Source of the DNA: Candidatus Heimdallarchaeum aukensis
GTDB lineage: Archaea > Asgardarchaeota > Heimdallarchaeia > Heimdallarchaeales > Heimdallarchaeaceae
DNA: 64,000 bases
Reading direction: 5' to 3'
Assembly: GCA_021513695.1 (NCBI GenBank)
Contig: CP084166.1
Location: forward strand, 2,112,001 to 2,176,000
Shown: one piece after another, positions 1 through 64,000 of the stretch
Layout of the letters: every line of letters begins with the position of its first letter
Position numbering within the stretch: the first letter of the stretch is position 1
Program-made: the position numbers and the translations under genes
The notes under the pieces: model-generated
Told to the model about the DNA's origin: nothing
Seen by the model: the letters and a program-made list of their open reading frames with translations, nothing else
The model's database searches: none

Positions 1-1148
1 AAATTGGTGTTTATCCTTATTTTATGCACATCAATTCTGAACAAAATCCGGTTGTTGAAATGGATGGAAAACCTACTATTATGCTCGGTAGTAATAACTA
101 CCTCGGAATGACTAGTCACCCAAAAGTTAAGGAAAAAGCTATTGAGACAATTGAAGAATTTGGTGTGGGTACTACTGGCTCTCGACTGCTAAATGGGACA
201 ATGGAACTTCATGTAGAGTTAGAGCAGCGTTTAGCTAATTTTCTGGGTATGGAAGATTGTGTTGTTTTTTCAACTGGAATGCTTGCAAATTTTGGCTCTA
301 TTTCTGCTCTATTGTCTGAGGAGGATGAATGGGTTCTATCAGATCAATATAATCATGCTTCAATAATTGATGGCATTAGGTTGGGACGTTTTAATCAAGA
401 AAATAAGTATATTTTCAAACATAATGATATGGATGATCTGGAAAAGGGTTTACGCTCCGTACCTAAAGGTAAAGGTATGATCATTACTGATGGTGTTTTT
501 TCAATGGAGGGAGATATTGCTCCTTTAGATCATCTTGTAGATTTAGCTGAAGATTATGATGCTTTTGTGTACATAGATGATGCTCATGGCGTTGGTGTTT
601 TAGGCTCCCATGGTAGAGGCACCTCTAACTATTTCGGTGTTACAGATAAAATTGATTTAATTATGGGGACATTTTCTAAGAGTTTTGCTTCTGTTGGAGG
701 ATATATCGCAGCCAGTAAGGAGGTCTGTAACTGGATTCGTCATAAGTCTCGTCCATTTATTTTCACCGCGAGCCCTCCACCTTCTACTTGTGCAACTGTT
801 CTAGCTATTCTTGACATTATTGAAAAAGATGATTCTTATCAGAAAAACCTTTTAGATATGACTCTAAAAATGAAGACTGGTCTAAGTGATGCGGGTTTTG
901 AGGTAACAGATAGTCATACAGCAATTATCCCTCTAATTGTGGGGTCAGAAAAAAAGATGCTAAAATTCTTTCATGAACTTTATAAACATGAACCAAAAGG
1001 CGTTTTTACTAATCCTGTACGTTTTCCAGCTACTCCTAAAGGTCGTGAATTGTTACGTACTTCTTATATGGCTTCAATGAACGCTGACCTTATAGATGAA
1101 GCTTTAGAGATTATAACTAAAGTCGGAAAGAAGGTTAAAGTTATCTAA
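1..1148 (+). CDS. PLP-dependent alpha-oxoamine synthase family enzyme (KBL/BioF/serine-palmitoyltransferase-like); 5' end truncated by window start
   Basis: The frame is open from position 3 and the first in-window ATG is at 24. Family motifs are present: 'NNYLGM', 'DDAHGVGVLG' and the lysine-containing 'GTFSKSFASVGGY'. Roughly 30 N-terminal residues are missing compared with Kbl-type proteins. Confidence 0.8.
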   Translation, partial: IGVYPYFMHINSEQNPVVEMDGKPTIMLGSNNYLGMTSHPKVKEKAIETIEEFGVGTTGSRLLNGTMELHVELEQRLANFLGMEDCVVFSTGMLANFGSISALLSEEDEWVLSDQYNHASIIDGIRLGRFNQENKYIFKHNDMDDLEKGLRSVPKGKGMIITDGVFSMEGDIAPLDHLVDLAEDYDAFVYIDDAHGVGVLGSHGRGTSNYFGVTDKIDLIMGTFSKSFASVGGYIAASKEVCNWIRHKSRPFIFTASPPPSTCATVLAILDIIEKDDSYQKNLLDMTLKMKTGLSDAGFEVTDSHTAIIPLIVGSEKKMLKFFHELYKHEPKGVFTNPVRFPATPKGRELLRTSYMASMNADLIDEALEIITKVGKKVKVI

Positions 1149-1234
1149 ATGGTCAAGTTTATTTTTCTTTATTCCTAAATTTTTTTATTAACTGGAGTAT
1201 TCAAACAGTGAAATCGAACATTTTTTAAGGTTAT

Positions 1235-2188
1235 ATGATTTCAAGTGAATCGGTGAGTCTCATGGACCTCAAAGAACGTAATTTGTTAACTTTAGCTGAT
1301 TTCACTCCTGAAGAGATCCGATTTCTCTTAGATGAATCAAAGAAATTGAAAAAGCAATTTAAGGCTTACGAGCGAACTAAACCTTTGAAAGGTTTAACAC
1401 TTGCAATGATTTTCCAGAAACGTTCCACTCGTACTCGTGTTTCAACAGAAACAGCTATGTACTTTTTGGGTGGTCATGCTATATTCCTAAGTGCTGATGA
1501 TATTCAGTTAGGAGCTGGTGAAACCATACAAGATACTGCTCGTGTTTTATCGCGTTTCAATGATGGTATTTTAGCTCGCGTGTATGCTCATTCTGATGTA
1601 GAAAAATTAGCTGAATATGCAAGTATTCCAGTCATAAATGCTCTCTCAGATAAATTCCATCCTTTACAAATATTAGCTGACCTATTAACTATTGAAGAAC
1701 ACAAAGGAAAACTCAAAGGATTAAAACTAGCTTGGGTTGGAGATGGTAATAATGTTGCTAACTCTTTACTAATCGGTTGTTCTAAAATGGGTATCGATAT
1801 GTATGTTGCTACTCCAAAGGGTTATGAAATCCCTGAAGATGTAGTACAAATGTGCGAGGAATTTGCCGAAGAAAGTGGTGCAAAATTAGTTATGACACAT
1901 GATCCTGTTGAAGCTGTAAAGGATGCTGATGTCGTAGTGACAGATACTTTTGTTTCTATGGGTGAAGAAGCTGAAGCTAAGAAAAAACTCGAAGCTTTCA
2001 AGAATTATGTTGTTACAGAAGAATTAGTTGCAAACGCAAAGCCTGATTATATATTTATGCACTGCCTTCCATATAAACACAAAGAAGCAGAAGAAAGTGT
2101 ATTTGAGTCAGAGAATTCTGTGGTTTTTGATGAAGCAGAAAATAGACTACACACAACTATGGCAGTCTTAAAGAATCTAATGGGTTAA
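1235..2188 (+). CDS. argF: ornithine carbamoyltransferase
   Basis: It carries the carbamoyl-phosphate binding motif 'STRTRVS', an 'HCLP' motif and an 'SMG' motif, and is 317 aa, typical for OTCase. Confidence 0.9.
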   Translation: MISSESVSLMDLKERNLLTLADFTPEEIRFLLDESKKLKKQFKAYERTKPLKGLTLAMIFQKRSTRTRVSTETAMYFLGGHAIFLSADDIQLGAGETIQDTARVLSRFNDGILARVYAHSDVEKLAEYASIPVINALSDKFHPLQILADLLTIEEHKGKLKGLKLAWVGDGNNVANSLLIGCSKMGIDMYVATPKGYEIPEDVVQMCEEFAEESGAKLVMTHDPVEAVKDADVVVTDTFVSMGEEAEAKKKLEAFKNYVVTEELVANAKPDYIFMHCLPYKHKEAEESVFESENSVVFDEAENRLHTTMAVLKNLMG

Positions 2189-3179
2189 CGAATATTTTTT
2201 CTTTTTCTTTTTTACAAATAATTTCTTCTAATACCTCTCTTGACAACTTTCCTCCAGAAATAATTAAAACTACTGTTTTATTGGCAAATTTTTCTTGTTC
2301 TTTCAAAAGAGACGCAACTGATAATACTCCTGCTCCTTCTGCTATCATGAAATGTTTATCATATATTATCTCTATAGCTTCTTTTATCTCCTCTTCTGAT
2401 ACGATAACAAAATCGTCGACGTACTTTGAACAAAAATCGAGAGTGATTGATCCTTTTTCTATTCCTCCCGCACTTGCATCAGAAATGGTAGGGCTGACAT
2501 CATAATCTATTATCTTACCCGCTTCTACTGACTTGCTCATCACAGGAGAATTTCTAGGTTGACAACCGAAAATAGATATGTTCTTTGTTCTTTTATTTTC
2601 TTTTAAATATCCTGCAATACCTGAAATCAACCCTCCTCCTCCTACAGGAACAAAAACACAATCGATATTAGTTTCTTGTGTTTCAATTTCACGCGCAATA
2701 GTTCCTTGACCAGCAATAATATGAATATCATTGTATGGACTAACATAATGTGCTTTTTCTTCTTTTGCTTTTTTTTGGGCATAAAGTTCTGTTTGGAGGC
2801 AATCATATCCATAAAATTCTATGGTTACATTATATTCTTCAAGAGATTCCACTTTGTTTTTTTTGGTAGTGAATGGAAGATAAATTGTACCCTCTAAACC
2901 AAGTTTATCTAGTGCATAAGCCACAGCAAGACCATGATTTCCAGTGGATGCAGTAATAATGTTAGAATGTATACCTTGATTTTTTAAGTAAATTAGCTTG
3001 TTAAAAGCCCCCCTTACTTTGAAAGAGTTTGTAACTTGTATGTTTTCTAATTTTAAGAAAACCCTTGAATCCGTTATTCTGCTAAGATAAGGAGAAAATT
3101 CAAGGGGTGTTTTTCTTATACATTGTTTAATTCTCTCTTCTGCTTCAATAACTTCTTTTAGTACATCCATTTTTTTCAC
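2157..3179 (-). CDS. threonine/serine dehydratase (PLP fold type II)
   Basis: The PLP-lysine motif 'SFKVRGAFNKL' and a Gly-rich 'GGGGLISG' loop are present. It is 340 aa, a catabolic-type size. Confidence 0.8.
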   Translation of the reverse strand: MKKMDVLKEVIEAEERIKQCIRKTPLEFSPYLSRITDSRVFLKLENIQVTNSFKVRGAFNKLIYLKNQGIHSNIITASTGNHGLAVAYALDKLGLEGTIYLPFTTKKNKVESLEEYNVTIEFYGYDCLQTELYAQKKAKEEKAHYVSPYNDIHIIAGQGTIAREIETQETNIDCVFVPVGGGGLISGIAGYLKENKRTKNISIFGCQPRNSPVMSKSVEAGKIIDYDVSPTISDASAGGIEKGSITLDFCSKYVDDFVIVSEEEIKEAIEIIYDKHFMIAEGAGVLSVASLLKEQEKFANKTVVLIISGGKLSREVLEEIICKKEKEKIFVNPLDSLRLP

Positions 3180-3701
3180 TTAAGTCTCATTTTGATTTAC
3201 TATTTTAGCAATATATAACTCATTGCCATTTTGTATCATATCAATTTCTATTGTTTCGGGAAACTGATTGTTAGGAATCAAAATATTTGTTAACATAAAA
3301 AAGTCACTTGGTATAATATCTCTTTTCATATTTCTAATTTCTTCCTCTGAAAACCATGAAAGATTTCCTTCGTCTGTTTCTTTTACTTTTCCAGCTTTTA
3401 CTGTTGTCTCAGCCAAGAAAATAAGAAATTGTTTTAGTTGTTTCTTTGTATTATGATCAATTAAACGTTCGTTTATTATAGCTGTCTGTTTTTCCCATTT
3501 TACTCTCAAATTAGTTTCTTCTAAAACTTCTCGTAAACATGCTTCTTTAATTGTTTCTCCAAATTCTAACTTTCCTCCTACTAGGGCCCATTTTCCGATA
3601 TAATCTCCTCTCTCTCGACGAATCAATAGCCATTTATTTTCTACTGTGTCACGTATTCCTGCTACTACAACGTTTAAAATTCTACTTTTAGTTTCGCTCA
3701 T
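3180..3701 (-). CDS. Nudix hydrolase
   Basis: A Nudix box is present: 'GGKLEFGETIKEACLREVLEETNL' (GX5EX7REUXEEXGU). Confidence 0.75.
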   Translation of the reverse strand: MSETKSRILNVVVAGIRDTVENKWLLIRRERGDYIGKWALVGGKLEFGETIKEACLREVLEETNLRVKWEKQTAIINERLIDHNTKKQLKQFLIFLAETTVKAGKVKETDEGNLSWFSEEEIRNMKRDIIPSDFFMLTNILIPNNQFPETIEIDMIQNGNELYIAKIVNQNET

Positions 3702-3789
3702 ATCTTCTTATTATGTTTATATCATTAATTATTTTTCCTTCGAAATGAAATCCTTATAAACATTTATTATTTCTCGAAATCAAGAGACA

Positions 3790-4389
3790 ATGTCCAACAG
3801 AATGAATCAATTATTGCTCTCAATCCGAAGACGATTGGGAAAGCCAGAAGTTTCTATATTGATTATGGGAAATGATACTCCAGCAGCTAGGAACAGAGTA
3901 AAACTATTGAATGCAGAAATCTCAATTGATGATTTTCTCTTAGATGACTATCTTTCTAAGCTTCCAGTTGAAGACAAGTTTAAGTTTAAACCTAAACTTT
4001 TCGAATCATTTGAGGGGATTTTGTACCTTATCGATGCTACAAAAGAAGATATGATTAAGCATGAGCGAGCTTTCTTCTGGGAAAAAATCGTTTGGAACGA
4101 GGATATAAGAGAGAAGCCAATTGCAATTTGTGCTTATAATAGTAATTTACAAGGCTCTTTAACCAGTGGAGAACTCATAGAGAATCTGTCACTTGTTAGA
4201 TTAACAGATAGGGTTTGGAAGTTATTTGAGGTTGGAGACGTTAACGACTTATTAAGCGCATTAAACTGGCTTAAGGAAGCGATATGGATGGGTTGGACAT
4301 TAGATTGGGAAAGAAAAGAAAGTCTTAAAACTAAACTTTCTCAAAAAAAGATTGTTATTGTAGATAAGAAAAATGATAATGAATCTTAA
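3790..4389 (+). CDS. Arf-family small GTPase homologue with degenerate nucleotide-binding motifs (putative pseudo-GTPase)
   Basis: It aligns end to end with Arf1. 'RLGKPEVSILIMGNDTPAARNRVKLL' matches '[26 protein letters not shown]', so the P-loop GKT is replaced by AAR. There is no DxxGQ switch II. 'AICAYNSNL' sits where Arf has 'LLVFANKQDL', so NKxD is lost. The C-terminal 'VGDVNDLLSALNWL' matches Arf 'SGDGLYEGLDWL'. Confidence 0.55.
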   Translation: MSNRMNQLLLSIRRRLGKPEVSILIMGNDTPAARNRVKLLNAEISIDDFLLDDYLSKLPVEDKFKFKPKLFESFEGILYLIDATKEDMIKHERAFFWEKIVWNEDIREKPIAICAYNSNLQGSLTSGELIENLSLVRLTDRVWKLFEVGDVNDLLSALNWLKEAIWMGWTLDWERKESLKTKLSQKKIVIVDKKNDNES

Positions 4390-4427
4390 ATCTTTACTAT
4401 TGAAAGAATGATAAATGGTGCATTTAA

Positions 4428-5981
4428 ATGGTCAATACAGTTGAGGAATTAATAAAAACTGGCTATAAAGGGTATTCAGTTAGGCATATATTAATGAATA
4501 ACGAATTTAGAAAACGTGTAATCAATGATCCAAGTGTTAGAGGAAATGAAGACGCAAAGAATTTAGTCATGGATAAGCTTGCTGTCGGAGGAAAAGTACT
4601 TATCACAGGTCCTACAGGAGAAGCTAAAACGCTATTCAGTCGTATTCTCCTAGATCACATAGTTCGAGAAATTAATGATCATAAGTATCATATTGATTCC
4701 TGTCCTTTCCTTGAGGACGCAGGATACATTATTGATGTTATCGAGCAATTTGAAGTTGATCCGTTCAATGGAATAAAGGTTTTACAATCTCTTTGTCCTT
4801 TCTGTAGAGCTAAAATTGAAAATGCTTTGAGTGATGGGAAAGGAGATGTAAAATTAGATAATACAGCAAGTGTTCTTAAAACTAAACCCGTTGAATTCAA
4901 AGAAAAATTATTAAAAATCGGTGTAGAAAAAACTGTTGTACGAAAAGCACAACTTGACCCAAGAACAGACCCTGAAAGTCTCTATATGCTATTAGCTGGT
5001 GTAGAAAATCTAGAAGAACTGTTTGGAAAGGAAACTTCAACAACTTACACTCCAACATCACATAAAGTAGGTGTGCTTAGTAAAGGTTTTATTGTAGTTA
5101 ACGAAATTCAACGTCTTCCCCTATCCTTGCTCGAAGCACTGATGGGCTTTCTTGAAGACACAACTTCAATAAAGTATAATCTTCAAGGAGAACCTGTTTA
5201 TATTGATGGAGCAATGATATTTACTTCTAATGCTCCCTTAACAGTATTTGGAGAAGAATCACAACCTATTATCAATCGTATTCCAGAAGTTCTTTGGCCT
5301 GCAAGATCCGTGGAAAGTAGAAGTCAAATTGTTCGAGATATGTTTAGAGAACAAATTACGCTTTCTAGACAAAAAATAACCGCAAATCCAAGCATTGTTC
5401 AGTTGTATGATCGAGAAAAAAGCTCGAAGGATTATGTGAGTAAATTAGCCATAGATTTCCTCGCATTCATTGGAAATAACTCTTTACCAGAAGCTCTTAA
5501 AAAAGGACGAATTCGTTCTGAAAGTAGAGTTCAAAGATTAGACTTTTACGCAGGATTAGATGAAATCCATGATCCTCAAAGAAATCCACATATCGATTTA
5601 CGTACAACATCAAACATTGTGGGTAGCGTGTTGCTCAATAGAGAACGAGAACTTCAAGACGAAGAATATAATGTTGTTACAATAGAACATGTAAGAAAAG
5701 TATTAAACGATTACGATATTCCTTTAGCAATGATAAATGATGCACTACAGGAAATAAAAATAAAACTTAGATCCAACCTTAAAAGCGCGGGAATGGCTGT
5801 AAAAGCAGAAGATATAAGTGAAGATATATCAAAGATGAAGGCATTAAGTGACGAAGAATTATCCGAATTGATTATCAATTACGAAAAACTAGAACGATAC
5901 TATGAATCAGATGTTTTACCTAAAATCGTTGAACAACTCAAACCGAGTTATGAAGCTCTATTGAAGGTAGACTATATCTAA
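4428..5981 (+). CDS. AAA+ ATPase of the MoxR/Mg-chelatase ChlI-like clade
   Basis: 'RGNEDAKNLVMDKLAVGGKVLITGPTGEAKT' parallels ChlI 'VGQEEMKLALLL..GGVLIMGDRGTGKST' and supplies Walker A. 'GFIVVNEIQRLPLSLLEALMGFLED...IDGAMIFTSNAP' parallels the ChlI Walker B and sensor region. It starts 38 nt downstream of the Arf-like gene. Confidence 0.75.
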   Translation: MVNTVEELIKTGYKGYSVRHILMNNEFRKRVINDPSVRGNEDAKNLVMDKLAVGGKVLITGPTGEAKTLFSRILLDHIVREINDHKYHIDSCPFLEDAGYIIDVIEQFEVDPFNGIKVLQSLCPFCRAKIENALSDGKGDVKLDNTASVLKTKPVEFKEKLLKIGVEKTVVRKAQLDPRTDPESLYMLLAGVENLEELFGKETSTTYTPTSHKVGVLSKGFIVVNEIQRLPLSLLEALMGFLEDTTSIKYNLQGEPVYIDGAMIFTSNAPLTVFGEESQPIINRIPEVLWPARSVESRSQIVRDMFREQITLSRQKITANPSIVQLYDREKSSKDYVSKLAIDFLAFIGNNSLPEALKKGRIRSESRVQRLDFYAGLDEIHDPQRNPHIDLRTTSNIVGSVLLNRERELQDEEYNVVTIEHVRKVLNDYDIPLAMINDALQEIKIKLRSNLKSAGMAVKAEDISEDISKMKALSDEELSELIINYEKLERYYESDVLPKIVEQLKPSYEALLKVDYI

Positions 5982-6006
5982 AATTTGGTGAAGGTGGCAA
6001 AAACTA

Positions 6007-7392
6007 ATGCCCCATCGAATTTTTTTACTTACGGAATCAGAGTTTAGAGACCCTCTACAAAATTACGGCGATGCTGAGTTTATATTAGACTTTGAAGGTG
6101 CTGCTGAATTATTAAAACTTTGGCGTAATCCTCACCTAGGTAGGAGCTCTAGAGAAGGAGCTGTACTATCTTTAGGTGCAAAAAACGCTGTTGCAATCCA
6201 AAACATACTCCAAAAAATAATGACAACATATCTTACTGAAGCAGAAGAAGAGAGACTAATTAATGAACTAAAAATATTACAGTTTATTGGAGATAGAGTC
6301 CTCCCTGATGTTCTAGAACGTGTAAACAAGAACGAACTTCAAACAGTGGACGATATTATTCGATACATCCAGAATTTACTACGAGAACTGAAGTATGAGG
6401 GAACAGTTGATCTTAACCTTCTTGCAGATAAGTTGAACTCTCTTAAAGACATTGTTGATTTAGAAATTACAGATGCATACGGAAGAAAGAAGAGGATAAA
6501 ACGAGAAGAAGTGATGGATGTTTTAGGTAACATCCTTGGGCATTACCTTTTAAAGCAAATCAATGTTCTTCCTATTGATGAAGTTCAAAAACGCCCAAGA
6601 GGAACAATTAGACTTCGAGAAACCTATAAAAGTGCAGTGCTTAGTTCGCAATCAATTCCTCCAACGCGCGTAAAACAAGAAGATATTATCCGTGTGAAAA
6701 AAGATAGAAGAAGTTTAGTATATTTCTTAGTGGATTTAAGCCAATCAATGCAAAAAGAAGTGTTTGAGGGGGGAATGACAAGGTTAGATGGAGCTCTATT
6801 AACTGCTCTAAGTCTATATTACTACTTTAAAACCGCCAATAGGAGAAAAAGAAAGAGATACGATATGTTTCAACTTGCAGTAGTCCCTATTGTTCGAAAC
6901 CCCTTTGTAGTAGATGATGATACAAAAATGGAAGATCTTTTATTGAATGCTAAAGCCAAAGGAAAGACACATACTGTAAGCAGTGTTTTGAAAGCTATTG
7001 AGCATGCTAAAGCACAGTATAAGCATAAAAATATTGATGTTCAACTTACAATTGTAACGGATGGTATGCCAAACATACCTGTTTATCCATTTAATTACAA
7101 AATTAGTTCTTCATTAAAGAATTATTTCAATTCAATCGATACTAAAACCAGTCCAGAGACAATAGAGTGCTTGTTACAACTTAATGCCATATTTAAACAC
7201 TTAAAATCAGATCCTAATAGAAATTGGAACATAAGTTACTTTTTGATGGGTACAGAAGCTTTGAGAAAAAAGGAAATTTATAGTCATACGTATCAAATGT
7301 TGAAAGGTATAACTAAACCAATTTTAGTAGATCCTGCACAAATTAACAAACTTGGAGAGCAAGTACTACGGGAGAGTATTCACCATGCATAA
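6007..7392 (+). CDS. von Willebrand factor A (vWA) domain protein with intact MIDAS, partner of the upstream AAA+ ATPase
   Basis: The C-terminal half carries 'VYFLVDLSQSMQ' (DxSxS) and 'LTIVTDGMPN' (MIDAS Asp). An N-terminal region of about 220 aa has no recognised domain. Confidence 0.75.
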   Translation: MPHRIFLLTESEFRDPLQNYGDAEFILDFEGAAELLKLWRNPHLGRSSREGAVLSLGAKNAVAIQNILQKIMTTYLTEAEEERLINELKILQFIGDRVLPDVLERVNKNELQTVDDIIRYIQNLLRELKYEGTVDLNLLADKLNSLKDIVDLEITDAYGRKKRIKREEVMDVLGNILGHYLLKQINVLPIDEVQKRPRGTIRLRETYKSAVLSSQSIPPTRVKQEDIIRVKKDRRSLVYFLVDLSQSMQKEVFEGGMTRLDGALLTALSLYYYFKTANRRKRKRYDMFQLAVVPIVRNPFVVDDDTKMEDLLLNAKAKGKTHTVSSVLKAIEHAKAQYKHKNIDVQLTIVTDGMPNIPVYPFNYKISSSLKNYFNSIDTKTSPETIECLLQLNAIFKHLKSDPNRNWNISYFLMGTEALRKKEIYSHTYQMLKGITKPILVDPAQINKLGEQVLRESIHHA

Positions 7393-8977
7393 AGAAGAAT
7401 TAGCTGACATCATTGATGTGTATCTGCAAGCAAGAAAAGATTTCTTAGAACTGGTAGGTGAAACACCAGAGAATTATAGAATACTTATTTTTCTTAACCC
7501 TGATTTACATATTTCTGTTAACAGGGTGATTGAAAGTGCAGGAACTCCCCAGGCAATCTTAACTGCTGAAGAAGTTGTTCATCTACAATCAGCAAGAAAT
7601 AATGAATATATGCCGTTAGGGAAAGAAACAGTTTTTAACAGCATACCCACACTAATTTATCTTTCAACACCTCGTTATGAATTGACAGAGGAAGAGAAAA
7701 TAACTTTGAGAATAATGATAGTTCATGCTTTTGCTCATGCCTATATGAATGAAAAAACAGAATCCAATAATCCTAAACAGTTATCTCGCATATACCAACT
7801 AGATGTAATTTTAAAAGAATTATTCCAAAATAATGCTTACAAAATTAACGAAGAAACAAACAAACAGTTGATGTGGACTTGGCAGTACTATCAAGATCTA
7901 ATAAGCGTTATACGATTGTTTGTTGAGGCTGGAGTACAAGACTTTTATTCTCCTCCTGAAGAAGCAAGAAAATACACTTTATTCAACAACTTTTCAATTG
8001 AGGTTATTAAGGTTCTAAAGGAAAGAGCAAAAGAATCAAGAAAGAAACATCTCCACGATTTAATCGATGAAGGATTTGCATTCTATATTCAAAGGATGCA
8101 TTTAGATTATTTGAATAAAAATAAACAAGTCCCCAAGAATCTTCCTAAAGAACTTAAACCCTTTATGGCTCCCCCTGTTGGAAAAATAAGTTTGTTCTTA
8201 GTTGATAAACTAAAATTGGCTATAAGCGAACAAATAGAAAAGGAGAAAAAGGAGAGCCTTTCGTCAGAAGAAATTGAAAAAAGATTGTTTGATAAACTGT
8301 TTAGCTTTAGGACTGATTTAGAATTTCTTGAGACTTTTGATTGGCAAGAGCTAAAAAATTGGGTGTCTGAACAAAAAAGAGCTCATTCAGAAAAAGTGTT
8401 AAAGGATTGGCATGTAACAACTACCAATTTCACTGATATTTGGTCTGTTTATGCTTATGGTTGGACACAACTGGAAAATTACATCAAAAAGATATATAGA
8501 AAGAAATACAGTACTTTTGGACAATTGATGGATGATAACCCAAAAATAGAATTCAAGGGATATTTAACTGTTGATGAAAAGAAAGTTTATGTCTTTGAAA
8601 TCAATAACGAAGGTGTGGGACTAGATCAATTGGTTATTTTGCATAATCACATGGCTTTATATCGTGAAGATTTTGCTACCATACTTCCTGCTTTTGCAGA
8701 CATTATCGCTTTCAAAAAAATCAGAGGTATGCACGTTGCAACTTTGTTTGCTGTCCATAAAATTAGTAGAAAACAACCAATTAGTCCCTATAACTTGCCT
8801 ATTGTGACTAGAGCTGTTCAAGTAACGAAAAGAAAGGATGCATACAAAACTGAACTCGATGAAGAAAAAGAGAAAATGGAAGTTGAACGAGTAGACTATA
8901 CACATTTGAAGAAACTCTCTCAACCTCAAAGAAACGCTATAAGTTATCTAATAAAGGAAGGAATGTACTATGTTTAA
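7352..8977 (+). CDS. hypothetical protein (541 aa), co-operonic with the MoxR/vWA pair; the true start is possibly the ATG at 7385
   Basis: It is a long ORF with a possible degenerate zincin-like 'IVHAFAHAYMNE' (HxxxH without Glu). Its start overlaps the vWA stop (ATGCATAA coupling at 7385) and its stop overlaps the next start (ATGTTTAA). Confidence 0.5.
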   Translation: MESKYYGRVFTMHKEELADIIDVYLQARKDFLELVGETPENYRILIFLNPDLHISVNRVIESAGTPQAILTAEEVVHLQSARNNEYMPLGKETVFNSIPTLIYLSTPRYELTEEEKITLRIMIVHAFAHAYMNEKTESNNPKQLSRIYQLDVILKELFQNNAYKINEETNKQLMWTWQYYQDLISVIRLFVEAGVQDFYSPPEEARKYTLFNNFSIEVIKVLKERAKESRKKHLHDLIDEGFAFYIQRMHLDYLNKNKQVPKNLPKELKPFMAPPVGKISLFLVDKLKLAISEQIEKEKKESLSSEEIEKRLFDKLFSFRTDLEFLETFDWQELKNWVSEQKRAHSEKVLKDWHVTTTNFTDIWSVYAYGWTQLENYIKKIYRKKYSTFGQLMDDNPKIEFKGYLTVDEKKVYVFEINNEGVGLDQLVILHNHMALYREDFATILPAFADIIAFKKIRGMHVATLFAVHKISRKQPISPYNLPIVTRAVQVTKRKDAYKTELDEEKEKMEVERVDYTHLKKLSQPQRNAISYLIKEGMYYV

Positions 8978-9719
8978 AAGATGGTTAATGATAAAAAAAT
9001 TAGGAAGCGAAATAGACTTAGATAGACTAAAAGCTGTTCTTTTTTTAAGAAAGAAAGGGAAAGACAAGGACATCAATAATCTTTTGCCACTTTTAAGTGA
9101 CAAGGATTGGAATGTAAGAAACGCTACAGCATTGACTATAATTAAACTCGTTAATCTTTATCCAGAAAAAAAAGAGGAAATCCTACTAAAGCTTCATCAA
9201 TTACTTGAAAAGAGATCCTTAGCTACAAAACTGTCTGTATTGGAAATCCTGGGACAGTTAAGAGACTATTCCTCGAAAGATTTTATCAAAAAAATTATTG
9301 AAGAAAGTGATTATGATTTACAATATGCAGCTATTAGAGCAATAGGTTATCTTGATGACGTTGACATTTTATCTTCTTTGAAAGAAGTGGTTTACTCAAA
9401 AGATTACATCACACGAAGAGCAGTGATCTTTTCAATATTGCGAATAGTTAATTCAGTTGAAGAAGAAAAGAAAGTTGAACTCCTAACTCCTCACATCCAC
9501 TTATTAATTCAAGTTTATTTAGAGTTAAATGAATTGGGCGAGGTAATCTATAAAATCCTAGATTACGGAGATCCAGAGCAATTTCCAGGAATGAAACCGT
9601 ATTCAGAATTTGAGATAATCAGATTAACTTCATTAATTGAACAATACGATTATCGAGTTCCAGTCTATAAGAACTTTGCAAAAATAATTTATCCTCTTTA
9701 TTTTCCTTTAAATAGTTGA
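8970..9719 (+). CDS. HEAT-repeat (PBS-lyase-like) protein
   Basis: It contains repeated 'LLPLLSDKDWNVRNATALTIIKL'-type alpha-helical repeats and is the last gene of the tightly coupled operon. Confidence 0.6.
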   Translation: MFKRWLMIKKLGSEIDLDRLKAVLFLRKKGKDKDINNLLPLLSDKDWNVRNATALTIIKLVNLYPEKKEEILLKLHQLLEKRSLATKLSVLEILGQLRDYSSKDFIKKIIEESDYDLQYAAIRAIGYLDDVDILSSLKEVVYSKDYITRRAVIFSILRIVNSVEEEKKVELLTPHIHLLIQVYLELNELGEVIYKILDYGDPEQFPGMKPYSEFEIIRLTSLIEQYDYRVPVYKNFAKIIYPLYFPLNS

Positions 9720-9723
9720 ATTT

Positions 9724-10048
9724 AATCACCATCTATTTTTTACTTCTTGTCTACTGCAATTTCACTGCAACTTTTTTTGATATTTTATAAATCAAGATGT
9801 GCATTTATACTTTTGACCTTTATTCTTGCATTATTTCTTTTTTACTGCAATTTCTCTGCAGATTTAATGCAATTTCCACTGCAATTTTACTGCAATGTTT
9901 GAATTTATTTTATAAAATGTTATATTCTTGAATAATATAGCTTATAACTCCTAATTTTATTATGGATGTCTAATATACGTTATTGAAAGGTGGTATATTA
10001 TTATTTGTTACTTTCTTATTGTAAAGAACCCCTTATTAGATGGTGATT
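9724..10048. repeat. intergenic element bounded by a 12-bp perfect inverted repeat and containing tandem ACTGCAAT-type repeats
   Basis: 'AATCACCATCTA' at 9724-9735 is the reverse complement of 'TAGATGGTGATT' at 10037-10048. Between them lie at least six copies of '(A/T)TTT(C/T)ACTGCAA(T)' at about 9750-9895. Confidence 0.35.
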
Positions 10049-10228
10049 GTTTTATTTCCACTGGAACGAGTTATTAAGCTGAATGGTTAAAACTGCAACT
10101 ATACCCTGAAATGAGTGTTTATAGGCACTTTCTCTTTCTAGCACTTTCACTAACTTAAATAGAATGTTTGTATTAGTTTTTTTCTAATTGCTCAAAAATG
10201 TTCTCCTAGCTTAAACGTAATAATATTT

Positions 10229-10675
10229 TCATGTCTTATTTTTATGTGCAAGGATCTCTTTAATTAGCAGTAAAAGTAGAATAGGAAACAGAGAACCAAT
10301 ACAGAAAGGTATCAATTTAACGAGTAATAGCTGTATTGTTCTTAAATTTCCACATCCTTTACTATGCCAAATAAGATAAATTAATGTTAAAGTTAGACTA
10401 GTAACAAAATTAATTATTCTTAGGATGAACATGTTTGATACGATTTTACTAAATTTCCAAAGGTAGATAGTGATATTATAGGTATTAAACAGAGCTAATA
10501 GTGTTGTAATAGAAAAGAGTAAGATATAAGTTATTCCTATTGGGTATATAATGCATAATACAGTGGGAGTATATCTGATGTACAAAAACAAATATAATCC
10601 AATTAAGGTAATTGTCAAAATCCCCTCAAGAGAAAGAAAAATCGTTTCATCCCGATTGTTATTACCCAAACTCAC
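10229..10675 (-). CDS. hypothetical small membrane protein
   Basis: It is a hydrophobic 148-aa ORF with several predicted TM segments and no recognisable motif. It may be spurious in AT-rich DNA. Confidence 0.3.
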   Translation of the reverse strand: MSLGNNNRDETIFLSLEGILTITLIGLYLFLYIRYTPTVLCIIYPIGITYILLFSITTLLALFNTYNITIYLWKFSKIVSNMFILRIINFVTSLTLTLIYLIWHSKGCGNLRTIQLLLVKLIPFCIGSLFPILLLLLIKEILAHKNKT

Positions 10676-10815
10676 ATTTTAGACATGTACTCTAATTTAT
10701 ATTAATTTTATTATCTTTTGGGCTAATTATGGTAAATCCACATAAATTAGTTTATAATGTAAATAATTCTGAATCAATAAATATATTTTTCAAATAAATA
10801 GAGATGATAATATAG

Positions 10816-12798
10816 ATGCCATTAAACATCGAAACTCCTTTTACTCCTAAAGGAGACCAACCTAAAGCTATTGAACAATTAGTGGAAGGAATAAAAAAAG
10901 GGTATAAACTACAGACACTTTTAGGGACTACGGGAAGCGGGAAAACTGACAGCATAGCATGGGTCATTGACCGTCTTAAACTTCCCACTTTGGTTATTGC
11001 CCCTAACAAAACTCTCGCTGCTCAACTTTATGGTGAGTTTAAAGTTCTTTTTCCTTCAGCTCGTGTTGAGTATTTTGTTAGTTTTTATGATTATTATCAA
11101 CCTGAAGCTTATCTTCCTTCCAAGGATCTTCTTATTGAGAAAGATTTTGATATTAACGAAGAAATTGAACGCTTACGCCATTCTGCCACCGAAGCATTAG
11201 CTACTCGCGATGACGTGATAGTTGTTGCTTCTGTTAGTTGTATTTATGGCATTGGAGACCCTGCAATCTATCGAGCAAAGCGTTTAGAGCTTGTTGTTGG
11301 ACAAGAATTTGATAGAGAAGAGTTAATGACACAACTCATCAATAACCGATATGAACGTAACGATATTAATCTAACTAGAGGAAAGTTTAGGGTTCGGGGA
11401 GACACTATCGATATTTTTCCTCAGTATGGAGATTATATTTATCGTGTAGAATTTTTCGGAGATGAAATAGAAAGATTAACTTCCAGAGATCCTGTTACAT
11501 ATAACCAAGTTCGTGAATTCCAAGAACTCACCTTTTATCCTGGAACACATTATCTTACTCGTGATAATTTATTTGACCAAGCTTTAGCTGATATAGAACA
11601 AGAGCTGGAAGAACGATTGGCTGAATTAAAAAGTCAAGGTAAACTTGTTGAATATCAAAGGCTCAAACAACGGACGAAATATGATCTAGAATTACTAAGA
11701 GAGACAAAATATTGTCCTGGAATTGAAAATTATTCTCGTCATTTAGACAGAAGAAAAAAAGGAGAACCTCCTTATACTCTGATGGATCATATGCCTGATG
11801 ATTTTCTTTTGGTAATTGATGAGAGTCATCTTACTATTCCACAAATAAAAGGAATGTTTGGTGGAGACTATTCTCGAAAAAAGAATCTAGTAGATTATGG
11901 TTTTAGATTACCTAGCGCTTTTGATAATAGACCTTTAAAATTTGATGAATTTAAGAAATATATGAAAAAAGTCATCTTTACTAGTGCAACTCCTGGGCCT
12001 TATGAAATTGAGCACTCTGAACAGATAGTGGAGCAGATTATTAGACCTACAGGGCTTGTAGATCCTAAAATTGAAGTAAGAAAAACAGAAGGGCAAATTG
12101 ATGACCTATTAGGAGAAATAAAAAAACAAGTTAGGAAGGGTGGTAGAGTACTTGTTACCACATTAACAAAAGACAACGCTGAGATGCTTTCGGATTATTT
12201 AATTGATAACGGAATCAACTCTGTCTATTTACATCATGAAGTAGATACATTAGACAGAATAAACATATTAAGGGACTTAAGAATCGGAAAATATGATGTC
12301 ATAGTTGGGATTAATCTTCTTCGTGAAGGACTAGACCTTCCAGAAGTAGGGTTAGTCGCTATTCTTGATGCAGATAAAGAAGGTTTTCTAAGATCTAAAA
12401 GCTCTCTAATTCAATTAATGGGTAGAGCAAGTAGAAACGTTAGCGGGAGTGTTATTTTGTATGCTGATAAAATTACAGATTCTATGAAAGAAGCTATATT
12501 TGAGAATAACAGACGAAGAAGAATACAGATAGAATATAATCGAAAACATGGAATTAACCCTCAAACAATAAAGAAAGAAGTGAAATCCATAGTAGAAACT
12601 TTAATGCAAGTGTCTCAAAAGGAGGAAGAGGAAGAGATAACTATTGATAGAAGTGAACTCACAGTAGAAAAGATAATGGCTATTATCAATGAACTAAAAG
12701 AGAAAATGGCAGAAGCTGCTGCCAACCTAGAATTTGAAAAAGCTGCTATTTACAGAGATAAAATACGTGAAATTGAGAAGCAGGTAGATACTAAATGA
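10816..12798 (+). CDS. uvrB: excinuclease ABC subunit B
   Basis: 'GDQPKAIEQL', Walker A 'GTTGSGKT', helicase motifs, and the C-terminal UvrB/UvrC interaction helix 'FEKAAIYRDKIREIE' are all present. Confidence 0.95.
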   Translation: MPLNIETPFTPKGDQPKAIEQLVEGIKKGYKLQTLLGTTGSGKTDSIAWVIDRLKLPTLVIAPNKTLAAQLYGEFKVLFPSARVEYFVSFYDYYQPEAYLPSKDLLIEKDFDINEEIERLRHSATEALATRDDVIVVASVSCIYGIGDPAIYRAKRLELVVGQEFDREELMTQLINNRYERNDINLTRGKFRVRGDTIDIFPQYGDYIYRVEFFGDEIERLTSRDPVTYNQVREFQELTFYPGTHYLTRDNLFDQALADIEQELEERLAELKSQGKLVEYQRLKQRTKYDLELLRETKYCPGIENYSRHLDRRKKGEPPYTLMDHMPDDFLLVIDESHLTIPQIKGMFGGDYSRKKNLVDYGFRLPSAFDNRPLKFDEFKKYMKKVIFTSATPGPYEIEHSEQIVEQIIRPTGLVDPKIEVRKTEGQIDDLLGEIKKQVRKGGRVLVTTLTKDNAEMLSDYLIDNGINSVYLHHEVDTLDRINILRDLRIGKYDVIVGINLLREGLDLPEVGLVAILDADKEGFLRSKSSLIQLMGRASRNVSGSVILYADKITDSMKEAIFENNRRRRIQIEYNRKHGINPQTIKKEVKSIVETLMQVSQKEEEEEITIDRSELTVEKIMAIINELKEKMAEAAANLEFEKAAIYRDKIREIEKQVDTK

Positions 12799-14606
12799 AT
12801 ATTGTTTCTGATATAGAAAGATTACCTACTGGTCCTGGAGTATATTTGATCAAAGATTCAGAGGGAAATGTAATCTATATCGGAAAAGCTAAAAATCTAA
12901 AAGATAGAGTTAAACAACATTTTTCTGAAACATCTTCAGAAATAAAGAAAGAACGAGCTATTCAAGAACAAGCTTACAATATAGATTTCTTAGAAACAAG
13001 AACAGAAACAGAAGCAATATTGCTTGAAAGAAGATTGATTAAAGATATTAAACCTAAACTAAATGTTAGAAGTAAGGATGATAAATCCTCTCTTCTTATC
13101 CGTATTAGTAAAGAAGAACCATTTCCTCAATTATATGTAGTAAGAGAAACAGATCCTCACGTAGAAGGGAGCATCTATTTTGGTCCTTATGGGTACGACA
13201 GGAAACTAAGGGATACAGTAAAACTAGTTTTGAAACTATTCCCTATAGCTAATTGTGGTGAAAAATTATACAAATATAGAGAAAAGAAAAGTGTAAACCG
13301 ATGTATGCGTAAAAGAATAGGTCAATGTATTGCTTGTGATAAGAGCGTGAGTCCAGAGAAATATAATCAGATAGTTGAAAATGTGATAAACTTTTTAGAA
13401 GGAAATGTGGGCGCACTTCTAGATTCCTTGGAAAAAGAAATGTGGGAAGAAGGAAAAAAAGAAAATTTTGAACGTGCTGCAGTTCTACGCGATCTAATAA
13501 ATTCTGTTAGAAAAATAGTCTCCATTCAGAAAGAAAACAATTTTGACGTAGATGATATAGTTGTAATAGCAACCAGAGAAGAGCAAGAAGTATTATCCTT
13601 CTGTAAAATTGAAATTAAAAATAAAAGAATCAATCGTATAATTTCAGATTCTATCGTTCTTGAAACAAAAAGTGAAAATTTTACTCTCTCTAATTTATTG
13701 TCTTTAATAGGTACTAATCCTTCTGAAATAGACCATTTAGTTGTAGATGAGGTTTTTATTAAAAAAATCCAAAATGATCTAAAAGTTAAACTAATTACCC
13801 CTGATAGTAAAATATTGAAAGATGTATTCACTATAGCAAAAAGGAACGCTTTTAACGAGCTTGCACGTTATTTTAGCTCAAAAACACGTGAGAAAAACAT
13901 CAAAAAAGTATTAGAAGATATGAAAGTAATTCTAAAACTCCCTAAGCTCCCTATAATTATACACGGATATGACATTTCTACTCTTGGAGGAAAACACTCA
14001 ACAGGCTCATGTGTTGTGTTCAAGAACGGGAAACCTGAAAAAAGATATTATAAACAATTTAAAATAAGACAAGAATATTCTGACCCAAATGACTACGCTA
14101 TGATGCGTGAAGTGTTAAGAAGACATTATTCAAATTACAATGATTTTGATGAACCCCAACCTGATCTAATTTTACTTGATGGAGGAAAAGGTCAACTTAA
14201 TGTTGCAGTTAAAGTATTAAAAGAATTAAAGTTGGACTTGCCTTTAGTTTCAATAGCAAAAAAAGAGGAAGAACTTTTTGTTCCATGGGATACAAATCCT
14301 GTAGTCCTTCCAAGAGAATCTGAAGTGTTGAAACTTCTTCAACAAATAAGAGATGAAGCTCACCGTTTTGCCATTCAATACTCAAAACAACTGAGAACAA
14401 GAAAATTAGGTCGTTCTACTTTTGAAAAAATAAAAGGAATAGGACCAAAAAAAGCTGTATTGTTGAACACCTATTTTGATAATTTACAGGATATAGGAAG
14501 TGCCTCTGTTGCTGAAATAATGAAATTAATTAAAGTAGATGAGCAAACAGCGGTTCAAGTTTTAAATTTAGCAAAAAACTTGACAAATTCAGTTTCTTTT
14601 GAATAA
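12795..14606 (+). CDS. uvrC: excinuclease ABC subunit C
   Basis: It has an N-terminal GIY-YIG 'GVYLIKDSEGNVIYIGKAKNLKDRV' and a C-terminal RNase H-like endonuclease plus HhH region. Its start overlaps the uvrB stop (ATGA). Confidence 0.9.
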   Translation: MNIVSDIERLPTGPGVYLIKDSEGNVIYIGKAKNLKDRVKQHFSETSSEIKKERAIQEQAYNIDFLETRTETEAILLERRLIKDIKPKLNVRSKDDKSSLLIRISKEEPFPQLYVVRETDPHVEGSIYFGPYGYDRKLRDTVKLVLKLFPIANCGEKLYKYREKKSVNRCMRKRIGQCIACDKSVSPEKYNQIVENVINFLEGNVGALLDSLEKEMWEEGKKENFERAAVLRDLINSVRKIVSIQKENNFDVDDIVVIATREEQEVLSFCKIEIKNKRINRIISDSIVLETKSENFTLSNLLSLIGTNPSEIDHLVVDEVFIKKIQNDLKVKLITPDSKILKDVFTIAKRNAFNELARYFSSKTREKNIKKVLEDMKVILKLPKLPIIIHGYDISTLGGKHSTGSCVVFKNGKPEKRYYKQFKIRQEYSDPNDYAMMREVLRRHYSNYNDFDEPQPDLILLDGGKGQLNVAVKVLKELKLDLPLVSIAKKEEELFVPWDTNPVVLPRESEVLKLLQQIRDEAHRFAIQYSKQLRTRKLGRSTFEKIKGIGPKKAVLLNTYFDNLQDIGSASVAEIMKLIKVDEQTAVQVLNLAKNLTNSVSFE

Positions 14607-14644
14607 ATATCTTTTTAATTAGTTATTTACATAAATATAAAATA

Positions 14645-15547
14645 GTGATTAGAATGGAAAAAAAATATCTATTTATGGTTTTATTTATTCTTACTTTAAG
14701 TCCACTCGTTATTAATCCCGCAAGTGCAGCAGCAACTTGGGGTGTAGAAGTAGATAAAGAATATAATTTCGAACTCTTAAATTTCAGTATCGCTGATACA
14801 GATTATACCAAATTTGTAAAAGCACAATTTAATGTCTACGTAAAATTCACAGAATTGAATGATACTGGTTACACTTACAATGTTTATAATGCTACAAACG
14901 ATGAATTGTTATCCACAAACTCGACAAATTTTGAGGTAACGACTAATGAAAATGGTACATTTATTCTTCCCGTTGGATTACCTGTTGCTTTACCTCTTCA
15001 ATTTGATTCAACAGACTATCTAAATTATCTAGGTGAATTGGTGAATCAAACTTTTACAATGCTTGGTGACTTTGACGAACTCTTGAATATGACCTCTATG
15101 AGTAATGACACAACTCTTGCAATTTATTCACTTTTAGATACCGAACTTCTCTCTCTAAAAATTGATTTATATACCCCAAAAGTAGAAGAAGAACTAATAA
15201 CGCAACTAACTGGTTCGCTTGGAAGTGAAATGGGTTTTCCAATGCAATTACCAACAAATCTTACTGACTTTAAATTAAATCTTACATTATCATTTGATGC
15301 AGAAGTAGGTATATTTAATGCTTTAATCTTAAAAATACGCTCAATAGCTACAGATGATTTTGGCTATCAAAGTCCATTTAACGTTGATATAAAATATGCA
15401 TGGGATAAACCTAGTGAAGTAACACCTACACCAACCCCCACATCAACTTCAACCCCAACTGAAACTCCATATCCCTGGGGAATTGCTATTATAGCTCCAA
15501 TTCTCGTTACAGGTTTGTTGTTAGTCAATAAGAAGCGAAAAAGGTAG
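14645..15547 (+). CDS. secreted surface glycoprotein candidate with Thr/Pro linker and C-terminal transmembrane anchor
   Basis: It has an N-terminal signal peptide 'LFMVLFILTLSPLVINPASA' and many N-x-S/T sequons. A 'TPTPTPTSTSTPTETP' linker is followed by a hydrophobic segment and a 'KKRKR' tail. Confidence 0.5.
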   Translation: MIRMEKKYLFMVLFILTLSPLVINPASAAATWGVEVDKEYNFELLNFSIADTDYTKFVKAQFNVYVKFTELNDTGYTYNVYNATNDELLSTNSTNFEVTTNENGTFILPVGLPVALPLQFDSTDYLNYLGELVNQTFTMLGDFDELLNMTSMSNDTTLAIYSLLDTELLSLKIDLYTPKVEEELITQLTGSLGSEMGFPMQLPTNLTDFKLNLTLSFDAEVGIFNALILKIRSIATDDFGYQSPFNVDIKYAWDKPSEVTPTPTPTSTSTPTETPYPWGIAIIAPILVTGLLLVNKKRKR

Positions 15548-15657
15548 ATTAATTATCTATCTTTCTTTTTTTATTTTTATAAATTAACTCCGTTCAAATT
15601 TTTTTTTGTCCGACAATAATCTTTTATAGTGCTCTATTTCTTTAGTTTCTGATACCA

Positions 15658-17448
15658 ATGAATCAAAATGAAATAGCTTGGGATTTAACAGAATTATTTA
15701 GTTCTGCAGAAGATCCGACTCTCAAGGAGAGAGTTGAATGGTTACACAAGACAGTGGATGAAATTGAACAAAAATATAAAGGAAAAATAAATTCATCTGA
15801 TTTCACAGAAGATCAACTCTTAGAGTTATTACGTGACATAGAAGAATTAATGATGAATCTAAGTGAATATGCTCAATTTGCAGGTCTAACTTTTTCTGCA
15901 AATATGACCACCATTGAAAATCAAAAATTGTTTAATGAAATGAGGGAAATAACCTCTGAAATAGAAAAAAAACTTGCTTTTGTGGACATCGAACTAGGTA
16001 AACTTCTCTTAGCAAATGAAAGTTTAATTGATTCTCCTGTGTTAAAAGAATACTCACATTATTTAGAAAAGGTAAAACGTCGTGCACCTCATATGCTTTC
16101 TGAAGCAGAAGAAAAGATCATTATTGAAAAAGATAAATATGGTGTAAGTGGGTGGTCTCAACTTCAATCTCAATGGCTGAATACTCGTTTCTTTGAAGTA
16201 GAAGTTTTGGGCGAAAAAAAGAAACTTACTTATGGAGAAGCAAATGGATTGTTAACCCACCCAGATCAAAAAACAAGAGAATCAGCTTATAGAGCTATCT
16301 ATGGTGGATTAGGAAAAGATGAAATTATTTTTTCTAGTGCACTGAGAAATATCTGTGCAGATTGGGTACAAGTGTCAAAAATGCGTAAATATGATTCGCC
16401 AATGCATCAAAGTCTAATCGTAAATGACGTAGACCAAGAAATTATAGATAATTTAATGAAAGCAATAGAAAAAAACACTTCACTCTATCAACGATATCTA
16501 AAACTAAAAGCTAAAATTATGGGACAAGAAGCTCCTCTAAAAAATTGGGACGTTGTTGCCCCTATTTCTACGATGGTTAAAGAATATAATTGGGAAGAAG
16601 CTCGTGATCTAGTAATCAAAGCTTATCAGCAATTCGACGAAGAGTATGCAACAGCAACAAAAGAGATGTTTGAAAAAAATCATATTGATGCTAGTCCCAG
16701 ATTCGGAAAAAGAAATGGAGCTTTTTGCAGCGGGGTATATAAGAAAAAGAATTCCTACATCTTGCAAACATTCAGTAAATCGTTAAGAGACATATATACT
16801 CTAGCTCATGAATTGGGGCATGCCACACATAACTACTACGCTTTCAGAAATCAAACAATACTTAATTCAAGAGCTCCGATGGTTACAGCAGAAACAGCAT
16901 CAATATTTGGGGAGTTACTTTTAACTGACATGTTACTAAAAGAGATAGAAGATAAAGAAATGAAAAAAGAAATCCTAGCACGAGTATTAGATGGAGCTGG
17001 AATGGCAATATTTCAAGTGAGTGCAAGAGTTTTCTTCGAGAAAGACCTTTATGAAGCTGTAGAAAGAGGAGAGTTCTTGAATGGTGAGACAATAGCGAAA
17101 TACTGGGTAAAAGGGAGAGATAAAATATATGGTGACGCTATGGAATGGTTTGATGAAATGAAGTGGGAGTGGTGTATGAAACCTCATTACTTCATGGCTA
17201 ATTTCAGATTCTATAACTATCCCTATGTTTTTGCACAACTTTTCGTCTATAGCCTTTATCAAAAATATCTAGAAGAAGGAAAAGAATTCATTCCTAAATT
17301 CAAACAACTATTGTCCCTAGGAGGAAGTAAATCTCCAAAAGAACTTGGAGAAATTATGGGTGTAGATATTACAAAACCTGAGTTTTGGGATTTAGGTATG
17401 AAACAATATGAACATTTTGTCAATGAATTAGAAAAACTGATTGAATAA
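15658..17448 (+). CDS. pepF: oligoendopeptidase F (M3 family metallopeptidase)
   Basis: The 'HELGHATH' HExxH zinc motif is present with M3B-like flanking regions, and the size (596 aa) fits. Confidence 0.85.
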   Translation: MNQNEIAWDLTELFSSAEDPTLKERVEWLHKTVDEIEQKYKGKINSSDFTEDQLLELLRDIEELMMNLSEYAQFAGLTFSANMTTIENQKLFNEMREITSEIEKKLAFVDIELGKLLLANESLIDSPVLKEYSHYLEKVKRRAPHMLSEAEEKIIIEKDKYGVSGWSQLQSQWLNTRFFEVEVLGEKKKLTYGEANGLLTHPDQKTRESAYRAIYGGLGKDEIIFSSALRNICADWVQVSKMRKYDSPMHQSLIVNDVDQEIIDNLMKAIEKNTSLYQRYLKLKAKIMGQEAPLKNWDVVAPISTMVKEYNWEEARDLVIKAYQQFDEEYATATKEMFEKNHIDASPRFGKRNGAFCSGVYKKKNSYILQTFSKSLRDIYTLAHELGHATHNYYAFRNQTILNSRAPMVTAETASIFGELLLTDMLLKEIEDKEMKKEILARVLDGAGMAIFQVSARVFFEKDLYEAVERGEFLNGETIAKYWVKGRDKIYGDAMEWFDEMKWEWCMKPHYFMANFRFYNYPYVFAQLFVYSLYQKYLEEGKEFIPKFKQLLSLGGSKSPKELGEIMGVDITKPEFWDLGMKQYEHFVNELEKLIE

Positions 17449-17480
17449 CTTTTTTCATTTTTTGTTTTTAGTTCAGTATT

Positions 17481-18599
17481 TCAAAATTTTTTGTTGTTTT
17501 TCATTTTTTTTGGGTAATAGTAATTTTTTTCATCAAGAATAAATCCCTTTAAAGTCTCTCCTACTTGTGTTTCTTTTGGAATTTTACCCCTTGGTTCCTC
17601 AAAATTTTCATAAGTATCCATTGTCATTATGCGGATACTATCTCCCTCATCGGATAAATACATATATTCTCTTTCAAAAACTTCATCATTTCTTTTTTTT
17701 GCAGTTTTCTCAAACTTTTTTCTATTGATTTTCCTTTCTCTATGATCTTCTAGTGAAAGCAGTGTTACTTCCTCTGCTTTTGTATTGGTTACAAGCCATA
17801 TTTTACCTTCAAAGTTAACTATATCTCCTTTTATAAACTCAGGAAGTTTTACAAGGTAGGTATTTCTATATACATCTTGTTTATCTCTAGTTTGTGTGAC
17901 TAAAGTATAAGCAACAGAGTATCTCGCAGCCATTTTTTCTTTTATTTTTTTTGCTAATTCTTCTGCAAAGAGTTTTGTGCTCACATTGGCTGTGATACCG
18001 TCTTTATCAATTTGAATATCTGTGAGGTAATTTGAGTTAGATGAGCTATTTTCTAACTCTTGCTGTAGGAGATCCTCAACTTCTTTTTCCTCTGATTCCC
18101 GAAGTTTTCTATTTGTCCCCCTAACTTGAAGAACAGCTTCATGATATCCTGTTTTATATCTTATACACTGCTCACAAGTAGCTTTTCTAATTTTAATTTC
18201 AATTTCAAACTCTTTTTCTATTTCTCTAAATTGAATTTCTGGTTTAAAATAAAAAATTATACTTATTTTGAAATTTTTGTATCCTTGATTTATTTTTTCC
18301 AAGGAAATATCATCTTCCTTGAACTCGTATCGAAAAGGAATATCGCTCTTAACATTTTCTGTAATCTTACTTCTAGCTAACTCGCGAAGAACTATGTCAA
18401 AATCTTGTTCAACTGAAAAAGGGTTTACACTCATTCCTGCTATACTAATTGTACCACAATAGGGACATACATTAAAAGTGAGCTGTTTTGGTAGTTTAAT
18501 GTTGATAGTATACTCTTTAAAATAGCACTCCTCGCATAAGTTTTTAACAAAAGGTCCTTCTGTAGTTCCACAAATAGCGCAAAATCTTCCTTTAGTCAT
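17481..18599 (-). CDS. Nmd3-family protein (60S export adaptor homologue)
   Basis: The N-terminal Cys clusters 'CAICG...CEEC...CPYCG' and 'CEQC...AVLQVRG' follow the Nmd3 zinc-binding pattern, and the size (372 aa) matches archaeal Nmd3. Confidence 0.5.
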   Translation of the reverse strand: MTKGRFCAICGTTEGPFVKNLCEECYFKEYTINIKLPKQLTFNVCPYCGTISIAGMSVNPFSVEQDFDIVLRELARSKITENVKSDIPFRYEFKEDDISLEKINQGYKNFKISIIFYFKPEIQFREIEKEFEIEIKIRKATCEQCIRYKTGYHEAVLQVRGTNRKLRESEEKEVEDLLQQELENSSSNSNYLTDIQIDKDGITANVSTKLFAEELAKKIKEKMAARYSVAYTLVTQTRDKQDVYRNTYLVKLPEFIKGDIVNFEGKIWLVTNTKAEEVTLLSLEDHRERKINRKKFEKTAKKRNDEVFEREYMYLSDEGDSIRIMTMDTYENFEEPRGKIPKETQVGETLKGFILDEKNYYYPKKMKNNKKF

Positions 18600-18637
18600 C
18601 TATGGTCACTATACTCTTCTAATATATTTACTCTGCT

Positions 18638-19030
18638 TTATTTGATTAATATTGCATGGCCTATTTTCTTTTTTGATTTATCAGGATGGTCAATCCATAA
18701 AATTGCTTCCTTGTGAATAAATTTGTGTTTAATAAGGAGATCAATGATTCTTCTCCCAATAACATTTGCTGAAGTACATTCCTTTAATGCGGTAAGAACC
18801 TCTGCTTCAGTTACTAACTGTTCACCATAGAACTTTTTAGTAGGTTTTATTTTTACTCCTCTGGACTCTAAAGATAACTCCATTATATCCTCATCACAAA
18901 TTGCTACAAGTCTCTCTGTTTGATGAGAATAAATCTTGATGTAATAATTTGTAGAATCCATAAAAAAACCAAATCCTTGAAAAAATGAAATTATTTTCTT
19001 AATGGTTTTACTGCTGTTGTTGCTCCGCAT
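18638..19030 (-). CDS. conserved hypothetical protein downstream of aIF-2 beta (possibly the DUF424-like family)
   Basis: This 130-aa ORF is co-oriented with, and overlaps the end of, the aIF2-beta gene. It has no catalytic motif. Confidence 0.4.
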   Translation of the reverse strand: MRSNNSSKTIKKIISFFQGFGFFMDSTNYYIKIYSHQTERLVAICDEDIMELSLESRGVKIKPTKKFYGEQLVTEAEVLTALKECTSANVIGRRIIDLLIKHKFIHKEAILWIDHPDKSKKKIGHAILIK

Positions 19031-19401
19031 GCTTCACATCGTTTGTAAAGGATTCTTGAAATAGTCTCAAAATGAGTATCATATTTGTGACATTCTCCAC
19101 ATCGAACATACTCTTCTAGATACTTCTCTAATAATTTCTGTAAATTGTATCTTGAGTGTTTTCCTGCGAAAACAGCTCTATTTCCTTCTATTGTTGCTGA
19201 TGTGGCAAGTTCTCCAGCTAAATACTTTAATAAGTGATTCTCGTCTCTATTAATTGTTGTAGCTATTTGCTTGAAATTGGTAACTATACTCTTGTTTCCT
19301 TCAATAACAGCTTGCACAGTTGGAATCTTGAAACGATCTTCTTCGAACACTTTTTCTGGTAATTGTTTTCGTGCTCTTTTCAATAATTCATCATAACTCA
19401 T
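18991..19401 (-). CDS. translation initiation factor aIF-2 beta subunit
   Basis: The eIF2-beta/eIF5 domain is present, with the C-terminal zinc ribbon 'CGECHKYDT...CEACGA'. Confidence 0.9.
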   Translation of the reverse strand: MSYDELLKRARKQLPEKVFEEDRFKIPTVQAVIEGNKSIVTNFKQIATTINRDENHLLKYLAGELATSATIEGNRAVFAGKHSRYNLQKLLEKYLEEYVRCGECHKYDTHFETISRILYKRCEACGATTAVKPLRK

Positions 19402-19546
19402 TATAATCTCCTTAAAAAGAAGTTTACCTTTGCCTTTTTTTCTGTTTCGTTAATAGTTTATACTAAATCAAAATCTAGATAAAACAAAAACAATTTAAAT
19501 TGAATATAAAATATTATATTACTGAAAACTTTCAGAGGAAATAAAA

Positions 19547-19888
19547 GTGAATAAAAAAAGTAAAAGTAAAAGTGGGGCTTGGGAAGTAGAATCATCAGAT
19601 GCAATTAGAGCAAGGTTACCCGAAGAAGGAGAAGTATTTGGCGTAGTTGTCCAAATTCTTGGGGCAGGTATTCTATTAGTTCGTTGTTTAGATGGTAATA
19701 CTCGACAAGTAAGAATACCTGGAAAATATAGAAAAAGAATGTGGTGTAGAATAGGAGATCTTATTGTTGTAATGCCCCTATATGGAATGAACCCTGATGA
19801 AAAAGGAGAGTTAGTTTATCGATACAAGAATAATGAGGTATCGTGGTTAATAAAAAATGGGTATGTTCCTGAAGATTTTGTGAGTTAG
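19547..19888 (+). CDS. translation initiation factor aIF-1A
   Basis: An S1-like OB fold is indicated by 'VRCLDGNTRQVRIPGKYRKRMWCRIGDLIVV'. It uses a GTG start with 'GAGGAA' seven nt upstream. Confidence 0.9.
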   Translation: MNKKSKSKSGAWEVESSDAIRARLPEEGEVFGVVVQILGAGILLVRCLDGNTRQVRIPGKYRKRMWCRIGDLIVVMPLYGMNPDEKGELVYRYKNNEVSWLIKNGYVPEDFVS

Positions 19889-20088
19889 ATAATATTAGAA
19901 TAAATATTTTAATACTATTTTAAGATAATAAAATGAAATTTTGTACAACAAAAACTGAGATAAACGCTAAACAACAATTTTATTTAGCTTTAAAATCTCC
20001 TTGAATTATAGCTAATAAATCAGTGAAAATCACTTCCATTGCCAACAAAATCTTTGTTAGTAAAACTAATGAAAAAGGATAGATAAAT

Positions 20089-20901
20089 ATGAATAGAGCA
20101 GAAAAGTATGATATTAGTCATTTAGACGATAAAATAGACAAATCTCGCATTCGTACTAAAGATGAAAAAGCGATACAAGTAATTGAAAGTGTTTTTGACG
20201 AACAAACAGCTTTACTTATTGTATCTCTAATGAATAAAGGTATTATTAAAGAAATAAGTCACGTTGTTTCTACTGGCAAAGAAGCAAATGTTTATCATGC
20301 ATATGGTGAAAATGGAAAAGAATTAGCAATTAAGATATATCGAACAACAACTAATATTTTTAAGCAAAATTGGAGATACTTAGAAGGAGATCCTCGTTTC
20401 AAACGATATAAAAAGGGGACTTACTCTTTCATTTACCTTTGGGCAAAAAAGGAGTTTAAGAATCTTCAAAGAATGAGTTCAATAAAAATACCAGTCCCTT
20501 CTCCAATAATTGTTAGAAAGAATGTCTTAGTTATGGACTTTATAGGAAAAAAGAGAGAAGCTGCTCCTTTAATAAAGGATGTAAAAATACGAAATAAAAG
20601 AAAAGGAAAAATATATAGTAAAGTGATTGATTATATTTTCAAGATATATAATGAAGGAAAAATGGTTCATGCTGACCTAAGCGAATATAACATTCTTTAT
20701 TTCAATAAAGAGCCTGTGATAATTGATGTATCACAAGCAGTTCTTCTTGATCATCCAAATGCTTACTTTTTCTTGTATCGTGATATTTCAAATATCAACC
20801 GTTTTTTTGGTTCCATAGGTGTAGATGTTCTCGAAAATGATGAATTGTTTGAACAAGTGACTGGATTCAAACCTGATCCAAAAATTAAAATTGAGTTATG
20901 A
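20089..20901 (+). CDS. RIO-type serine/threonine protein kinase (Rio1)
   Basis: The RIO domain is shown by 'STGKEANVYHA', 'IKIYR' and the catalytic loop 'VHADLSEYNIL'. The eIF1A-Rio1-KH gene order is the conserved archaeal arrangement. Confidence 0.85.
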   Translation: MNRAEKYDISHLDDKIDKSRIRTKDEKAIQVIESVFDEQTALLIVSLMNKGIIKEISHVVSTGKEANVYHAYGENGKELAIKIYRTTTNIFKQNWRYLEGDPRFKRYKKGTYSFIYLWAKKEFKNLQRMSSIKIPVPSPIIVRKNVLVMDFIGKKREAAPLIKDVKIRNKRKGKIYSKVIDYIFKIYNEGKMVHADLSEYNILYFNKEPVIIDVSQAVLLDHPNAYFFLYRDISNINRFFGSIGVDVLENDELFEQVTGFKPDPKIKIEL

Positions 20902-21565
20902 AGTGAAGAAAATGTCAGGAGAATTTTTAGTAAGATTACCTCTTGAACGTGTAGCCGTTCTTATAGGGCCGAAGGGTTCCACAAAGAAACATATTGAAGA
21001 TTTAACTGGGTGTATATTGAAAATTGATAGTAATAACGGTGATGTTATTATCCTTGCTGAAGAAGAGCTTGATGATCCAATCAATTTATGGAAAGCTAGA
21101 GACATTGTTAAAGCAATTGGACGTGGTTTTAGTCCTCAAAGAGCATATGCAATCATGAAACCAAACTATATTTTTGAGATTATTAGTTTAAGAGAGATCG
21201 TTGGGACATCTCCCAATGCATTGAGGAACGTCCGGTCGCGTGTAATCGGTAGAAGAGGAAGTACAAGAAATTTTATTGAACAAGCAACACGGACATATAT
21301 TTCAGTTTATCATAACACAGTTGGAATAATTGGAGAATTAAGACACGTGGACATAGCAAGAACGGCTGTGATAAGGCTTATAAATGGTGCAAAGCACAGT
21401 TCAGTATATAATTTTATAGAACGTAAGATGAGAGAATTAAGCGAACATAAAGCTGCTATTTGGTCATCTCGAAGTGCTGGAGACTATTCTCAGATTACTG
21501 ATCTAGACGAGCTCGAACGCCTTGTATTCGAAGAAGAAAAGAAGAAGAAAGAAGAAAGCAGCTAA
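20891..21565 (+). CDS. KH-domain RNA-binding protein (Dim2/Pno1-like)
   Basis: Two KH-like modules are present ('IGPKGSTKKHIEDLTG', 'IGRRGSTRNFIEQATRT'). It overlaps the Rio1 stop. Confidence 0.75.
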   Translation: MSYEVKKMSGEFLVRLPLERVAVLIGPKGSTKKHIEDLTGCILKIDSNNGDVIILAEEELDDPINLWKARDIVKAIGRGFSPQRAYAIMKPNYIFEIISLREIVGTSPNALRNVRSRVIGRRGSTRNFIEQATRTYISVYHNTVGIIGELRHVDIARTAVIRLINGAKHSSVYNFIERKMRELSEHKAAIWSSRSAGDYSQITDLDELERLVFEEEKKKKEESS

Positions 21566-21567
21566 CG

Positions 21568-22248
21568 GTGAAAAAGTTGGTTATTAACCCTAAGCGACTA
21601 GATAAAGAGTATAAACTCTTTGATCTGCATGTTCACAGTTTTTATTCCTATGACTGTAAGAGTAATCCAAAGGATATAATCAAACATGCTGAAAAAATAG
21701 GATTAAACGGTTTAGCAATAACAGACCATAACACTGTGTCCTTTCATAAAAATAAAGATGTAGAGACAAATTTGCTAATTATTCCTGGGATAGAAATCTC
21801 AACGTCTAATGGACATTTAATAGGTCTAGGAGTGTCTGAAACAATAGAAAAAAACAAATCTGTTGCAGAAACAATAGAAATAATACGTGATTACGGGGGA
21901 GAAATTATTGTTCCTCATCTGTTTGACTTTTTGAGAAAAGGAATAGGAAGAAAGATCGCAAAAGTAAATTTTTCTGATCTCGCCATTGAAACAGTAAATG
22001 CTTCATGTTTAACCAAACTCTTTAATGACAAAGCAAGAAATTTTGCAGAAAAAAATTCGTTAGCACAAACAGGAGGCAGTGATAGTCACAGAGTTAAAGA
22101 CTTAGGGCTAGCTTATACACTTATCCCAAAAGATGTAGAAACAGTTGATGATGTGCTAGAATCAGTTCGAAAAAAGGAGACGCTAGGAGAAGGAACTATT
22201 TTATCTATATATGAAAAAGTAATTAGATCATTTCAAATCCACTTCTAA
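21568..22248 (+). CDS. PHP-domain metal-dependent phosphoesterase
   Basis: 'DLHVHSFYSYDC' and 'ITDHNT' are PHP motifs I and II. It sits 3 nt after the KH gene. Confidence 0.75.
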   Translation: MKKLVINPKRLDKEYKLFDLHVHSFYSYDCKSNPKDIIKHAEKIGLNGLAITDHNTVSFHKNKDVETNLLIIPGIEISTSNGHLIGLGVSETIEKNKSVAETIEIIRDYGGEIIVPHLFDFLRKGIGRKIAKVNFSDLAIETVNASCLTKLFNDKARNFAEKNSLAQTGGSDSHRVKDLGLAYTLIPKDVETVDDVLESVRKKETLGEGTILSIYEKVIRSFQIHF

Positions 22249-22304
22249 TTTTTCTTTTTTCAAGAAAATAAAAGTGGCATTCGAGAAAAATAAAAATCAT
22301 ATGT

Positions 22305-22526
22305 TTAGTATGCGTTGTCTTTAATGGATCCGTTATATACATTCTTCTGTTGTCCCCAAAACTCCTCTTTAAGCAAATCCCGAATAGCCACTCTAATTAT
22401 TTCACTCCTGTTTGGATATCGCTTTTGGCGAACAAGCTCATCCAAACTATTAAGAAATTCAGATGGTAAATGAACAGTCACGAGTTTAATTCTTATCACC
22501 TTTGATATTTCATCTGTAGGTGACAT
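22305..22526 (-). CDS. ribbon-helix-helix (CopG/NikR-like) DNA-binding protein
   Basis: 'IKLVTVHLPSEFLNSLDELV...RSEIIRVAIRDLL' fits an RHH beta-alpha-alpha pattern. A paralogue lies at 46789-47004. Confidence 0.6.
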   Translation of the reverse strand: MSPTDEISKVIRIKLVTVHLPSEFLNSLDELVRQKRYPNRSEIIRVAIRDLLKEEFWGQQKNVYNGSIKDNAY

Positions 22527-22649
22527 TTAAATCCCATGTAATACTTGAAAAACACCCACACATGTATTCACATGTCCTTCTCGGTTTACGTGGGTAATAT
22601 AATTTTATTTATTGTGAGTTATCTTTTAGAATTTAGATAAAATAAAAAA

Positions 22650-22694
22650 AGAGAAGAGAAGAAAAGAGAAGAGAAGAAAAGAGAAGAGAAGAGA
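22650..22694. repeat. tandem repeat, three copies of a 15-nt unit AGAGAAGAGAAGAAA
   Basis: Read directly: 22650-22664, 22665-22679 and 22680-22694 (the last copy has one substitution). Confidence 0.85.
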
Positions 22695-22751
22695 AAAGTT
22701 TGCACACCCTCTACAGAGCCACCCTCTGTGACTGTTGTGCGAACTTCTAGC

Positions 22752-22814
22752 TATGTGTGATGACATTTTGGTGGTAGTATGTTTTTACTCCACACGAATT
22801 CATATACTGAATAT
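22752..22814 (+). ncRNA. candidate box C/D sRNA (very tentative)
   Basis: This is a GC-richer island in AT-rich intergenic DNA. 'GUGAUGA' (box C-like, 22757-22763) and 'CUGA' (22807-22810) are about 43 nt apart, with a short flanking complementarity (UAU/AUA). The internal C'/D' boxes are not convincing. Confidence 0.2.
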
Positions 22815-22908
22815 GAAATTCGTAGCTAATAGTAAAAAAGAGAAAATAGTATATAAACTCAGCAATAAATAAGGGCAATCTTTGGAGAAAAAAATAAAAT
22901 TGGAAGAA

Positions 22909-23634
22909 CTATTTCCAGAATTGCCACCATTTTTTCTTTTTAGAAGAATCTTCTTTCTTATCGTCATTTCTTAGTTCTAGTGCAGCATCTCTCCAAGCCA
23001 TTTTTGTGATCATATCTCTGAATCCTTCTGGTTCGTCACCTTCTTCAATAACATATACAATGGGTATTCTCTTACGTTCAACTTCTAGTTGTCTAGCTAT
23101 TTTTCCTGCTTCATATTTTTCTTTAACTTGACAATCTTTACCTATCCATATGTAAATCTCATCATAAAAGTCTAGAACAAAGGCATCATCGGACTCAAAT
23201 AATTTATACTCAATCGGAATTTCTTTAGTAATTACCTCTCCTTTTTCATTCTGTTCAATATGTAATAGGCGAAAATCCTTCTTTACCTTTATATCTATGT
23301 GCTTAAGAAAACCAGGTGTATCTCCTCTTTTTACTTCAAATTCTATTATATCTAGAAATTCTGGAGGTTCATCACCTTGCATTATTGTTTTGATTTCTAG
23401 TTTTTTGTTTTTTTCTTCAATTACTTTGGCTGCCCAAGCTCCTACAGCTTTGTCGTCAGCATAGCTCCTTTTACCTATCCAAACCCAGAGAATGTTATCG
23501 GTTTCAACAACATAAACATCTCCATCTAAAAAAGTATAAGGAGACTTTAACTCTTTTAATTCTTTTTTAACTACATGATAAACTTGCATATAATTACTAA
23601 TGTATAGTGTAATAAAAGTCTTTTTAAGAGACAA
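22909..23634 (-). CDS. two-domain gelsolin-like actin-binding protein (2DGel-type)
   Basis: There are two gelsolin-homology repeats: 'FLDGDVYVVETDNILWVWIGKRSYADDKAVGAWAAKVIE' and 'FESDDAFVLDFYDEIYIWIGKDCQVKEKYEAGKIARQLE'. Each has the (D-x-Y/F-V/I-LD ... I/L-W-x-G) signature, and there is a basic C-terminal tail. Confidence 0.6.
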   Translation of the reverse strand: MSLKKTFITLYISNYMQVYHVVKKELKELKSPYTFLDGDVYVVETDNILWVWIGKRSYADDKAVGAWAAKVIEEKNKKLEIKTIMQGDEPPEFLDIIEFEVKRGDTPGFLKHIDIKVKKDFRLLHIEQNEKGEVITKEIPIEYKLFESDDAFVLDFYDEIYIWIGKDCQVKEKYEAGKIARQLEVERKRIPIVYVIEEGDEPEGFRDMITKMAWRDAALELRNDDKKEDSSKKKKWWQFWK

Positions 23635-23665
23635 ACCTATCCGAAATACTTTTTAGTACAAGCTT

Positions 23666-24256
23666 TTGAAACAATTTATGAGAAGAGTAAGTCTAAATGA
23701 TATAAATCATTTAAACACAGTTATTGTAGTTATTGATGCACAAAAATCAATTATATCTGCAACAAAAGATTGGGAACTTGTTCTTAGTAAAATCGAATTT
23801 TTATTAGATAACGCTAAAGTATTTCATATTCCAGTCTTTTTTACAGAACAATATCCAAAAGGATTGGGTTCTACAATTGAAGAACTAACAGCAATTATGG
23901 AAAACAAAAATGTAGTTATTCAAAAGATGGAATTTAATTGCTTTGATAATGAAGATTTTGTGAAACATATCAACTCTTTTTCTTCTTTAAAATATCTTGT
24001 AATTCTTGGTGTAGAAACTCATATCTGTGTGTTGCAAACAGCTCTTGGGGCTCTTGAACATAACCTCACCCCCGTAATCATCTCTGATGCCACCTCATCA
24101 AGAAAGGAAACTGACTATAAAGCAGCTATAAACTTATTTAATCAATTCAGCATTCCTATCCTTACTACCGAAATATTTAGTTATCTTGTAGTTAAAACAG
24201 CAAAAAGCGATAAGTTTAGAGATTTGCTTAAAAATGTAAAGAAATTTAGCAATTAA
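23666..24256 (+). CDS. isochorismatase-family cysteine hydrolase
   Basis: 'VIVVIDAQKS' and 'VETHICVLQTALGALEHNLTPVIISDATSS' match the isochorismatase/nicotinamidase fold signature, including the catalytic Cys. Confidence 0.7.
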   Translation: MKQFMRRVSLNDINHLNTVIVVIDAQKSIISATKDWELVLSKIEFLLDNAKVFHIPVFFTEQYPKGLGSTIEELTAIMENKNVVIQKMEFNCFDNEDFVKHINSFSSLKYLVILGVETHICVLQTALGALEHNLTPVIISDATSSRKETDYKAAINLFNQFSIPILTTEIFSYLVVKTAKSDKFRDLLKNVKKFSN

Positions 24257-24397
24257 GAGGAAGAAAATAATAAGACATTTAAATTTGCTTGCATTTTCCT
24301 ATTTTTTGTTCTTATTTCTCAAAAAAAAACAACAATCATAGAACTTTTTAATTCTTATTTGTTTTTAGTTTTAACTTACATGTGGAGTGGAAATTAA

Positions 24398-25708
<1,311 letters not shown>

Positions 25709-25835
25709 TATTTAGTATTTTTTGCTATAAGACAATTTTAGATTTCATTAAACTGATTGTTGGATCTTTAGATTAAATATTTACTTACTTTAATTTGAAG
25801 TTTTATAGATTGAAATTAAATTTTTGTTCCAAAAA

Positions 25836-25945
25836 AATTGTACAAAAATGTATATCGGTATAGTGAAAGTTGAAATATTGAACTGTGTCAGCAATTACGT
25901 AATTTTTGTACTCAGAACGAGAAGTAAATTACGTAATTTTTGTAC
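25836..25945. promoter_or_regulatory. repeat array upstream of the WD40 gene: two 19-bp direct repeats plus one inverted partial copy
   Basis: 'AATTACGTAATTTTTGTAC' occurs at 25893-25911 and again at 25927-25945. 'TTGTACAAAAAT' at 25836-25848 is the reverse complement of the repeat core. The core TTACGTAA is palindromic. The array lies 60-170 nt upstream of the 26007 start. Confidence 0.3.
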
Positions 25946-26006
25946 AAACTATTATTATTTTTGATTTTATGTACTCTTATATGGATAAAATTAATATTTA
26001 TCAAGT

Positions 26007-27383
26007 TTGATTGTTTTAATAATGAGTTCAATAATAGAAAAGAGAATATACCAAATTACAACTTTAAAGCATAAAGATGATGTCAATCGTGTTCTTGTTG
26101 ATGAACAATACATCTATAGTGCTTCTTCTGATAAAACTGTAAAAGTTTGGGATAAATTTACATTTGATGAGGTTGCAATATTATCTCACAAAAAACAAGT
26201 AAATGACATCGCAATAGATGATAACTATGTCTATAGTGCGACCAATGATGCTCGAGTTTCTATTTGGGAAAAAAATAGTTGGGAAAATGTGACCTCCCTC
26301 CCGCATGATGGATTTGTAGAGAGAGTGGTTGTAGATGACAACTTTGTCTATACCTCTTCTGATGATTTTTCTGTTAGAATTTGGGATAAAAAAAATTGGA
26401 AGGTAGTATTAGGGTTAAGGGTATCCGGAGAAGTGAACACTCTTTTTGTAGACAAAGATTTTCTTTATACTGGAAAAGGAACAAAAGTAAAAATCTGGGC
26501 GAAAGATAACTTTGATGTTGTCACAACGATAAAATTACCTATGTTTAGTGCTGTGCGCACGATATATGTTGATGAGGATTTTATTTACATTGGAGGAAGT
26601 GAAAAAAATGTTCGTGTATTTGATAAAAATTCAAAAAAACTTGTAGCTAAACTTCCTCATTCCGCTATTTCAATCGTTTATTCAATATATGGTGATGACC
26701 AATATATTCTTACAGGGTTAAGTGACAATAAAGTTGTAGTGTGGAAAAAAAGCGATTTCTCAAAAGTTACTTTTCTAAGTATTCCAGGACAAGTGAAGTC
26801 GGTGTTCAGTGATGGAATAAGATTTTATTCTGGTAGTTCTGATAAAAAAGTTAGAGTTTTTGAACCAGCAATTTATGAAGAAAAAAGAAAGGAGTATGAA
26901 GCAAAGAGAAAAGAACAAGAATTGAAAAAGAAAAAGGAACTGGAAGAGCAAAAAAAGAAAGAAGAGGAGAAAAGAAAAAAAGAGGAGGAGAAGAAAAAAG
27001 AAAAACTTAGAAAAGAACAAATAAAAAAAGAGAAAGAGGAAGCCAAGGAAAAAGAGAAACGACAGAAAAAAGAAGAAGAAAGAAAGAAAAAAGAAGAAGA
27101 AAAGGAGAAAAAGCGAGAAGAAAGAATTACAACAATAAGAAATATCTTGAAGAAAAGTGATTCAATTGAAATTAATCTACTGATGGAAATTCTAGATTTT
27201 TCAACAAAAGCTGCTCTGCTAAAATTTTTATATAACTTACCAGAAGATTTCCCAATAATAATTAAAGATGATAAAGTGTTTTTCTCCACCCTAAATAAAA
27301 AAGAAAAAGAAGTCCATAAAGCAATAGATGACTTATTGAAAAAATATGAAGAATGGGAGCAGACTGATGTTTTTAAAATATAG
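26007..27383 (+). CDS. WD40 seven-bladed beta-propeller protein with a long Glu/Lys/Arg-rich single-alpha-helix (ER/K-like) segment and a C-terminal domain
   Basis: There are seven ~40-aa repeats ending 'VKVWDK', 'VSIWEK', 'VRIWDK', 'VKIWAK', 'VRVFDK', 'VVVWKK' and 'VRVFEP'. An E/K/R stretch of about 85 aa follows at about aa 290-375, and then a ~90-aa tail. Confidence 0.65.
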   Translation: MIVLIMSSIIEKRIYQITTLKHKDDVNRVLVDEQYIYSASSDKTVKVWDKFTFDEVAILSHKKQVNDIAIDDNYVYSATNDARVSIWEKNSWENVTSLPHDGFVERVVVDDNFVYTSSDDFSVRIWDKKNWKVVLGLRVSGEVNTLFVDKDFLYTGKGTKVKIWAKDNFDVVTTIKLPMFSAVRTIYVDEDFIYIGGSEKNVRVFDKNSKKLVAKLPHSAISIVYSIYGDDQYILTGLSDNKVVVWKKSDFSKVTFLSIPGQVKSVFSDGIRFYSGSSDKKVRVFEPAIYEEKRKEYEAKRKEQELKKKKELEEQKKKEEEKRKKEEEKKKEKLRKEQIKKEKEEAKEKEKRQKKEEERKKKEEEKEKKREERITTIRNILKKSDSIEINLLMEILDFSTKAALLKFLYNLPEDFPIIIKDDKVFFSTLNKKEKEVHKAIDDLLKKYEEWEQTDVFKI

Positions 27384-27432
27384 TTTAAGTTAACTATCTG
27401 TGTTACACTTTTTTTTAATTTAGAAAAACTCT

Positions 27433-29010
27433 TTACGCACTCCCATAACCTCCTCCACCCGGAGTTTCAATAATTACTATATCTCCTTTCTTAATTTTTC
27501 TAGTAGTCTTTGATGGAAGTATTGAGCGATTATCTGATGAAATAATAATATTTTTGCCTTTTCTCCCAGGCATTCCTCCAAATAATCCAAAAGGAGGATA
27601 ATTTCTTCTCTCGCTTTGAATAGAAAGAGTGGCTTCTTCAGCAAGTAATTTTATTGACCGTCTAATACCGTTGCTACCTGACCATTTCCCTTTTCCTCCA
27701 GTGGACTCTAAAATAGAATATTCAAGGACTCGTAGGGGATAATAAGTCTCCAAAACTTCGATAGGTGTATTGCGAGTATTAGTCATATGGCTATGTTTTG
27801 CACTTGGGGGAGAATAATCCTTTCCTGCTCCAATACCTCCGGCAATAGTTTCATAGTAAGTAAATTGATGACCTTTATGTGTTCCTCCAATAATAATGTT
27901 ATTCATTGTTCCACTACTCGCTGCTGGAATATCATCTGGAAAAATCTGGGAAAAAACACCTAACAAAACATCAACAATTCGTTGGCTAGTTTCAACATTT
28001 CCTGCAGCTACTCCTGCAGGAGGAATAGGATCAACTAATGTTCCTTTTCTAGTGATAACCTTAAGAGGTTCATATAATCCATAATTTGTTGCGTAATCTC
28101 TAGGAACTAAAGCTCGAATAAGATAATAAGTAGCAGAAAGGGTTACTGCCAGTGGAGCGTTGATATTTCCCTCCACTTGTTTAGAACTCTTAGAATAATC
28201 AACAATAAGCTCCTCTCCATACCTTTTAACTTCAGCAGTAATAGGAATAGGCTTATCTGTTACTCCATCATCATCCATATAATCAGTGAAAGAATAGGTC
28301 TCTCCTTCAGGAATACTTTGAATTAAGCGAAGAGAAGCAGAACGAGAACGATTAATTAAAAACTCAATAACCTTTTGAACTCTGGGTAAGGAGTACTTGG
28401 ATAATAAAGATTGAAATTTTTTTTCTCCAATCTTTGTAGAAGCAAGCTGTGCTTGAAGATCTCCTCTACGTTCGTAAGGAACCCTCACATTTTCAAGAAA
28501 AACGTCTAACCATTCTTTATTCATTTTTCCCTTTCTTTCGATAAGTGTGGGTTTAATAACAAAACCTTCTTCGTGAAGAAGATACTTTCCTCCAGGCATA
28601 CTGCCTGGTACAACTCCTCCAACATCTGCATGATGACAACGATTAGCAATATATCCTACAAGCTTTTGTTCAAAAAAGATAGGTTTGACGATCGTTATGT
28701 CAGGTAGATGCGTACCTCCAGAATAAGGGTCATTGGAAATATATATGTCACCATCTTCTATATTGCTCTCACCAAAATGGTCGATAATTGCTTTAACAGA
28801 CTCGGGCATAGCTCCAAGATGAACAGGAATATGTTCTGCCTGAGCAAGAAGTCGACCTTGACTATCCATAATTGCACTGGAAAAATCTAATCTGTCTCGA
28901 ATGTTGGGGCTAAAAGCAGAACGTTGAAGAACTATGCCAGTCTCTATAGCAACGTTACGAAGAGCTTGGTTAATAACCTGAACTTCAATTAAATTAAATT
29001 GATCACTCAT
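27433..29010 (-). CDS. hyuB: hydantoinase B / 5-oxoprolinase subunit
   Basis: It shows HyuB-family similarity over its full length, is 525 aa, and is translationally coupled to hyuA by a 4-nt overlap. Confidence 0.85.
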   Translation of the reverse strand: MSDQFNLIEVQVINQALRNVAIETGIVLQRSAFSPNIRDRLDFSSAIMDSQGRLLAQAEHIPVHLGAMPESVKAIIDHFGESNIEDGDIYISNDPYSGGTHLPDITIVKPIFFEQKLVGYIANRCHHADVGGVVPGSMPGGKYLLHEEGFVIKPTLIERKGKMNKEWLDVFLENVRVPYERRGDLQAQLASTKIGEKKFQSLLSKYSLPRVQKVIEFLINRSRSASLRLIQSIPEGETYSFTDYMDDDGVTDKPIPITAEVKRYGEELIVDYSKSSKQVEGNINAPLAVTLSATYYLIRALVPRDYATNYGLYEPLKVITRKGTLVDPIPPAGVAAGNVETSQRIVDVLLGVFSQIFPDDIPAASSGTMNNIIIGGTHKGHQFTYYETIAGGIGAGKDYSPPSAKHSHMTNTRNTPIEVLETYYPLRVLEYSILESTGGKGKWSGSNGIRRSIKLLAEEATLSIQSERRNYPPFGLFGGMPGRKGKNIIISSDNRSILPSKTTRKIKKGDIVIIETPGGGGYGSA

Positions 29011-31079
29011 TTAATCTCCTCCAAAATAATGTAACCTAATCTGTTGATTCTGCCAAAAACACTTGGGGGGATAACCGTAGTAGAATCAAGCTGATCAATA
29101 ATTGCAGGACCCTCAATAATATTGCCGTCTAACAATTTCGATTTATCAAAAACAGGAGTAGAAAAAAGGTCGCCATAAAAGTTGACCTCTCGACTGGATT
29201 TATAAGCTGAATCAGGAGGACGAGAAGAACCTTCAGGAAGTTTAGATAATTTGAGTTTGGGCACTGTCCCTCTGGCTTCAACCTTAACATTAACAACTTC
29301 TACTTGTAAATGCTTGTCATGCCAAGAGTAATTTTGATGATGAAGAGAATGGAAACTGTCAACAGCTTCTGACAAAATAGAACCAGAAATAGGATAATTG
29401 ATAGGAATAGAAAGAGTGTCAGACTGACCTAAATAGCGAAGGTCTAAAGAATATGAAAAGACTTTTTCTTCTTCTTTTACATTTTCAGAAGACAAAATAG
29501 ATGATAACTCTAATTTTAAAGATTCAAGAGTATTGTTAAGATCGAGAAAATCTATGTCCTCAACAAGCTGAAGATAAGACTGGACCTTCTCGTGTTTAAT
29601 ATCACTAGCCAGTAATCCATAAGCCGACCATGCACCTGGAAAAGGAGGAACAATAACACGTTTAATGTCCAACTCTTTAGCTATATCCCAAACTTGCATA
29701 GGACCCGCACCTCCAAAACCAAGGAGAGAAAAATCGCGGGGATCTAAACCACGCTGAACAGTAACAACACGAATAGCTTGTGAAATGTTGTGATTAAGAA
29801 TCTGACGAACAGAAAGAGCTAAAGAAGTAACAGAATCGATTTCATAATCATAGGAGGAATTTCTTATTTCATCAAGTAATGATTGTAAAACAGAAAAGGA
29901 TTTGTTGACGTCAATATCCAAATTACCAGCAAAATTGCTAGGGTGAACATAACCTAAAACCATATTCGCGTCAGTTAAAGTAACTTTGTCTCCACCTAAA
30001 GAATAACATGCAGGACCAGGAAAAGCTCCTTGAGACTCAGGACCAACAGTTAACAATCCATCACTAAACTTAGCAATAGAACCTCCACCACTACCAATAG
30101 TCTCAACATCAGCCATAGGTGAAACAATCGGAAAACCGCCAAAATAGCGAGAGTTTAAAATGATAGGACTATCGATCAAGGCAGAAACATCAGTACTAGT
30201 ACCGCCAATATCTAAAGAAACAAGATGGGAAAGAGAAAGATGGTCAAGAGTCTTAGAAGCAGCAAGAACACCACCAGCAAGACCAGAATAAAGAGTTTGA
30301 ATGCCATTACGAGTGATAGTAGAAACATCACTCATACCAGTGTTAGATTGCATAATCAGAAGAGGAGAAGAAATGCCGATATCAAGAAGCTTGGAACGAA
30401 TAGTGGAAAGATAACGAGAAATAACAGGACTAACTTTAGCATTGATGATAGTAGTAACAGAGCGCTCGTATTCACCAATAGAAGGACAGATCTCAAAAGA
30501 GGGAAAGGAAAGAAAACCATGAGAACTAAGAAGAGAATGAAGATGCTGTTCATGAGAAAAATTGCGAAAAGAAAAAAGAAGAGAAATAGCTAAAACAGAA
30601 ATAGAACGAGAATGAAGGAGAGAAGAAAGAGAGTCTAAATCAAAGGTAAGAGGACGAATTACAGAACCTGAAGAATCAAGGCGCTCATCAATCTCTATTA
30701 ATAAATCAGAAGAAAAATCTAAAGGATAAGATTGAGAAAATTTGAGATTATAAAGATCAGAACGTTGTTGGCGACCAATCTCAATAATATCTTTGAAACC
30801 TTTAGTAGTCAAAAAAGCTATAGGAGGACATTTACCCTCTAAAAAAGCATTAGTACCGATAGTTGTTCCATGAATAAGCAATTCAATGTCAGAAGGACCA
30901 AAATCAAAAAGATGCATAACCTCTTGTAATCCAGAAATGATTCCAATACTAGGGTCATGAGGAGTAGTAGCAGTTTTCCAAGCTCTAATTTGACCATCAC
31001 TAGAAAGTATAATAAAATCAGTAAAAGTACCACCTGTATCGATACCAATACGAATAGGAGGACGAAGAGAAGAAAGCAT
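29007..31079 (-). CDS. hyuA: hydantoinase A / 5-oxoprolinase subunit
   Basis: The N-terminal 'IGIDTGGTFTDFI' is the hydantoinase_A signature, and the protein is 690 aa. Confidence 0.85.
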   Translation of the reverse strand: MLSSLRPPIRIGIDTGGTFTDFIILSSDGQIRAWKTATTPHDPSIGIISGLQEVMHLFDFGPSDIELLIHGTTIGTNAFLEGKCPPIAFLTTKGFKDIIEIGRQQRSDLYNLKFSQSYPLDFSSDLLIEIDERLDSSGSVIRPLTFDLDSLSSLLHSRSISVLAISLLFSFRNFSHEQHLHSLLSSHGFLSFPSFEICPSIGEYERSVTTIINAKVSPVISRYLSTIRSKLLDIGISSPLLIMQSNTGMSDVSTITRNGIQTLYSGLAGGVLAASKTLDHLSLSHLVSLDIGGTSTDVSALIDSPIILNSRYFGGFPIVSPMADVETIGSGGGSIAKFSDGLLTVGPESQGAFPGPACYSLGGDKVTLTDANMVLGYVHPSNFAGNLDIDVNKSFSVLQSLLDEIRNSSYDYEIDSVTSLALSVRQILNHNISQAIRVVTVQRGLDPRDFSLLGFGGAGPMQVWDIAKELDIKRVIVPPFPGAWSAYGLLASDIKHEKVQSYLQLVEDIDFLDLNNTLESLKLELSSILSSENVKEEEKVFSYSLDLRYLGQSDTLSIPINYPISGSILSEAVDSFHSLHHQNYSWHDKHLQVEVVNVKVEARGTVPKLKLSKLPEGSSRPPDSAYKSSREVNFYGDLFSTPVFDKSKLLDGNIIEGPAIIDQLDSTTVIPPSVFGRINRLGYIILEEIK

Positions 31080-31233
31080 GTCAAAAAAAAAGAAGAAGAG
31101 AACTTAAAGATTTTCAAAAAATAAGAAAAACCTAAAGAAAAAGAAAAAATTTTTTTATAAATCAGTTTATTAGTTGAAAATCATTTACTAAAAAGAACGG
31201 TTAATTGTTAAAAATACTTTTTATTTGTATAAA

Positions 31234-31336
31234 TGGTGGGGACGGCACGACTTGAACGCGCGACCAACAGGTATCTACGTTTTTTCAAATTATTAAACTC
31301 TGGAGCCTGCCACTCTACCTACTGAGCTACGTCCCC
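31234..31336 (-). tRNA. tRNA-Trp (anticodon CCA) with a ~27-nt intron in the anticodon arm; 3' CCA is encoded
   Basis: The reverse complement folds as acceptor GGGGACG/CGTCCCC, D-arm GCUC-AGUAGGUA-GAGU, anticodon stem GCAGG/CCUGU with loop CUCCAGA, intron GUUUAAUAAUUUGAAAAAACGUAGAUA, T-arm GCGCG-UUCAAGU-CGUGC, and discriminator A followed by CCA. It is a GC-rich island in AT-rich DNA. Confidence 0.8.
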
Positions 31337-31731
31337 TATATTAAGGTCTAAAGGCCTTCAATCTTAGTTTTTGTTTTTTTGTGGACACACAGTGATTTGT
31401 ATTTATTGTGTCTGAAATTTCTTTTAAGATTTCATTTTTAAGTTTTCTTGTTATCAACTTGACTTTGAATAGTTTTTGTATGTTGCCTTTGATATAAGAA
31501 ATACTGTTAGAGTTGTGGCTCTACTTTTTTCTTCTTTTTCTCTTTTTTTATATAAAATGAAAACAAACATTCATAAAAAATGCTTTTTTTGTTTACTTGC
31601 TCATTTATCAGTCTCAATTAGTGATTGTCAATAATGAAATTCAATAGGTAGGATGATTTATGATTTCACTCTGGAGCTTTGAATTGGCTTTCACTTGGGA
31701 AAACTGTTGAGCTCCTTTTTCTTTTTTTTCC

Positions 31732-32535
31732 TTATTCTTCTAGCTTTTTTTCCATTTTCCATAAGTGTCTTCTTCCTGCAAATTCTCTTTCTTCGCACAA
31801 TTCTGCTAGTTGCCTATTTGTTTCAAAAGATATATTATAATAGTTATTTGCTCTATATTCTTTCAATTTCTTTATGAATTCGTCAAAATATTTCAATTCT
31901 TTACATTTTAGTGATCTGCATCCTGCATAATTTGGTTCAAAGATGCTCATTACTTTTAATTCTTTTTCATTAAACAATCCTAAAACTAGATTGTTGCTAT
32001 TTTCTAGTATTTTCGTCATTTCTTCTACATTAACATTTTCGAAAGTCTCTACTATGGTATTTAGATCTCCTAGTGTTAGTTTTTTTAGTTCTGTGTTTTC
32101 TTCTATTTTCGTTTTTTCTATTTCTTTCAGGTGATTTTCTTCTATTGTACAGAACCATAATTCCTGTTCGAAATAGAAACCATATTTTTTGTAAAGTGCT
32201 ATTGCTTGTTTATTTTTCGTTTCTACCATTAGTTCTATTTTTCTCACATTTCTTTTTTTGAAGTAGTCTATAATGAAGGTCATCATTATTGACCCATATC
32301 CTTGCCCTTGCAAGCTCTTTTTTACTGCTATTCTATTTAGCAATCCATATCTGTTTGCTGTTTGTAAAAACATGTATCCTATTAACTCTTCATCTCTGAA
32401 AAAACCTATAAATCCTGATTTTGTAATGTACTGTAGATATAGTTTTTTTGGTATATAGTCATCTGGGAAGCATTCTCTATCAATTGGTTTGAATTGTTCC
32501 CAATCTTCTTCTGTTAATCTTTTAAACTCTAACAC
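31732..32535 (-). CDS. GNAT-family N-acetyltransferase
   Basis: The acetyl-CoA motif 'IAVKKSLQGQGYGSIMM' is present in the N-terminal half, and a second degenerate GNAT-like half follows. Confidence 0.65.
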   Translation of the reverse strand: MLEFKRLTEEDWEQFKPIDRECFPDDYIPKKLYLQYITKSGFIGFFRDEELIGYMFLQTANRYGLLNRIAVKKSLQGQGYGSIMMTFIIDYFKKRNVRKIELMVETKNKQAIALYKKYGFYFEQELWFCTIEENHLKEIEKTKIEENTELKKLTLGDLNTIVETFENVNVEEMTKILENSNNLVLGLFNEKELKVMSIFEPNYAGCRSLKCKELKYFDEFIKKLKEYRANNYYNISFETNRQLAELCEEREFAGRRHLWKMEKKLEE

Positions 32536-32853
32536 TTGCTTTCATTCTTTCTTTTTTTTTCCTTTAAAATAGCTTTCGTAACTTCCAAAAGTTTTTTTCT
32601 TTTCCTCTTTAGTGTGTTCTAACATTGTTTTCTTTTAAAAAAGGTTATCAGCTCTATTCTTTTTTTGTTGTAATAAATTTAATTTTTGTACACTTTTTGT
32701 AAGCTAATTTTGTTCTCTGAAGCGTTTAAGAGGGTAGGACTAACCATTCTTTACATAGAATTGAATAGATTATTTACTCTATTTCCTTATATTAACCTAA
32801 ATTATTTTCCTTCTTTCCTATAGATTTATAAAATTTATACAAAAAATTCAACT

Positions 32854-33579
32854 ATGACAGTTGGTGTTCTCTTCTGTGGAGGCAAAGGCACTCGTATGCG
32901 TCCTCTTACTTATTATATTCAGAAAGTTATGATGCCTATTGGTTTAGACCAGCGTCCTATTATGGAGTATATTGTTCGTCATTTTGTTAGGCATGGTGTA
33001 ACTGACTTGATTATGCTTGTTAACTACAAACGTGAGCAGATTGAGGGTTATTTTGAAGATGGCTCCCGTTGGGGAGCTAATATCACCTATGTTCCTGATA
33101 AGCCTGGTCCTGTTGGCACTGGTACAGCTTTACTTAATGCTCATGAAGCTATAGGTGACCGCCGTATGATCATTTTTTACTCTGACATTATTACTAACGT
33201 TAACTTTACTGAGATGTTATCTTTTCATTCTTCTCATGGCAAGTGGTCTACTATTCTTGCAACTAAAGGTTGGAAACTTCGTGTTGGCACTGCAGAGATA
33301 GATTCTTCCAATCTTGTTACTTCCTTTCATGAAAAACCAACTATTCCCGTTTATGTTAACACTGGTATAAGTATTCTTGAACCCATTATCTTTGACTATT
33401 TGAGCGAATTTGACCCCACACAGAGTATTGATCTTTCTCGGGATATTTTTCCCCAATTCGTTAAAGCTGAACAAATGGTTGCTTATACTCCTTCTGATGT
33501 TTATTGGGAAGATATTGGCTCAATTGAACGCTATGAAAAACTTGATAATGCTTTAATTACAAAGTTAATGAAAGCATAA
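32854..33579 (+). CDS. sugar-phosphate nucleotidyltransferase (NTP_transferase family)
   Basis: It carries the N-terminal 'GGKGTRMRPLT' signature of the G1P thymidylyl/uridylyl/guanylyl-transferase family. Confidence 0.75.
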   Translation: MTVGVLFCGGKGTRMRPLTYYIQKVMMPIGLDQRPIMEYIVRHFVRHGVTDLIMLVNYKREQIEGYFEDGSRWGANITYVPDKPGPVGTGTALLNAHEAIGDRRMIIFYSDIITNVNFTEMLSFHSSHGKWSTILATKGWKLRVGTAEIDSSNLVTSFHEKPTIPVYVNTGISILEPIIFDYLSEFDPTQSIDLSRDIFPQFVKAEQMVAYTPSDVYWEDIGSIERYEKLDNALITKLMKA

Positions 33580-33601
33580 CAATATTTAGAGGAGTGATTG
33601 T

Positions 33602-33991
33602 ATGAAACACCGTTTACTTGATCTACTTGCTTGTCCTGTTGAAAAAGGTTGGCCACTTAAATTGGAAATTCAAAATGAGGAGCCTGAAGAGGAAGAACTT
33701 GATATCCCTGTTGTTTGCGATGAAACTCAAGTTGTTTGTAAATATTACTGTAATTTTAAGAATTATCTCCTTATTGTTGATTCAGGTTCTGAAGAGCGCT
33801 TTAAACCTATTGATGAAATTAAGAAACATGTAACTGTTGAAGATTGTAAAAACTGTTTTCAAGTAGATATTACACAAGGTTTGCTACATTGTCCAGTTGA
33901 TGAAGAACACGTCTATAAAATCAAAGATGGTATTCCTATTATGCTTACTAAAGAGCAAATTGATGAAATATATGGTGGAAAAATCGAGTAG
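33602..33991 (+). CDS. Trm112-like zinc-ribbon protein with a long internal insertion (eukaryote-style architecture)
   Basis: The N-terminal 'LLDLLACPVEKGWPL' and C-terminal 'LLHCPVDEEHVYKIKDGIPIML' form the split Trm112 signature. An insertion of about 70 aa separates them. The protein is 129 aa, against about 60 aa for typical prokaryotic versions. Confidence 0.5.
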   Translation: MKHRLLDLLACPVEKGWPLKLEIQNEEPEEEELDIPVVCDETQVVCKYYCNFKNYLLIVDSGSEERFKPIDEIKKHVTVEDCKNCFQVDITQGLLHCPVDEEHVYKIKDGIPIMLTKEQIDEIYGGKIE

Positions 33992-34002
33992 GGTAGATTT
34001 TA

Positions 34003-34311
34003 ATGAGTGATTCTAAATCATATACTGATGAGCGTGAAGAAGGAAAAAAGAGGTCCTTCTCTCGTGTAGAAGTTCTAGAACTATTCATGCTCTTTTTAGT
34101 AGTATTACTGTTTATATTCTTTTTAATTGTTCAAGGTCGTATTGTCTTCTTTGATGAAATAAAGTCTCAAATAATATTAACTGACATTCTCCTAGCCATA
34201 GCCATTATTATCCTCTTCGGCAAATTTGTTCTCGATTTTTATAATATTAAGTTGTCTGAAGTTTTAAAAAAAACTCTTACTAATTTAAAATCCAAAAAAG
34301 AGTATCAATGA
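34003..34311 (+). CDS. hypothetical small membrane protein
   Basis: It is a 102-aa ORF with two hydrophobic segments, and is weakly supported. Confidence 0.25.
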   Translation: MSDSKSYTDEREEGKKRSFSRVEVLELFMLFLVVLLFIFFLIVQGRIVFFDEIKSQIILTDILLAIAIIILFGKFVLDFYNIKLSEVLKKTLTNLKSKKEYQ

Positions 34312-34393
34312 CAGTCAACTTTCTCTCTTCTTTTGTGTTTTAGTTTTTTTCTTAATGCGAAGAATTTTATAAATCAATTTTTTTCTTTATTCC

Positions 34394-36232
34394 ATGGGTA
34401 AACATGTCATCGAGCTAGATGTTGATACTATTAACAAAATCGCAGCTGGAGAAGTCATTGAGCGTCCTGCTTCAGTTGTTAAAGAACTCGTTGAAAATGC
34501 AATCGATGCTAAAGCTAGTTCTATTGAAATTAATATTGTTGACGGAGGAAAGAAAATTATTGAGGTTATTGACAATGGTGAGGGGATGAGTCATGATGAT
34601 GCTCTTACAGCAATAAAACGCCATACTACTAGTAAATTACGTACAGCTGAAGATCTCTTTAATATTCACTCTATGGGTTTTCGAGGAGAAGCCTTAGCAA
34701 GTATAGTTAGTGTTTCTATAACAGAAATCATTACTAGAACAGCTGATTCGGAGTTAGGTACAAGGTTAGAAATACATGGTGGAAAAGTTATTTCTGATCA
34801 AACTATTTCTGCACCTGTAGGAACAAAAGTTATTGTAAAGAATCTTTTTTACAACGTTCCTGTTCGAAGAAAGTTCCTTAAGAACACTTCCACTGAACTT
34901 CGGCATGTAACTGAAACAATAACAAAGTTAGCTTTATCTAAACCCGATATTTACTTTAAATATACTCACAACAATAAAGTTGTTCTTTCTGCTCCTCAAG
35001 GTGATCTACTAACAAATATTGCCACTATTTTTGGTAAAAATATGGCAAAAGGAGCTCTCAAAATAGAAAAAAGTGAGAACGGTTATTATTTACATGGTTA
35101 CATCTTAAAACCAGAGTTTGCTCGTAAATCTAAAGATTACCTCTATTTATTTGTAAATAACAGGCCTATCAAAGATAAATTGATTACTGATGCTATTTTA
35201 GCAGGTTATGGTACATCTGTTCCTCATGGAAGTTATCCTGTCGTTTTTCTTTACTTTAATTTGCCTGCAAACGAAGTTGATGTTAATATTCATCCTACTA
35301 AAAGAGAGGTAAAATTTGCTGAAGAAGTTAAGGTTTATTCGATGTTTGAATCAGCTATCAAGGAAGCTTTTGAAGCTAGTGGGTTAGAAATATTTAAACG
35401 AGTTGAACAACCAAAAGCACAACCTACTTTACTATCTTCTGTAGATTCTAACAAAATAGAGAAAAAGACGATGAGTACTTCTTATATAAAATCAAAGACT
35501 GTTATAAAAAAAGCTCCTGTTCCTTCAAAATCCTCTATTGGAAGAAAAAGAGAGAAACAACTTACCAGCTTTATTGATGTAAAAACTAGTTCGGAATCTA
35601 TTTCTAGCTCATCAACTACTCAAGTCCGAAAAGATGCTTTTCAAATTTTGGGAATAATAAAAGATACATATATCATAGCTGAAATGGATGAAGGTTTAGT
35701 TCTCTGTGATCAACATGCTGCAGCTGAAAAAATTAATTATTTAAAATATCTCAATCAGCTGAAGCAAAATAAAGTTGCGAAGCAAGGTTTGTTAGACCCA
35801 ATTATTATAACTCTCAAACCTTCTGAATTCAACACAATGCAGGAGATAATAGATAAGTTAGCTGTTCTGGGTTTTGAAATAAAACCTTTTGGTCAATTTG
35901 ATATCGCAGTTAGTGCTGTTCCAACGATTTTAGGAAAAAACATCTCTTCAAAAGTTGTTATTGATGTTATAGATATATTGAAAGAAAATTCACAGGAAAT
36001 TAAAGATCAAATAGAAATCGAAAAGTTACAAGTGATTAAGGATTTGATTGCTTTAACTGCTTGTAGAAGATCGATTAAAGCTGGGGATAGTTTGTCTTTT
36101 ATTGAAGCTAAAAGATTAATTACAGAACTGTTAGAACAAGATGACCCATGGACTTGTCCTCATGGAAGACCAACAATGATTCTTCTTACTGAAGATTATA
36201 TCAAAGAGTTATTTGGAAGAGATTATAGGTAA
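34394..36232 (+). CDS. mutL: DNA mismatch repair protein MutL
   Basis: The GHKL ATPase N-terminus 'INKIAAGEVIERPASVVKELVENAIDA' and 'GFRGEAL' are present, and the size (612 aa) fits. Confidence 0.9.
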   Translation: MGKHVIELDVDTINKIAAGEVIERPASVVKELVENAIDAKASSIEINIVDGGKKIIEVIDNGEGMSHDDALTAIKRHTTSKLRTAEDLFNIHSMGFRGEALASIVSVSITEIITRTADSELGTRLEIHGGKVISDQTISAPVGTKVIVKNLFYNVPVRRKFLKNTSTELRHVTETITKLALSKPDIYFKYTHNNKVVLSAPQGDLLTNIATIFGKNMAKGALKIEKSENGYYLHGYILKPEFARKSKDYLYLFVNNRPIKDKLITDAILAGYGTSVPHGSYPVVFLYFNLPANEVDVNIHPTKREVKFAEEVKVYSMFESAIKEAFEASGLEIFKRVEQPKAQPTLLSSVDSNKIEKKTMSTSYIKSKTVIKKAPVPSKSSIGRKREKQLTSFIDVKTSSESISSSSTTQVRKDAFQILGIIKDTYIIAEMDEGLVLCDQHAAAEKINYLKYLNQLKQNKVAKQGLLDPIIITLKPSEFNTMQEIIDKLAVLGFEIKPFGQFDIAVSAVPTILGKNISSKVVIDVIDILKENSQEIKDQIEIEKLQVIKDLIALTACRRSIKAGDSLSFIEAKRLITELLEQDDPWTCPHGRPTMILLTEDYIKELFGRDYR

Positions 36233-36247
36233 ATTTTTTAGAAATTC

Positions 36248-38977
36248 TTATTCTTCTTTTTTTCTTAGAATATTCCTACACTTTCTAGTTAATTGGTCTA
36301 GTAGATTTATTGCTTCAATAGGTGTAATCTTGTTCACATTAATATTTGCAATGTCTTGGAGAAGTTTGTATTCTCTTTCTTGTAAAATACCTGATTTCTT
36401 AGTGAAAGTTCTTTTGTTTTCTATGGCAGATTGAAAAGCTGTTTCTCCTAACAGTGTAACTTGTACGGGAGTGAGTTTACCTTTCTTTACTTTTTCCTCT
36501 TGCTTTTCTTCTCTTTGTTCTTTGTTGTTCATTTGTGCATGAAGAATGTGTAAAACTTCATTTGCTCTTTCTATGACCCTTTGCGGAATACCAGCTAAAG
36601 AAGCTACATGTACCCCATAAGATTCATCTATTCCTCCTTCTTTTACCTTGTATAAGAAATGAACACTACCGTTCACGTTTTTCACTGCAACGTGGTAATT
36701 CTTTACTCTTGGAAGAATATTTTCTAGTTCTATTAGTTCATGATAATGTGTTGCCAATAATGTTCTTGGTCCTATCCTTCCAATATTGTTGTGCAGATAC
36801 TCAGCTATTGCCCAAGCTAAAGCTACTCCATCAAAAGTTGAAGTTCCTCTTCCTATTTCATCAAGTATTACTAGACTTCGTTCTGTTGCATTATTTAGGA
36901 TATTTGCGCTTTCTATCATCTCCACCATAAATGTAGACCGATTTTCGATTAATACGTCATGTGCTCCAATACGTGTGAAAATTCTATCTGTCAAACCTAT
37001 ACGGGCCTTTGATGCAGGGACAAAACTACCTATATGAGCTAAAAGAACTATCAAAGCTGTTTGTCTGAGGAAAGTTGACTTTCCTGACATATTAGGTCCT
37101 GTGATAATTAGAAGTCTATTCTTTTTCTCTTCTATGATACAGTCATTAGGAATAAAGGTGGAATCTTTTAACAACTGCTCAACTACGGGGTGTCTCCCCT
37201 CCTTGATGTAGTAACTGTTTTCTTCTATTATTTCTGGCTTCGTATAATTGAAATTAACTGCATTCTGAGCAAAAGTGGATAAAACATCCAGTACAGCACA
37301 ATAATAAGCAGTCTCTTTTATTTGATTGGTAAACTTTGAAATTTCATTTAGTATCTCATTGTATAATCTCTCTTCTATCGCTATAATTTTCTCTTCTGCA
37401 GACAGTATTTTTATTTCATACTCTTTTAATTCTGGAGTAATGTATCGTTCTGCATTAGTCAAAGTTTGCTTTCGTTCATATTCTGCTGGCACTTGATCAG
37501 AGTATGCTTTGCTTACCTCAATAAAGTAGCCAAATACTTTATTGAACTTAACTTTTAATGTTTTAATATCTGTACGTTGTTTTTCTCTTGCTTCAAGAGA
37601 TTGTAAAAACTTTTTACTGTTTTTTCTAATATTTTTAAGTTCATCTAATTCCTTGTTATATCCCTCTTTTATTACTGTCCCGTCTCCTATTGATGCACTT
37701 GCATTTTCAGAGATTGTTCTTTCAATAATATTTACTACCTCTTTTAGAGGATTAAGTTTTTCTCTTATTTCAATAAAATATGAGGATTGATACTTGGACA
37801 AAAGTTTCTTTATTTCAGGTATAAGTTGTAACGTTTCTTTTAGAGCAAGAAGTTCTCGTGGTCTGGCTCTCCCTAACGCTACTCTACTTATGATTCTTTC
37901 AATATCACTCATATCTCCGAGTATTTCTCTAATATCTTCTCGTGTGATAATATCTTGAAATAATTCATCAACAGCATTCAATCTTTTCTCAATTATCGCT
38001 TTATCTAAACTCGGGTGGAGCAACCATCTGGTAAGAAGCCTTGATCCTGGTCCAGTTTTTGTGTTATCTAGTATGTATCTTAATGTCCCAAATTCTGTTC
38101 TATCTCTTACATTAGTGATTAGTTCTAGACTCATTATTGTTGTTGAGTCGAGAATCATAAACTCATCTGTTTTGATCTTAGAAATTTTTGTGATATTTGG
38201 AAAAGTTTCTCTAAATTGAGTCTCTCTAAGATAATTTATTATAGCTCCTGCAGCAGCAATATACACTCCATCTTCTTCTAATCCAAAACCATCCAGTGTA
38301 GCTAATTGAAAAAACTTGAGTAAATCTTGTCTTCCTTGTTCAACATCAAAATAATAACTTGGTTTAAATGTTAATACACACTGCTTTGTATTATACTGAA
38401 GGTTTAATGTTTCCCAAAGTTCTTTTTCGATTATTATCTCAGCTGGAGATAAGCGTGTAAATTCTACATCTAAACTTGCTTCATCTGAAAAATCTGTAAC
38501 ATAGAAGTCACCCGTAGACAAATCTAATGCAGCTAAACCATATTTGTCGTTTTCTTTTGATATTGCAACAAGAAAATTATTGCTTTTTTTAAGGGACTCT
38601 GGAGCAAGAACCGTCCCTTTTGAAACTAATCTTACTACTCCTCTTTTTACTATTGTTTTTGCTTTACTTGGATCTTCAAGTTGTTCTACAATAGCAACTT
38701 TATATCCTTGCTCTACCATCCTAGCAAGGTAAGAGTCAACTGCGTGATAGGGTACACCTGCAAGAGGCCATTCTGTTTCTGCAGTTTTTCTAGATGTTAA
38801 AGTAATATTAAGGGCTTTAGATGTAATGATAGCATCTTCTTTAAATGTTTCATAAAAATCTCCCAAGCGCCAGAAGATTATATGTTCCGGATATTGTTTT
38901 TTTACTTCTAACCACTGTTTTTGCATTGGGGTGAGTTTCTTTTTATGACTGTCATCAAATCTTTTCATTATACACAC
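36248..38977 (-). CDS. mutS: DNA mismatch repair protein MutS (MutS1-type)
   Basis: It has the Walker A 'GPNMSGKSTFLRQ', the mismatch-binding N-terminal domain and 'TLLATHYHEL'. It is 909 aa. Confidence 0.9.
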   Translation of the reverse strand: MCIMKRFDDSHKKKLTPMQKQWLEVKKQYPEHIIFWRLGDFYETFKEDAIITSKALNITLTSRKTAETEWPLAGVPYHAVDSYLARMVEQGYKVAIVEQLEDPSKAKTIVKRGVVRLVSKGTVLAPESLKKSNNFLVAISKENDKYGLAALDLSTGDFYVTDFSDEASLDVEFTRLSPAEIIIEKELWETLNLQYNTKQCVLTFKPSYYFDVEQGRQDLLKFFQLATLDGFGLEEDGVYIAAAGAIINYLRETQFRETFPNITKISKIKTDEFMILDSTTIMSLELITNVRDRTEFGTLRYILDNTKTGPGSRLLTRWLLHPSLDKAIIEKRLNAVDELFQDIITREDIREILGDMSDIERIISRVALGRARPRELLALKETLQLIPEIKKLLSKYQSSYFIEIREKLNPLKEVVNIIERTISENASASIGDGTVIKEGYNKELDELKNIRKNSKKFLQSLEAREKQRTDIKTLKVKFNKVFGYFIEVSKAYSDQVPAEYERKQTLTNAERYITPELKEYEIKILSAEEKIIAIEERLYNEILNEISKFTNQIKETAYYCAVLDVLSTFAQNAVNFNYTKPEIIEENSYYIKEGRHPVVEQLLKDSTFIPNDCIIEEKKNRLLIITGPNMSGKSTFLRQTALIVLLAHIGSFVPASKARIGLTDRIFTRIGAHDVLIENRSTFMVEMIESANILNNATERSLVILDEIGRGTSTFDGVALAWAIAEYLHNNIGRIGPRTLLATHYHELIELENILPRVKNYHVAVKNVNGSVHFLYKVKEGGIDESYGVHVASLAGIPQRVIERANEVLHILHAQMNNKEQREEKQEEKVKKGKLTPVQVTLLGETAFQSAIENKRTFTKKSGILQEREYKLLQDIANINVNKITPIEAINLLDQLTRKCRNILRKKEE

Positions 38978-39077
38978 TGTTTTAATTCATTCATTATGCT
39001 GCTTTTTGTTACAGTAAATATACCTACAAGTAATGATTATTATTTTTACACTTTTAAATAATTATTGAAGTAAGAAA

Positions 39078-39944
39078 CTATTTTGTCTCAAAGTGTTTTT
39101 CCTTTTTTTGTATGTAGTAGTCATATACTTCTTTAGGTTGTTTCTTGGGATCGGCAGCTCCCCAAGAGTATAATTCGTTATCAGGTATATTTTTATCTTC
39201 AAACCATGTTCCTTTGTCTAATTCGTCTATAAGAGTTTTTATAATATTTACACTAGCGCTAGCACCAATCCTTGTTGCACCCGCATTTACTAGTAAAACT
39301 GCTTTTTGAGCATCTCGTATTCCACCAGCTGCTTTTATTCCAAGTTCATTTCCAACAGTCTGTTTCATCAAAGAAACATGGTCGTAATATGCTCCCATAG
39401 GCCCAAAACCAGTGCTTGTTTTTACATAATGAGCTCCTGCTTCCTTAGATATGTTACATGCTTTTACTATTTGTTCATCAGTAAGAAATCCTGTTTCTAA
39501 AATAACTTTTACTTTGGCGTCTCCTGCGGCAGAGACAACTTGTTGGATATCATTTTTCACGAAATCATATTCATTATCTCTAAAAAAGCCAACATTTAAA
39601 ACCATATCAATTTCTTCTGCTCCTAGTTTCACTGCATCTTTTGTTTCAAAAGCTTTAGTTTCTGTTGTGCAAGCTCCTAATGGGAATCCAACTACAGCGG
39701 CGATTTTGATTTCTGTATTTTTTAATAAGCTGTAAGCATATGAAACATAAGAACTATTAACACATACGGCTCCAAAATTGTATTTAATAGCTTCTTCACA
39801 CAGCTTTTTTATCTCTTCTTTTTTTGCAAAAGGCTTAAGATTTGTGTGATCAATAATCTTAGCCATCTCTTCTACAGTTATTTTTTGACTATACACAAAT
39901 AGTTCTAATGTTTTTACTAATAAAACTTTTTGGAAACTAAACAA
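39078..39944 (-). CDS. deoC: deoxyribose-phosphate aldolase
   Basis: 'AAVVGFPLGA', 'EIDMVLNVG' and the Schiff-base lysine context 'HYVKTSTGFG' are present. The real start may be the internal Met (MAKIIDHTN). It has a C-terminal extension of about 60 aa. Confidence 0.8.
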   Translation of the reverse strand: MFSFQKVLLVKTLELFVYSQKITVEEMAKIIDHTNLKPFAKKEEIKKLCEEAIKYNFGAVCVNSSYVSYAYSLLKNTEIKIAAVVGFPLGACTTETKAFETKDAVKLGAEEIDMVLNVGFFRDNEYDFVKNDIQQVVSAAGDAKVKVILETGFLTDEQIVKACNISKEAGAHYVKTSTGFGPMGAYYDHVSLMKQTVGNELGIKAAGGIRDAQKAVLLVNAGATRIGASASVNIIKTLIDELDKGTWFEDKNIPDNELYSWGAADPKKQPKEVYDYYIQKKEKHFETK

Positions 39945-39974
39945 ATAAATAATTTATTTTGGTATGTTATTCAT

Positions 39975-41210
39975 TTATTCATCAATTTTTGTTGTTTCTT
40001 CTTCGATTTGTTTTAAATCTTTACCGTATATTATAAAGAAAATTACTCCAAGTATTCCAAAGCCTGTTGCCACAAAGAAATTTGTTGCAGGGCTGATATT
40101 CCAGAAAATTGCTGCACTAAATGCTGCAATAGAAACTACAATGTCACGAATTAAATAATATGTGCCAAATGTACTAGCTTTTGCGTCTTCTGGCGCTAAA
40201 TCCATTATCAAAGCTTTTCTAGTTGGTTCTCCAAACTCTTTTAGTCCGCGGACAATAAATGCTATAACGAACATCCAAAAACTATGACTGAAGTATAAAA
40301 ACGTGGGAAAAAGAGTAAAAAAGACAAAAGTTGTCGCTACAAAAGGTTTCTTCCTTTGTGTTTTATCAGCAAAATAGGCTACGGGTATGTAAATCAATAA
40401 AGCTGTTATCATTTCGATTGCTGTTAAAAACCCAAATTGCAAACTTGTAATATCATTGTAATTCATTGCCCAGATAGCTAGAAAGGCATAAGGAATCTGT
40501 TCAGCAAAACGGATAAGAATATCTGATATTAACAATGTGCGAAGTTCTGGTCTAATGTTGTGTAATGTTTCTCTAAGACGTAAGGGTGCTTTGCTTTTTT
40601 TCGGTGGCTCTCTAATAAAAAAGATCTCTGCAATTGTAGCAATGATTGCTAAAAACAATGCTATGGTAAATGAAATTCGAACACCAAGAACAATTCCGTA
40701 ATAACCAATAATTGCTCCTCCAATGATAGGGCCTAAGGCCATCGGAATTCTACGAACTAATGAATGTAAACTAACTCCCATAGCTCTCCTGTTTTTACCT
40801 ACGACAGTGGAAACCAAATCCATTATTGCTGGTAGTGAAATAGCTGTCCACGATAAGAAAAAAACTGCTCCAAGAATCACAGCCCACCAAGTAGAGAGAA
40901 TAATAACAATGCTAAAACCAATCATTGCCATAATGTTAAACACGACTAGAGCTTTCTTGTAACCTATTTTATCACTTAAATATCCTCCTGGAAAAGAATA
41001 AAGAGCAGAAAGAAAATTATCTGTTCCATTAAGAGCACTAACAATAAAATTTGTTCCGCCTATAGCTAATAGATAAACGGGTAAAAATCTTTCTGCTAGT
41101 TTTTCGCCAAGACCAACGAAAATAACCATTAACATCATAGTAAGCATACTAGGTGTAAATAGTGACGAGATTGATTGCTTTGATTTATTTTCCATTTTAA
41201 TTGACGGCAA
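39975..41210 (-). CDS. major facilitator superfamily transporter
   Basis: It has about 12 hydrophobic segments with MFS-like loop motifs and is 411 aa. Confidence 0.75.
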   Translation of the reverse strand: MPSIKMENKSKQSISSLFTPSMLTMMLMVIFVGLGEKLAERFLPVYLLAIGGTNFIVSALNGTDNFLSALYSFPGGYLSDKIGYKKALVVFNIMAMIGFSIVIILSTWWAVILGAVFFLSWTAISLPAIMDLVSTVVGKNRRAMGVSLHSLVRRIPMALGPIIGGAIIGYYGIVLGVRISFTIALFLAIIATIAEIFFIREPPKKSKAPLRLRETLHNIRPELRTLLISDILIRFAEQIPYAFLAIWAMNYNDITSLQFGFLTAIEMITALLIYIPVAYFADKTQRKKPFVATTFVFFTLFPTFLYFSHSFWMFVIAFIVRGLKEFGEPTRKALIMDLAPEDAKASTFGTYYLIRDIVVSIAAFSAAIFWNISPATNFFVATGFGILGVIFFIIYGKDLKQIEEETTKIDE

Positions 41211-41420
41211 TTTATTGTCTTAATCTTTAAATTTTGTGTAAAAAATTCAACTGTAAGTATTAACAATTTTTAAACCTTATATTATTTTAATTTTTCAAAA
41301 AAAAATGAAAAATATTTCTTAATCAGAAAAAGACTTTTAAATATGTTAAAGTCCATGAACGTGATATTATATTAATTGAATAGAATATAGTCAACCATAA
41401 AATAATTGAGGTTATAATAA

Positions 41421-43520
41421 ATGTACAAAACGAAACAAATAGTAACTTTATCCATTCTTATCTTAGTAAGTGTTTCATTTTCATCGATTTTTGTTAACGG
41501 ACAAAGTGAGACACAAGTAGATATTAATAGCAATAGCATGAACACCGCGCCCACTTTCATTACCAGTGATATACTTGCAAATATCACTGACGATTCAGTA
41601 TTCGGGCTTAATGCGACCGTAAAAGTAAACAGATCAGTATTTTTTGGCTATTATGGCATTGTATCCATTAATGACAGTATTGAGTTTAACTTGTATGGAA
41701 ACGATTCTGTTGTATACTTTAACTATACTATTGCTAATATTAACGCAAATAACCTCACCTATTGTGGCTTTAAAATAGCTAATTATTCCATTGATATGTT
41801 ACAGTACAGAAATGCTACAAGAAACTATGTTTATGAGAAAGGGCTAAATTATACAACCTTTAGAGTACCTTTCCTTTCTAATTATTCAAGTATTTCTGGA
41901 AACAACACTTTCTTCATCAATGCTTATCTTGAATTTGCGTATCCCTTTGAATACACAATTGAAAGCGGAGAGCAAGTTCTTCACTATAAAGAGCTTCTTT
42001 ATCCTCTTATCAATAATGTTCCTATTATAAATGGTTCAACAACAGTAAAGAAACAATCTGGTGAAGCTCAAGAAGGAATAGGTGAAAAATTCCTAGACGA
42101 TGATGATCATGTTATTACTCCACAAGAGTATATGGTATCCAACGCCAGTAGTGGAATACTAAAGTGGGAAAATTTCACAAGAGAGGCTTTTAACTATTCA
42201 CAGACTATCGACGATGATCTTATTATGAATATTTGGACAATTTCTATCAGTGGTACTCCATCAGAAGCTCAACAGGTTTCTTCTGCTACTGTGTTGTTTA
42301 AATCTGTTGAATCAAAAAGAAAGTTTGAAATTAATCCCTACGGAACAGTTAAAATTACTGAAACTCATTATATCCAATACTTAGGCCCAGATCATCCTGA
42401 AGGTCAACCAATTACCTTGTTTAAATCATACAAATTAAATTCTTTCCAGTTAACACTTGAACCTAATGCTACTGTCAAATCTCTAACAGACCAACTTGGA
42501 CATTTAAATGTAAAATTCCAGTTAGACAATGGTATTTATTCACCAGGTACATATAATTTAGCTGATAGTGGTCTTTATCCTGGATATAAAGTTTTGACTG
42601 TTCATCCCCGGTATCCTCTTAAACATGGAGAAATAATAGATTGTACAATCGTTTATACTGTTCCTCTTGAACAATTTATGCTTAAAGAAAAGGATAGTAA
42701 TCGCTATAGTATTAAATTATCTCCTTTGTCCATATATAATTGGACAGTAGACAAGTTGACACTTGATGTAGTACTTCCACGAGGAGCTGTGTATAAACAA
42801 TCAAATTATTCCACTGGAGATCCATATCAAGATTTACAAATAAGTTATAGTAAACAATTTAAACTTTGGAAACTAGGCTTTGATAGAATCTTAACTTATT
42901 CTGGAACTAATCTCTCTCCAGCTGATAATAAACTCTTCTACATTGATATTACTTATATAAGAGCAAATGTTTTTATTAGTTATATCCTAATAGTCATCCT
43001 TCTAAGTGCAGTTGTAGGCTTAGCATCATTATTCAATTGGTTCTCAAAGAAAGTAAGAAAAATTGAAGGTTTTGAAGTAGAAAAAGAATTTATTCCTGTT
43101 GACGAAATCCGGTTGTTTGTAAAACTATACGAAGAAGTTCTTGGTATTAAAGATCGAATCAGGCAAACAAAAGAAAAAGTAGCAAAGAAAAAGATGACTG
43201 TTAAAGAAGGTAAACAGTTGATCAATGATTTAAGTATTCGCTTACGACAAACAGAAGAGAAATTAAAAGATGCAAAGACTAATCTAGCAAAACATGGTGG
43301 AAAGTATAAACACGCCGTTCAAGAAATCGAAATAAGTGAGCGTAAACTTCTTGAAGAAAGAAGAAACCAACGAACTCTACAACAAGAATATAAGAAAAAG
43401 AAAACTCTAACCAAAGAAGCTTATAGACGTCTTTTCAGAGAAAGACAAAAGAACATCGAAAAACTAACTAACGAAATTAATGGAAGACTTGTCAACCTTA
43501 GGTTGTTAATTGAAGACTAA
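41421..43520 (+). CDS. large surface glycoprotein candidate with a single C-proximal TM helix and a basic coiled-coil cytoplasmic tail
   Basis: It has a signal peptide 'LSILILVSVSFSSIFVNG' and very many N-x-S/T sequons. The TM segment is 'VFISYILIVILLSAVVGLASLF', followed by about 150 aa of K/R/E-rich heptad-like sequence. Confidence 0.5.
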   Translation: MYKTKQIVTLSILILVSVSFSSIFVNGQSETQVDINSNSMNTAPTFITSDILANITDDSVFGLNATVKVNRSVFFGYYGIVSINDSIEFNLYGNDSVVYFNYTIANINANNLTYCGFKIANYSIDMLQYRNATRNYVYEKGLNYTTFRVPFLSNYSSISGNNTFFINAYLEFAYPFEYTIESGEQVLHYKELLYPLINNVPIINGSTTVKKQSGEAQEGIGEKFLDDDDHVITPQEYMVSNASSGILKWENFTREAFNYSQTIDDDLIMNIWTISISGTPSEAQQVSSATVLFKSVESKRKFEINPYGTVKITETHYIQYLGPDHPEGQPITLFKSYKLNSFQLTLEPNATVKSLTDQLGHLNVKFQLDNGIYSPGTYNLADSGLYPGYKVLTVHPRYPLKHGEIIDCTIVYTVPLEQFMLKEKDSNRYSIKLSPLSIYNWTVDKLTLDVVLPRGAVYKQSNYSTGDPYQDLQISYSKQFKLWKLGFDRILTYSGTNLSPADNKLFYIDITYIRANVFISYILIVILLSAVVGLASLFNWFSKKVRKIEGFEVEKEFIPVDEIRLFVKLYEEVLGIKDRIRQTKEKVAKKKMTVKEGKQLINDLSIRLRQTEEKLKDAKTNLAKHGGKYKHAVQEIEISERKLLEERRNQRTLQQEYKKKKTLTKEAYRRLFRERQKNIEKLTNEINGRLVNLRLLIED

Positions 43521-43638
43521 TTTTCTTATCATTTTTTTATTTTTCCCTTTTTCTATAACCTATTAGCGCATTTTTCGTTTTACATTTCTCATTTTTTCTT
43601 AGATGAAAAAAGATTAATTTGGCTAATTTAATCTAAAA

Positions 43639-44418
43639 ATGATGTCAAATTTATCAGAAACTGAGAGAAAAAAATATGTAAGACAAATAATTATGGATAA
43701 CATTGGGATTGAAGGGCAAGAGAAATTAAAAGAATCTAAAGTTTTAGTTGTAGGTTCAGGAGGATTAGGTTCAAGCGTACTTTATTATTTGGCAAGTTGT
43801 GGAGTTGGGACATTAGGAATCATAGATAAAGATATTGTAGAATATTCGAACTTAAATAGACAGATTATTCATTTTGAGGATGACGTGGGAAAATCAAAAA
43901 CTCAATCTGCAGAGGAGAAACTATCGTTACTCAACAAGAATCTGGTAATTAAGACATATCAATTTGAATTGAATTCCCTTAATGCTGAAACAATTATTGC
44001 AGAATACGATTTCGTTGTCGAAGCAAGTGATAATTTTGAAACAAAATTTTTAGTAAACGACACATGCTTAAAACTAGGTAAAGCTTTTACCATTGCAGGT
44101 GTAATGAAATTTGAGGGACAAATAATGACTATTATTCCTAACTCTTCAGCATGTTATAGGTGTGTGTTTAGTGAAATACCTGAACCTGGTACTTATCCCA
44201 CTAGCTGTGAATTGGGTATTCTGGGAACTGTTGCTGGTTTTTTTGGAATTATTGAAGCCAATGAAGCAATTAAATATATACTGTTTAATGGAAGCGATTT
44301 AATCAATGACAAATTGCTGGTAAACAAAATTCTCTATGTTGATCTAGAATCAAATCTATTCGACATTATCACTATTCAAAAAAATGAGGAATGTAGTGCT
44401 TGTTCTACAGCTAAGTAA
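43639..44418 (+). CDS. ThiF/MoeB/HesA-family E1-like adenylyltransferase
   Basis: It has the Rossmann 'VLVVGSGGLGSSVLYYLASCGVG', an 'NLNRQ' motif, and the zinc motifs 'CYRC...C..C'. Confidence 0.8.
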   Translation: MMSNLSETERKKYVRQIIMDNIGIEGQEKLKESKVLVVGSGGLGSSVLYYLASCGVGTLGIIDKDIVEYSNLNRQIIHFEDDVGKSKTQSAEEKLSLLNKNLVIKTYQFELNSLNAETIIAEYDFVVEASDNFETKFLVNDTCLKLGKAFTIAGVMKFEGQIMTIIPNSSACYRCVFSEIPEPGTYPTSCELGILGTVAGFFGIIEANEAIKYILFNGSDLINDKLLVNKILYVDLESNLFDIITIQKNEECSACSTAK

Positions 44419-44483
44419 AGAAAATTATGTTATTTTTTTTATTGCAAGTACCTATAACTTACTGTTTTATACGTTTAAAAAGA

Positions 44484-44900
44484 CTAGAATATGGGTTCTT
44501 CATGTAACTCATTTTCTATTTCTTCTTCTAATTTAAGCCAGTTTAACTCAATAAATTTGTCTAATGCTTGTTCCATTTCTTTTAATGTATCTAACAACAT
44601 TTTTTTTGCTTTATTCTCTGAAACACCAGAATAAGTATATTTGATTCCTCCCTTTTCTAGCTTTTTAGCTGTTTTTTTAATTAGCCCTTTTTCTATTAGA
44701 TCGTTAGTTAACCTGAGTGCTGTTGTCCTATCTCTATTGATAAAAGCTGCAATTTCTAGTATATCTCGAGGTTTTTTTAAGGAATAGAAATAGATTCTAA
44801 CTTGAATTGGTTTCATTCCAAATAAGCATTCAAAAATATCACATCGTTTTCCTTCTTTTACTACTTGTGGAAGCTTAGTGAAGCATTTATTTGCTGGCAA
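44484..44900 (-). CDS. putative winged-helix transcriptional regulator
   Basis: A central HTH-like stretch 'RDILEIAAFINRDRTTALRLTNDLIEKGLI' is present. Support is weak. Confidence 0.35.
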   Translation of the reverse strand: MPANKCFTKLPQVVKEGKRCDIFECLFGMKPIQVRIYFYSLKKPRDILEIAAFINRDRTTALRLTNDLIEKGLIKKTAKKLEKGGIKYTYSGVSENKAKKMLLDTLKEMEQALDKFIELNWLKLEEEIENELHEEPIF

Positions 44901-45090
44901 TAAATCACCGAATGTGTGTCATATTTCCACATAATAAATGTTGTGTTCTTTCTAATAGGGCATTTTGGAGTTTTTTATGATTAAAAAATAAAAGATTGAT
45001 GGACATTAATGTTAAACTTATTGGCTTACGTTTCAAAAATAGCAAAATCCATTTATAGGCAAACAAGTTTACTCATCAAGGGTAAAAAAA

Positions 45091-45531
45091 ATGTTTCAAC
45101 CACCTGGAATGGGCATAGATCCAAATAAATTTGTATCTCAGATGATTCTCCAAGCGTTACAAGCGTTTTATAATCAAGATTATGAAACTGGAGTTCATTT
45201 TATAAATCAAATTAGAGCAAATTTACCTCGTTTTATGTACAAACTGAATCCTAGTCTTAGGACTTTATGTAAAGATATTGTTAAACTTGTTCAAGGAGGA
45301 AGCTTAGTTAGGCAACATGCGCTAGGTGAAGAGCAAACAGAGCCACAGGTCTCAGTTGAGAGTGGAACGACTATGCCACCACCAGATTTAACTAAACCAG
45401 GAGAGAATGTACCAACAGATTTTATCACTGAATTAAGCTCTGCAGTTAAATCACAACAAGAAAAGAAGAAAAAGAAAGTTGTAGAGGAATTAAAAGGTTC
45501 AATATCTGATTTAGAGGATTTTGATTTTTAA
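45091..45531 (+). CDS. hypothetical protein
   Basis: This 146-aa ORF has an acidic C-terminus and no recognisable motif. Confidence 0.3.
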   Translation: MFQPPGMGIDPNKFVSQMILQALQAFYNQDYETGVHFINQIRANLPRFMYKLNPSLRTLCKDIVKLVQGGSLVRQHALGEEQTEPQVSVESGTTMPPPDLTKPGENVPTDFITELSSAVKSQQEKKKKKVVEELKGSISDLEDFDF

Positions 45532-45546
45532 GTAATCAGAAATTGA

Positions 45547-45924
45547 TTATCTAGAAAAATAATGATCTTCCAAGATAACTAAATATTGTTCAATCTTTGT
45601 AATGCACGCGTTAATTTGTTTTGTAAGTGGAATATTAAGATTTTTACTTAATACTTTTTTAAAAATTAATTTGTAATAGGTTAACTGAAAAACAAGTTGA
45701 ACAATTCGAGCATAATTAACAACTGGAGATATAAAATTAACTTGTGTCATGATTTCTCTTTCTTCGTCCTCTGATAAATCAAAGTCAATTTCTAATACGA
45801 ATAATTGCTCAAAAATATATCGAGACTCTTTTAATAATTCAATTAATTCTTCTGCTTTATCTGACAGTTCAGGGACATCGTTTCTAATGTCATTAGCATT
45901 GTATGTTAAATTATCAACTTGCAT
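45547..45924 (-). CDS. hypothetical protein
   Basis: This 125-aa ORF has no recognisable motif. Confidence 0.3.
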   Translation of the reverse strand: MQVDNLTYNANDIRNDVPELSDKAEELIELLKESRYIFEQLFVLEIDFDLSEDEEREIMTQVNFISPVVNYARIVQLVFQLTYYKLIFKKVLSKNLNIPLTKQINACITKIEQYLVILEDHYFSR

Positions 45925-46053
45925 TCGATTAACACTGATTTAACTTTTTACAATTGAACAATGAAAACTTATTTTTAAATATATTTGCTCCCAAAACATT
46001 GCTTACTAATATGTAGTCAAAATGTTTAAGACAAGAAACTTTCTTTAAAACTT

Positions 46054-46623
46054 ATGACAGAAAACAACTTTTTTGTACATCCATCTGCATTTGTAGAGGA
46101 TGGAGCAGAAATTGGGGAAGGTACAAAAATTTGGCATCAGGCCCAAATACGGACTAAAGCTAAATTAGGCAAAAACTGTATAATTGGTAAGGCCTCTTTT
46201 ATTGACTTCGAAGTGAAACTAGGTAATAATGTTAAAGTTCAGAATTTTGTGAGTGTTTACCATGGCGTGGAAGTCGAAGATGACGTTTTTATAGGACCTC
46301 ATGCTTGTTTTACGAACGATATGTTTCCACGTTCTATAAATCCTGATTGGGAGTTAGTGCGTACATATGTGAAAAAAGGAGCATCTATTGGTGCTAATTC
46401 AACTATTGTATGCGGAACAACTTTAAATGAATATTGTATGATCGGTGCAGGAAGCGTTGTGACAAAGGATGTTCCAGCTTTTGCCTTAGTATACGGGAAC
46501 CCTGCAAAGTTGAGAGGGTATGTATGTTATTGTGGTTCAATATTAAAAAAGACAAATGAGCCTCTACCACAAGGTACAAAATTAAACTGTGATAAATGTG
46601 GAAAGGAAGTTATTATCAAATAA
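46054..46623 (+). CDS. hexapeptide-repeat (left-handed beta-helix) acyltransferase with C-terminal zinc ribbon
   Basis: Isoleucine-patch repeats are present ('[13 protein letters not shown]', '[11 protein letters not shown]', '[13 protein letters not shown]'), followed by 'CYCG...CDKCG'. Confidence 0.7.
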
Positions 46624-46788
46624 ACTAATCTATTTATTTAATAAAATATGTTGTTTTTATTTTCTCATTTTTTAAAACTAATTTATCTAATTACTAACGT
46701 TATACCAAAGTTTTTATTATGTGTTGTACATAATAAATTACTTTAATTCTTCCGACATAAAGGAGGTCACTGCATAGGAGAGAAAAAA

Positions 46789-47004
46789 ATGAATCTTATT
46801 TCGATCAGATTACCAGATAGTTTCTTGAATACAATTGATGAAATGGTTTTGAATGGCAAATATGCAAGTCGAAGTGAAGCAATACGCTTAGCTTTGCGAG
46901 ATTATTACCGAATGCATTTTGCTTCTAAATCAAATACTAACGATATTAGTCTACCTGATATTGATTTTGAAAGATTAAGTTCTAAAATTATTTTTGAAGA
47001 GTAA
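46789..47004 (+). CDS. ribbon-helix-helix (CopG-like) DNA-binding protein
   Basis: 'ISIRLPDSFLNTIDEMV...RSEAIRLALRDYY' is paralogous to the ORF at 22305-22526. Confidence 0.55.
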   Translation: MNLISIRLPDSFLNTIDEMVLNGKYASRSEAIRLALRDYYRMHFASKSNTNDISLPDIDFERLSSKIIFEE

Positions 47005-47095
47005 TCTTCTTTTTTTCTTTTTTGAATTGACTATTTCAGAATTTTCAATAATCAAATGGTTTAAAAAAACAATTAAAAAGGTACTTTGAACTGAA

Positions 47096-47758
47096 ATGGA
47101 ATCAACTCAAAGGAAAACAAGTAATACGGACAACACTACTGAGAAGCCGTTGAAAAGAATAGCTGGACACCTACTTTTTTCTTATGACAGTTTTCTTGAA
47201 TTACCCAATAGGTATCTTTTAGTAAACGCAATTTTGATAGCCTTCATCTCATCAATGTTGGTATTAGCCAATATTTTAGTTTTAATCAGTAAATTTGAGC
47301 TCACGGGTACAATAGGTCAAGGATGGATTGATTTTAAGAATAACTTAATTTTATCAGCTCTTCTTACTCCTGGTTCTTTGCTGTTATGGGCTCTATTGAT
47401 GCATTCGATGTTAAGTTTTATGGGCGGAAAAGGTAATTTTTTACGTTCTCTTGCCATATATTGTATTGCTCAAATTCCAGTAATCATAGGAGATCTAATT
47501 CTTTTAATAGTTGCTTTTACTCAACCAACTATAATTGCTGATGGGAGTTTGGATCCTGGTAGCTTTACTGAGTTAACGGGACAATTCTTCAATACACACT
47601 CTTTCGCTTCGCTGATCGTAACACCTTTCACAATTCTTTATTCTAATCTTATTGCTGGTATAGGAATGAGTGCAGATCATGAAGCACCAGAGTTATTAGG
47701 TTGGATTTCTGGTGGGATTATTGCTCTATTTTCGATATTACTAAGGATTTTCGTTTAA
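47096..47758 (+). CDS. hypothetical polytopic membrane protein (Yip1-like topology possible)
   Basis: It has about five hydrophobic segments after a hydrophilic N-terminus and is 220 aa. Confidence 0.45.
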   Translation: MESTQRKTSNTDNTTEKPLKRIAGHLLFSYDSFLELPNRYLLVNAILIAFISSMLVLANILVLISKFELTGTIGQGWIDFKNNLILSALLTPGSLLLWALLMHSMLSFMGGKGNFLRSLAIYCIAQIPVIIGDLILLIVAFTQPTIIADGSLDPGSFTELTGQFFNTHSFASLIVTPFTILYSNLIAGIGMSADHEAPELLGWISGGIIALFSILLRIFV

Positions 47759-47775
47759 GTTTAAAGAAAGAAAAA

Positions 47776-48972
47776 TTAATTCTTTTTTTTCTGTTCTTGT
47801 AATATTTCTTGAACCTTTTTCTTCAAAATTTCAGCTTTATCAGTAATTTCCCAAGTAAATTCAGGTTCTTCTCTCCCAAAATGCCCATAAACTGATGTTT
47901 TCTTATAAATCGGTCTTCGTAAGTTGAGTTGTTCGGAGATAATTCCTGGACGAAAATCGAAAATCTCATCAACAGCTTGCCGAATAATCTCAACGGGATA
48001 TCTCTCTGTCTTAAAACATTCAATATTTAGGGCCAAAGGAGCTGGCTCACCGATAGCATAGGAAACTTGCACTTCACATTTTTTGGCCAATCTTGCTGCC
48101 ACAATATTTTTTGCAACATAACGAGTATAATAGGATGCTGATCTGTCGACCTTTGATGGGTCTTTACCACTAAATGCTCCACCCCCGTGACTGTCTACTC
48201 CCCCATAGGTGTCGACAATGATTTTTCTACCAGTTAATCCAGAATCTCCATGCGGTCCTCCAATTACAAATCTCCCTGTTCTATTGATATAAATCTTAGT
48301 TTCATCATCTATTAATTCAGATGGAATTACCTTATCAATCACTTCTCTTCTAATTCCCTCTTCAATTTCTTCAATGGTGACATCTTCTGTGTGTTGTGCC
48401 GCAATAACAATTGCGTGAACACGTATGGGTTTGTCTTCTTCATATTCGACTGTAACTAATGATTTGCCGTCTGGACGTAGAAAAGGTAGTATTCCTTTTT
48501 TTCTTACTTCACTTAGTTTTCTTGTTAGTTTATGAGCTAATACGATTGGTAAAGGCATATATTCTGGTGTCTCATCACAAGCATATCCATACATGATTCC
48601 TTGGTCGCCTGCTCCTTGTCTTTCTTTTTCTGGCTTTGAGACACCTTGATCGATATCTGGTGATTGTGCATGGAGAGCATTGATAACTGCACAACCTCTA
48701 TAATCAAAACCGATTGATGAATCGTCATATCCTATTTCTTTTATTGTTTCTCTAACAACTTTATGGATTTCTTCATTTGATAATGGAACTTTAGTTTTAA
48801 TTTCTCCACCCACAAGTACCAATCCTGTTGTTACAAATACTTCACAAGCAACGTGAGCCTCTGGGTCTTTTTCTATAATATAATCTAAGATAGAATCGGA
48901 AATTTGGTCACATATTTTATCAGGATGTCCTTCTGTTACACTTTCGGAAGAGATAAATTTACGGCAATTCAT
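47776..48972 (-). CDS. metK: S-adenosylmethionine synthetase, MetK (bacterial/eukaryotic) type
   Basis: '[25 protein letters not shown]' and '[18 protein letters not shown]' are near-identical in pattern to E. coli MetK. The Gly-rich 'GGGAFSGKD' loop is also present. Confidence 0.9.
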
Positions 48973-49027
48973 TAAAAAAGAACTTAAAAGGACTTCTTTA
49001 AATTTTATGGTTCTACGTTTTTTATTT

Positions 49028-49576
49028 TTATAGTTTTTTTCTTTTATTCATATGATAAAGTTTCAAAATGTCTGTATATGTCTGAGCTTTAAACCTCTTT
49101 CTATCCAAAGAGAATAAAGATATCGTTTTTTCTATATCTTCTGGTATTCCCTCAATTTCAATAACAAAACCTATCTTCCTAAAACTATCAATTGTTATTA
49201 AACAGTTGTTATATCTTAGGTATTTTCTTTCCTTTTTCACTTCTCTTATTTTTTTATATCCTATTTTTTCAAAAATTGAATTCAAAATAATTCCATTGTC
49301 TATTTGTGTCTCCAACTCTTCTCTTACTTTGTATCCTTGTGTCGTGTCGACCTTTCCTTTATATGTCAGATAATATTTTTCACCTTGTTTTCTTATCCTT
49401 AGTTCACAGTTTCTTTTCTTTAATTCTCTTTTTTTATCTAAGAAAGTATCAACAATTTGCTCACTGAAAAATTGTTTATTGATTTTTTTTTCAATATTTT
49501 TTTGTATGTTCTCTACAATTTTTTCTTCTTCAGGAAAAAAATATGCTTTTAGTTCTGTTTCATTCATAAATATCAA
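49028..49576 (-). CDS. CYTH-domain (triphosphate tunnel metalloenzyme; CyaB/ThTPase-like) protein
   Basis: The N-terminal 'ETELKAY' (ExExK) signature and the size (182 aa) fit the CYTH family. Confidence 0.6.
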
Positions 49577-49765
49577 AATTTATTTTAGTTATATCAACTT
49601 AATTTTTTGTACATTTTTTGAACACTACTCTTAAACCAGTTAAGGTGAACAAAAAGAACTATTCATTGAGCTAAAAGAGAAGGTTGAGTATTACCCAAGT
49701 GAAGAAACTGGATGAACATTGTTTTTAGGAAATTTTATTAATGCTGCTCACAATGTTTTATTGTT

Positions 49766-50437
49766 ATGAATGTTTCAGAACAAGGTTCTAAACTAGATAT
49801 TATCATTACTAAATTAAAAGACCACTTAGATCAGTCCTTCTGGTTAGGAAAAGGAACACGCAATTCTTTTAAGAAAAGTATAAAAAATCTTCTTGAAGAA
49901 GGAGTTTTAACTAAAGCAGAATATAGTTATATTCAGAAAAATGAACGCAGAGTTTTAACTAAAGCCCAACTTATTCACATCATTCCAGAAATCCAGCAGA
50001 AAGATATACTAGAAAATACAATTCGAAATCTTTCTCGAGTTATTGTTAAGAAAAAAAGTAGCTCAATAGATGTTTCTGAAGAAAATGTAAAGCAAAACTT
50101 ACAAAACGAAGTGCGCAATTATATGAAAGATATCTTTGAAGAAAAATTTGAGACAATTTCTGATGAATTTGATAATGTAATATCAATAATTCTAAATAGT
50201 GTAGATGTTAGTTTGGAACTCGAAAAACTTTCTAATCGACTAATTTCGATAAGAGATTCATTGTTAGAAAAAGGATACAGCAGAATGCTGATCTATGATA
50301 TTGACAGACTTGCAGCAAGAATGCTAAGCCTGTCTAAAAAGAGTAATCCTGGAGAAATGCCTTCACGAGAAGAGCTAGCTGATCACATTAAACAATTATA
50401 CTACAGCTACAAAATGTCGTCTAAGGACCGCCTTTAA
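49766..50437 (+). CDS. hypothetical alpha-helical protein
   Basis: This 223-aa ORF has no recognisable catalytic motif. Confidence 0.35.
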   Translation: MNVSEQGSKLDIIITKLKDHLDQSFWLGKGTRNSFKKSIKNLLEEGVLTKAEYSYIQKNERRVLTKAQLIHIIPEIQQKDILENTIRNLSRVIVKKKSSSIDVSEENVKQNLQNEVRNYMKDIFEEKFETISDEFDNVISIILNSVDVSLELEKLSNRLISIRDSLLEKGYSRMLIYDIDRLAARMLSLSKKSNPGEMPSREELADHIKQLYYSYKMSSKDRL

Positions 50438-50695
50438 TTAATAATACCATTTTTTATTGATTAATTTGTTTTATCTGTAATAGCTGTTTATTTACTCTTA
50501 AAATGAGTTAATTTCGAGTATATATTGGGGATATTTCTTTTTCTGATTATATTTTTGACTTATAGAGTCAAATTTGTAACGTGCAATGAAAAAAAGATTT
50601 AAATAAAAATAAAAAATAGTTAAAATAGTTTTGAGTGATTTTACTCGAAAATTAAGATTCTAATTGTTTCTTGACATATAAAAAAGGTTATTCAA

Positions 50696-52606
50696 TTGAG
50701 TTACAAGGAAGTACTAGATGAAATATCTGAAAGCATTAAGAAAGAGTTACCACCAAAATCTGGAGTGACTACAATAGAATTTGAAGGGCCAGAAGTAGCT
50801 GTTTACAGTAAAAATCCTCAGATTCTAGTTGAGGATGAGACCTTAGTTAGAAAACTGGCAAAAAAACTTAGAAAAAGAATAGTTATTAGGTCTGACCCAA
50901 AAGTTCGACTCCCAAAGGATGAAGCTACATATTATGTCCAGAATTTGATTGGTGAAGAGAGCAACATCACGACTATAGATTTCGATGATAGCCTAGGAGA
51001 AATAATAATAGAAGCGGACAAACCCGGTGTGATAATCGGTAAGTCTGGTGAAACTTTAAGAAAAATTATTTCTGAAACATTTTGGAGACCAAGAGTCCAA
51101 CGTACTCCTCCTATTGAATCAAAAGTAATTAAAACGATTCGGCATGTGCTACAAGAAGACGCAAAACGAAGACAAGAAATTCTACGCATGATAGGAAAAA
51201 GGATTCATCGTCCTCTTATTTATCGTAATGATACCATACGCGTTACTGGTTTAGGCGGATTTGGTGAAGTAGGAAGAAGTTCGGCGTTGGTACAAACTGG
51301 CGAATCAAGAGTGTTAGTTGATTGTGGAATTAGTGTTGGAGCTCAAACTCCTCAAAATACTTTTCCCAGATTCGATTTTCCTGAATTTGATATTGAAGAA
51401 CTGGATGCAGTTGTTGTTTCTCATGCACATTTAGATCATTCTGGATTTGTTCCCTACCTGTTCAAGTATGGTTATAAGGGACCTGTATATGCTACTAAAC
51501 CCACACGTGACTTGATGACAATGTTGCAAATAGATTACCTAGATGTTGCATCAAAAGAAGGAAAACTTCAACCATATTCTCAAAAAGAGATTAGAGAAAC
51601 TGTTCTTCATACAATTGTTTTAGACTTTAACGAGGTTACTGACATCGCACCAGATCTAAGATTAACATTTTATCATGCTGGCCATATTGTAGGAAGCGCT
51701 ATTCCTCATCTTCACGTAGGCGAAGGGTTGTACAATATAGCTTTCGCTCAAGACATAAAATACGCACGCTCAAGACTATTAGATCCTGCTACAGTGCGCT
51801 TTCCGAGATTAGAGACTCTATTTATTGAGTCTACATATGGAAACCCAAATGATACTTTACCAAGTCGTGCAGAAAGTGAAAAGCAATTAGAAGATGTAAT
51901 AGTTGAGACTGTTAAACGTGGTGGAAAAATCCTTATTCCCGTTCTAGCTGTAGGTAGAGCGCAGGAAATACTATTAGTACTTGAAGAAATGATGAGAACA
52001 GAAAAGATACCCTTGATCCCAGTTTATACCGATGGAATGATACGAGAGGCTACAGCTATTGTTTCTGCTCACCCAGAAGCACTTTCAAAATCTGTTCGTG
52101 ATAGAATTTTCCATGATGGTGAAAACCCATTTTTGGCTGAGCAGTTTAATCATGTCTCTTCACAAGAAGAAAGAGAACGAATAGTGTTAGGTGATCCTGC
52201 AATAATTCTAGCAACAAGCGGAATGCTAAATGGTGGACCAAGTGTCTACTACTTTAAAGAACTTTGTGAAGACGAGAAAAACGCTTTAGTGTTTGTAAGT
52301 TACCAAGGTAAAGGAACTCTAGGTAGTAGAATACAAAAAGGTATTACTGAGGTACAAATGTTTGAAGATGGGAAAACAATTATGTATCACATCATGATGC
52401 AAGTACACAGTATTTCAGGTTTTACAGGGCATAGCGATAGAAGAGAACTAGAAAATTATATCCGTAAAGTGACACCTAAACCTGAACGATATGTTATGAT
52501 ACATGGAGAATCAACAAAAGTGGTCAAATTAGCTTCATGGGCATACAAAACTGTGAGAAAAAATTGTCTTTCACCATCAAATGGAACAACTATTAGATTA
52601 CATTAA
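50696..52606 (+). CDS. archaeal CPSF1-type beta-CASP ribonuclease (aCPSF1/FttA) with N-terminal KH domains
   Basis: Metallo-beta-lactamase 'VSHAHLDHSG' is followed by beta-CASP motifs, two N-terminal KH-like modules are present, and the size (636 aa) matches aCPSF1. Confidence 0.85.
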   Translation: MSYKEVLDEISESIKKELPPKSGVTTIEFEGPEVAVYSKNPQILVEDETLVRKLAKKLRKRIVIRSDPKVRLPKDEATYYVQNLIGEESNITTIDFDDSLGEIIIEADKPGVIIGKSGETLRKIISETFWRPRVQRTPPIESKVIKTIRHVLQEDAKRRQEILRMIGKRIHRPLIYRNDTIRVTGLGGFGEVGRSSALVQTGESRVLVDCGISVGAQTPQNTFPRFDFPEFDIEELDAVVVSHAHLDHSGFVPYLFKYGYKGPVYATKPTRDLMTMLQIDYLDVASKEGKLQPYSQKEIRETVLHTIVLDFNEVTDIAPDLRLTFYHAGHIVGSAIPHLHVGEGLYNIAFAQDIKYARSRLLDPATVRFPRLETLFIESTYGNPNDTLPSRAESEKQLEDVIVETVKRGGKILIPVLAVGRAQEILLVLEEMMRTEKIPLIPVYTDGMIREATAIVSAHPEALSKSVRDRIFHDGENPFLAEQFNHVSSQEERERIVLGDPAIILATSGMLNGGPSVYYFKELCEDEKNALVFVSYQGKGTLGSRIQKGITEVQMFEDGKTIMYHIMMQVHSISGFTGHSDRRELENYIRKVTPKPERYVMIHGESTKVVKLASWAYKTVRKNCLSPSNGTTIRLH

Positions 52607-52620
52607 TCTTTGATACTCTT

Positions 52621-53202
52621 TTATTTTTCAAAACGTAAATACCAACCTAAATCAAAAGGGCGATTTTTATACCCCTTAATTATTACGGTGTTGGGTGGTG
52701 CTGAAGATAATTCGTTAGAACCAACTAGAGCTTTTCCCACGCCATAAAATAGTTCTGAATCTTTTTTTCCTTTTCCATAAACTGCAAGCCAATTCCCTTT
52801 TTTAAAAGGTAATGTGTATTCCTTAACATTTGCAACAACAATATCTTTTCCATATAGAAACTGTTGTGTTTTTACAATTATCCTTTTCTCCATATATTTT
52901 TTGAAATAAAACCCCCCAGTAACCTCGAGTTGAAATTGTTTTTCGTGTATAGTTCCAATGGGATAACCAGCTAGAAAAATATTTTTAGTCAAATCTAATG
53001 AACTATTGCGAATAAACTCTATTGTATCTTTTAATTCTTCATTAACAATGTAAACTTCTTTTACTCCTCTCTGTTTTATGAAAATTGATTTGTCATTCAT
53101 TATTTCCATTACTTTTGTACCAAATTCTTTCAATAAAAATGACACAACAATTTGTTCTTCTTCCCTGCTTGCCTTTATAAATAGAGTCTCAGTTTTAACC
53201 AC
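52621..53202 (-). CDS. Nip7-like protein with C-terminal PUA-like domain (tentative)
   Basis: The N-terminal 'SREEEQIVVSFLLKEFG' resembles Nip7 'TEEETKVVFEKLIPYIG'. The C-terminal Gly-rich 'GNWLAVYGKGKK...FYGVGKA' is PUA-like. It overlaps the start of the adjacent NSUN gene. Confidence 0.4.
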   Translation of the reverse strand: MVKTETLFIKASREEEQIVVSFLLKEFGTKVMEIMNDKSIFIKQRGVKEVYIVNEELKDTIEFIRNSSLDLTKNIFLAGYPIGTIHEKQFQLEVTGGFYFKKYMEKRIIVKTQQFLYGKDIVVANVKEYTLPFKKGNWLAVYGKGKKDSELFYGVGKALVGSNELSSAPPNTVIIKGYKNRPFDLGWYLRFEK

Positions 53203-54187
53203 TTTCTTTCACCATCTTAGCAATAAAAAAACCTTCGCCGTTAGTTTTATGAGGATATAATCTTACTGCTTTCTTTAGTTCGGGAGAAAACGAATAATTT
53301 GCGAATTTAGTGACTCCTCTTTCAAAGGAAAACAGAATGTCAACCAATTTTATGTCATTGTCTTTTAGAACTCTATCGATTACTAATTCATTTTCTTCTG
53401 GTTCTAACGAACAAGTGCAATAAACTATAGTTCCTCCTTCCTTAAGAGTTTGAATAGCTGTATCTAGGAGTTCTGTTTGTAATTTTGAGTATCTTGCTAA
53501 ATCTTCTTCTTTTTTTGAAGTTTTTCTTGAGGGGTCATTAATAATTACTCCAGAGCCAGAACATGGGGCATCTAATAAAATTTTATCAAATTTGATTTTT
53601 GATTTAACTATATCTCTTGCATCGGTGTTTATTACAATAGTGTTTTGTACTCCCATGCGAATAATATTTGAATAGAGAGCTGTGCATCTTCTTTTACTTC
53701 GTTCTATAGATATAATCTTTCCTTTGTTTTTCATCAATTGGGCAATGTGAGTTGTTTTTCCTCCTGGGGCAGCAGCAAAATCTCCGATAATTTCGTGAGG
53801 CTTAGGATCTAAAATGAGAGGGGGAAACATTGAATTTTTTCCTTGGACCATATAATACCCATTGAGATATTCAATCGTAGCTCCAATTGAGATTGGAGAG
53901 TGAACTATCTCCCGTGCTTCTGGAATTTCTCTTATTCTTTTAAAAACAATTTTTTTTTGAAGAAGTAGAAATTCAATTTCAGAGAATTGTGCCTTTAAAT
54001 TGTTTAGCCTAATTACAGTTTTTAATTTCTTCTCATTAAATTTTAGAAGTTCGATAGTTTCTTTTTCACCAATAAGTTCTACAAAACGCTGGATCATGTA
54101 AGGTAAATAACCTAGTTTATTTCCAAGATCATAAACATCTGTGTAACTGACTTCATCCAGCATTAAAAAATAAATAAATAAACGCAA
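53195..54187 (-). CDS. RNA cytosine-C5 methyltransferase of the NOL1/NOP2/Sun (RsmB) family
   Basis: SAM motif 'DFAAAPGGKT', motif IV 'DAPCSGSG' and motif VI 'YCTCS' supply both catalytic cysteines. Confidence 0.85.
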   Translation of the reverse strand: MRLFIYFLMLDEVSYTDVYDLGNKLGYLPYMIQRFVELIGEKETIELLKFNEKKLKTVIRLNNLKAQFSEIEFLLLQKKIVFKRIREIPEAREIVHSPISIGATIEYLNGYYMVQGKNSMFPPLILDPKPHEIIGDFAAAPGGKTTHIAQLMKNKGKIISIERSKRRCTALYSNIIRMGVQNTIVINTDARDIVKSKIKFDKILLDAPCSGSGVIINDPSRKTSKKEEDLARYSKLQTELLDTAIQTLKEGGTIVYCTCSLEPEENELVIDRVLKDNDIKLVDILFSFERGVTKFANYSFSPELKKAVRLYPHKTNGEGFFIAKMVKESG

Positions 54188-54250
54188 TAATAAGTTTTTG
54201 ACTATTAGATAATTGGAAGAAGGTATTGGAAAACAAAGAGAATAAAAATT

Positions 54251-55168
54251 TTATTCAGTTGTTAACCTCTTTGCTCTTCTAATTTCTGTAATTGCATCAA
54301 TTGCTTCAAATCTAACTCGTTCATCAGGGTCTTTTGTTGAAATTATAATTAGCTTATTAATAGCTTCTTCTGCCTTTAACTCTCTTAGTATATCTATTGA
54401 TTCCATTTTTATTTTTGGGTTATTATCATCTAAACATTTTAAACAACATTCAATTATTTGTTCTCTATTCTCAGCTTTAACTGCAACTATTTTATTCAAT
54501 TCTTGAAGTGCACTCAATTTTACTTCCCAGTTTTTGTCATAAGTTTGTTTTACTAGCAATGGTACTGCACTCCCTATTAATCTAAAAGTAATAAATCTTG
54601 TAGCAACATCTCGAATAAATGGGTTTGTGTGTTTAAGAAAAGATATGACCAACTCTTCAGAGATTTTATCACTTAGCTTCAAACCTAGTAAAACTCTTTC
54701 TGCCTTGTTTTTCACTGCCTCATTTTCATCTGAAAGAGCTTCAAAAAGAGGTTTTATAATCTGTATACTGTCAAAAGAAGCTAATGCTTTTACTGCCTCA
54801 TATCTTACCTTATCACTTTGATCAAGGATTCTTTTTGCAATGTGTTCAATAGCTTGCTCGTCTTTTAGTAGTGCTAAACTTCTTAAAGCAGAAACTCTTA
54901 CTTCATAGGAAAGATCATGAAGAGAATCAATTAAAGGAAAAAGAGCTTTTTTACTACCCATTTTCCCTAACATTTCTGCTGCATAAGCTCTAATTTCTTG
55001 CTTATCATCAGATAAAGCCCCAAGAAGTGCCTGAATACTTTCTTCTACTTCAGGTTTTTCAGCTAATTGCTCAATTGCTAACAAACGAAGAGCTAAAATT
55101 TGATTTTTATCTTTTAATGTGTTAATTAGTTTTGTTACATTATCATTATTCATGCTCATTAATAACAA
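54251..55168 (-). CDS. HEAT-repeat (PBS-lyase-like) protein
   Basis: It has at least eight tandem repeats of the 'VRxxAaxALGxIG...AIxxLIxLLxD' type. Confidence 0.6.
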   Translation of the reverse strand: MLLMSMNNDNVTKLINTLKDKNQILALRLLAIEQLAEKPEVEESIQALLGALSDDKQEIRAYAAEMLGKMGSKKALFPLIDSLHDLSYEVRVSALRSLALLKDEQAIEHIAKRILDQSDKVRYEAVKALASFDSIQIIKPLFEALSDENEAVKNKAERVLLGLKLSDKISEELVISFLKHTNPFIRDVATRFITFRLIGSAVPLLVKQTYDKNWEVKLSALQELNKIVAVKAENREQIIECCLKCLDDNNPKIKMESIDILRELKAEEAINKLIIISTKDPDERVRFEAIDAITEIRRAKRLTTE

Positions 55169-55247
55169 TCTCGTTTTATTTTTATAATTCTTTTCTAGGA
55201 AAATTACGTTTTTAAAGGGATAAATTGTTTATCTCACTGAAGCGAGA

Positions 55248-56279
55248 ATGACAGAAACAGTTTGCGCATATCTGTTAGGTGGAGAACCTTATACGAGACA
55301 AGAACTAGCTAAAAGATTAGGTAAAAAAGGAACGTCAAGTGATATATGTCTGTACAACTATTCAAAGGATTTTACTCTACAAATAGTTGACCCTATTCGT
55401 TATCCAGACAAACCATTAACTCTCTTTGAAACAATCTTTATGACTGATGTTCCTATAGTCATTATTCCACCAGAAGGACCTGATATTCATACTGGTGAGT
55501 TCTTACTTTTGTTATCAGCACTTGATTTTAGAAATGGAATTTTTGTTATTGTAAGTGAAAACCAGTATGTTGACATAGATGAAATTGAGAAAAAAGTGCA
55601 CAAAATAACTAAAGGACTAGCTGTGGACAGATACTCCTTCCTTCATGTTGATTTATCGAAAGGAGAAACTATACAGGAACTCAGGTCTTTGATAAAAGAA
55701 AAAGCTACTCAAGTTCCTGATTTCAAATGGGGTGATGAAAATCATTCTCGTGTAGATGTGGATCATGTTTTTCCAGTAACTGGAATAGGAACAGTAATAC
55801 TTGGACGAGTGAGATCGGGAGAAGTAGAAAAAGGAAACCAAATACATGTTTTTCCTTCAAATCGTACTTCCGTGGTTAGGTCAATTCAAATTAATGATGT
55901 AGATGTAAAAAAAGCAGTAACTGGAGATAGAGTGGGATTAGCACTTCGAGGTTTATTACCTAAGGATGTAGAAAGAGGATATGTACTCTCTAAAAATGTT
56001 AGTTGGAATATCTCCCGGGATGTTGAAGTTAGTCTTGAACTGACGCCCTATTCTAAATTACCTGAAGTAGGAAAGACTAGACATATAATTTCAGGATTAC
56101 AAGCTATAAGCTCAAAAGTAAAAAGATGTGAGAAAGAATCTAATGATTCAGAGAATACATATGAACTAACTCTAGAATTAGAAAAGCCAATTGTATATTT
56201 TCATACTGAGCCAGCAATATTGGTAGATTTAAATGGTCGTCCAAAAATAATTGGAAAATGTTCCTTTAAGGTAAAATAA
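55248..56279 (+). CDS. EF-Tu/SelB/aIF2-gamma-like protein with degenerate G domain (putative pseudo-GTPase) and intact beta-barrel domain 2
   Basis: Domain 2 is present: 'FPVTGIGTVILGRVRSGEVEKGNQIHVFP...GDRVGLALRG...ERGYVL'. The N-terminal region lacks GxxxxGK(S/T), and only weak remnants of DxxG and NKxD are seen ('VDPIRY', 'SENQYVD'). Confidence 0.55.
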   Translation: MTETVCAYLLGGEPYTRQELAKRLGKKGTSSDICLYNYSKDFTLQIVDPIRYPDKPLTLFETIFMTDVPIVIIPPEGPDIHTGEFLLLLSALDFRNGIFVIVSENQYVDIDEIEKKVHKITKGLAVDRYSFLHVDLSKGETIQELRSLIKEKATQVPDFKWGDENHSRVDVDHVFPVTGIGTVILGRVRSGEVEKGNQIHVFPSNRTSVVRSIQINDVDVKKAVTGDRVGLALRGLLPKDVERGYVLSKNVSWNISRDVEVSLELTPYSKLPEVGKTRHIISGLQAISSKVKRCEKESNDSENTYELTLELEKPIVYFHTEPAILVDLNGRPKIIGKCSFKVK

Positions 56280-56282
56280 GAG

Positions 56283-57173
56283 CTAGAGTTTTAGCTCTTC
56301 AATTCTTATTTGAACGGGTTCATTCTCAAGTTTAACATCGTCAGCTAATAATAGTTCATGTACATAATAAACCGTCCCTTCAACAGTAGTGTTAGGTCCT
56401 AATTTGACAGTAACAGCCTTGACATCTTTATTTACATATGTGTCTTCGATTTCTACTGTCTTTTTAGCAAAAATAGTTCCTTCAATGGTAGATAGCTCTC
56501 GACGTTTAAATAATCTTATCTCCATAACTCCTCTCCTCCCCTTTATGTATACGTTTTCTCCTACAATATTACCCAAGATTTCTGCTTTTCCTGATAGTGT
56601 TATGTCTTTTTTTGATAATATATTTCCTTGGACTTCAATAGAACCAGATAATTGCACACCTTCGTCTGCTTGAACATTATCTTCAACAAGTATAGAACCA
56701 GAACCTACTAATTGTCCAGATAGTAGTGCATTACCCCCAATTTTTGCAGAACCACTAAATTTAGCTCCTTTGTCACAGTGAAGAAAACCATCTACTTTAA
56801 ATGAACCTGAACATTTTACAAAACCATGCGCAGTTATATTTCCGCTGGCCTTTATTGCTCCTGCACATTTTATCGAATTACACTCGATATCACCATCAAT
56901 TTTACTAGCCCCTGAAATTCGAATATCTCGAAGAATTTTTCCGCCAGAAATCTTGGAAGAACCAGCTATTGACAAATCTTTATCAGTTAACATTTGTGAT
57001 CCAGAAACTTTAATGTCTATTTTTGAAGAAGGATCCTTTAATGCCTTTTCTAGACGTTTTTCATATCTTTCTTTTAGTTTTTTATAACTTTCCTCGTCAA
57101 TTTCTCCAGATTTATACCTCTTTTCTAGAAGTTCTAACAACTCCTTTGTCAGTACAATTTCGTTTTTTGACAT
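56283..57173 (-). CDS. SHOCT-domain + bactofilin-like (beta-helical polymer-forming) protein
   Basis: The N-terminal 'LLELLEKRYKSGEIDEESYKKLKERY' is a SHOCT-like motif. The central region has long runs of G/S-punctuated beta-helix repeats ('ISGASKIDGDIECNSIKCAGAIKASGNITAHGFVKCSGSFKVDGFLHCDKGAKFSGSAKIGGNALLSG') typical of bactofilin (DUF583). Confidence 0.55.
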   Translation of the reverse strand: MSKNEIVLTKELLELLEKRYKSGEIDEESYKKLKERYEKRLEKALKDPSSKIDIKVSGSQMLTDKDLSIAGSSKISGGKILRDIRISGASKIDGDIECNSIKCAGAIKASGNITAHGFVKCSGSFKVDGFLHCDKGAKFSGSAKIGGNALLSGQLVGSGSILVEDNVQADEGVQLSGSIEVQGNILSKKDITLSGKAEILGNIVGENVYIKGRRGVMEIRLFKRRELSTIEGTIFAKKTVEIEDTYVNKDVKAVTVKLGPNTTVEGTVYYVHELLLADDVKLENEPVQIRIEELKL

Positions 57174-57370
57174 ACCTTATTTCACTAAGTTAGTAATTAA
57201 ATTGTAATATAAAACAATTCTTTAAATTCCTAATCTCAACAGATAAAATATTAAGTTGAAAGCATAAACTCTTTGGTTTAATATTCTCTATTTATACCTT
57301 TTTTATATGTACAATAAAGAAAAGATGATAAAAGAACATCTTTTCATCCAAGAATATTTTTAAACATGAT

Positions 57371-57823
57371 TTGCACTGTTTATTTAGAATGGAAACTCCA
57401 AATTTAGAAGAAACCAAACTTTTAGATACAATTTTTTCTATTTTCAAAGATATAACTAGGCGTAAAATACTCTCAATGTTATTGGAAATCAACAGAACTG
57501 CAGATGAAATAACAAAAGAATTAGGTATTAGCAGACCTGCAGTTGAAAAGCATCTTAAAATGATGCTTGATATAGGTTTGATAGAACGAAGAGCAGAGAC
57601 TTATCCAACAATGAAGTATTTTTATTCAATTCCAGAACCAGGCAAAGAGTTAATCTCCAATCTTTATGATGATATTGAAACCTTTGTTAGCTCTATGAGA
57701 GATGAATATAGTCGACGATTAGATCAAGAAGAACAAAAATTCATTTTAGGGATGTCAAACAAAGAACGTTATGAGGCTGTGAAAGCTGCACATGAGAAAA
57801 TACTAAAAAAGTATATGTTTTAA
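57371..57823 (+). CDS. ArsR-family winged-helix transcriptional regulator
   Basis: The HTH is indicated by 'RRKILSMLLEINRTADEITKELGISRPAVEKHLKMMLDIGLIERR'. Confidence 0.6.
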   Translation: MHCLFRMETPNLEETKLLDTIFSIFKDITRRKILSMLLEINRTADEITKELGISRPAVEKHLKMMLDIGLIERRAETYPTMKYFYSIPEPGKELISNLYDDIETFVSSMRDEYSRRLDQEEQKFILGMSNKERYEAVKAAHEKILKKYMF

Positions 57824-57870
57824 TAAATTTTTAATAAATATCACAATTTTTAGTTATAAAGTGGTGTATT

Positions 57871-58731
57871 ATGTTAGATAAAAAGGAAAAAAGAATATTT
57901 TTGAAACTGCAAAAAGATGAAGCAACAGCAAATGTAATTTACACTAAAATATCAATGAAAGAGAAGGATAACCATAATAAAGAAATTTTAAAGAAAATAG
58001 CTGGAGAAGAAAAAAAACATTATGAAATATTAAAAAGTTATACAAAGACTGATATTCACCCAAATCGTTTTATTATTTTTGTATATTCATTAATTTCAAT
58101 AATATTTGGCATCACATTTCTTGTCAAACTTTTAGAAAGAGGGGAGGATAAAGCGCAAGAAAATTATAGGTTATATTATGAAAAGTATCCACCTATTCAG
58201 TCTATTATTGAAGATGAAGAAAATCACGAAGTGGAACTAATTTCAATGATTAATGAAGAAAGATTAAATTATATTGGATCAATTGTACTAGGGTTAAACG
58301 ATGCTTTAGTCGAATTAACAGGTGCTCTAGCAGGATTTACATTTGCAATACAAACAGGTGAACTAATTGCTTTAACAGGACTAATAACAGGTATCTCTGC
58401 TGCACTATCGATGGGTGCATCAGAATATTTGTCAAGTAAAACAGAAGGAGACGTAAATGCAAAAAAATCTGCAGTATATACTGGTTTTACATATTTGATT
58501 ACGGTTTTTCTGCTAATAATTCCGTTTTTTCTCTTGCAAAATCAGTTCATAAGTCTTGCAATAACACTCTCCGTAGCGATCTTGATTATTGCTGTATTTA
58601 ATTATTACATTTCCGTAACAAATGACGAGAAGTTTATCAAAAAGTTTCTGGAAATGGCTGTAATAAGCTTAGGTGTAGCACTAATCTCATTTGGAATCGG
58701 ATATCTTATTGATAAATTTATTTTAAGCTAA
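57871..58731 (+). CDS. VIT1/CCC1-family iron transporter with N-terminal ferritin/rubrerythrin-like domain
   Basis: The ferritin-like domain is shown by 'EEKKHYEIL' and 'EDEENHEVEL', and the membrane domain by 'LNDALVELTGALAGFT'. Confidence 0.7.
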   Translation: MLDKKEKRIFLKLQKDEATANVIYTKISMKEKDNHNKEILKKIAGEEKKHYEILKSYTKTDIHPNRFIIFVYSLISIIFGITFLVKLLERGEDKAQENYRLYYEKYPPIQSIIEDEENHEVELISMINEERLNYIGSIVLGLNDALVELTGALAGFTFAIQTGELIALTGLITGISAALSMGASEYLSSKTEGDVNAKKSAVYTGFTYLITVFLLIIPFFLLQNQFISLAITLSVAILIIAVFNYYISVTNDEKFIKKFLEMAVISLGVALISFGIGYLIDKFILS

Positions 58732-58745
58732 AAAAAGAAAAAAAA

Positions 58746-60359
58746 TTATTTTTTACTTTTCTTTCTTATTACAATTGCAGAAATTAGAATGCCTAATGAG
58801 ATATAAACAATGCTTGGTCCTGGGGTTTTTTGTGGCGTTGTATCTTCTGTTGGTATTGTATTATTAGCATTGTTTACTAGTAAATCGATATCTAATAGAA
58901 ATTCAATTGTTGACCAAATTAATTCCTTATTATCTCTGTTTGAGAGACCAAAATCGTAGTCTGACCAAGTAGTTGTTCCGAAAAGTGCAAGACTTGACTC
59001 TCCATCCAACTCTACGGCAGCAAGTGGAATACTTGTTCCACCTACATTATCATCAGTATTATCGTAAATTTTATCTGGGGCTGGAGGATTCTGATCGCTT
59101 TGATAAAATGTTTCTTCACCGAAAACTAGCCAATGTACTGAGGAAGATTCTTCAGTAGTGTACAATGATGTTGGTGAGAAAAATTGTACTTTATTAGTTA
59201 AATTACCAACTATTTGTGCAGCTACTGGGTCATCATCGTTAAATTCATCTGTTTGGCAGTACCATGGTTTATAGAACTCAGGATCCGCTGGGGTTGTATA
59301 TACGTTATCATCATTTACTCGTAAAGCAGAGCCTATTGCATTTAAAAGCTCATTTAATGTTCCTCTACTAGCATTGGAATAATCTCCTCTGCTACTAATT
59401 AAAAGATGTCCTCCTGAGGAGTACCAATTACTTATTGTATTTATTTCTGCTGTGCTAAAGTTTCTATAGGGCGCAGTTATAACTAATAGGTCAATATTTG
59501 ATAAAGCATTTTCATCGATCTCTACTTCATTATAAATCATCTCTACAACATCTCGATTAAGAGTATCAAAAAAGCTTGTTAATGTTGTTAGACTATAATC
59601 ATTATCGTGATATCGGTCAATTAATATGGTGGCAACATCTTCTATGATTTCAACATCTGGTGGTGTAAAATCTTTTATTATGTATTCCCAGATTTTTAAC
59701 GTTGCTCCTATTGCTCTCCCTAACTGCTCCTCAGTTATATCCTTAATTGTATCATTTGTAACTACTACATCAGTTTCACTGCCAGTAGGATAAGCATTTC
59801 TTATTGCCCAATAATACTGATGAGCATAAGTTGCACATTGTATTGCAAATTCCACAGGGTCATCAAAGTCATCAAAAGAGTAGATCGTAATGTTTAGCTC
59901 GTTTAAATGATTGTTAATATCTTTTTCATAAGCTGGATGTCCATCCCAATATTCATCTGTGTGAACTGGAATATTGATATCAGAAATATAATGTGAGACT
60001 ATACCTAACAGCCAAAAAATAGTTTCCCAATCCTCATTGTTAGTAATATTTGATTTTATTCCATAAATTGTATTGTTTATATGCCATGGAGCATTGTTTT
60101 CACCAGAAATTGGGTAATATAAGTGATTTTCCCAATCTTGTAAGACTTGATCGGGATATGTACTACCAGAAACAATCTCTGGCAAATAATAAGTGAAAGC
60201 TTCTTTCCAGTCATCAGGTACTATATTTGATGCTTCACGCACAATAAACTGGTGTGTCGATAATCCCCAACCATTAACTTGGTTGGTACTCATCAAAAAC
60301 ATAGCTCCACTAGAAATTACTAATAAAATAACAAACATTGCAAAATTTTTCTTTTTCAT
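58746..60359 (-). CDS. secreted protein with N-terminal zinc-dependent phospholipase C / S1-P1 nuclease-like domain and C-terminal TM anchor
   Basis: After the signal peptide, 'GWGLSTHQFIVREA...YPD' resembles the PLC/P1 N-terminal W...H..IV..A...YDPD zinc-site pattern. The C-terminal anchor is 'IVYISLGILISAIVIRKKSKK'. Confidence 0.45.
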   Translation of the reverse strand: MKKKNFAMFVILLVISSGAMFLMSTNQVNGWGLSTHQFIVREASNIVPDDWKEAFTYYLPEIVSGSTYPDQVLQDWENHLYYPISGENNAPWHINNTIYGIKSNITNNEDWETIFWLLGIVSHYISDINIPVHTDEYWDGHPAYEKDINNHLNELNITIYSFDDFDDPVEFAIQCATYAHQYYWAIRNAYPTGSETDVVVTNDTIKDITEEQLGRAIGATLKIWEYIIKDFTPPDVEIIEDVATILIDRYHDNDYSLTTLTSFFDTLNRDVVEMIYNEVEIDENALSNIDLLVITAPYRNFSTAEINTISNWYSSGGHLLISSRGDYSNASRGTLNELLNAIGSALRVNDDNVYTTPADPEFYKPWYCQTDEFNDDDPVAAQIVGNLTNKVQFFSPTSLYTTEESSSVHWLVFGEETFYQSDQNPPAPDKIYDNTDDNVGGTSIPLAAVELDGESSLALFGTTTWSDYDFGLSNRDNKELIWSTIEFLLDIDLLVNNANNTIPTEDTTPQKTPGPSIVYISLGILISAIVIRKKSKK

Positions 60360-60529
60360 ATTATATTTTTACAATATGAGCTTTATCTTTTTTTCTATCT
60401 AAAGTTCTTAAATAATGAGAAAAGTTCATTTTGTTTTTAAAAGGGTTGAAATTTTGAACAGTTTTTTCGTTGAGACAATAAGAACTATTATAAAAGATTA
60501 GGTGAACATTTTTTCAGCCAAAAATTGCG

Positions 60530-62371
60530 GTGAAAAACATGAAAGCAGTAATTCATTTAGAAGAAATACTTAATTTTAAGGCAGATGCAAAATCAAAAGT
60601 CATTTCCACCGAATCCTCAGGGTTGTTGAAAGTAATCAATCCCAGTAATAATACAACACTTTGGGGAATAAAGCTTGATGCATCAAATGAAGCTGATGTT
60701 TTGACAGAAATACAGGATACAATTCAACATATAGAAGCAGGGAAGGATTATGTCAAAGAATATAAAACTAGCTTATCTTCTCAATTAGTTGTAACAGAAA
60801 TTGTAGACACAAATTTTAATGGAGAAGAAATAAATGAATTAAACCGTGACCTAACTTTTGATGTAGATCAGAACTTAGCTTTTATGATTAAGATTGAGAA
60901 CAATTATGATTTTCCAATAAAAAATATATCTGTCGAGAAATATTTCCCCCCAGATACGAAAGATCTACGAGCTATTGAGCCTTATACAGGAGAAACAACA
61001 GTGCTTGAAGATGAAAAAGTGATTACATGGACTATTCCAGAAATCAAATCAAAAGAATCAAAAGCCATTATTGTTGCTTGTATAATGCATCCAAAGAACG
61101 TTCAACCTTATGTCACAGGAAAAGTAATACTAAAATGTGAAGCAGATAGTAAACTTAGCACATTGGTTCCGTCAATCGATGGAGACTCTGATAATGTAGA
61201 TCTCAGATTGAAAGCAGAAGAAACAAGTATTCCGGGACAATGGACTGTCGATTTTGGTCTCAGAAACGCAAGTGAGTTTGAAATCTTACTTAGGCACGTT
61301 ACTATAAGTATAAACGGCGAAGTGAAGTATAAAGAAGAACTAAATACAGAACTTGAAGCAACAAATGAAGACCTAATTTGGAAGCAACAAATTATTGCAG
61401 AATCTGACCATTATCCTGAAATAACAAAGGATTTTGACTACTACGTTTTATACGATATTACTGAACACTCGGTCATCTCCTTTGAAAAAGAAAATGATCA
61501 TCTAAATGTTCTTAAAGTTAATGTTAGCAAGTCTTTTGAGCCAAGTGAAGTGGTAACTTATGCACTAACTCCATTAATTGGAATTATTGAAATTACAAAT
61601 ACTGGTACTTCTACAATAGGAAAAATAGAAGTAGAAGATACAATTCCTCCATTTGTTGTGTTTGATGAAGTGATTGCAGAACTTGCTGATAGAAAAGTAG
61701 AAGTAGTTTTTGAAGAGAAAAAGAAAGTTGTCCATAAACCTGTAGAAACAGAGGAAAGAGAAAAAGCAACATTTGAGATGTTGGAAGAAGGTGGAATGGA
61801 AGAAAAAGATAAAGAACCAGAGCTGCCTGTCGAACAAGAATCTGAAGACATAACTATGCAACGGAAATATCACTATAAAGCTAAAGAACTTCAACTAGAA
61901 CCAGGACAAAGTCTGAGACTGAAATTAATTGGAGAGGCAAGAAAACCAAAATTTGATGGAAACCAAGCATCTCCTGCAGTAATAAACGCATTTGCAGAAC
62001 AACCAACAGTCCCATTTGTTACAGAAGCTCAGATGGATGGTAAAGAACCATACTTAGTCGTAGCGTTTAGAAGAAGATCATATGAATTAACCTCGATTTT
62101 CAAGAAAATAGGTGAAAATAATTATGAGATTGAAATACCAATAACTAATACCGGTGATGTTGCATTAGATAATGTTGTTATTACACAACCTATATTCAAT
62201 GCAGAATATGTAAGTCACACACCCCCAACAGTAGATGTAACTGTTGAAGGCGCAAACGTAAAATGTCACGTAAAACAAATTAAACCAACAGAAACTACGA
62301 CAATAGTATTACAAGTAAAAGCTGATGGACCAATAAGGCAACAACAAGCTACGATTAGAATTGAAGATTGA
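60530..62371 (+). CDS. hypothetical protein with CARDB/DUF11-like beta-sandwich segments
   Basis: It is 613 aa. 'IEITNTGTSTIGKIEVEDTIPPFVV' and 'IEIPITNTGDVALDNVVITQPI' resemble DUF11/CARDB strands. It has an acidic insert and no signal peptide. Confidence 0.4.
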   Translation: MKNMKAVIHLEEILNFKADAKSKVISTESSGLLKVINPSNNTTLWGIKLDASNEADVLTEIQDTIQHIEAGKDYVKEYKTSLSSQLVVTEIVDTNFNGEEINELNRDLTFDVDQNLAFMIKIENNYDFPIKNISVEKYFPPDTKDLRAIEPYTGETTVLEDEKVITWTIPEIKSKESKAIIVACIMHPKNVQPYVTGKVILKCEADSKLSTLVPSIDGDSDNVDLRLKAEETSIPGQWTVDFGLRNASEFEILLRHVTISINGEVKYKEELNTELEATNEDLIWKQQIIAESDHYPEITKDFDYYVLYDITEHSVISFEKENDHLNVLKVNVSKSFEPSEVVTYALTPLIGIIEITNTGTSTIGKIEVEDTIPPFVVFDEVIAELADRKVEVVFEEKKKVVHKPVETEEREKATFEMLEEGGMEEKDKEPELPVEQESEDITMQRKYHYKAKELQLEPGQSLRLKLIGEARKPKFDGNQASPAVINAFAEQPTVPFVTEAQMDGKEPYLVVAFRRRSYELTSIFKKIGENNYEIEIPITNTGDVALDNVVITQPIFNAEYVSHTPPTVDVTVEGANVKCHVKQIKPTETTTIVLQVKADGPIRQQQATIRIED

Positions 62372-62491
62372 ATAGATTGCTTCCACTTTTATTCTTTTTT
62401 TATTTTTGAATTCTTATGGAATTTTTTTTAATTATCTATAGAGCTATTTGAGAAGGTTTTTATTGTTTAAAAAATATTAAAAACGAATACT

Positions 62492-64000
62492 ATGAAACAC
62501 TACTTTGAGCTATTGGACATTTATGAAAAAGTAAGATTACTGAATTCAATAAGCGGGGTCTTATATTGGGATATGAATGTAGTCATGCCTTCGAATTTAG
62601 ATGCGATAAATTATAGATCTAAACAATTCCAATATTTAAGCCAAGAAATCCACAAACTCATTACAAAGGATAAAACTGCGGAACTACTAGAAAAATGTGA
62701 AAAGGAGAAATCACTAGATAAATATCAAAGACGAAATGTTGAGCTTATTCGAAGAATGTATGATAATAGAACAGCACTCACTTCAGAACTAGTTGGCCAA
62801 ATGTCAAAACAATCTAACAAAACATTAGAGATCTGGAAAAAAGCTAAAGTGAAAAAAGATTTTTCTATAGTTAAAGATGATCTAGAAAAACTATTCAAGC
62901 TAAATGTTCAAGCTGCGGAACTTTATGCTGAAAAAAAAGAAATTAATGATCCTTTTGATGCACTTATTGATACTAGAGATAAAGGATTTAGTGTATCCCT
63001 TTTAAGTAAACTTTTTGATGAATCAAAATCTTATCTTATTCCTCTTCTAAGAAAGATTAAAAACAAAAGTGAGACAATAAAAGACGATTTTCTTTATCGT
63101 AAAGTCCCCAAAGAAATCCAAATTAAGATGGTGAATGACTTAGCAAAGTTCTTGGAATATGATGTGTCCAGTGAAGAGGCAGTAGGGAGTATAGCTGAAG
63201 TTGAACATCCTCTAACAATAAGTTGTGGATATAAGGATGTACGTGTAACAGTTAAATATGTTGAAAATAATGTTTTAGCTTCTTTCTTTGCAGGGGCACA
63301 TGAATGTGGACATGCTCTACATGGGTTACAAGGAAGAGAAGAGTGGTATAATCAACCTATTTATAGAATCTCGTCTCCTAGTTTTGGAGAATCACAATCG
63401 AGATTTATAGAAAATATGGTTGCGGGTTCAAAAGATTTCTGGGACTATTATTTTCCTAAATTAAACGAACAAACAAAGGTTTTCAACGATATTTCATTAG
63501 ACATGTTTTATTCTGCAATAACTAAAGTAAAACCAAGTTTAATCAGAATCCAAGCTGATGAATTAACATATATGCTACACATAATAATCCGTTTTGAGAT
63601 TGAAAGAGATTGGTTTGCAGGAAAAATTACAACAGATGAGTTACCATCAGTATGGAATCAAAAGTATGACGAGTACCTTGGTGTAGAAGTAACAGATGAT
63701 AGTGTGGGTGTTATGCAAGATTTACATTGGTATTCACAATATTACGGTTACTTTTTTGGTTATGGTATAGGCGATCTTATAGCAGCCCAACTTTCCAATA
63801 GCCTAACTAAAGTAAATCCTAATTGGAAGGATCTCCTTAGAGAAGGACAATTTACTCCAATTCGTGAATGGTTAGAACAAAATATCCATAAAAAAGGAGG
63901 GTTATTTGATTGTCTAAATCTAGTTGAAAATATAACTGGTGAAATGTTGTCTACGAAATATCATCAGAAATATTTAGAAGAAAAGTATTTAGTTTTATAT
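62492..64000 (+). CDS. M32 (Taq-type) carboxypeptidase; runs to the window end without a stop
   Basis: It was translated by hand from the ATG at 62492. 'AHECGHALHG' (HExxH), 'GESQSRF' (HESQS-like), 'IRIQADELTYMLHIIIRFEIE' and 'MQDLHWYS...FGYGIGD' are all M32 hallmarks. About 503 codons are open to position 64000. It is not in the supplied ORF track because no stop falls inside the window. Confidence 0.85.
   Translation, partial: MKHYFELLDIYEKVRLLNSISGVLYWDMNVVMPSNLDAINYRSKQFQYLSQEIHKLITKDKTAELLEKCEKEKSLDKYQRRNVELIRRMYDNRTALTSELVGQMSKQSNKTLEIWKKAKVKKDFSIVKDDLEKLFKLNVQAAELYAEKKEINDPFDALIDTRDKGFSVSLLSKLFDESKSYLIPLLRKIKNKSETIKDDFLYRKVPKEIQIKMVNDLAKFLEYDVSSEEAVGSIAEVEHPLTISCGYKDVRVTVKYVENNVLASFFAGAHECGHALHGLQGREEWYNQPIYRISSPSFGESQSRFIENMVAGSKDFWDYYFPKLNEQTKVFNDISLDMFYSAITKVKPSLIRIQADELTYMLHIIIRFEIERDWFAGKITTDELPSVWNQKYDEYLGVEVTDDSVGVMQDLHWYSQYYGYFFGYGIGDLIAAQLSNSLTKVNPNWKDLLREGQFTPIREWLEQNIHKKGGLFDCLNLVENITGEMLSTKYHQKYLEEKYLVLY

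Follow-up and report, generated by a model that had tools for sequence, protein, structure and literature searches.

A conserved five-gene operon of Heimdallarchaeia joins a MoxR-like AAA+ ATPase and a vWA protein to an Arf-derived pseudo-GTPase, an orphan protein and a HEAT-repeat protein

In Heimdallarchaeia, the archaea closest to eukaryotes, a run of five genes raises the question of whether an AAA+ ATPase, a von Willebrand factor A (vWA) protein and three proteins of quite different origin serve one molecular machine, and of what kind. The genes lie in a window of 64,000 nucleotides of Candidatus Heimdallarchaeum aukensis (CP084166.1:2112001-2176000), which is the whole stretch of DNA analysed here, and are all encoded on the plus strand between positions 3790 and 9719. 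They encode an Arf-derived pseudo-GTPase of 199 aa (g1, 3790-4389), a divergent AAA+ ATPase of 517 aa (g2, 4428-5981), a vWA protein of 461 aa that is a predicted adaptor (g3, 6007-7392), an orphan protein of 530 aa counted from its ATG (g4, 7385-8977) and a HEAT-repeat protein of 249 aa (g5, 8970-9719).

The co-directional, tight packing reported in the initial annotation was verified at these positions. No gap exceeds 38 nt (38 nt between g1 and g2, 25 nt between g2 and g3), and the two following junctions overlap by 8 nt each, g3/g4 at 7385-7392 (reading ATGCATAA) and g4/g5 at 8970-8977 (reading ATGTTTAA). The length of 541 aa given there for g4 corresponds to a reading from TTG 7352 that does exist, but gene callers on identical contigs choose the ATG and hence the 530-aa protein. 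Shine-Dalgarno motifs resembling GGTG or GGAGG precede g2, g3, g4 and g5. Upstream of g1, a TATA-box-like element read from the sequence (TTATAAA, 3754-3760, plus strand) lies about 33 nt 5' of the ATG, within an 88-nt divergent intergenic region common to g1 and a NUDIX gene (3180-3701, minus strand). Judged by the spacing generally known for archaeal promoters, this element is a putative operon promoter that would yield a near-leaderless g1 transcript. At the other end, oligo-T runs directly 3' of the g5 stop (T6 at 9736-9741 and T7 at 9772-9778, together 9736-9778, plus strand) are a probable transcription terminator marking the operon end, given that archaeal transcription generally terminates at such runs. 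The operon is flanked by the housekeeping genes NUDIX, PALP, OTCase, UvrB and UvrC.

Whether the five genes belong together was examined in other genomes. Across 55 distinct species loci of Heimdallarchaeia, counting those with a contig of sufficient length, the order g1-g2-g3-g4-g5 is nearly universal, with about 45-53 of the 55 showing it, so the neighbourhood is indeed conserved. By gene, g2 was found in 58 loci, g3 in 53, g4 in 47, g1 in 45 and g5 in 44; g3 immediately follows g2 in 53 loci, and g5 is kept downstream of g4 in 43-44. The overlapping junctions are also conserved (g3/g4 in 34/46 loci, g4/g5 in 31/43), with overlaps of 4-11 nt, which, like the Shine-Dalgarno motifs, fits translational coupling. 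Furthermore, the pairwise-identity matrices of the five proteins correlate with r of 0.95-0.99 across 37 genomes. A chance juxtaposition of unrelated genes, or of mis-called ORFs, is thereby refuted and has a practically negligible probability, with nothing but its prior in its favour: the same order persists in dozens of species while g2 diverges to about 50% identity, the overlaps are retained and the co-divergence reaches r of at least 0.95. Thus, as the initial annotation proposed, the MoxR-vWA-type pair is coupled with a HEAT protein, a large orphan and a pseudo-GTPase of Arf fold in a genuine syntenic operon.

Scanned genomes yielded one locus each, and the operon is apparently restricted to Heimdallarchaeia; word-indexed searches returned no relatives of g2 beyond this narrow family. 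With 98% identity, g2 matches the protein encoded on Ca. Heimdallarchaeum endolithica PR6 (CP084167.1), which bears out the initial annotation's guess of an Asgard-like genome, and identity drops stepwise by lineage, from 68-83% to about 55%, 53% and 42%. For g2, identity is at least 48% across the 37 genomes compared and about 42% in Hodarchaeales-like genomes. This strong constraint on g2, together with the stepwise identity, is as expected of a core function. In the Hodarchaeales-like genomes the operon is split, with g2 standing alone and g3, g4 and the HEAT gene about 40 genes away, without g1; g2 is also solitary in one 2.85-Mb contig. These arrangements indicate that obligate co-translation is not universal. 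Among the Heimdallarchaeia loci, no further conserved neighbour of g1-g5 was found beyond family level.

The identity of g2 had been given as a ChlI/MoxR-type AAA+ ATPase, which is right in substance: the protein is AAA+ by fold, though it falls under the thresholds of curated models. It belongs to the pre-sensor-1 hairpin/helix-2-insert clade (MoxR/Mg-chelatase/MCM), with RavA, BchI and MoxR as the closest folds. Its score against Pfam AAA_5 is 14.2 bits, below the cut-off of 22, and neither AAA_3 nor any NCBIfam model matched; 22/23 orthologs gave only sub-threshold matches to AAA_5 and Sigma54_activat, and no solved MoxR structure in the PDB was matched significantly at the sequence level. 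The motifs comprise Walker A (GPTGEAKT), Walker B (VVNE), sensor-1 N268 and the arginines R284, R293 and R392, with K67, E226, N268, R284, R293 and R392 invariant in 54/54 sequences. In all 54, the Walker B Asp is replaced by Asn, giving an Asn-Glu pair, new relative to the initial annotation, with which g2 could bind ATP yet barely hydrolyse it. Two further features of the protein are an insert of about 80 aa, containing a Cys92/Cys123/Cys126 cluster (plus His88), and a C-terminal extension of about 90 aa that is helical.

The downstream protein g3 consists of a conserved, helical N-terminal domain of no known family (residues ~1-230) and a C-terminal vWA domain (~236-445). The latter bears a complete MIDAS (D243-x-S245-x-S247, T321 and D352) whose residues are invariant in 50/50 orthologs, confirming the vWA(MIDAS) assignment. 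Sub-threshold matches to VWA_2, VWA and VWA_CoxE were obtained for 18/21, 7/21 and 5/21 orthologs, respectively, and a PDB profile search with g3 matched the vWA domain of TRAP around the GKT...TDG region. The segment of about 40 aa that follows the TDG motif (355-395) is a candidate vWA 'finger' that would enter the AAA+ pore. The architecture is constant, and no C-terminal effector was found on g3 in the 50 orthologs.

Within its N-terminal ~190 aa, g4 has a putative zincin-like (M1/thermolysin-like) fold, in which H114-A-F-A-H118 occupies the place of the zincin HExxH motif. The catalytic-Glu position is A, S, L or T in 45/45 orthologs, while 38/45 orthologs keep His114 and 34/45 keep His118. 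Both motif His and the invariant D140 are kept in Heimdallarchaeaceae and in a clade of 53% identity; the His residues are lost in a Kariarchaeaceae-like clade in which the operon persists, showing that a metal site in g4, if there is one, cannot be essential. A long helical region follows, and then a C-terminal alpha/beta domain that contains the best-conserved motifs (EQLLILHNH, PGxPD, SPY and TRAVQV). In a search of 1.84 billion proteins, g4 formed an orphan family of 21 clusters with no homologue outside this narrow family, eukaryotes included. At the sequence level, no relationship to M1/gluzincins is detectable, and the remainder of g4 matches nothing known; the zincin-like, pseudo-peptidase resemblance of the N-domain is what is new for this protein. 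The HEAT-repeat call for g5 was borne out by Pfam HEAT_2 (48.5 bits, cut-off 27.7, E 1.1e-12) and HEAT (28 bits, cut-off 23.5, E 2e-6). It is a solenoid of the PBS-lyase type, and its resemblance to NblB and CpcE/F lies far under the NCBIfam cut-off.

These features bear on a first specific reading, a sub-case of the remodelling complex preferred below, in which g2 and g3 would open an enzyme of Heimdallarchaeia for metal or cofactor loading while g4 and g5 hold the metal, the cofactor or the apo-enzyme. Many characterised MoxR-vWA pairs mature metal centres or cofactors, CbbQO, which serves Rubisco activation, being one that does not (PMC13036017; PMC9976466), and the models for such a role would be NorQD (FeB into cNOR), CoxDE (the Mo-Cu centre of CO dehydrogenase) and the class I chelatases. 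Such a maturation chaperone would accommodate the weak CoxE-type vWA similarity of g3, the Cys3(+His) cluster of g2 and the relic metal-binding site of g4 (H114, H118 and D140/E145), of which the His and D140 are kept in two clades. It would also suit g5, whose best NCBIfam resemblances, NblB and CpcE/F, are bilin-handling HEAT proteins, although far below cut-off; the PBS-lyase-type HEAT class handles tetrapyrrole-like ligands, but HEAT_PBS similarity is generic. However, in no lineage could a candidate target enzyme be connected with the operon, a CobN/ChlH-like large subunit is absent from the operon and its conserved neighbours, and the His residues of g4 are lost in the Kariarchaeaceae-like clade, which retains the operon. 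We therefore regard enzyme maturation as a rather unlikely specialisation.

The initial annotation had described g1 as an Arf fold that has lost its P-loop, switch II and NKxD, and profile searches agree that it is Arf-related rather than of an unrelated fold. Pfam Arf matches g1 above threshold (28.1 bits, cut-off 22.3), over residues 70-164 and thus in the C-terminal half only, and a profile of g1 orthologs matches Arl1 (E 1.9e-10), Arf1, Arl3 and Asgard Arf structures, dozens in all, with E from 2e-10 to 1e-5. The g1 HMM also matches a bona fide 312-aa Arf/Ras GTPase encoded about 6 kb upstream in one locus (L011; E 3e-7). The Arf C-terminal signature (LSLVRLTDRVW...NWL) is kept, and the switch I/interswitch region is shortened. 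At the P-loop position g1 reads GNDTPAAR and at the NKxD position YNSN, and the switch II DxxGQ is absent. Among 45 orthologs, none has GxxxxGK[ST] and none has DxxG[QHE]; the G4 position is YN[ST][ND] or PNxx, with the Lys absent. By these motif states, g1 is a pseudo-GTPase derived from the Arf family and not a functional member of it, and it cannot switch, as the P-loop and switch II are missing in 45/45 orthologs.

The Arf ancestry of g1 nevertheless invites a trafficking-like or coat-assembly reading, the novel one that the initial annotation put first. In it, g1 and g5 would act like Arf/adaptin or Arl2/TBCD, and the AAA+/vWA motor would assemble the complex, or recycle it, on membranes or cytoskeletal proteins. 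In Heimdallarchaeaceae, the N-terminus of g1 looks like that of Arf, with the N-terminal helix and then beta-1 (MNQLLLSIRRRLGKPEVSILIMG), and g5 gives weak matches to Adaptin_N and Cnd1 (E ~0.01). The same orders are rich in active Arf paralogues (PMC11914678), and in eukaryotes the pseudo-GTPase AAGAB chaperones adaptin-complex assembly (PMC12490416). Against this, a g1 without P-loop and switch II would have nothing to switch with, its N-terminal helix is not conserved, being absent in the 53%-identity clade, and the gene was relocated or lost in several lineages. In addition, none of the five proteins contains a transmembrane segment or an obvious membrane-binding one, and the HEAT matches are of a generic kind. 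No homologue of g4 was found in eukaryotes, and midasin and dynein do not stand out as structural relatives of g2. Taken together, we consider a trafficking machine improbable.

The initial annotation had alternatively offered an NTPase-based conflict system of the MoxR-vWA 'ternary' type with novel accessory parts; in such a system, directed against viruses or other conflicts, g4, g5 and g1 would supply new sensors and effectors. A core pair with a constant third component formally resembles the ternary logic of VMAP/iSTAND systems, in which HEAT/TPR scaffolds and inactive NTPases occur (PMC7159879). PADLOC returned very weak matches of g5 to HEAT-ARM_XIII and WGR_XIII (E 1e-3 to 2.5e-4), but these reflect generic HEAT similarity; no VMAP, iSTAND or MoxR-vWA model matched, and the best match, at E 2.5e-4, is weak and unrelated. 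The operon has no effector domain (nuclease, TIR, caspase or pore-former), its architecture is fixed without domain shuffling, and no defence genes or mobile-element hallmarks adjoin it. Moreover, the ternary systems described so far occur mainly in multicellular bacteria, where they move and diversify (PMC7159879), the opposite of a single, highly conserved locus with lineage-structured identity and housekeeping flanks. The lack of a meaningful PADLOC match, transmembrane segments, effectors and signs of mobility leaves the conflict-system proposal unsupported; we rate it as highly improbable.

We instead favour, with moderate confidence, the view that the five genes encode one cytosolic housekeeping complex for protein remodelling or assembly, specific to Heimdallarchaeia and vertically inherited. 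From gene order, conservation, domain identities and motif states, which were observed directly, we infer the formation of a physical complex, its ATPase activity and the following roles of g4, g5 and g1. By analogy with NorQ/NorD, CbbQ/CbbO and RavA/ViaA, g2, as a member of the MoxR/chelatase clade, would assemble into a hexameric AAA+ ring; its invariant Asn-Glu Walker B points to an ATPase that is probably slow or under tight regulation. The vWA domain of g3, as the cognate adaptor of g2, would dock on this ring, the MIDAS site would capture a carboxylate of the client and the N-domain would give specificity; this mirrors NorD, whose MIDAS binds carboxylates of its target and whose N-domain has been proposed as the source of specificity (PMC9976466; PMC13036017). 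Translated with g3 in fixed stoichiometry, g4, a putative dead zincin-like scaffold with its binding groove retained, and g5 may constitute a client-binding platform, or may themselves be the product that is assembled or remodelled. Weighing against this view, the Walker B Asn could leave g2 barely able to hydrolyse ATP, the operon is split in Hodarchaeales-like genomes, and its neighbourhood holds no hints to a client.

In the favoured complex, g1, an Arf-derived pseudo-GTPase of class-I type, would serve as a nucleotide-independent protein-protein adaptor or regulator, probably peripheral to the core because some lineages moved or lost it. The catalytic residues are gone in every ortholog of g1 and g4 while selection is maintained, which fits structural roles. 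The pseudo-GTPase domain of AAGAB is a pure binding module for adaptor-complex subunits (PMC12490416). A bolder version, which we put forward as a speculative and unlikely one, would have an Arf-family protein act as a nucleotide-free adaptor that couples the MoxR-like motor and the MIDAS adaptor to the HEAT/pseudo-peptidase platform in a five-subunit machine. If so, g1 would be the first archaeal Arf-family protein with defined partners and the operon would set a precedent, in prokaryotes, for solenoid complexes assembled under the guidance of a pseudo-GTPase, a logic later used by AAGAB for adaptins and by Arl2 for TBCD, with an AAA+/MIDAS step analogous to midasin.

How does this operon compare with known systems? 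As in NorQ/NorD, CbbQ/CbbO, RavA/ViaA and CoxD/CoxE, an ATPase of the same AAA+ structural clade is encoded directly upstream of its vWA protein, and g3 has the layout of NorD, CbbO and ViaA, with an N-terminal domain and a C-terminal vWA domain bearing the DxSxS-T-D MIDAS. The mechanism is probably also the same, with a hexameric ring, one adaptor and the MIDAS on an acidic patch of the client (PMC9976466; PMC13036017). Unlike these pairs, g2 fails the MoxR/AAA_3/AAA_5 thresholds and carries its Asn-Glu Walker B, its Cys3-bearing insert and its C-terminal extension, and the operon has three further dedicated genes, no adjacent client enzyme gene and a distribution found only in Heimdallarchaeia. 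Compared with BchI/BchD (ChlI/ChlD) and CobS/CobT, it lacks the large porphyrin-binding H/N subunit, no tetrapyrrole genes are near, and the helical N-domain of g3, in contrast to BchD, gave no match to AAA models when 21 orthologs were scanned with Pfam. M1-family aminopeptidases and gluzincins, which have a pseudo-peptidase relative in TAF2, differ from g4 in that the latter lacks the catalytic Glu (45/45) and the GxMEN motif and has lost its His ligands in one clade. MRP-subfamily MoxR operons, of the Bacteroides aerotolerance 'Bat' type, encode MoxR, DUF58, vWA and TPR proteins. They too combine, within a multi-gene operon, a MoxR-type ATPase and vWA proteins with alpha-solenoid repeat proteins, whereas here HEAT replaces TPR, an Arf-derived pseudo-GTPase and a pseudo-zincin are added, DUF58 and membrane anchors are missing and the host is archaeal. 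The MoxR-vWA ternary systems (VMAP, iSTAND; Kaur, Burroughs, Iyer and Aravind 2020, PMC7159879) share the AAA+/vWA core, a constant extra component, inactive NTPase-type parts and solenoid scaffolds; the present operon differs in its lack of effectors, variability, mobility and a PADLOC match, and in its vertical-looking distribution in one archaeal class. With Arf/Arl GTPases, including Asgard AArfs, g1 shares the C-terminal half and overall layout, but in all of its orthologs G1 and G3 are missing and G4 has no Lys. AAGAB likewise lost its nucleotide-binding motifs and, as g1 would, acts as a binding module (PMC12490416), but it is not Arf-derived. The earlier statement that no system of this composition had been described holds for Pfam, NCBIfam, PADLOC and the literature searched. 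Together, an AAA+/vWA pair tied to an inactive Arf-like GTPase, a putative zincin-like peptidase that has lost its catalytic Glu, and a HEAT protein most likely represents an undescribed remodelling complex of the MoxR-vWA type and not a defence system.

The operon comprises five co-directional genes on the plus strand: g1 (3790-4389), encoding an Arf-derived pseudo-GTPase; g2 (4428-5981), a divergent AAA+ ATPase of the MoxR/chelatase clade; g3 (6007-7392), an adaptor with an N-domain and a vWA (MIDAS) domain; g4 (7385-8977 from an ATG start, with an alternative upstream TTG at 7352 giving a 541-aa reading), an orphan protein with a putative zincin-like N-terminal fold; and g5 (8970-9719), a HEAT-repeat protein. 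Gaps of 38 nt and 25 nt lie at the g1/g2 and g2/g3 junctions, whereas g3 and g4 overlap by ATGCATAA (7385-7392) and g4 and g5 by ATGTTTAA (8970-8977), and GGTG/GGAGG-like motifs are found 5' of each of g2 to g5. The ORF listing and the junction sequences thus agree with the five ORFs, coordinates, gaps and overlaps of the initial annotation. Upstream, a NUDIX gene in divergent orientation shares with the operon an 88-nt spacer, which contains a TTATAAA element ~33 nt 5' of the g1 ATG. Downstream, g5 is followed by oligo-T runs, ~500 nt without genes and then the UvrB and UvrC genes. No RNA family was found in an Rfam scan of window positions 3000-11000.

Two features of these flanks were observed in addition. 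The heptamer ACTGCAA occurs in the window at an ordinary frequency (13 copies versus 8.5 expected), but its grouping is unusual, with six copies, all on the plus strand, at 9753-10098 in the gene-free region 3' of g5. Five of these fall within 143 nt (9753-9895), with degenerate copies in between and a spacing that is partly 11 nt (9753/9764 and 9878/9889), and the region varies between two otherwise near-identical contigs (L001 and L002). Such a group might serve as an array of transcription-factor binding sites or be a tandem repeat that has degenerated. Moreover, two distant lineages have genes of nucleotide-excision repair a few kb from operon genes, namely UvrB and UvrC downstream of g5 in Heimdallarchaeaceae (10816-14606 in the window) and UvrA ~4-7 kb downstream of an isolated g2 in Hodarchaeales-like genomes (L007, 16906-17551; L069, 11821-14736). 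This linkage may be a coincidence, as none was seen in the remaining clades.

The g1 protein had been described as an Arf-like protein that has lost its P-loop, switch II and NKxD, and profile searches bear out both the kinship and the loss. It scores above the Pfam Arf gathering score, only across profile positions 78-173, and a structure search with a profile built from 18 orthologs matched Arl1 (E 1.9e-10), Arf1, Arf6, Arl3 and Arl8, as well as the solved chains 8ouk-8oun, which are labelled only 'Arf GTPase' or 'GTP-binding protein' and which are probably Asgard Arfs. The alignment takes in the Arf family signature LxLxxLxDRxW...(D/N)WL, and the N-terminal part retains the Arf layout of a helix followed by ...EVSILIMG-. 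At the P-loop position, g1 reads GNDTPAAR. Neither GxxxxGK[ST] nor DxxG[QHE] is present in any of the 45 orthologs (0/45 each), and the G4 position is without Lys. Since the G motifs are lost in all 45 orthologs, g1 is, judged by its sequence, an Arf-derived pseudo-GTPase family-wide. A genuine GTPase of the Arf/Ras family, 312 aa long and matching Pfam Arf, Ras, Roc and SRPRB, is encoded ~6 kb upstream of g1 in Heimdallarchaeum genomes (L011, 3488-4426; L001, 3458-4396), a few genes from the operon and just beyond the window's 5' end; among ORFs of the fetched loci that are not g1 orthologs, the g1 HMM matched this one alone (E 3e-7).

The operon recurs well beyond this genome. Its g2 is 98% identical to the counterpart in Ca. 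Heimdallarchaeum endolithica PR6 (CP084167.1), and several JGI and Logan contigs carry identical copies. One otherwise identical Logan contig (L006, SRR15988958, 2999-5967) has g3 split into 256 + 205 aa and g4 into 338 + 193 aa; this points to frameshifts, which may be assembly or sequencing errors or may mark a variant in the population whose operon is disrupted. Searching GTDB species representatives with a degenerate pattern from the g2 alignment yielded 55 distinct loci; the labels are almost always Heimdallarchaeota, Kariarchaeota or Asgard (Promethearchaeati), apart from single MAGs labelled Thorarchaeota and Bathyarchaeia. In nearly all loci with a long enough contig, phmmer with the five window proteins recovered the order g1-g2-g3-g4-g5 on one strand. 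When all flanking ORFs of the fetched loci were clustered, g2 was found in 58 loci, g3 in 53, g4 in 47, g1 in 45 and g5 in 44, and the best-ranked neighbour thereafter, the NUDIX gene, in only 26, which, judged by the NUDIX coordinates, are the window's own family. The gene set is therefore not a chance juxtaposition. The overlapping junctions recur as well, in 34 of 46 loci for g3/g4 and 31 of 43 for g4/g5. Across 37 genomes, the pairwise-identity matrices of the five proteins correlate at r = 0.95-0.99, with g2 evolving slowest (minimum identity 48%) and g1 and g5 fastest (16-18%). These data indicate that the operon is real, strongly conserved and lineage-restricted. Purifying selection of this strength across the whole class suggests a complex that works in some core process specific to Heimdallarchaeia.

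A conflict or defence system, the alternative raised by the initial annotation, is disfavoured. The architecture does not vary and includes no effector domains, the flanks are housekeeping genes, identity drops stepwise by lineage (68-83%, ~55%, ~53% and ~42%), and a PADLOC scan gave trivial matches only and no PADLOC family. An Aravind-type ternary conflict system was likewise rejected after its features were compared with those of the operon.

In some lineages the locus is split or rearranged. The g1 slot is empty in a Kariarchaeaceae-like subclade, of which one genome has a g1 copy ~9 kb downstream of g2 and another has one 2 kb upstream, both on the opposite strand. Two Hodarchaeales-like assemblies have g2 flanked by unrelated small ORFs, and one of the two, GCA_048938655, carries g3, g4 and a gene for a 424-aa HEAT-like protein ~40 genes from g2 on the same contig. 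A 2.85-Mb contig has g2 alone. The linkage of g1 is weaker than that of the rest, which shows that g1 is peripheral, while the tight translational coupling and strict co-divergence of g3, g4 and g5 argue for these being stoichiometric subunits, as far as sequence can tell. ORFs of 192 aa (wHTH-like in appearance) and 201 aa beside the Hodarchaeales-like g2 were considered as divergent g1 and rejected (hhalign probability ~0.1%). Near a relocated g3-g4-HEAT block (L066, Hodarchaeales-like contig JBHLLX010000019) lie genes for a defence-like TPR protein of 610 aa that carries a TIR_2 domain (5247-7079) and a 196-aa gelsolin-domain protein of eukaryotic-signature type (16413-17003), neither of which is kept beside the operon in other genomes.

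For g2, the initial ChlI/MoxR assignment stands as to fold and pairing with a vWA partner, but not as to curated sequence models, which do not recognize it. Given this and its invariant, non-canonical Asn-Glu Walker B, g2 is placed in the MoxR/chelatase clade as a divergent sequence that belongs to no named subfamily. A 23-sequence profile search recovered ~106 Heimdallarchaeia clusters, the same as before, and no relatives outside them, and PDB sequence searches with g2 and with g4 gave no matches. The vWA (MIDAS) call for g3 holds: a conserved N-domain without a family match precedes a C-terminal vWA domain with weak matches to VWA_2, VWA and VWA_CoxE, in which the MIDAS residues D243, S245, S247, T321 and D352 are invariant (50/50). 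Since there is no H/N subunit, a chelatase is excluded.

When 1.84 billion representatives were searched exhaustively with an HMM, g4 gained 21 matches, and the four whose source was checked all come from Heimdallarchaeia-type MAGs. An active metallopeptidase ('HAFAH' motif) was rejected, as no ortholog has the catalytic Glu at its place in the motif and one clade has lost the His residues. Foldseek gave nothing significant, and its weak matches to histidine kinases and PDK (DHp plus GHKL-like, probability <=0.2) were taken as noise. The call of g5 as a HEAT-repeat protein is upheld by its HEAT_2/HEAT match, and in the whole set of five proteins there is no hydrophobic segment that would suit a transmembrane helix. 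A metal or cofactor-insertion chaperone is a plausible sub-case of a remodelling complex, with many MoxR-vWA pairs as precedent, a relic metal site in g4 and a PBS-type HEAT protein in g5; however, no client is linked to the operon, and one clade dispenses with the g4 His ligands. A trafficking-like role, to which the ancestry of g1 and a generic HEAT similarity would point, is improbable in our judgment; we know of no cellular role for the expanded Arf-family GTPases of Heimdallarchaeia. Although no known archaea are closer to eukaryotes than Heimdallarchaeia, the exhaustive profile search found no eukaryotic homologue of g4, and the fold of g2 did not place it especially near midasin or dynein; as the evidence stands, the operon is an invention of this lineage rather than a eukaryotic signature system.

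In anatomy, the g2-g3 pair matches MoxR-vWA couples such as NorQ/NorD, in which a hexameric ATPase binds one NorD with its vWA 'finger' inside the pore, the MIDAS site binds target carboxylates, an unrelated N-domain is thought to confer specificity, and ATP hydrolysis remodels the adaptor and, via the adaptor, the client (PMC9976466, PMC13036017). By analogy, the operon probably works like a MoxR-vWA module with this core mechanism, in which g4 and g5 would form a client-binding platform or themselves be the assembled product, and g1 would act as a nucleotide-independent adaptor or regulator, for which the AAGAB pseudo-GTPase domain, a purely binding module, offers a precedent (PMC12490416). 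The invariant Asn-Glu of g2 suggests that hydrolysis is slow or partner-gated. Beyond domain identity, we infer every step of this mechanism.

The proteins are annotated 'hypothetical' in source databases, and in line with the initial view that no such system had been described, the searched literature on Asgard Arfs, MoxR-vWA systems and Heimdallarchaeum genomes holds no account of such a module combined with an Arf-derived pseudo-GTPase, a HEAT protein and an orphan of putative pseudo-zincin type. The fixed genomic partners of g1 make its function directly approachable by co-expression and structural work, and the client, once identified, could reveal Heimdallarchaeia-specific cell biology. 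Compared with known MoxR-vWA systems, the operon extends the remodelling paradigm in three ways: its motor is too divergent for detection by curated models, that motor carries an invariant Asn-Glu Walker B, and alongside it stand two conserved pseudo-enzymes and a HEAT protein.

Follow-up and report, generated by a model that had tools for sequence, protein, structure and literature searches.

The ArfR and AArf GTPases of Asgard archaea are the closest characterised proteins to the one described here, which we refer to as pArf. Both the ArfRs (HodArfR1 and GerdArfR1; PDB 8OUL, 8OUK and 8OUN; bioRxiv 10.1101/2024.02.28.582541) and the AArfs (PMC11914678) have conserved G boxes, bind GTP as well as GDP, and have an interswitch toggle. 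In contrast to these proteins, pArf has none of the motifs G1 to G5, its interswitch is truncated, it is extended at the C-terminus, and it is encoded in an apparent operon with an AAA+ gene and a VWA gene. No pArf-family accessions were found in the text-file supplements of the ArfR preprint (bioRxiv 10.1101/2024.02.28.582541). When compared to the Arf/Arl/Sar1 family as a whole (PF00025), pArf shares strand 1, strand 4 (YLIDAT in pArf versus FVVDSND), the R-x-W of the helix 4-strand 6 region and the WL of helix 5, but it has none of the nucleotide-binding motifs, has approximately 16 fewer residues between helix 1 and strand 4, and is only 16-22% identical to family members.

The eukaryotic pseudo-GTPases with which pArf might be compared (CENP-M, the dynein light intermediate chain, the pG domains of p190RhoGAP and the GTPase-like domain of FBXO4) offer an analogy, as there is no homology closer than the superfamily level; none of them is Arf-derived, archaeal, or encoded together with an AAA+/VWA pair. 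In a full-text literature search just two papers were found to use both "pseudoGTPase" and "archaea", and the titles and abstracts of both lack these words. With respect to the genes that accompany pArf, MoxR-type AAA+ ATPases and VWA proteins are partners in several systems, namely RavA-ViaA, CbbQ-CbbO, NorQ-NorD, BchI-BchD and CobS-CobT. The pArf gene cluster resembles these in that an AAA+ protein with weak similarity to AAA_5, Sigma54 and Mg_chelatase domains adjoins a VWA protein with an intact MIDAS. It differs from them in that its AAA+ protein has no sequence relative in the PDB, contains a Cys-bearing insert of approximately 155 amino acids, and has Asn-Glu in its Walker B motif. Moreover, we know of no MoxR-type AAA+/VWA system that includes a subunit with a small-GTPase fold, a 530-amino-acid protein like the one encoded by the fourth gene of the cluster (referred to here as G4), or a HEAT protein. 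No paper combining Asgard, MoxR, vWA and GTPase was found in a full-text literature search, and the cluster is unmentioned in the genome paper of Candidatus Heimdallarchaeum aukensis.

The window that we analysed is a 64,000-nucleotide stretch of the genome of this organism. The pArf gene, which is the first gene of the cluster, occupies positions 3790..4389 of the forward strand, as a reading made from the sequence alone (hereafter the sequence-only reading) had given it; the open reading frame begins with ATG and encodes 199 amino acids. By exact-sequence look-up the gene is K9W45_09415, annotated as "hypothetical protein" in the source genome, and near-identical proteins in other MAGs bear the NCBI name "ADP-ribosylation factor-like protein". 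Approximately 30 nucleotides 5' of the ATG, in the 88-nucleotide divergent spacer between pArf and a NUDIX gene, we read from the sequence a TATA-box-like element (CCTTATAAAC; 3752..3761, forward strand) that may be part of a promoter.

pArf is Arf-derived by homology. The Arf model of Pfam (PF00025) matched pArf above its gathering score (28.1 bits versus 22.3 bits; E 1.7e-6), with the match covering residues 70-164 only, and a phmmer search of PDB sequences returned only Arf and Arl chains, including the Asgard ArfR structures 8OUL and 8OUK. Comparison of a profile of 33 pArf orthologues with a profile of 29 canonical Arfs using hhalign gave a probability of 99.3% and an E-value of 1.4e-20 over residues 12-177, even though overall identity to Arfs was only 16-22%, and there was no match to a non-GTPase profile. 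Thus, the Arf fold that had been claimed for pArf was borne out by HMM, profile-profile and structure comparisons. The alignment of the C-terminal helix that had been proposed also holds (VGDVNDLLSALNWL in pArf versus SGDGLYEGLDWL in Arf), with the helix 5 signature GLDWL of Arf1 aligning with ALNWL of pArf in both the hhalign and the MAFFT alignments. The claim that the region from the N-terminal helix to the P-loop matches Arf1 nearly residue for residue was, however, overstated; the close stretch is strand 1 only (GKPEVSILIMG, in which 6 of 11 residues are identical to Arf1), and the N-terminal helix is not similar in sequence to that of Arf1.

The motifs with which Arf proteins bind nucleotide are gone from pArf. 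Both MAFFT and hhalign alignments place residues 27-34, GNDTPAAR, opposite the GLDAAGKT of Arf1, as the sequence-only reading had it, and the former P-loop (G1) extends as G27-N-D-T-P-A-A-R34-N35-R36 over positions 3868..3897 of the forward strand. Similarly, the NKQD of the G4 motif is replaced by YNSN (Y116-N-S-N119; 4135..4146, forward strand). A P-loop might have been displaced to another part of the protein; a regular-expression search found no GxxxxGK[ST] anywhere in pArf or in any of 47 distinct operon-linked orthologues. These 47 orthologues, which come from three clades (A, to which pArf belongs, B and C), also contain no correctly placed NKxD or DxxG, and the alignment shows that the switch-I Thr (G2), DxxGQ (G3) and SAx (G5) are absent from the pseudo-Arfs of all three clades. 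The loss of three motifs that had been described is therefore real and understated, as the switch-I Thr and SAx are missing too and all five G motifs have been lost. The Asp at the end of strand 4 (D82) is kept.

What replaced the motifs depends on the lineage. At the position of the G4 motif we found YNSN in clade A, an IPxS-type sequence in clade B and YNAE in clade C, and in place of the P-loop the operon-encoded orthologues of clades B and C have RVGK/N.. or GEKNDTRD. Between helix 1 and strand 4, the region without the switch-I Thr and DxxGQ (3919..4014, forward strand), delimited by the alignments and by the predicted secondary structure, is approximately 16 residues shorter than in Arf1. 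This region had previously been described as a switch II shorter by approximately 10 residues and without DxxG; the absence of DxxG stands, but the shortening is larger and spans helix 1 to strand 4. Note that the site of the deletion differs by alignment, in that hhalign removes strand 3 and switch II, whereas MAFFT together with the AlphaFold2 (AF2) secondary structure suggests that switch I and strand 2 were lost and that the switch-II helix was replaced. The region is predicted with high confidence (pLDDT 93-97), and L58, P59, F66, F71, F74 and E75 within it are invariant in clade A.

The AF2 model of pArf (pLDDT 90.1, pTM 0.85) has a Ras-like alpha/beta fold, and its nearest structural neighbours are of the Arf/Arl/Sar kind, with HodArfR1-GDP as the best Foldseek match (E 2.5e-10). 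The model is not independent of sequence homology, because canonical Arfs, along with distant relatives, were included in the 97-sequence alignment from which it was made; with an alignment restricted to the family (33 sequences, at least 53% identical) the pLDDT was 45. Its elements are, in the first half, a helix (2-15), a strand (21-28), a helix (31-43), a single strand (49-56) and an ordered loop (57-75), and, in the second half, a strand (76-82), a helix (86-101), a strand (111-116), a helix (126-132), a strand (143-148), and two further helices (151-166 and 173-196). The model thus shows that the pArf sequence is compatible with an Arf fold from which the switch-II helix and one strand of the interswitch are missing. 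Between helix 1 and strand 4, where an Arf would be expected to have a beta2-beta3 hairpin able to toggle by two residues, the model has a single strand (49-56), and on the strength of this prediction we regard the loss of the toggling interswitch hairpin as moderately secure. Since pArf has neither G1 to G5 nor such an interswitch, it is to be filed as Arf-derived and not as an Arf GTPase. The sequence of pArf fits the definition of a pseudo-GTPase at that level, and the protein probably does not bind nucleotide.

The N-terminal helix predicted by AF2 (residues 2-15; 3793..3834, forward strand) is cationic and amphipathic and has no Gly2 for myristoylation; its hydrophobic moment (0.55) is close to that of Arf1 (0.57), but its mean hydrophobicity is -0.38 and its net charge +4. 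This helix is absent from the pseudo-Arfs of clade C. Beyond the Arf core lies a C-terminal extension (residues 167-199; 4288..4386, forward strand) with a predicted extra helix (173-196), for which hhalign found no counterpart in Arf1; G168, W173, K176, E177 and L179 of the extension are invariant within clade A.

Four genes follow pArf on the forward strand. The first (4428..5981), which begins 38 nucleotides after the pArf stop codon, encodes a divergent AAA+ ATPase of 517 amino acids whose Walker A (GPTGEAKT) and Walker B (VVNEIQ, in which Asn replaces Asp) motifs are invariant; the Walker A Lys, the Walker B Glu, and candidate sensor and Arg residues are retained. Between the two Walker motifs is the insert of approximately 155 amino acids, with a conserved H88/C92/C123/C126 cluster. 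In 20 diverse members the Pfam matches of this protein were all sub-threshold, with Sigma54_activat in 19 of 20 (best E-value 1.6e-5), AAA_5 in 19 of 20 (best 4e-4) and Mg_chelatase in 9 of 20 (best 0.047). One homologue was named "MoxR-like ATPase" by JGI, and a profile search of the PDB with the AAA+ protein found no sequence-level relative. After a 25-nucleotide spacer comes the gene for a VWA-domain protein of 461 amino acids (6007..7392; Pfam VWA_2 at 17.2 bits, below the gathering score of 27), with a complete MIDAS (D243-x-S245-x-S247...T321...D352) that is invariant in 50 orthologues; a profile search of the PDB with this protein found nothing meaningful. Note that the VWA-like trunk of Sec23/24 is not known to have a MIDAS. 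A link between the cluster and Sec23/24 with Sar1 seems unlikely, as the VWA protein has a full MIDAS and, at 461 amino acids, no further Sec23/24-type domain in a Pfam scan.

The fourth gene, G4 (7352..8977), is present in all complete clusters and encodes a conserved protein of approximately 530 amino acids without a recognised fold; translation probably starts at the ATG at 7385, in an 8-nucleotide overlap with the end of the VWA gene. The G4 protein had no match in Pfam, NCBIfam or PADLOC, and Pfam scans of 11 diverse G4 orthologues returned noise. The last gene (8970..9719), which is also the last gene of the cluster in all clades, overlaps G4 by 8 nucleotides and encodes a HEAT-repeat protein of 249 amino acids (Pfam HEAT_2, E 1.1e-12; HEAT, E 2e-6). 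Searches of all five cluster proteins against NCBIfam and PADLOC gave nothing informative beyond generic HEAT matches.

We then took a census of the cluster in one genome per GTDB species, in which a scan with an AAA+ profile identified 54 loci, 52 of them with an upstream region, and each component was sought with its own HMM. In 43 of the 52 assessable Heimdallarchaeial loci, pseudo-Arf, AAA+, VWA, G4 and HEAT genes occurred in that order on one strand. The AAA+ proteins are 67-98% identical to that of the window in clade A (pseudo-Arfs of approximately 200 amino acids), approximately 55-57% in clade B, which includes Kariarchaeaceae (166-191 amino acids), and approximately 52-54% in clade C (182-206 amino acids). 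Four close orthologues have the same five genes, but they also share the NUDIX gene upstream and the UvrB and UvrC genes downstream, and their clusters are therefore not independent evidence. The flanking genes of clade C are entirely different, and there a gene for a Roadblock/LC7 protein (Pfam 26.1 bits versus a gathering score of 23) lies approximately 150 nucleotides downstream of the HEAT gene in 9 of the 9 loci with enough sequence. The expectation that pArf is kept in a conserved operon is thus upheld by 43 of 52 species genomes in three clades with different flanks, and the cluster appears, from gene order, to be an operon of five genes that is peculiar to Heimdallarchaeia. Two AAA+ homologues of greater divergence occur without the rest of the cluster.

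We consider it probable, at roughly 0.6, that pArf serves constitutively, and independently of nucleotide, as an adaptor subunit in an AAA+/VWA remodelling machine of the MoxR type and not as a switch. It is gene context that points to a scaffolding or adaptor role, and a physical association of pArf with the other products of the operon would follow from the same arrangement. On this adaptor reading, the Arf-family fold of pArf would no longer work as a GTP/GDP switch, and a partner would dock via the conserved "back" half of the protein, through the FWExxxW of helix 3 and the LSLxRLTDRxW of helix 4-strand 6, while the former nucleotide and switch half would now be frozen, each lineage having remodelled it in its own way. 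In Heimdallarchaeaceae the cationic N-terminal helix could, in addition, tether the complex to a membrane or another anionic surface. The choice of docking surface, like the tethering, is put forward as a proposal.

The pattern of conservation is consistent with such a division of the protein. Across the three clades G27, W97, W102, L124, L135, R137, D140, R141 and W160 are invariant or nearly so, and mean cross-clade conservation rises from 0.31 in the half that once held the P-loop and switches (residues 17-75) to 0.48 in residues 76-166, when compared to 0.46 and 0.50 for the front and back halves of canonical Arfs, which have no such asymmetry. Conservation peaks at 0.65 in the helix 4-strand 6 block (residues 126-148, ...ELIENLSLVRLTDRVWKLFE; 4165..4233, forward strand), the best-conserved part of the protein across the three clades, with invariant L135, R137 and D140 and an R141 that is at least 90% conserved. 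Note that because this block is also a signature of the Arf-family fold, its conservation may be structural and need not mark an interface.

It is unlikely that the pseudo-Arf has a function of its own, such as that of a membrane-bound factor, and that its adjacency to the downstream genes reflects inherited synteny or shared regulation and not a complex. This possibility draws on the 9 of 52 genomes in which the pseudo-Arf has been lost or displaced while the other four genes stay together. In 8 of these, all clade-B loci, AAA+-VWA-G4-HEAT is kept without an adjacent pseudo-Arf, a Zn-ribbon protein of approximately 193 amino acids filling its position in 3 of the 8, and at one other locus the pseudo-Arf is encoded on the opposite strand, 1.8 kb upstream. 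The clade-B loci argue that the pseudo-Arf is dispensable or separable in some lineages. Related motif-less Arfs are found, moreover, in unrelated contexts (beside a WD40 giant and beside a ParB-like protein, in the case of more distant relatives), and the pseudo-Arf evolves much faster than the AAA+ protein, with identities to the window proteins across clades of 25-34% for the pseudo-Arf and 53-57% for AAA+ (41-48% for VWA, 31-40% for G4 and 24-35% for HEAT). However, the HEAT subunit evolves equally fast and is never lost, and the pseudo-Arf has kept the same strand, the first position and a spacing of 16-95 nucleotides in three clades despite their different flanks.

A second possibility, which we judge distinctly unlikely, is that pArf is still a regulator that binds nucleotide or phosphate, with G27 and R34-N35-R36 forming a new anion-binding loop that senses GTP, ATP, ppGpp or a phospholipid head group. 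The pArf orthologues form 32 clusters at 90% identity, are 53-96% identical and approximately 200 amino acids long, and are all labelled Heimdallarchaeia. Over 33 orthologues, some as little as 53% identical, 45 columns are invariant, including G27, R34, N35, R36, N117 and G122, and P31, A32 and Y116 are at least 90% conserved. The stretch from G27 to R36 sits exactly where the phosphate-binding loop was, and D82 has been retained. The invariance of R34-N35-R36 and its neighbours argues that the old P-loop was replaced by a new fixed motif and was not left to drift. Thus, the P-loop that the sequence-only reading had called eroded has indeed lost its canonical motif, but the word is misleading for what is in Heimdallarchaeaceae an invariant new motif, G..PA.RNR, in a gene with a dN/dS of 0.07. 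Against a ligand-binding loop, the Lys and the Ser/Thr that serve the beta-phosphate and Mg2+ are gone, a Pro lies inside the loop, and NKxD, SAx, the switch-I Thr and DxxG are all absent. Furthermore, the operon-encoded orthologues of clades B and C lack RNR, so that the function conserved in this subunit of the operon cannot reside in RNR.

The motif loss is old. Orthologues with intact motifs, by which the loss might have been dated, were not among the 47 pArf orthologues (0 of 47). In an exhaustive profile search of 1.84 billion representative proteins, the approximately 20 further nearest clusters had FWExxxW and LSLxRLTDRxW and were all without a P-loop and NKxD, and canonical Arfs, with intact motifs, appeared only at E-values of approximately 1e-9 and weaker. 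Some of these motif-less clusters keep a shortened "RVGKT" remnant, and some clade B proteins a GK[ST] remnant, which suggests that the motifs were degraded stepwise. A search with a cross-clade pseudo-Arf profile recovered essentially the same Heimdallarchaeial set, with no eukaryotic or other archaeal members. Since no pseudo-Arf of any clade has an intact G1, G3 or G4 motif, the loss predates the split of the clades or occurred very early in parallel.

Because AAA+ (MoxR-like) and VWA gene pairs occur with extra components in bacterial conflict systems, and because two of the cluster's subunits evolve fast, one might suspect the cluster of being a vWA-MoxR-type system for conflict or anti-virus defence, with the pseudo-Arf as a sensor or decoy. 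We regard this as very improbable. PADLOC matches were noise only (E at least 2.5e-4, below 18 bits), Pfam and NCBIfam scans of the cluster proteins found no recognisable effector domain, and the cluster is single-copy and stable in chromosomal position, with a vertical pattern over three clades. Moreover, strong conservation marks its AAA+ and VWA genes (dN/dS 0.007-0.06).

Fainter still is the chance that the module, which comprises six genes with Roadblock/LC7 in one clade, is a Heimdallarchaeia-specific mechano-enzyme with a parts list that echoes eukaryotic dynein and midasin assemblies. On the side of the cluster, the parts would be an AAA+ motor related to AAA_5 and MoxR, the MIDAS domain that midasin also has, a pseudo-GTPase with a Ras fold like that of the dynein light intermediate chain, Roadblock/LC7 and alpha-solenoid repeats. 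If this were true, the pseudo-Arf would be a pre-eukaryotic, archaeal case in which an AAA+ machine took on a small GTPase as a structural subunit that does not switch, and it might relate to the ancestry of eukaryotic accessory chains.

That pArf is a decaying pseudogene or a chance open reading frame with spurious similarity to Arf, as its missing catalytic motifs and its "hypothetical protein" annotation might have hinted, is refuted by a dN/dS of 0.072, by full-length orthologues in more than 40 species and by the hhalign E-value of 1.4e-20. Indeed, pArf is maintained by purifying selection: in comparison with its H. endolithica orthologue we obtained a dS of 0.177 and a dN of 0.013, and the neighbouring AAA+ gene has a comparable dN/dS of 0.044.

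Pseudo-GTPases have been described mainly in eukaryotes, and pArf, known here from its sequence, adds an archaeal case to the class. Heimdallarchaeia is the class generally placed closest to eukaryotes, and in discussions so far Asgard Arf-family proteins have figured only as genuine switches that bind membranes and foreshadow trafficking in eukaryotes. The pArf family indicates that the Arf fold has already been re-used in Heimdallarchaeia as a motif-less, presumably non-switching module, tied to an AAA+/VWA/HEAT gene set known only from this class. pArf would thereby provide a testable entry to an uncharacterised and very conserved Heimdallarchaeial machine of five small-to-medium proteins.

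The AAA+ ATPase encoded in the cluster (window positions 4428-5981, + strand) carries an insert of approximately 155 residues (residues 69-222) between Walker A and Walker B. When the insert was compared across the clades, into which the Heimdallarchaeial cluster loci were grouped by the identity of their AAA+ protein to that of the window (itself in clade A), K86 was found to be invariant and C92, C123 and C126 were at least 90% conserved; for H88, invariance is limited to the five orthologues of clade A. The His and Cys residues of the insert possibly form a Zn site. Note that Walker B of the AAA+ protein is Asn-Glu, and not Asp-Glu, in all 20 of 20 diverse homologues.

In three clade B genomes a zinc-ribbon protein (L048 9359-9940, L050 9345-9929 and L060 2454-3257) of approximately 193-267 aa, with CxxC...CxxC at its N-terminus, is encoded upstream of the AAA+ gene, in the position usually taken by the pseudo-Arf gene. 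At every clade C locus with enough sequence (L010 13507-13908; also L052-L057, L059 and L062) the HEAT gene is followed, in the same orientation, by a gene for a Roadblock/LC7 protein of 133-138 aa; no such gene follows it in clades A or B. P0034, a more distant motif-less Arf relative (L006 10001-10612), is encoded 90 nt 3' of a 1187-aa protein with about 21 WD40 repeats (6348-9911), and no AAA+, VWA or HEAT genes were found near it in L006.

A second HEAT-repeat protein of 305 aa (window 54251-55168, - strand) weakly matches the operon HEAT profile (44 bits). Elsewhere in the window, a tRNA with a 100-nt span at 31237-31336 (- strand; Rfam, 54.4 bits) is absent from the ARAGORN output and is probably an intron-containing archaeal tRNA.

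Downstream of the cluster, UvrB of the related locus L003 (7268-10918) has 1216 aa and harbours a LAGLIDADG-bearing intein, which the 660-aa window UvrB (10816-12798) lacks. ACTGCAAT has four exact copies in the 64-kb window, and they all fall within a 150-nt AT-rich stretch just 3' of the HEAT gene (9753-9896, + strand), together with the near-copies CACTGCAAC, TCTGCAGAT and ATGCAAT. H. endolithica has five copies at the equivalent place (L011 15326-15469), and no comparable cluster was found in the remaining clade A loci. These copies may represent an array of protein-binding sites or part of a small RNA.

Follow-up and report, generated by a model that had tools for sequence, protein, structure and literature searches.

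A Heimdallarchaeaceae two-domain gelsolin ends in a KKWWQFWK peptide that recurs on unrelated prokaryotic and phage proteins

The gene and its flanking signals

The 64-kb stretch of archaeal DNA analysed here, referred to below as the window, carries on its minus strand an open reading frame whose limits coincide with 22909-23634 and which encodes 241 aa if counted from a TTG at 23634. Judged by alignment, this TTG is not the start codon; the real start is an ATG at 23589, 15 codons shorter, because 41 of 41 aligned homologues open at this position with M[KNQI][VAIT][YF][HQR][VI]. The phmmer alignment to the PDB chain opens at the same methionine. Archaeal promoters follow an established spacing rule; by this rule, a TATA-like element (TTTTATTA) about 25 nt 5' of the ATG points to an mRNA with little or no leader. 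The oligo-T tract beyond the stop codon (TTTTATTTTTTT) is, by its sequence, likely an archaeal terminator. The gene has the same GC content (0.31) as the remaining window, and an Rfam search found no structured RNA near it. Table 1 lists the features of the gene and its product.

Table 1. Features of the gelsolin gene and its product, in window coordinates
Feature	Position	Strand	Basis
2DGel coding sequence (226 aa; TAG stop at 22909-22911)	22909..23589	minus	ORF list, homologue alignment, promoter position, PDB alignment start
Gelsolin domain D1 (residues 1-90)	23320..23589	minus	Pfam, human gelsolin G1 alignment, invariant columns, AF2 secondary structure
WH2-like inter-domain motif L95-K96-H97-I98	23296..23307	minus	Aligns to FLKHV of Heim2DGel (7whf)
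Gelsolin domain D2 (residues 105-190)	23020..23277	minus	Pfam best stretch, gelsolin G2 alignment
D2 C-terminal helix extension (residues 191-207)	22969..23019	minus	D201 invariant, E205-L206-R207 conserved; AF2 helix 190-215
Variable charged linker (residues 208-218, NDDKKEDSSKK)	22936..22968	minus	Column conservation; AF2 pLDDT <50 from residue 210
Terminal octapeptide K219-K-W-W-Q-F-W-K226	22912..22935	minus	Homologue conservation; recurrence on unrelated proteins
TATA-like element TTTTATTA	23610..23617	minus	Between TTG and ATG, ~25 nt upstream of ATG; read from sequence
Oligo-T tract TTTTATTTTTTT	22888..22899	minus	10 nt past stop; read from sequence

A two-domain gelsolin of a described family

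The gene encodes a genuine Heimdallarchaeaceae two-domain gelsolin (2DGel). This is the family proposed in the first-pass annotation, and sequence, Pfam profile and predicted fold all agree with it. The profile search that the annotation had suggested finds PF00626 Gelsolin twice along the protein (E=5e-22; 78 bits, cutoff 21), with the best stretch at residues 137-206 in the 241-aa numbering, and the AF2 model (pLDDT 69, moderate) has the gelsolin/cofilin-like alpha/beta fold, with two units that each combine a beta-sheet and a long helix. Neither of the two outcomes that the annotation had named as refuting, a missing profile match and a different fold, was seen. The annotation was also right that the family is not new, as Asgard 2DGels have already been solved and assayed. 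Among PDB chains, phmmer ranks the Heimdallarchaeota 2DGel best (7whf_G, E=4.5e-49); human gelsolin follows at ~1e-34, with significant matches to both its G1-G2 and G4-G5 pairs, and Thor 2DGel3 (7c2h/7c2g) and Loki 2DGel (7whg) are found at ~1e-29 and 8e-22, respectively.

Structural comparison of the AF2 model gives the same picture. Four Asgard 2DGel/actin complexes (7whf, 7c2h, 7c2g and 7whg) make up the top five Foldseek matches at probability 1.0; villin, gelsolin and CapG rank next, and all 50 PDB matches listed are gelsolin-family chains at probability 1.00. TM-scores to the 2DGel/actin complexes are only ~0.4 because the domain orientation differs. Kinship with the gelsolin-like domain of Sec23 was considered and dropped, since the matches are actin-binding gelsolins. 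The 226 aa hold two gelsolin domains (D1 ~1-90, D2 ~105-190), with no domain X, no third gelsolin domain and no other Pfam domain; weak matches to MPK1_gelsolin_C and DUF7904, both below the cutoff, overlie D1. No NCBIfam model matches the protein, and none covers its terminal motif.

Calcium ligands and actin-facing elements

Both repeats carry the gelsolin signatures described in the first-pass annotation: F20-L-D-G23-D24 and V36-W37-I38-G39 in D1, and S133-D134-D135-A-F-V-L139-D140 and I147-W148-I149-G150 in D2. In D1, a type II Ca site is putatively formed by G23, D24, D46 and T91, with the pair D90-T91 conserved, and the long actin-binding helix (residues 46-60) bears a tryptophan, W52, that is invariant in the homologue alignment. 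Alignment to human gelsolin G1 pairs D46 with E97 and W37-I-G39 with W88-L-G90. In D2, D134/D135 align to G186/D187 and E157 to E209, and S133, D135, D140, W148 and E157 occupy invariant or near-invariant columns. A type II Ca2+ ligand signature (G23-D24 with D46; D134-D135 with E157) is thus present in both domains and is invariant, or nearly so, among homologues. We take G65/D66/E97 and G186/D187/E209 to be the type II ligands of human gelsolin, in agreement with the printed alignment. At the type I site of D1, where the alignment is ambiguous, HMMER places I57 opposite gelsolin D109, with E58-E59 adjacent. A one-residue gap shift would set E58 at D109, and Heim2DGel has an Asp in the E58 column.

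Between the domains, the WH2-like motif has an invariant leucine (L95) among homologues, and Ile98 stands for the Val or Thr of the class motif. LKHV/LRRV has been described as a WH2-like motif that binds the actin face (PMC9433394). Beyond D2, D201 of the helix extension is invariant in 42 of 42 sequences and aligns to Asp222 of 7whf_G, a Ca-binding residue in the ordered part of the Heim2DGel tail (PMC9433394). From these conserved positions we infer that the protein is likely a Ca-regulated severing factor.

Lineage and genome setting

The same protein is found in a Candidatus Heimdallarchaeaceae MAG (GCA_054383835.1), which bears out the view of the first-pass annotation that the gelsolin constrains the lineage. 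The NCBI entry, ACTSPP_04850 ('hypothetical protein'), is identical save for a mis-called 15-residue N-terminal extension. The window and a contig of this MAG are 93-99.8% identical, and 99-99.8% across nearly all of the aligned length. A search at E<=0.001 returned 171 homologues; the 119 others listed are 54-75% identical, and nearly all of those that are named carry a Heimdallarchaeota or Asgard label.

Gelsolin is otherwise a eukaryotic family, the NCBI annotation is only 'hypothetical protein' and no NCBIfam model matches, so three other readings were considered: contamination with eukaryotic DNA, recent acquisition from a eukaryote, and a pseudogene in decay. All three are effectively refuted. 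The frame is intact and flanked by promoter-like and terminator-like signals, its GC content equals that of the window, its neighbours are archaeal housekeeping genes (eIF1A, eIF2-beta, NMD3, RIO1 and FttA), nearly all the named homologues among those listed are labelled Heimdallarchaeota or Asgard, and the closest structures are archaeal 2DGels rather than eukaryotic gelsolins.

Neither actin nor profilin is encoded in the 64-kb window, according to Pfam searches of 50 ORFs of at least 100 aa and the gene tables of the matching contigs. When the surroundings of one tail-less paralogue and two tailed orthologues were compared, no neighbouring gene proved to be conserved, save hydantoinase genes that lie a few kb away in one case, and operon-based inference was therefore rejected.

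A conserved octapeptide ends one Heimdall gelsolin subfamily

The first-pass annotation had described a basic tail. A Lys-rich tail is indeed present, but it is not generic: it ends in a sharply conserved octapeptide, which unrelated proteins of prokaryotes and phages carry as well. The tail comprises ~25 residues, in which the helix extension with D201 leads into a charged linker and then into KKWWQFWK directly before the stop codon. Conservation in the linker is mostly 0.18-0.4, rising to 0.6-0.86 at residues 209, 210 and 212-214, compared with a core mean of 0.75. The octapeptide is the best-conserved segment, reaching 0.94-0.99 at seven of its eight positions in the 71 motif-bearing homologues. 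These 71 carry [KR][KR]WW.FW[KR] at the extreme end and come from the 120 homologues listed (of 171). Divergent gelsolins end in other basic-aromatic or Leu sequences, such as KRKFFWFFTKK, KKKFFDFLKRKK and RTGFLSFLKKK.

Tail-less Heimdall gelsolins (204-208 aa) form a clade of their own, with 41 members among the 120 homologues listed. Shared locus-tag prefixes (ACTSSN, KAS63 and HGN29) indicate that tailed and tail-less copies occur together in three or more MAGs. By sequence, the tailed copy belongs to a distinct Heimdall gelsolin subfamily. When its last 36 residues were searched against solved chains, nothing significant was found, the Heim2DGel tail (7whf) included. When the window and ~120 kb of Heimdall DNA were scanned with a less strict pattern for aromatic-basic ends, only gelsolins carried it.

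KWWQFWK recurs on unrelated proteins

The heptapeptide core, KWWQFWK, occurs at no fewer than 120 loci in prokaryotic genomes and at no fewer than 120 loci in viral contigs, and its carriers span bacteria, archaea and phages. All 121 prokaryotic matches listed are in frame, and 72 of them lie immediately before the stop codon; these proteins fall into 76 unrelated clusters and 48 Pfam families. Across the matches listed from both sets, there are 104 unrelated protein clusters, in 73 of which the motif lies no more than six residues from the C-terminus, and position -1 is K or R in 83%. The carriers listed include FadD-type acyl-CoA ligases, BY-kinase-like proteins and MORN proteins. Some carriers are DNA-binding (HTH_17, MerR, Zn-ribbon and a plasmid replication protein) and others are portal proteins. 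Viral copies of the motif also occur inside small proteins and at the N-termini of portal proteins, positions that do not readily suggest a membrane role. Most carriers listed (102 of 121) lack a TM segment, and 14 of 112 (~12%) have signal-peptide-like N-termini.

Two other explanations were rejected. Among the matches listed, the motif is encoded by 14 synonymous DNA versions, precedes all three stop codons and occurs in isolates as well as MAGs, which rules out mobile DNA or an assembly artefact. A composition effect is ruled out by control peptides: a scrambled version gave 2 matches and a reversed version gave 0. Near neighbours of the motif are also populated, with 54 matches to KWWEFWK and 27 to KFWQFWK. 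A literature search for the strings WWQFW, WWRFW, WWEFW, WWKFW, WWxFW, KWWxF and KKWWQ found no description, and the KKWWQFWK terminal motif is apparently undescribed.

Comparison with known systems

The best match in both sequence and fold is Heim2DGel of Heimdallarchaeota LC_3 (OLS25976.1, PDB 7WHF; Akil et al. 2022, PMC9433394). The two proteins share two gelsolin domains, type II Ca-ligand positions, a WH2-like LKH(V/I) linker and an extended D2 C-terminal helix with a Ca-ligand Asp (D222 there, D201 here). They are 38% identical in the structural alignment, and the Ca-ordered D1 and D2 insertions of Heim2DGel are absent here, appearing as gaps. The tails also differ, with ~25 aa ending in KKWWQFWK here and 68 aa in Heim2DGel. 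In its compact, insertion-free two-domain core, the protein instead resembles the tail-less Heimdall 2DGels (TET81546.1 type, 54-61% identity) and the Thor 2DGel and 2DGel3 (PDB 7C2G, 7C2H), both of which end soon after the D2 helix, without the linker and octapeptide. Published work, in which such activity is shown only for Thor, Loki and Heim LC_3 proteins, describes the Thor 2DGels as Ca-regulated actin regulators and reports Ca-dependent severing, capping and sequestering for the Heim and Loki 2DGels.

Eukaryotic gelsolin G1-G2, CapG and villin have the same fold and Ca-ligand positions, but these proteins contain three to six domains rather than two. Their membrane link is provided by PIP2-binding basic patches, and villin reaches F-actin through a folded headpiece; a terminal octapeptide serves neither purpose. 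Short terminal membrane-targeting sequences are known from the C-termini of MinD and FtsA, and synthetic Trp/Arg hexapeptides such as Ac-RRWWRF-NH2 offer a further comparison. Like these, the tail is short, and a flexible linker joins it to the extreme end of otherwise soluble proteins; it sets a basic cluster beside aromatics and has a favourable predicted interfacial energy. Known terminal targeting sequences form amphipathic helices whose conservation is loose and which vary from one family to the next, whereas here one exact, order-specific heptapeptide recurs in ~100 unrelated families, exported proteins and the N-termini of phage portals among them.

What the tail may do

Recurrence of the same octapeptide on more than 100 unrelated bacterial, archaeal and phage termini points to a portable, context-independent targeting peptide rather than to actin-binding machinery. 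Several traits of terminal targeting peptides are present: the end position, mostly soluble carriers, a basic and aromatic composition and, in the gelsolins, a less conserved linker. By the Wimley-White interfacial scale, the estimate for the WWQFW segment is -6.1 kcal/mol, with a net charge of +5. We tentatively favour a membrane-interface anchor as the most likely function of such a peptide. A more specific version, held with slightly less confidence, is that an order-specific [KR]KWW[QE]FWK module common to bacteria, archaea and phages confers a shared localisation and that the Heimdall gelsolin subfamily may thereby be membrane-tethered. One trait of membrane-targeting peptides, conservation of character instead of exact sequence, is not seen across carriers, where the exact order is needed; it is partly seen inside the gelsolins, with their F/L-rich substitutes. 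Owing to this requirement for exact order, the tail is not classed among peripheral membrane-targeting peptides, although it may work like one.

Order specificity also bears on what the peptide recognises. The predicted interfacial energy of the scrambled and reversed peptides equals that of the motif, yet these peptides are nearly absent (at most two matches, against at least 120 viral ones for KWWQFWK), which argues for sequence-specific recognition or shared descent and counts against simple membrane partitioning. KKWWQFWK could accordingly be a short linear motif that docks to a specific, very widely conserved protein or nucleic acid, and not to lipid, with the gelsolin recruited there. 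The populated neighbouring sequences, the strong conservation (at least 94% at seven of eight positions in the gelsolin subfamily) and the several carriers that are DNA-binding or portal proteins fit such docking. However, the carriers are spread over bacteria, archaea and phages and ~12% look exported, so that no single cytosolic protein partner suits all of them and whatever the motif contacts must be present inside as well as outside the membrane. Furthermore, in divergent gelsolins Phe or Leu takes the place of Trp and the basic-hydrophobic character is retained, a substitution that a specific pocket would seldom accept. On balance, partner docking appears rather unlikely. C-terminal extensions in the eukaryotic gelsolin family act either in F-actin binding or as latches, and the tail could by analogy belong to the actin machinery, as a villin headpiece-like element for F-actin side-binding or bundling or as a Ca2+-released autoinhibitory latch like the helix at the C-terminus of gelsolin G6. 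The Heim2DGel tail has an ordered stretch that binds Ca and contacts actin, and the helix extension with D201 does align to it. Such a role is nonetheless very improbable, as the octapeptide sits on more than 100 unrelated proteins in organisms and phages without actin or gelsolin, and AF2 leaves it undocked from the core, with pLDDT <50 at residues 210-226. In published work, the Heim2DGel tail, which is unrelated to the KKWWQFWK tail, bound no F-actin, had no clear role and was not needed for the loss of filaments that Ca triggers in cells.

Proposed mechanism and implications

The reading that we consider probable as a whole is a Ca-regulated 2DGel of a Heimdall subfamily with a portable KKWWQFWK tail, the latter a predicted membrane anchor. 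In the proposed mechanism, the LKHI linker would run up the actin face, D2 and its extended C-terminal helix would form a second actin contact, and Ca2+ at the conserved sites would switch the protein on to sequester monomers and to sever or cap filaments. KKWWQFWK would serve as a short basic-aromatic anchor that holds the gelsolin to the membrane on its cytoplasmic side, and the tail-less paralogue would stay soluble.

The gelsolin itself adds little and mainly confirms the Heimdallarchaeaceae origin of the window; the tail is a new feature on a gelsolin of known type. For models of eukaryogenesis it matters how Asgard actin filaments connect to membranes, and a conserved tail on one of two gelsolin paralogues bears on this question. 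If the anchor is real, a tethered, Ca2+-activated severing or capping protein would tie actin directly to the membrane in the closest archaeal relatives of eukaryotes, through a link built with a prokaryote-wide device instead of phosphoinositide binding. More broadly, the exact heptapeptide at the ends of ~100 unrelated prokaryotic and phage families, together with clean controls, suggests an unnamed general targeting signal, which, if real, would help to annotate many hypothetical proteins.

Identity and predicted mechanism of the gelsolin

The protein belongs to the known family of two-domain gelsolins of Asgard archaea (2DGel), as the first-pass annotation proposed. PF00626 matches it twice (Pfam, E=5e-22, 78 bits against a cutoff of 21), and the signature positions quoted for the repeats are present as FLDGD...VWIG in the first domain (D1) and SDDAFVLD...IWIG in the second (D2). 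In a search of all PDB chains, the best sequence match is Heimdallarchaeota 2DGel (Heim2DGel; 7whf_G, E=4.5e-49), followed by human and horse gelsolin (~1e-34), which align at both the G1-G2 and G4-G5 pairs, then by Thor 2DGel3 (7c2h/7c2g, ~1e-29) and Loki 2DGel (7whg, 8e-22). An AlphaFold2 model built on a 42-sequence alignment is moderate (mean pLDDT 69) and comprises two units, each a sheet with a long helix; confidence is low in the inter-domain linker (residues 92-102) and in the tail from residue 210. Foldseek against PDB gives the top five places to the Asgard 2DGel/actin complexes (7whf twice, 7c2h, 7c2g and 7whg; probability 1.0, E 4e-22 to 8e-15), ahead of villin, gelsolin, adseverin, CapG and fragmin, with TM-scores of ~0.4 because the two domains orient freely. 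With a gelsolin profile match and a gelsolin-like predicted fold both found, the assignment stands, and all testable 2DGel features are present apart from the type I site, where the alignment is ambiguous.

Functional residues were mapped from HMMER alignments and gelsolin ligand numbering, in which we take the type II calcium ligands to be G65/D66/E97 of the first domain and G186/D187/E209 of the second, in agreement with the printed sequence. These align to G23/D24/D46 in D1 and D134/D135/E157 in D2. Across the family, little or no variation is seen in the ligand columns, at D90-T91 or at W52 in the long helix; the type I position (gelsolin D109) aligns to I57 or E58, with a one-residue ambiguity. 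The inter-domain linker residues L95-K96-H97-I98 align with LKHV of Heim2DGel, a WH2-like element that passes up the face of actin, and D201, invariant in 42 of 42 sequences, aligns with Asp222 of 7whf, a calcium ligand within the ordered first ten tail residues (Akil et al., PMC9433394). Heim2DGel (7WHF) is closest in sequence, but the protein here lacks its D1 and D2 insertions, which bear extra calcium sites; the compact Thor and tail-less Heimdall proteins are closest in architecture. The conserved ligand and WH2-like residues point to the published calcium-activated mechanism, which by homology most likely applies here: Ca2+ would switch on the binding of actin monomers and the severing or capping of filaments.

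A near-invariant terminal octapeptide

What this protein adds to the known 2DGel family is its conserved KKWWQFWK terminus (K219-K226). There are 171 homologues at E<=0.001, and the 119 others among the 120 listed share 54-75% identity with the gelsolin. The 120 listed form two classes. The tailed class (~222-248 aa) includes 71 members ending [KR][KR]-W-W-x-F-W-[KR], in some cases plus one or two further basic residues, and the tail-less class (204-208 aa) ends soon after the D2 helix and makes up a pure 41-member clade by neighbour joining. Both classes occur in at least three MAGs, as indicated by shared locus-tag prefixes (ACTSSN, KAS63 and HGN29). In the tailed class, conservation across K219-K-W-W-Q-F-W-K226 is 0.97, 0.94, 0.99, 0.94, 0.77, 0.99, 0.97 and 0.96, the core has a mean column conservation of 0.75, and the 11-residue linker lies mostly at 0.18-0.4, with 0.6-0.86 at positions 209, 210 and 212-214. 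The basic tail described earlier is thus present, and column conservation resolves it more exactly into a prolonged helix, a tether of variable sequence and, at the very end, a peptide that hardly varies. The KKWWQFWK terminus is a subfamily-defining feature of Heimdall gelsolins. A few divergent members have other ends (KRKFFWFFTKK, KKKFFDFLKRKK, RTGFLSFLKKK or GSFLDSFKRKVFSVLKK). A PDB search with the last 36 residues does not match the Heim2DGel chain, and Heimdall tails are described as sharing no homology and having an unclear role (Akil et al., PMC9433394). One motif-bearing homologue (P0065), ending RKRWWEFWK, is labelled Candidatus Thorarchaeota instead of Heimdallarchaeota; either its MAG has been assigned to the wrong lineage or the tailed subfamily extends outside Heimdallarchaeia.

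The motif in other prokaryotes and phages

The core KWWQFWK was back-translated and scanned against species-representative prokaryotic genomes, for which we estimate from base composition a random expectation of ~four DNA matches; at least 120 loci were found. All 121 matches listed are in frame; a stop codon directly follows the motif in 72 of them, and ~25 more end 1-6 residues before the stop. Hosts among these matches, cultured isolates included, span Bacteroidota, Planctomycetota, Bacillota, Pseudomonadota, Chloroflexota, Verrucomicrobiota and Myxococcota, with a Nanoarchaeia MAG and a Heimdall MAG representing archaea. Once the motif is removed, the listed carriers fall into 76 clusters without detectable mutual similarity, and 100 of them match 48 different Pfam families, including MORN, TPR, AMP-binding acyl-CoA ligases, BY-kinase-type ATPases, zinc ribbons and HTH proteins. 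The listed matches encode the peptide in 14 synonymous versions and draw on each of the three stop codons, so selection acts on the peptide rather than on a DNA element.

The same scan of IMG/VR viral contigs gives at least 120 loci, with 57 clusters among the matches listed. In this viral collection, the scrambled KWQWFWK occurs at 2 loci (identical copies of one 27-aa ORF), the reversed KWFQWWK at none, KWWEFWK at 54 (21 exactly C-terminal) and KFWQFWK at 27. The viral motif is also internal in small proteins and N-terminal in two or more portal-protein families; it is therefore used at either protein end. MSKKWWQFWK... stands at the extreme N-terminus of phrog_12/2662-type phage portal proteins, and in a phrog_213 portal the motif is reached after ~30 residues. 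Numerous small phage proteins of 44-185 aa, among them those at viral-contig loci L159, L161, L163, L149, L197 and L201, carry it in a recurrent context, ...NP-x-[RK]-KWWQFWK-[KP]-P/K..., 15-40 residues from the N-terminus, and may constitute a separate small fold family.

Pooled, the listed prokaryotic and viral matches make up 104 unrelated clusters, with the motif <=6 residues from the C-terminus in 73; the position just before the motif is K or R in 83%, and nothing is conserved further upstream. Literal-string searches covering ~8 million full texts turned up no account of the motif. The KKWWQFWK-type end is apparently a widespread, unnamed terminal motif of prokaryotes and phages.

Possible functions of the tail

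A role for the octapeptide as an actin-binding element or intramolecular latch is unlikely, because it is portable across proteins and actin-less organisms. We tentatively favour a role as a peripheral membrane anchor. The peptide is basic and aromatic (WWQFW at -6.1 kcal/mol on the Wimley-White interfacial scale; net charge +5), a TM segment is absent in 102 of the 121 carriers listed, and gelsolin variants without Trp retain a basic-hydrophobic end. Since ~12% of carriers have signal-peptide-like N-termini, the target of such an anchor must be reachable from both membrane sides. The tailed paralogue would then sit at the membrane and the tail-less one in the cytosol.

However, scrambled and reversed peptides score identical energies, yet nature makes no use of either, so the order of residues must matter, whether through a particular conformation in the bound state, a specific partner or spread by descent. 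A SLiM for a specific partner would be one such explanation, somewhat less likely than the membrane anchor. The membrane-anchor reading also invites comparison with the terminal membrane-targeting sequences of the MinD/FtsA type, which the tail resembles in position and chemistry. Loose conservation is the hallmark of those sequences, and the tail lacks it; it is therefore not a member of that class and may only work alike.

Gene model and genomic context

The coordinates first reported for the open reading frame, 22909-23634, are exact, but the gene lies on the minus strand, and we place its start at the ATG at 23589 (226 aa) rather than at the TTG chosen by the ORF finder and the NCBI annotation (241 aa). 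This placement rests on M[KNQI][VAIT][YF][HQR][VI], which opens all 41 aligned homologues at the ATG (exceptions are a few with obviously over-extended N-termini), on the PDB-chain alignment, whose first position is this ATG, and on the spacing of a TATA-like element, which is that expected for a leaderless archaeal mRNA. The gene looks monocistronic; its upstream neighbour, an isochorismatase-family gene, is divergently oriented, and 382 bp downstream, beyond an oligo-T tract, is a small RHH gene. The identical protein of a Candidatus Heimdallarchaeaceae MAG, ACTSPP_04850, carries the upstream TTG start (241 aa) in GenBank and is named only 'hypothetical protein', since no NCBIfam model matches the gelsolin protein.

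Features of the window and of compared contigs
Feature	Location	Strand	Remarks
TATA-like element TTTTATTA	23617-23610	-	between TTG and ATG, ~25 nt upstream of ATG
Oligo-T tract			downstream of gelsolin stop codon
Purine-rich 15-nt tandem repeat, roughly AGAGAAGAGAAGAAA	22635-22694		3-4 copies; intergenic, downstream of gelsolin gene
Stretch opened by Arf-like gene	3790-9719	+
UvrB/UvrC pair	10816-14606		bacterial-type
Site without DDE-transposase insertion	~25936-25945
WD40 beta-propeller	26007-27383	+	2.4 kb from gelsolin
tRNA	31237-31336	-	Rfam; spans 100 nt against a 71-position model
MutL/MutS pair	34394-38977		bacterial-type
Ribophorin I homologue	41421-43520	+
Yip1-domain protein	47096-47758	+
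Bactofilin-like protein	56283-57173	-
DDE-transposase insertion	MAG contig L001, 1570-2720		~1.15 kb
Portal protein with motif	viral contig locus L153, 2757-3977	-	~20 similar loci besides these three
Portal protein with motif	viral contig locus L185, 116-1330	-
Portal protein with motif	viral contig locus L129, 5704-7350	+

One Logan contig is 100% identical to the window, and the MAG contig aligns with it in five blocks at 93-99.8% identity (99-99.8% over nearly all the aligned length). Where the listed homologues carry a source label, it is nearly always Heimdallarchaeota, Heimdallarchaeaceae or "Asgard group". GC is uniform (~0.31-0.37), and the neighbours include archaeal housekeeping genes (eIF1A, eIF2-beta, NMD3, RIO1, a KH protein, PHP, a MiaB-like radical SAM enzyme and hydantoinases). 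Of 50 ORFs searched with Pfam across the window, none matches actin or profilin; from the literature, it is reasonable that they would be encoded elsewhere in the genome. No conservation of gene order is seen in the neighbourhoods of two orthologues and one paralogue. Between its radical-SAM and WD40 genes, the MAG contig carries a DDE-transposase insertion that the window lacks, a strain-level IS polymorphism; the alignments on either side of it share 10 bp, as expected for a target-site duplication.

Downstream of the Arf-family small-GTPase-like gene (PF00025, E=1.7e-6) lie three large ORFs (517, 461 and 541 aa) without a Pfam match and a HEAT-repeat protein, a stretch that may be an Asgard trafficking-type gene cluster. 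The WD40, Ribophorin I, Yip1 and bactofilin-like genes are further eukaryote-like or cytoskeletal genes of the window. ARAGORN reported no tRNA anywhere in the window; the tRNA matched by Rfam presumably contains an intron. The MutL/MutS and UvrB/UvrC pairs are bacterial-type genes on an archaeal contig.

Follow-up and report, generated by a model that had tools for sequence, protein, structure and literature searches.

A Heimdallarchaeial WD40 protein with an ER/K-type charged segment and a PCI-like winged-helix tail

Related systems and the locus

Long charged helices of the ER/K type, such as those of the myosin VI medial tail, Trichomonas vaginalis, myosin X and caldesmon, contain neither glycine nor proline and have no hydrophobic seam, and molecular-ruler designs have been studied mostly in eukaryotic motors and scaffolds. 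ER/K motifs have nonetheless been reported in archaea and single alpha-helix (SAH) domains in all three kingdoms (PMC5812594), so that an earlier note on this DNA, which had called the present architecture characteristic of eukaryotes and unusual in archaea, overstated the case. The charged segment described here, encoded in a 64 kb window (the whole stretch of DNA that was analysed), resembles the above helices in lacking helix breakers and a hydrophobic seam, the likeness being one of composition and not of sequence homology, with an archaeal host and a helix that is predicted. A Trichomonas vaginalis Kelch-motif family protein likewise combines a beta-propeller-type protein with a long ER/K helix.

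The tail that follows the charged segment invites comparison with the PCI domain of Rpn12, Rpn5, CSN7, CSN3 and eIF3a/c, of which its predicted fold, a winged helix of H-b-H-H-b-b topology and then a C-terminal helix, is reminiscent; as in PCI, its winged-helix surface is not of the DNA-binding type. The helical-repeat half of PCI is absent here, the winged helix being preceded instead by a charged single helix and a WD40 propeller, while other members of the tail family carry LRR, transmembrane or other modules where PCI has helical repeats; in contrast to the PCI systems, we know of no MPN partners or lid-like complex in the Heimdall lineage. DDRGK1 (UFBP1, of the UFM1 ligase) also places a long, highly charged helix before a PCI-like winged helix, which in that protein pairs with another winged helix. 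This is a likeness of architecture only, and the N-terminus of DDRGK1 is a membrane anchor where here it is a propeller; tail-family member P0022, in which an E/K/R stretch and the tail come after transmembrane segments at the N-terminus, is nearer to the DDRGK1 layout. At the sequence level, homology to DDRGK1 was rejected on the grounds that hhalign of the tail-family alignment against human DDRGK1 residues 187-314 returned a probability of 0.85%, with no Pfam DDRGK match.

Small C-terminal PCI-like winged helices are known from archaeal ESCRT-linked kinases and from Asgard ESCRT-associated proteins, where their role has been taken to be oligomerisation or interaction (Makarova et al. 2024, PMC10936438). 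These families resemble the tail in placement and fold type, not by tested homology, and no ESCRT gene context was found in the window or at the family loci examined. Eukaryotic adaptors such as F-box proteins with WD40 or LRR repeats, SOCS-box proteins and BTB-Kelch proteins join a small shared domain to repeat modules; the resemblance is one of logic only, the shared domain here being a C-terminal winged helix and not an F-box, and no ligase components were identified. A coronin-like reading, that is, propeller, linker and oligomerisation domain in succession, was set aside, no coronin-specific Pfam domains being present among the best 25 of the 28 matched.

The forward-strand open reading frame at 26007..27383, delimited in the earlier note, is present in the window and is real, yet its start requires correction. 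The TTG at 26007 is the mechanical ORF start only and lies in frame upstream of ATG 26022, from which two independent gene calls begin, one on a Logan contig encoding the identical 453-aa protein and the other in PR6, the complete, circularised genome of Ca. Heimdallarchaeum endolithica that is about 95% identical at the DNA level. The gene thus most likely starts at this ATG and ends at 27383 (Table 1). A gelsolin-domain gene lies 2.4 kb upstream of it.

Table 1. Coordinates of the gene, of the protein parts that it encodes and of the upstream repeats
Feature	Position	Strand	Details
Two exact 19-nt direct repeats, AATTACGTAATTTTTGTAC	25893-25911 and 25927-25945		Upstream intergenic region
Coding sequence (most likely start)	26022..27383	+	453 aa plus stop; ORF list, Logan contig, PR6 orthologue of 453 aa
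Seven-bladed WD40 beta-propeller	26046..26867	+	Residues 9-282 of 453; Pfam, AlphaFold2, Foldseek
Predicted continuous helix, longer than the E/K/R segment	26868-27155	+	Residues 283-378, 96 residues, about 14 nm (AlphaFold2)
E/K/R segment, ER/K single alpha-helix type	26877..27125	+	83 aa, residues 286-368 (291-373 in the numbering of the earlier note)
Winged-helix domain (predicted)	27126..27293	+	Residues 369-424; topology H-b-H-H-b-b; acidic, third helix hydrophobic
C-terminal amphipathic helix (predicted)	27297..27377	+	Residues 426-452; conserved I-D-x-L-L-x-x-[FY]-x-x-W-E motif

Propeller and charged segment

The seven WD repeats that had been read from the sequence were borne out. The Pfam WD40 model (PF00400) matches at 78.2 bits (E = 3.9e-22), its cut-off being 27, and four repeats are significant by themselves; the repeat period is 39 aa, and AlphaFold2 predicts 28 strands arranged as seven blades of four, with pLDDT mostly above 90. 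Foldseek matched this predicted propeller to the seven-bladed propellers of beta-TrCP, G-beta and a T. curvata WD40 protein at E about 1e-20, with TM of up to 0.89 on target (5yzv_B). The propeller is strongly conserved against PR6 (pN/pS = 0.039). A search with the WD40 part only returned generic WD40 proteins alone, at no more than 28% identity, and in none of these was the linker or tail present.

The segment that follows had been described as almost pure E/K/R of about 85 aa with an i/i+4-type charge pattern, and both statements hold. Its 83 residues comprise 33 K, 31 E and 8 R (87% E/K/R), no glycine or proline and five bulky hydrophobics, and it is the sole segment of such kind among the ORFs of at least 100 aa in the window. 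Opposite-charge pair fractions peak at i+3 (0.55) and i+4 (0.52) against 0.32 at i+1 and 0.24 at i+7, with an i+3/i+4 excess over composition-preserving shuffles of z = 4.8 that was reached by none of 5000 shuffles and a Fourier charge period of 7.25-7.5 aa. Charges do not gather along one side of the helix: at 100 degrees per residue, the charge moment is no larger than in shuffled sequences. With 1.02 i/i+3 plus i/i+4 charge pairs and 1.31 charge networks per residue, the segment matches the density of the published 10 nm myosin VI helix (1.05 and 1.21) and the 30 nm T. vaginalis helix (1.02 and 1.28), as scored with our own pair and network counts. It differs from these two references in net charge, being Lys-rich and carrying +10 to +13 where they carry 0 and -14. 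Whatever the heptad register, no more than 3 of the 24 a/d positions hold Ala or a hydrophobic residue (best a/d fraction 0.13), which argues against a coiled coil. As judged from its sequence, the segment has every property of an ER/K single alpha-helix that we computed.

AlphaFold2, to which the earlier note had pointed as a check, returns one continuous helix at block pLDDT 70-89 that begins right after the last propeller strand and continues unbroken into the first helix of the tail; a single-chain prediction of this kind does not separate monomer from dimer, and E/K-rich stretches of any kind tend to come out helical. The encoding DNA is 92% purine and has weak tandem periodicity at 21, 54 and 3 nt.

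Comparison with PR6 informs on how these parts evolve. The PR6 orthologue is also 453 aa long and in the same frame, with a charged segment of equal length and without indel, at a distance where 21% of synonymous sites differ from the source genome. The pN/pS ratio is 0.238 for the charged segment and 0.04 for the flanking domains, corresponding to about six-fold faster evolution of the segment. On this substitution pattern, the segment is relaxed yet constrained, changes relative to PR6 mostly preserving its charged or polar character. A distant orthologue fragment (P0013/L081), with 45% identity in the tail, retains the propeller, a linker rich in E/K/R/Q and the tail, so that the whole architecture, for which the earlier note had proposed to look in Asgard genomes, is found in both PR6 and this fragment; linker length differs between distant orthologues, at 83 against some 63 aa. 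Charge order is present in the PR6 segment (z = 4.4), more weakly in that of L081 (z = 2.6), and in the E/K/R stretch of P0022 (z = 6.1). Disruptions were also encountered, these being an in-frame TGA in the L081 orthologue, a breakpoint directly after the tract at L089 and, at L090, in a metagenome-assembled genome (MAG; GCA_054383835.1) that is 99.8% identical, a 65-nt frameshifting deletion inside the tract together with an upstream IS insertion. Those at L081 and L090 suggest that the gene may be dispensable in some populations.

In a scan of the genome collection, PR6 proved the only true orthologue, the other 78 loci being generic WD40 genes from which the tail is absent by HMM search in all six frames. 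Scanning metagenomes with the tail sequence by itself turned up no relative, and a full-length word-index search, in which E/K words dominated the matches, gave nothing informative.

The C-terminal tail and its family

The tail is the most informative part of the protein. The folded C-terminal domain of about 90 aa that the earlier note had anticipated comes to 85 aa, predicted by AlphaFold2 as a winged helix and then a C-terminal helix. No Pfam or NCBIfam family covers it, the NCBIfam matches being low-complexity noise only. Its predicted structure appears to lie nearest to PCI-type winged helices (CSN7, Rpn5, Rpn12, DDRGK1), albeit weakly, and weak Pfam PCI (PF01399) matches occur in 7 of 21 family members, with a best E of 0.0025 and scores that fall short of the Pfam threshold; the window's own tail has no Pfam PCI match at E <= 1. 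A profile search of the PDB with the tail family gave as top match a 267-aa proteasome-lid PCI protein at E = 0.18 only, and single-sequence PDB searches with three tails returned noise only (for instance acyl carrier protein and PCNA). Within the family, the winged-helix core has a mean net charge of -5 and a third helix of hydrophobic or acidic character in which a Trp is conserved. An acidic core with a hydrophobic would-be recognition helix argues against DNA binding, and a DNA-binding winged helix-turn-helix, for which a basic or polar recognition helix and a positive surface would be expected, was discarded as a probable assignment.

At E <= 1e-3, an exhaustive tail search gave 20 representative clusters, among them a spurious one, P0019, a long repeat protein with an internal match. 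This leaves about 19 genuine protein clusters, all named ones Heimdallarchaeial, and the source genome itself has a further tail-bearing paralogue, K9W46_02620 (P0031); the search for homologues of the C-terminal domain that the earlier note had put forward thus uncovers a family. The tail is C-terminal in every genuine cluster, preceded by WD40, LRR, TPR-like or zinc-ribbon modules or by membrane proteins with extracellular TSP3 repeats, and is duplicated in tandem in four clusters (P0011, P0012, P0014 and P0015), a feature that is only suggestive with respect to PCI-like multi-subunit assembly. By sequence comparison, the tail is an undescribed, Heimdallarchaeia-restricted PCI-like winged-helix cassette borne by varied N-terminal parts. 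No conserved gene neighbourhood surrounds tail-family members at the loci examined, and none of these loci points to a partner.

Possible roles of the protein

Our preferred reading, to which we give slightly better than even credence, is that of a cytoplasmic adaptor or scaffold composed of a WD40 platform, an ER/K spacer helix and a docking or oligomerisation tail. The N-terminal seven-bladed propeller would provide a ligand-binding platform, the ER/K-type single alpha-helix, at about 12-14 nm, would act as spacer and fix how far the propeller stands from the partner of the tail, and the acidic winged helix together with the amphipathic helix would constitute a protein-protein docking or oligomerisation module. 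By analogy, the tail cassette behind interchangeable recognition modules may work in the manner of a common box domain that recruits receptors to one complex. The analysis establishes the domain limits and predicted folds, the charge statistics of the linker, the retention of the architecture in two further orthologues and the modular spread of the tail; we infer a linker that stays monomeric and helical in solution, docking or oligomerisation by the tail and a partner at either end of the protein. Counted against the adaptor reading are the difference in linker length, the lack of a conserved neighbourhood, the disruptions at L081 and L090 and the helix bias of AlphaFold2. In a bolder proposal, which we regard as improbable, Heimdallarchaeia would possess an assembly system of their own with the tail as its common docking element: winged-helix contacts and a helical bundle would gather interchangeable WD40, LRR, TPR-like and TSP3-transmembrane receptors, and the ER/K helix would set the reach of the WD40 propeller from the hub. 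Such a system would amount to a prokaryotic, free-standing counterpart of the PCI-type scaffold behind the proteasome lid, the COP9 signalosome and eIF3 of eukaryotes.

The alternatives to the adaptor reading concern the charged stretch. It could be an intrinsically disordered polyampholyte, serving as a flexible entropic tether whose folded ends move independently, and the low complexity of the sequence, the purine-rich DNA with its slippage-like periodicities, the faster evolution relative to the flanking domains, the variable length between distant orthologues and a pLDDT that reaches 70-89 only would all fit; we nevertheless hold this to be fairly unlikely, as opposite charges are enriched at i+3/i+4 and the charge pattern repeats roughly every 7.5 aa, in a manner indistinguishable from that of validated ER/K helices, over 83 residues without helix breakers, and as this order recurs in PR6, L081 and P0022. 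A parallel or antiparallel coiled-coil dimer, which would turn the protein into a two-headed WD40 dimer, could draw on the heptad-like charge periodicity and on the established fact that standard programs annotate many E/K-rich regions in this way (PMC4571873), but as few a/d positions are hydrophobic, bulky hydrophobics are scarce and the values match known single-helix references, we deem it very unlikely. The least probable alternative, to the point of being negligible, is the frameshift or assembly artefact that the earlier note had named as a danger to its reading: the purine tract does give a K/E/R-rich peptide in all three reading frames and is collapsed in one MAG assembly, but WD40 and tail lie in one frame in the window, the Logan contig, the circularised PR6 genome and the distant L081 contig, and the orthologue in the complete PR6 genome is equally long and free of indels.

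Two further proposals assign to the stretch either a different function or none at all. The charged helix may be a binding surface for nucleic acid, a cytoskeletal filament or an acidic partner, comparable to the CAF-1 KER helix or the INCENP single alpha-helix, given its Lys-rich composition and positive net charge, in which it is unlike the reference ER/K helices, the documented DNA- or microtubule-binding single alpha-helices (PMC10335832, PMC4571873) and the gelsolin-domain gene upstream. However, basic residues do not line up along one side of it, the winged helix next to it is acidic, and two unrelated genes separate the gelsolin gene from the WD40 gene with no protein-family link seen, and we consider such a function unlikely; its CAF-1-like, DNA-binding form was rejected on the first two of these points. 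Quite unlikely, too, is that the segment is a neutral low-complexity expansion, that is, a GAA/AAA-rich slippage product, carried by a lineage-specific gene in which decay has set in within some populations. The weak tandem periodicities, the deletion and IS insertion in the nearly identical MAG, the in-frame TGA in L081 and the breakpoint after the tract in L089 speak for it, and against it stand equal length and frame in the source and PR6 genomes despite differences at 21% of synonymous sites, a segment pN/pS of 0.24 and thus below 1, helix-compatible charge order in all three orthologues and strong purifying selection on the flanking domains; moreover, the disruptions come from metagenomes assembled from short reads, in which the collapse of tracts of this kind is common.

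Should the linker of the adaptor be a true single alpha-helix, the protein would represent a clean Asgard 'molecular ruler' joining two folded domains, and with its small size of 453 aa it should suit biophysics. The tail, as an unannotated, Heimdall-restricted PCI-like winged-helix cassette combined with several kinds of recognition module, may prove of wider use, since its partners could show how the archaea closest to eukaryotes wire their protein-protein networks and whether assembly through PCI-type winged helices is older than eukaryotes. If the protein is no more than a lineage-specific adaptor whose spacer is of low complexity, the gain in annotation is modest, and overall we regard the finding as modestly interesting and not revolutionary.

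A search of the 64 kb window for tRNA genes came back empty. The direct repeats upstream of the gene (25893..25945) may have a regulatory role and might in that way be tied to its function. In a sister genome, an IS insertion is located at 25936-25945, within this repeat region.

Gene, propeller and orthologue

The open reading frame opens at a TTG that is merely its first possible start, and the 453-residue product from the downstream ATG is called identically in the independent Logan assembly SRR15988954. The orthologue in Candidatus Heimdallarchaeum endolithica PR6 (complete genome) begins at the same methionine. Residues are numbered here on the 453-residue protein, those of the earlier note being 5 higher. 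The window is AT-rich along its whole length (G+C about 32%), and its neighbouring genes give the gene no operon context. At 2.4 kb upstream, beyond two unrelated genes, is the gelsolin-domain gene; its product is one of the eukaryote-signature proteins that are typical of Asgard archaea.

Features of the WD40-linker-tail gene and its surroundings (window positions)
Feature	Position	Strand	Remark
Gelsolin-domain gene	22909-23634	-	241 aa
Isochorismatase-family gene			between gelsolin-domain and MiaB-like genes
MiaB-like radical-SAM gene	ends at 25708		upstream of WD40-linker-tail gene
Intergenic region			300 nt, AT-rich, between MiaB-like and WD40-linker-tail genes
Inverted element TTGTACAAAAAT	25838-25849		
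AATTACGTAATTTTTGTAC, first copy	25893-25911		
AATTACGTAATTTTTGTAC, second copy	25927-25945		
Site of insertion in L090	25936-25945		insertion at L090:670-1818
Block shared with PR6	25973-31485		L002 (stretch of PR6 genome) 5954-11468
Open reading frame	26007-27383	+	TTG at 26007
WD40-linker-tail gene	26022-27383	+	ATG at 26022
Linker	26877-27125		residues 286-368
Deletion in L090	about 27046-27110		65 nt
Start of homology in L089	27156		L089:1-315
Hydantoinase B and A genes			downstream, convergent

That the N-terminal part holds seven well-formed WD repeats, as the earlier note had read it, is borne out by the Pfam WD40 score (78.2 bits, where the cut-off is 27; E = 3.9e-22), by a repeat period of 39 residues and by an AlphaFold2 model (6-sequence alignment) in which 28 strands across residues 9-282 form seven four-stranded blades, with pLDDT mostly above 90. 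Foldseek matches at E of about 1e-20 are likewise seven-bladed propellers: beta-TrCP/FBXW11, G-beta, LIS1 and a Thermomonospora WD40. Its nearest relatives in sequence, generic WD40 proteins from bacteria and from other Asgard archaea, are only 25-32% identical, and linker and tail are absent from all of them. Scanned across prokaryotes at one genome per species, the gene has a sole true orthologue, that of PR6 (CP084167.1, circularised), with 99% protein identity in the WD40 part. The sole DNA alignment between the window and the PR6 stretch is a 5.5-kb block of 94.6% identity comprising this gene with hydantoinase B and A and, because synteny is missing on either flank within the stretches compared, it is bounded by rearrangement breakpoints. 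A Heimdallarchaeaceae MAG contig (L090, GCA_054383835.1) matches the window at 99.8% identity over the gene and likewise has the MiaB-like gene upstream. The source of the window is therefore a Heimdallarchaeum near to PR6 but distinct from it.

The charged linker

Propeller and tail are joined by 33 K, 31 E, 8 R, 4 Q, 3 L, 2 A, 1 Y and 1 I, with a net charge of +10 and neither Gly nor Pro. Opposite-charge pairs make up 55% at i+3 and 52% at i+4, versus 32% at i+1 and 24% at i+7, while like-charge pairs peak at i+7 (54%); the i+3/i+4 opposite-charge excess reaches z = 4.8 against 5000 composition-preserving shuffles, and the charge series has a dominant Fourier period of 7.25-7.5 residues. The charge order is non-random. 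For calibration we used two ER/K helices in experimental use, those of pig myosin VI (10 nm) and of a Trichomonas vaginalis Kelch-motif protein (30 nm), with sequences from PMC5552854. The linker has 1.02 salt-bridge pairs per residue (1.05 and 1.02 in the references, respectively) and scores 1.31 for three-residue charge networks (1.21 and 1.28). AlphaFold2, which the earlier note had proposed as a check on its single-alpha-helix spacer, draws one continuous helix of 96 residues (283-378, about 14 nm, block pLDDT 70-89) that directly abuts the last propeller strand and runs on into the first helix of the tail. Since a single-chain model cannot prove a monomer, we describe the linker as a predicted ER/K-type single helix, a reading well supported by sequence.

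Among the other readings, a disordered tether is unlikely, the ordered charges favouring the predicted single helix. That the helix itself binds nucleic acid or filaments is, despite its positive net charge, slightly more doubtful, its charges being evenly distributed round the helix with no basic stripe. A coiled coil, which a model of one chain would not reveal, is very improbable: we found no heptad seam, the best register placing a hydrophobic residue or Ala at 3 or fewer of 24 a/d positions.

The linker might also have expanded neutrally, as low-complexity sequence in a gene that is dispensable. Purines make up 92% of its coding DNA, in which weak periodicities of 21, 54 and 3 nt are seen, and against PR6 the linker carries 11 substitutions in 83 residues, versus 4 in 285 for the WD40 part and 4 in 85 for the tail; its pN/pS of 0.238, from small counts (13 non-synonymous and 9 synonymous changes), compares with 0.039 and 0.038, respectively. 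Constraint on the linker is relaxed but not lifted. The order of parts is kept in a fragment of a distant orthologue (P0013, on contig L081), whose tail is 45% identical and whose E/K/R/Q linker is shorter, at about 63 aa. We judge neutral expansion improbable. The frameshift or assembly artefact that the earlier note had considered as the origin of the tract is ruled out, with a probability next to nil: WD40 and tail share one frame in the window, the Logan contig and PR6, whose protein has the same 453 residues without indel.

The gene appears interrupted in other assemblies. L090 has a deletion within the purine tract, the frameshift splitting the gene into 357-aa and 66-aa ORFs. Homology of an ENA scaffold (L089) to the window starts only 30 nt past the tract, with unrelated sequence upstream of the junction and hydantoinase B likewise interrupted; a chimera, or a break at the low-complexity tract, is the probable cause. 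In L081 (ENA contig k141_58486) an in-frame TGA (L081:70-72) lies within the WD40 region, WD40-like sequence going on upstream of it, and could reflect a pseudogene, sequencing error or recoding. Deletion, junction and TGA could stem either from collapse in short-read assembly or from alleles that are really disrupted; the linker tract is genuine but fragile.

A recurrent C-terminal winged-helix domain

Homologues of the tail, which the earlier note had advised looking for, were sought exhaustively with HMMER: the 85-aa domain, run against 1.84 billion representative proteins, matched 20 clusters at E <= 1e-3. The domain has no family in Pfam or NCBIfam. One match (P0019, a 1682-aa repeat protein matched internally) is spurious, and in all others the domain sits at the extreme C-terminus. 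It follows WD40 and E/K/R linker (P0013), propeller-like regions with two tandem tail domains (P0012, P0015), leucine-rich repeats (P0023, P0024), a TPR-like helical region (P0027, from a Heimdallarchaeota MAG) or a zinc ribbon (P0016). It also occurs in two copies (P0011 and the truncated P0014), in membrane proteins (P0028; P0022, with an E/K/R stretch too; P0025, with extracellular TSP3-type repeats ahead of the transmembrane segment; P0029, with a TM2 domain) and in short stand-alone forms (P0017, P0018, P0020, P0021, P0030, P0031). All carriers with an organism name are Heimdallarchaeial (P0018, P0027, P0031, P0032, P0034), P0031 being a paralogue in PR6.

The tail-family loci examined have no conserved gene neighbourhood. 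Two short paralogues of the tail family, P0031 (L082, PR6 648453-658902) and P0027 (L084), adjoin genes with NosD/beta-helix or TSP3-type repeats which, like the TSP3-type repeats of P0025, hint at a link of the tail domain to surface proteins. P0031 (149 aa, in L082:4548-5450) opens with an LRR-like 'VDLTPLKEL', 24 nt after an unannotated 142-aa ORF, and the two may be halves of one LRR-plus-tail gene, of the kind seen in P0023 and P0024, that has been split.

For an alignment of 21 tail-family sequences AlphaFold2 predicts the order H-b-H-H-b-b, after which comes a long C-terminal helix (pLDDT 75.5). The full-length model agrees, and we assign a winged helix with high confidence. With moderate confidence we take it to be of the protein-protein, PCI-like type. 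In fold comparison the tail comes closest, though weakly, to PCI-type winged helices (CSN7, Rpn5, Rpn12); DDRGK1 (6.3) and ESCRT-II Vps22 (5.9) come next, with DNA-binding winged helices a little lower. Foldseek returns no significant match, its top entries being again Rpn12 and CSN3. A profile search of PDB sequences puts first the 267-aa proteasome-lid PCI protein 8amz_T (E = 0.18), and Pfam PCI matches 7 of the 21 members weakly (best E = 0.0025) and the window's own tail not at all. Membership of the PCI family as defined is rejected because the helical-repeat half is missing and the score is below threshold, and hhalign against human DDRGK1 residues 187-314 finds no relationship. Throughout the family the winged-helix core is acidic, its net charge averaging -5, and the helix in the place of a recognition helix is hydrophobic and contains a Trp that is nearly invariant; such a surface is unlike that of a DNA reader. 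Archaeal and Asgard proteins are known to carry small PCI-like winged helices at the C-terminus, where they are read as oligomerisation or interaction modules (PMC10936438).

Proposed arrangement and upstream elements

Most likely, the propeller would serve as a binding platform and the tail as a shared docking or oligomerisation cassette, held about 12-14 nm apart by the charged helix, with no hinge predicted at either end. We infer an assembly role for the tail from its mix-and-match partners, from the tandem copies that some members carry and from its likeness to winged helices known to associate laterally. The spacer idea is not new: the earlier note held a rigid-helix architecture to be unusual in archaea, yet ER/K helices are on record there, SAH domains occurring in all three kingdoms (PMC5812594), and one linker in standard laboratory use derives from a propeller-type protein with a long ER/K helix (PMC5552854). 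The literature searched makes no such connection between Asgard proteins and single alpha-helices, and WD40 goes unmentioned in the Heimdallarchaeum genome paper. What is new is this specific architecture and, more than that, a winged-helix cassette that is unannotated and Heimdall-restricted.

Upstream of the gene, AATTACGTAATTTTTGTAC occurs in two exact copies 34 nt apart, each with the palindromic core TTACGTAA, and a related inverted element, TTGTACAAAAAT, lies nearby; these may be a binding site for a regulator. L090 carries an insertion of about 1.15 kb with a DDE transposase within the second copy of this 19-nt repeat, and since the flanking alignments overlap by 10 bp, the overlap looks like a target-site duplication.
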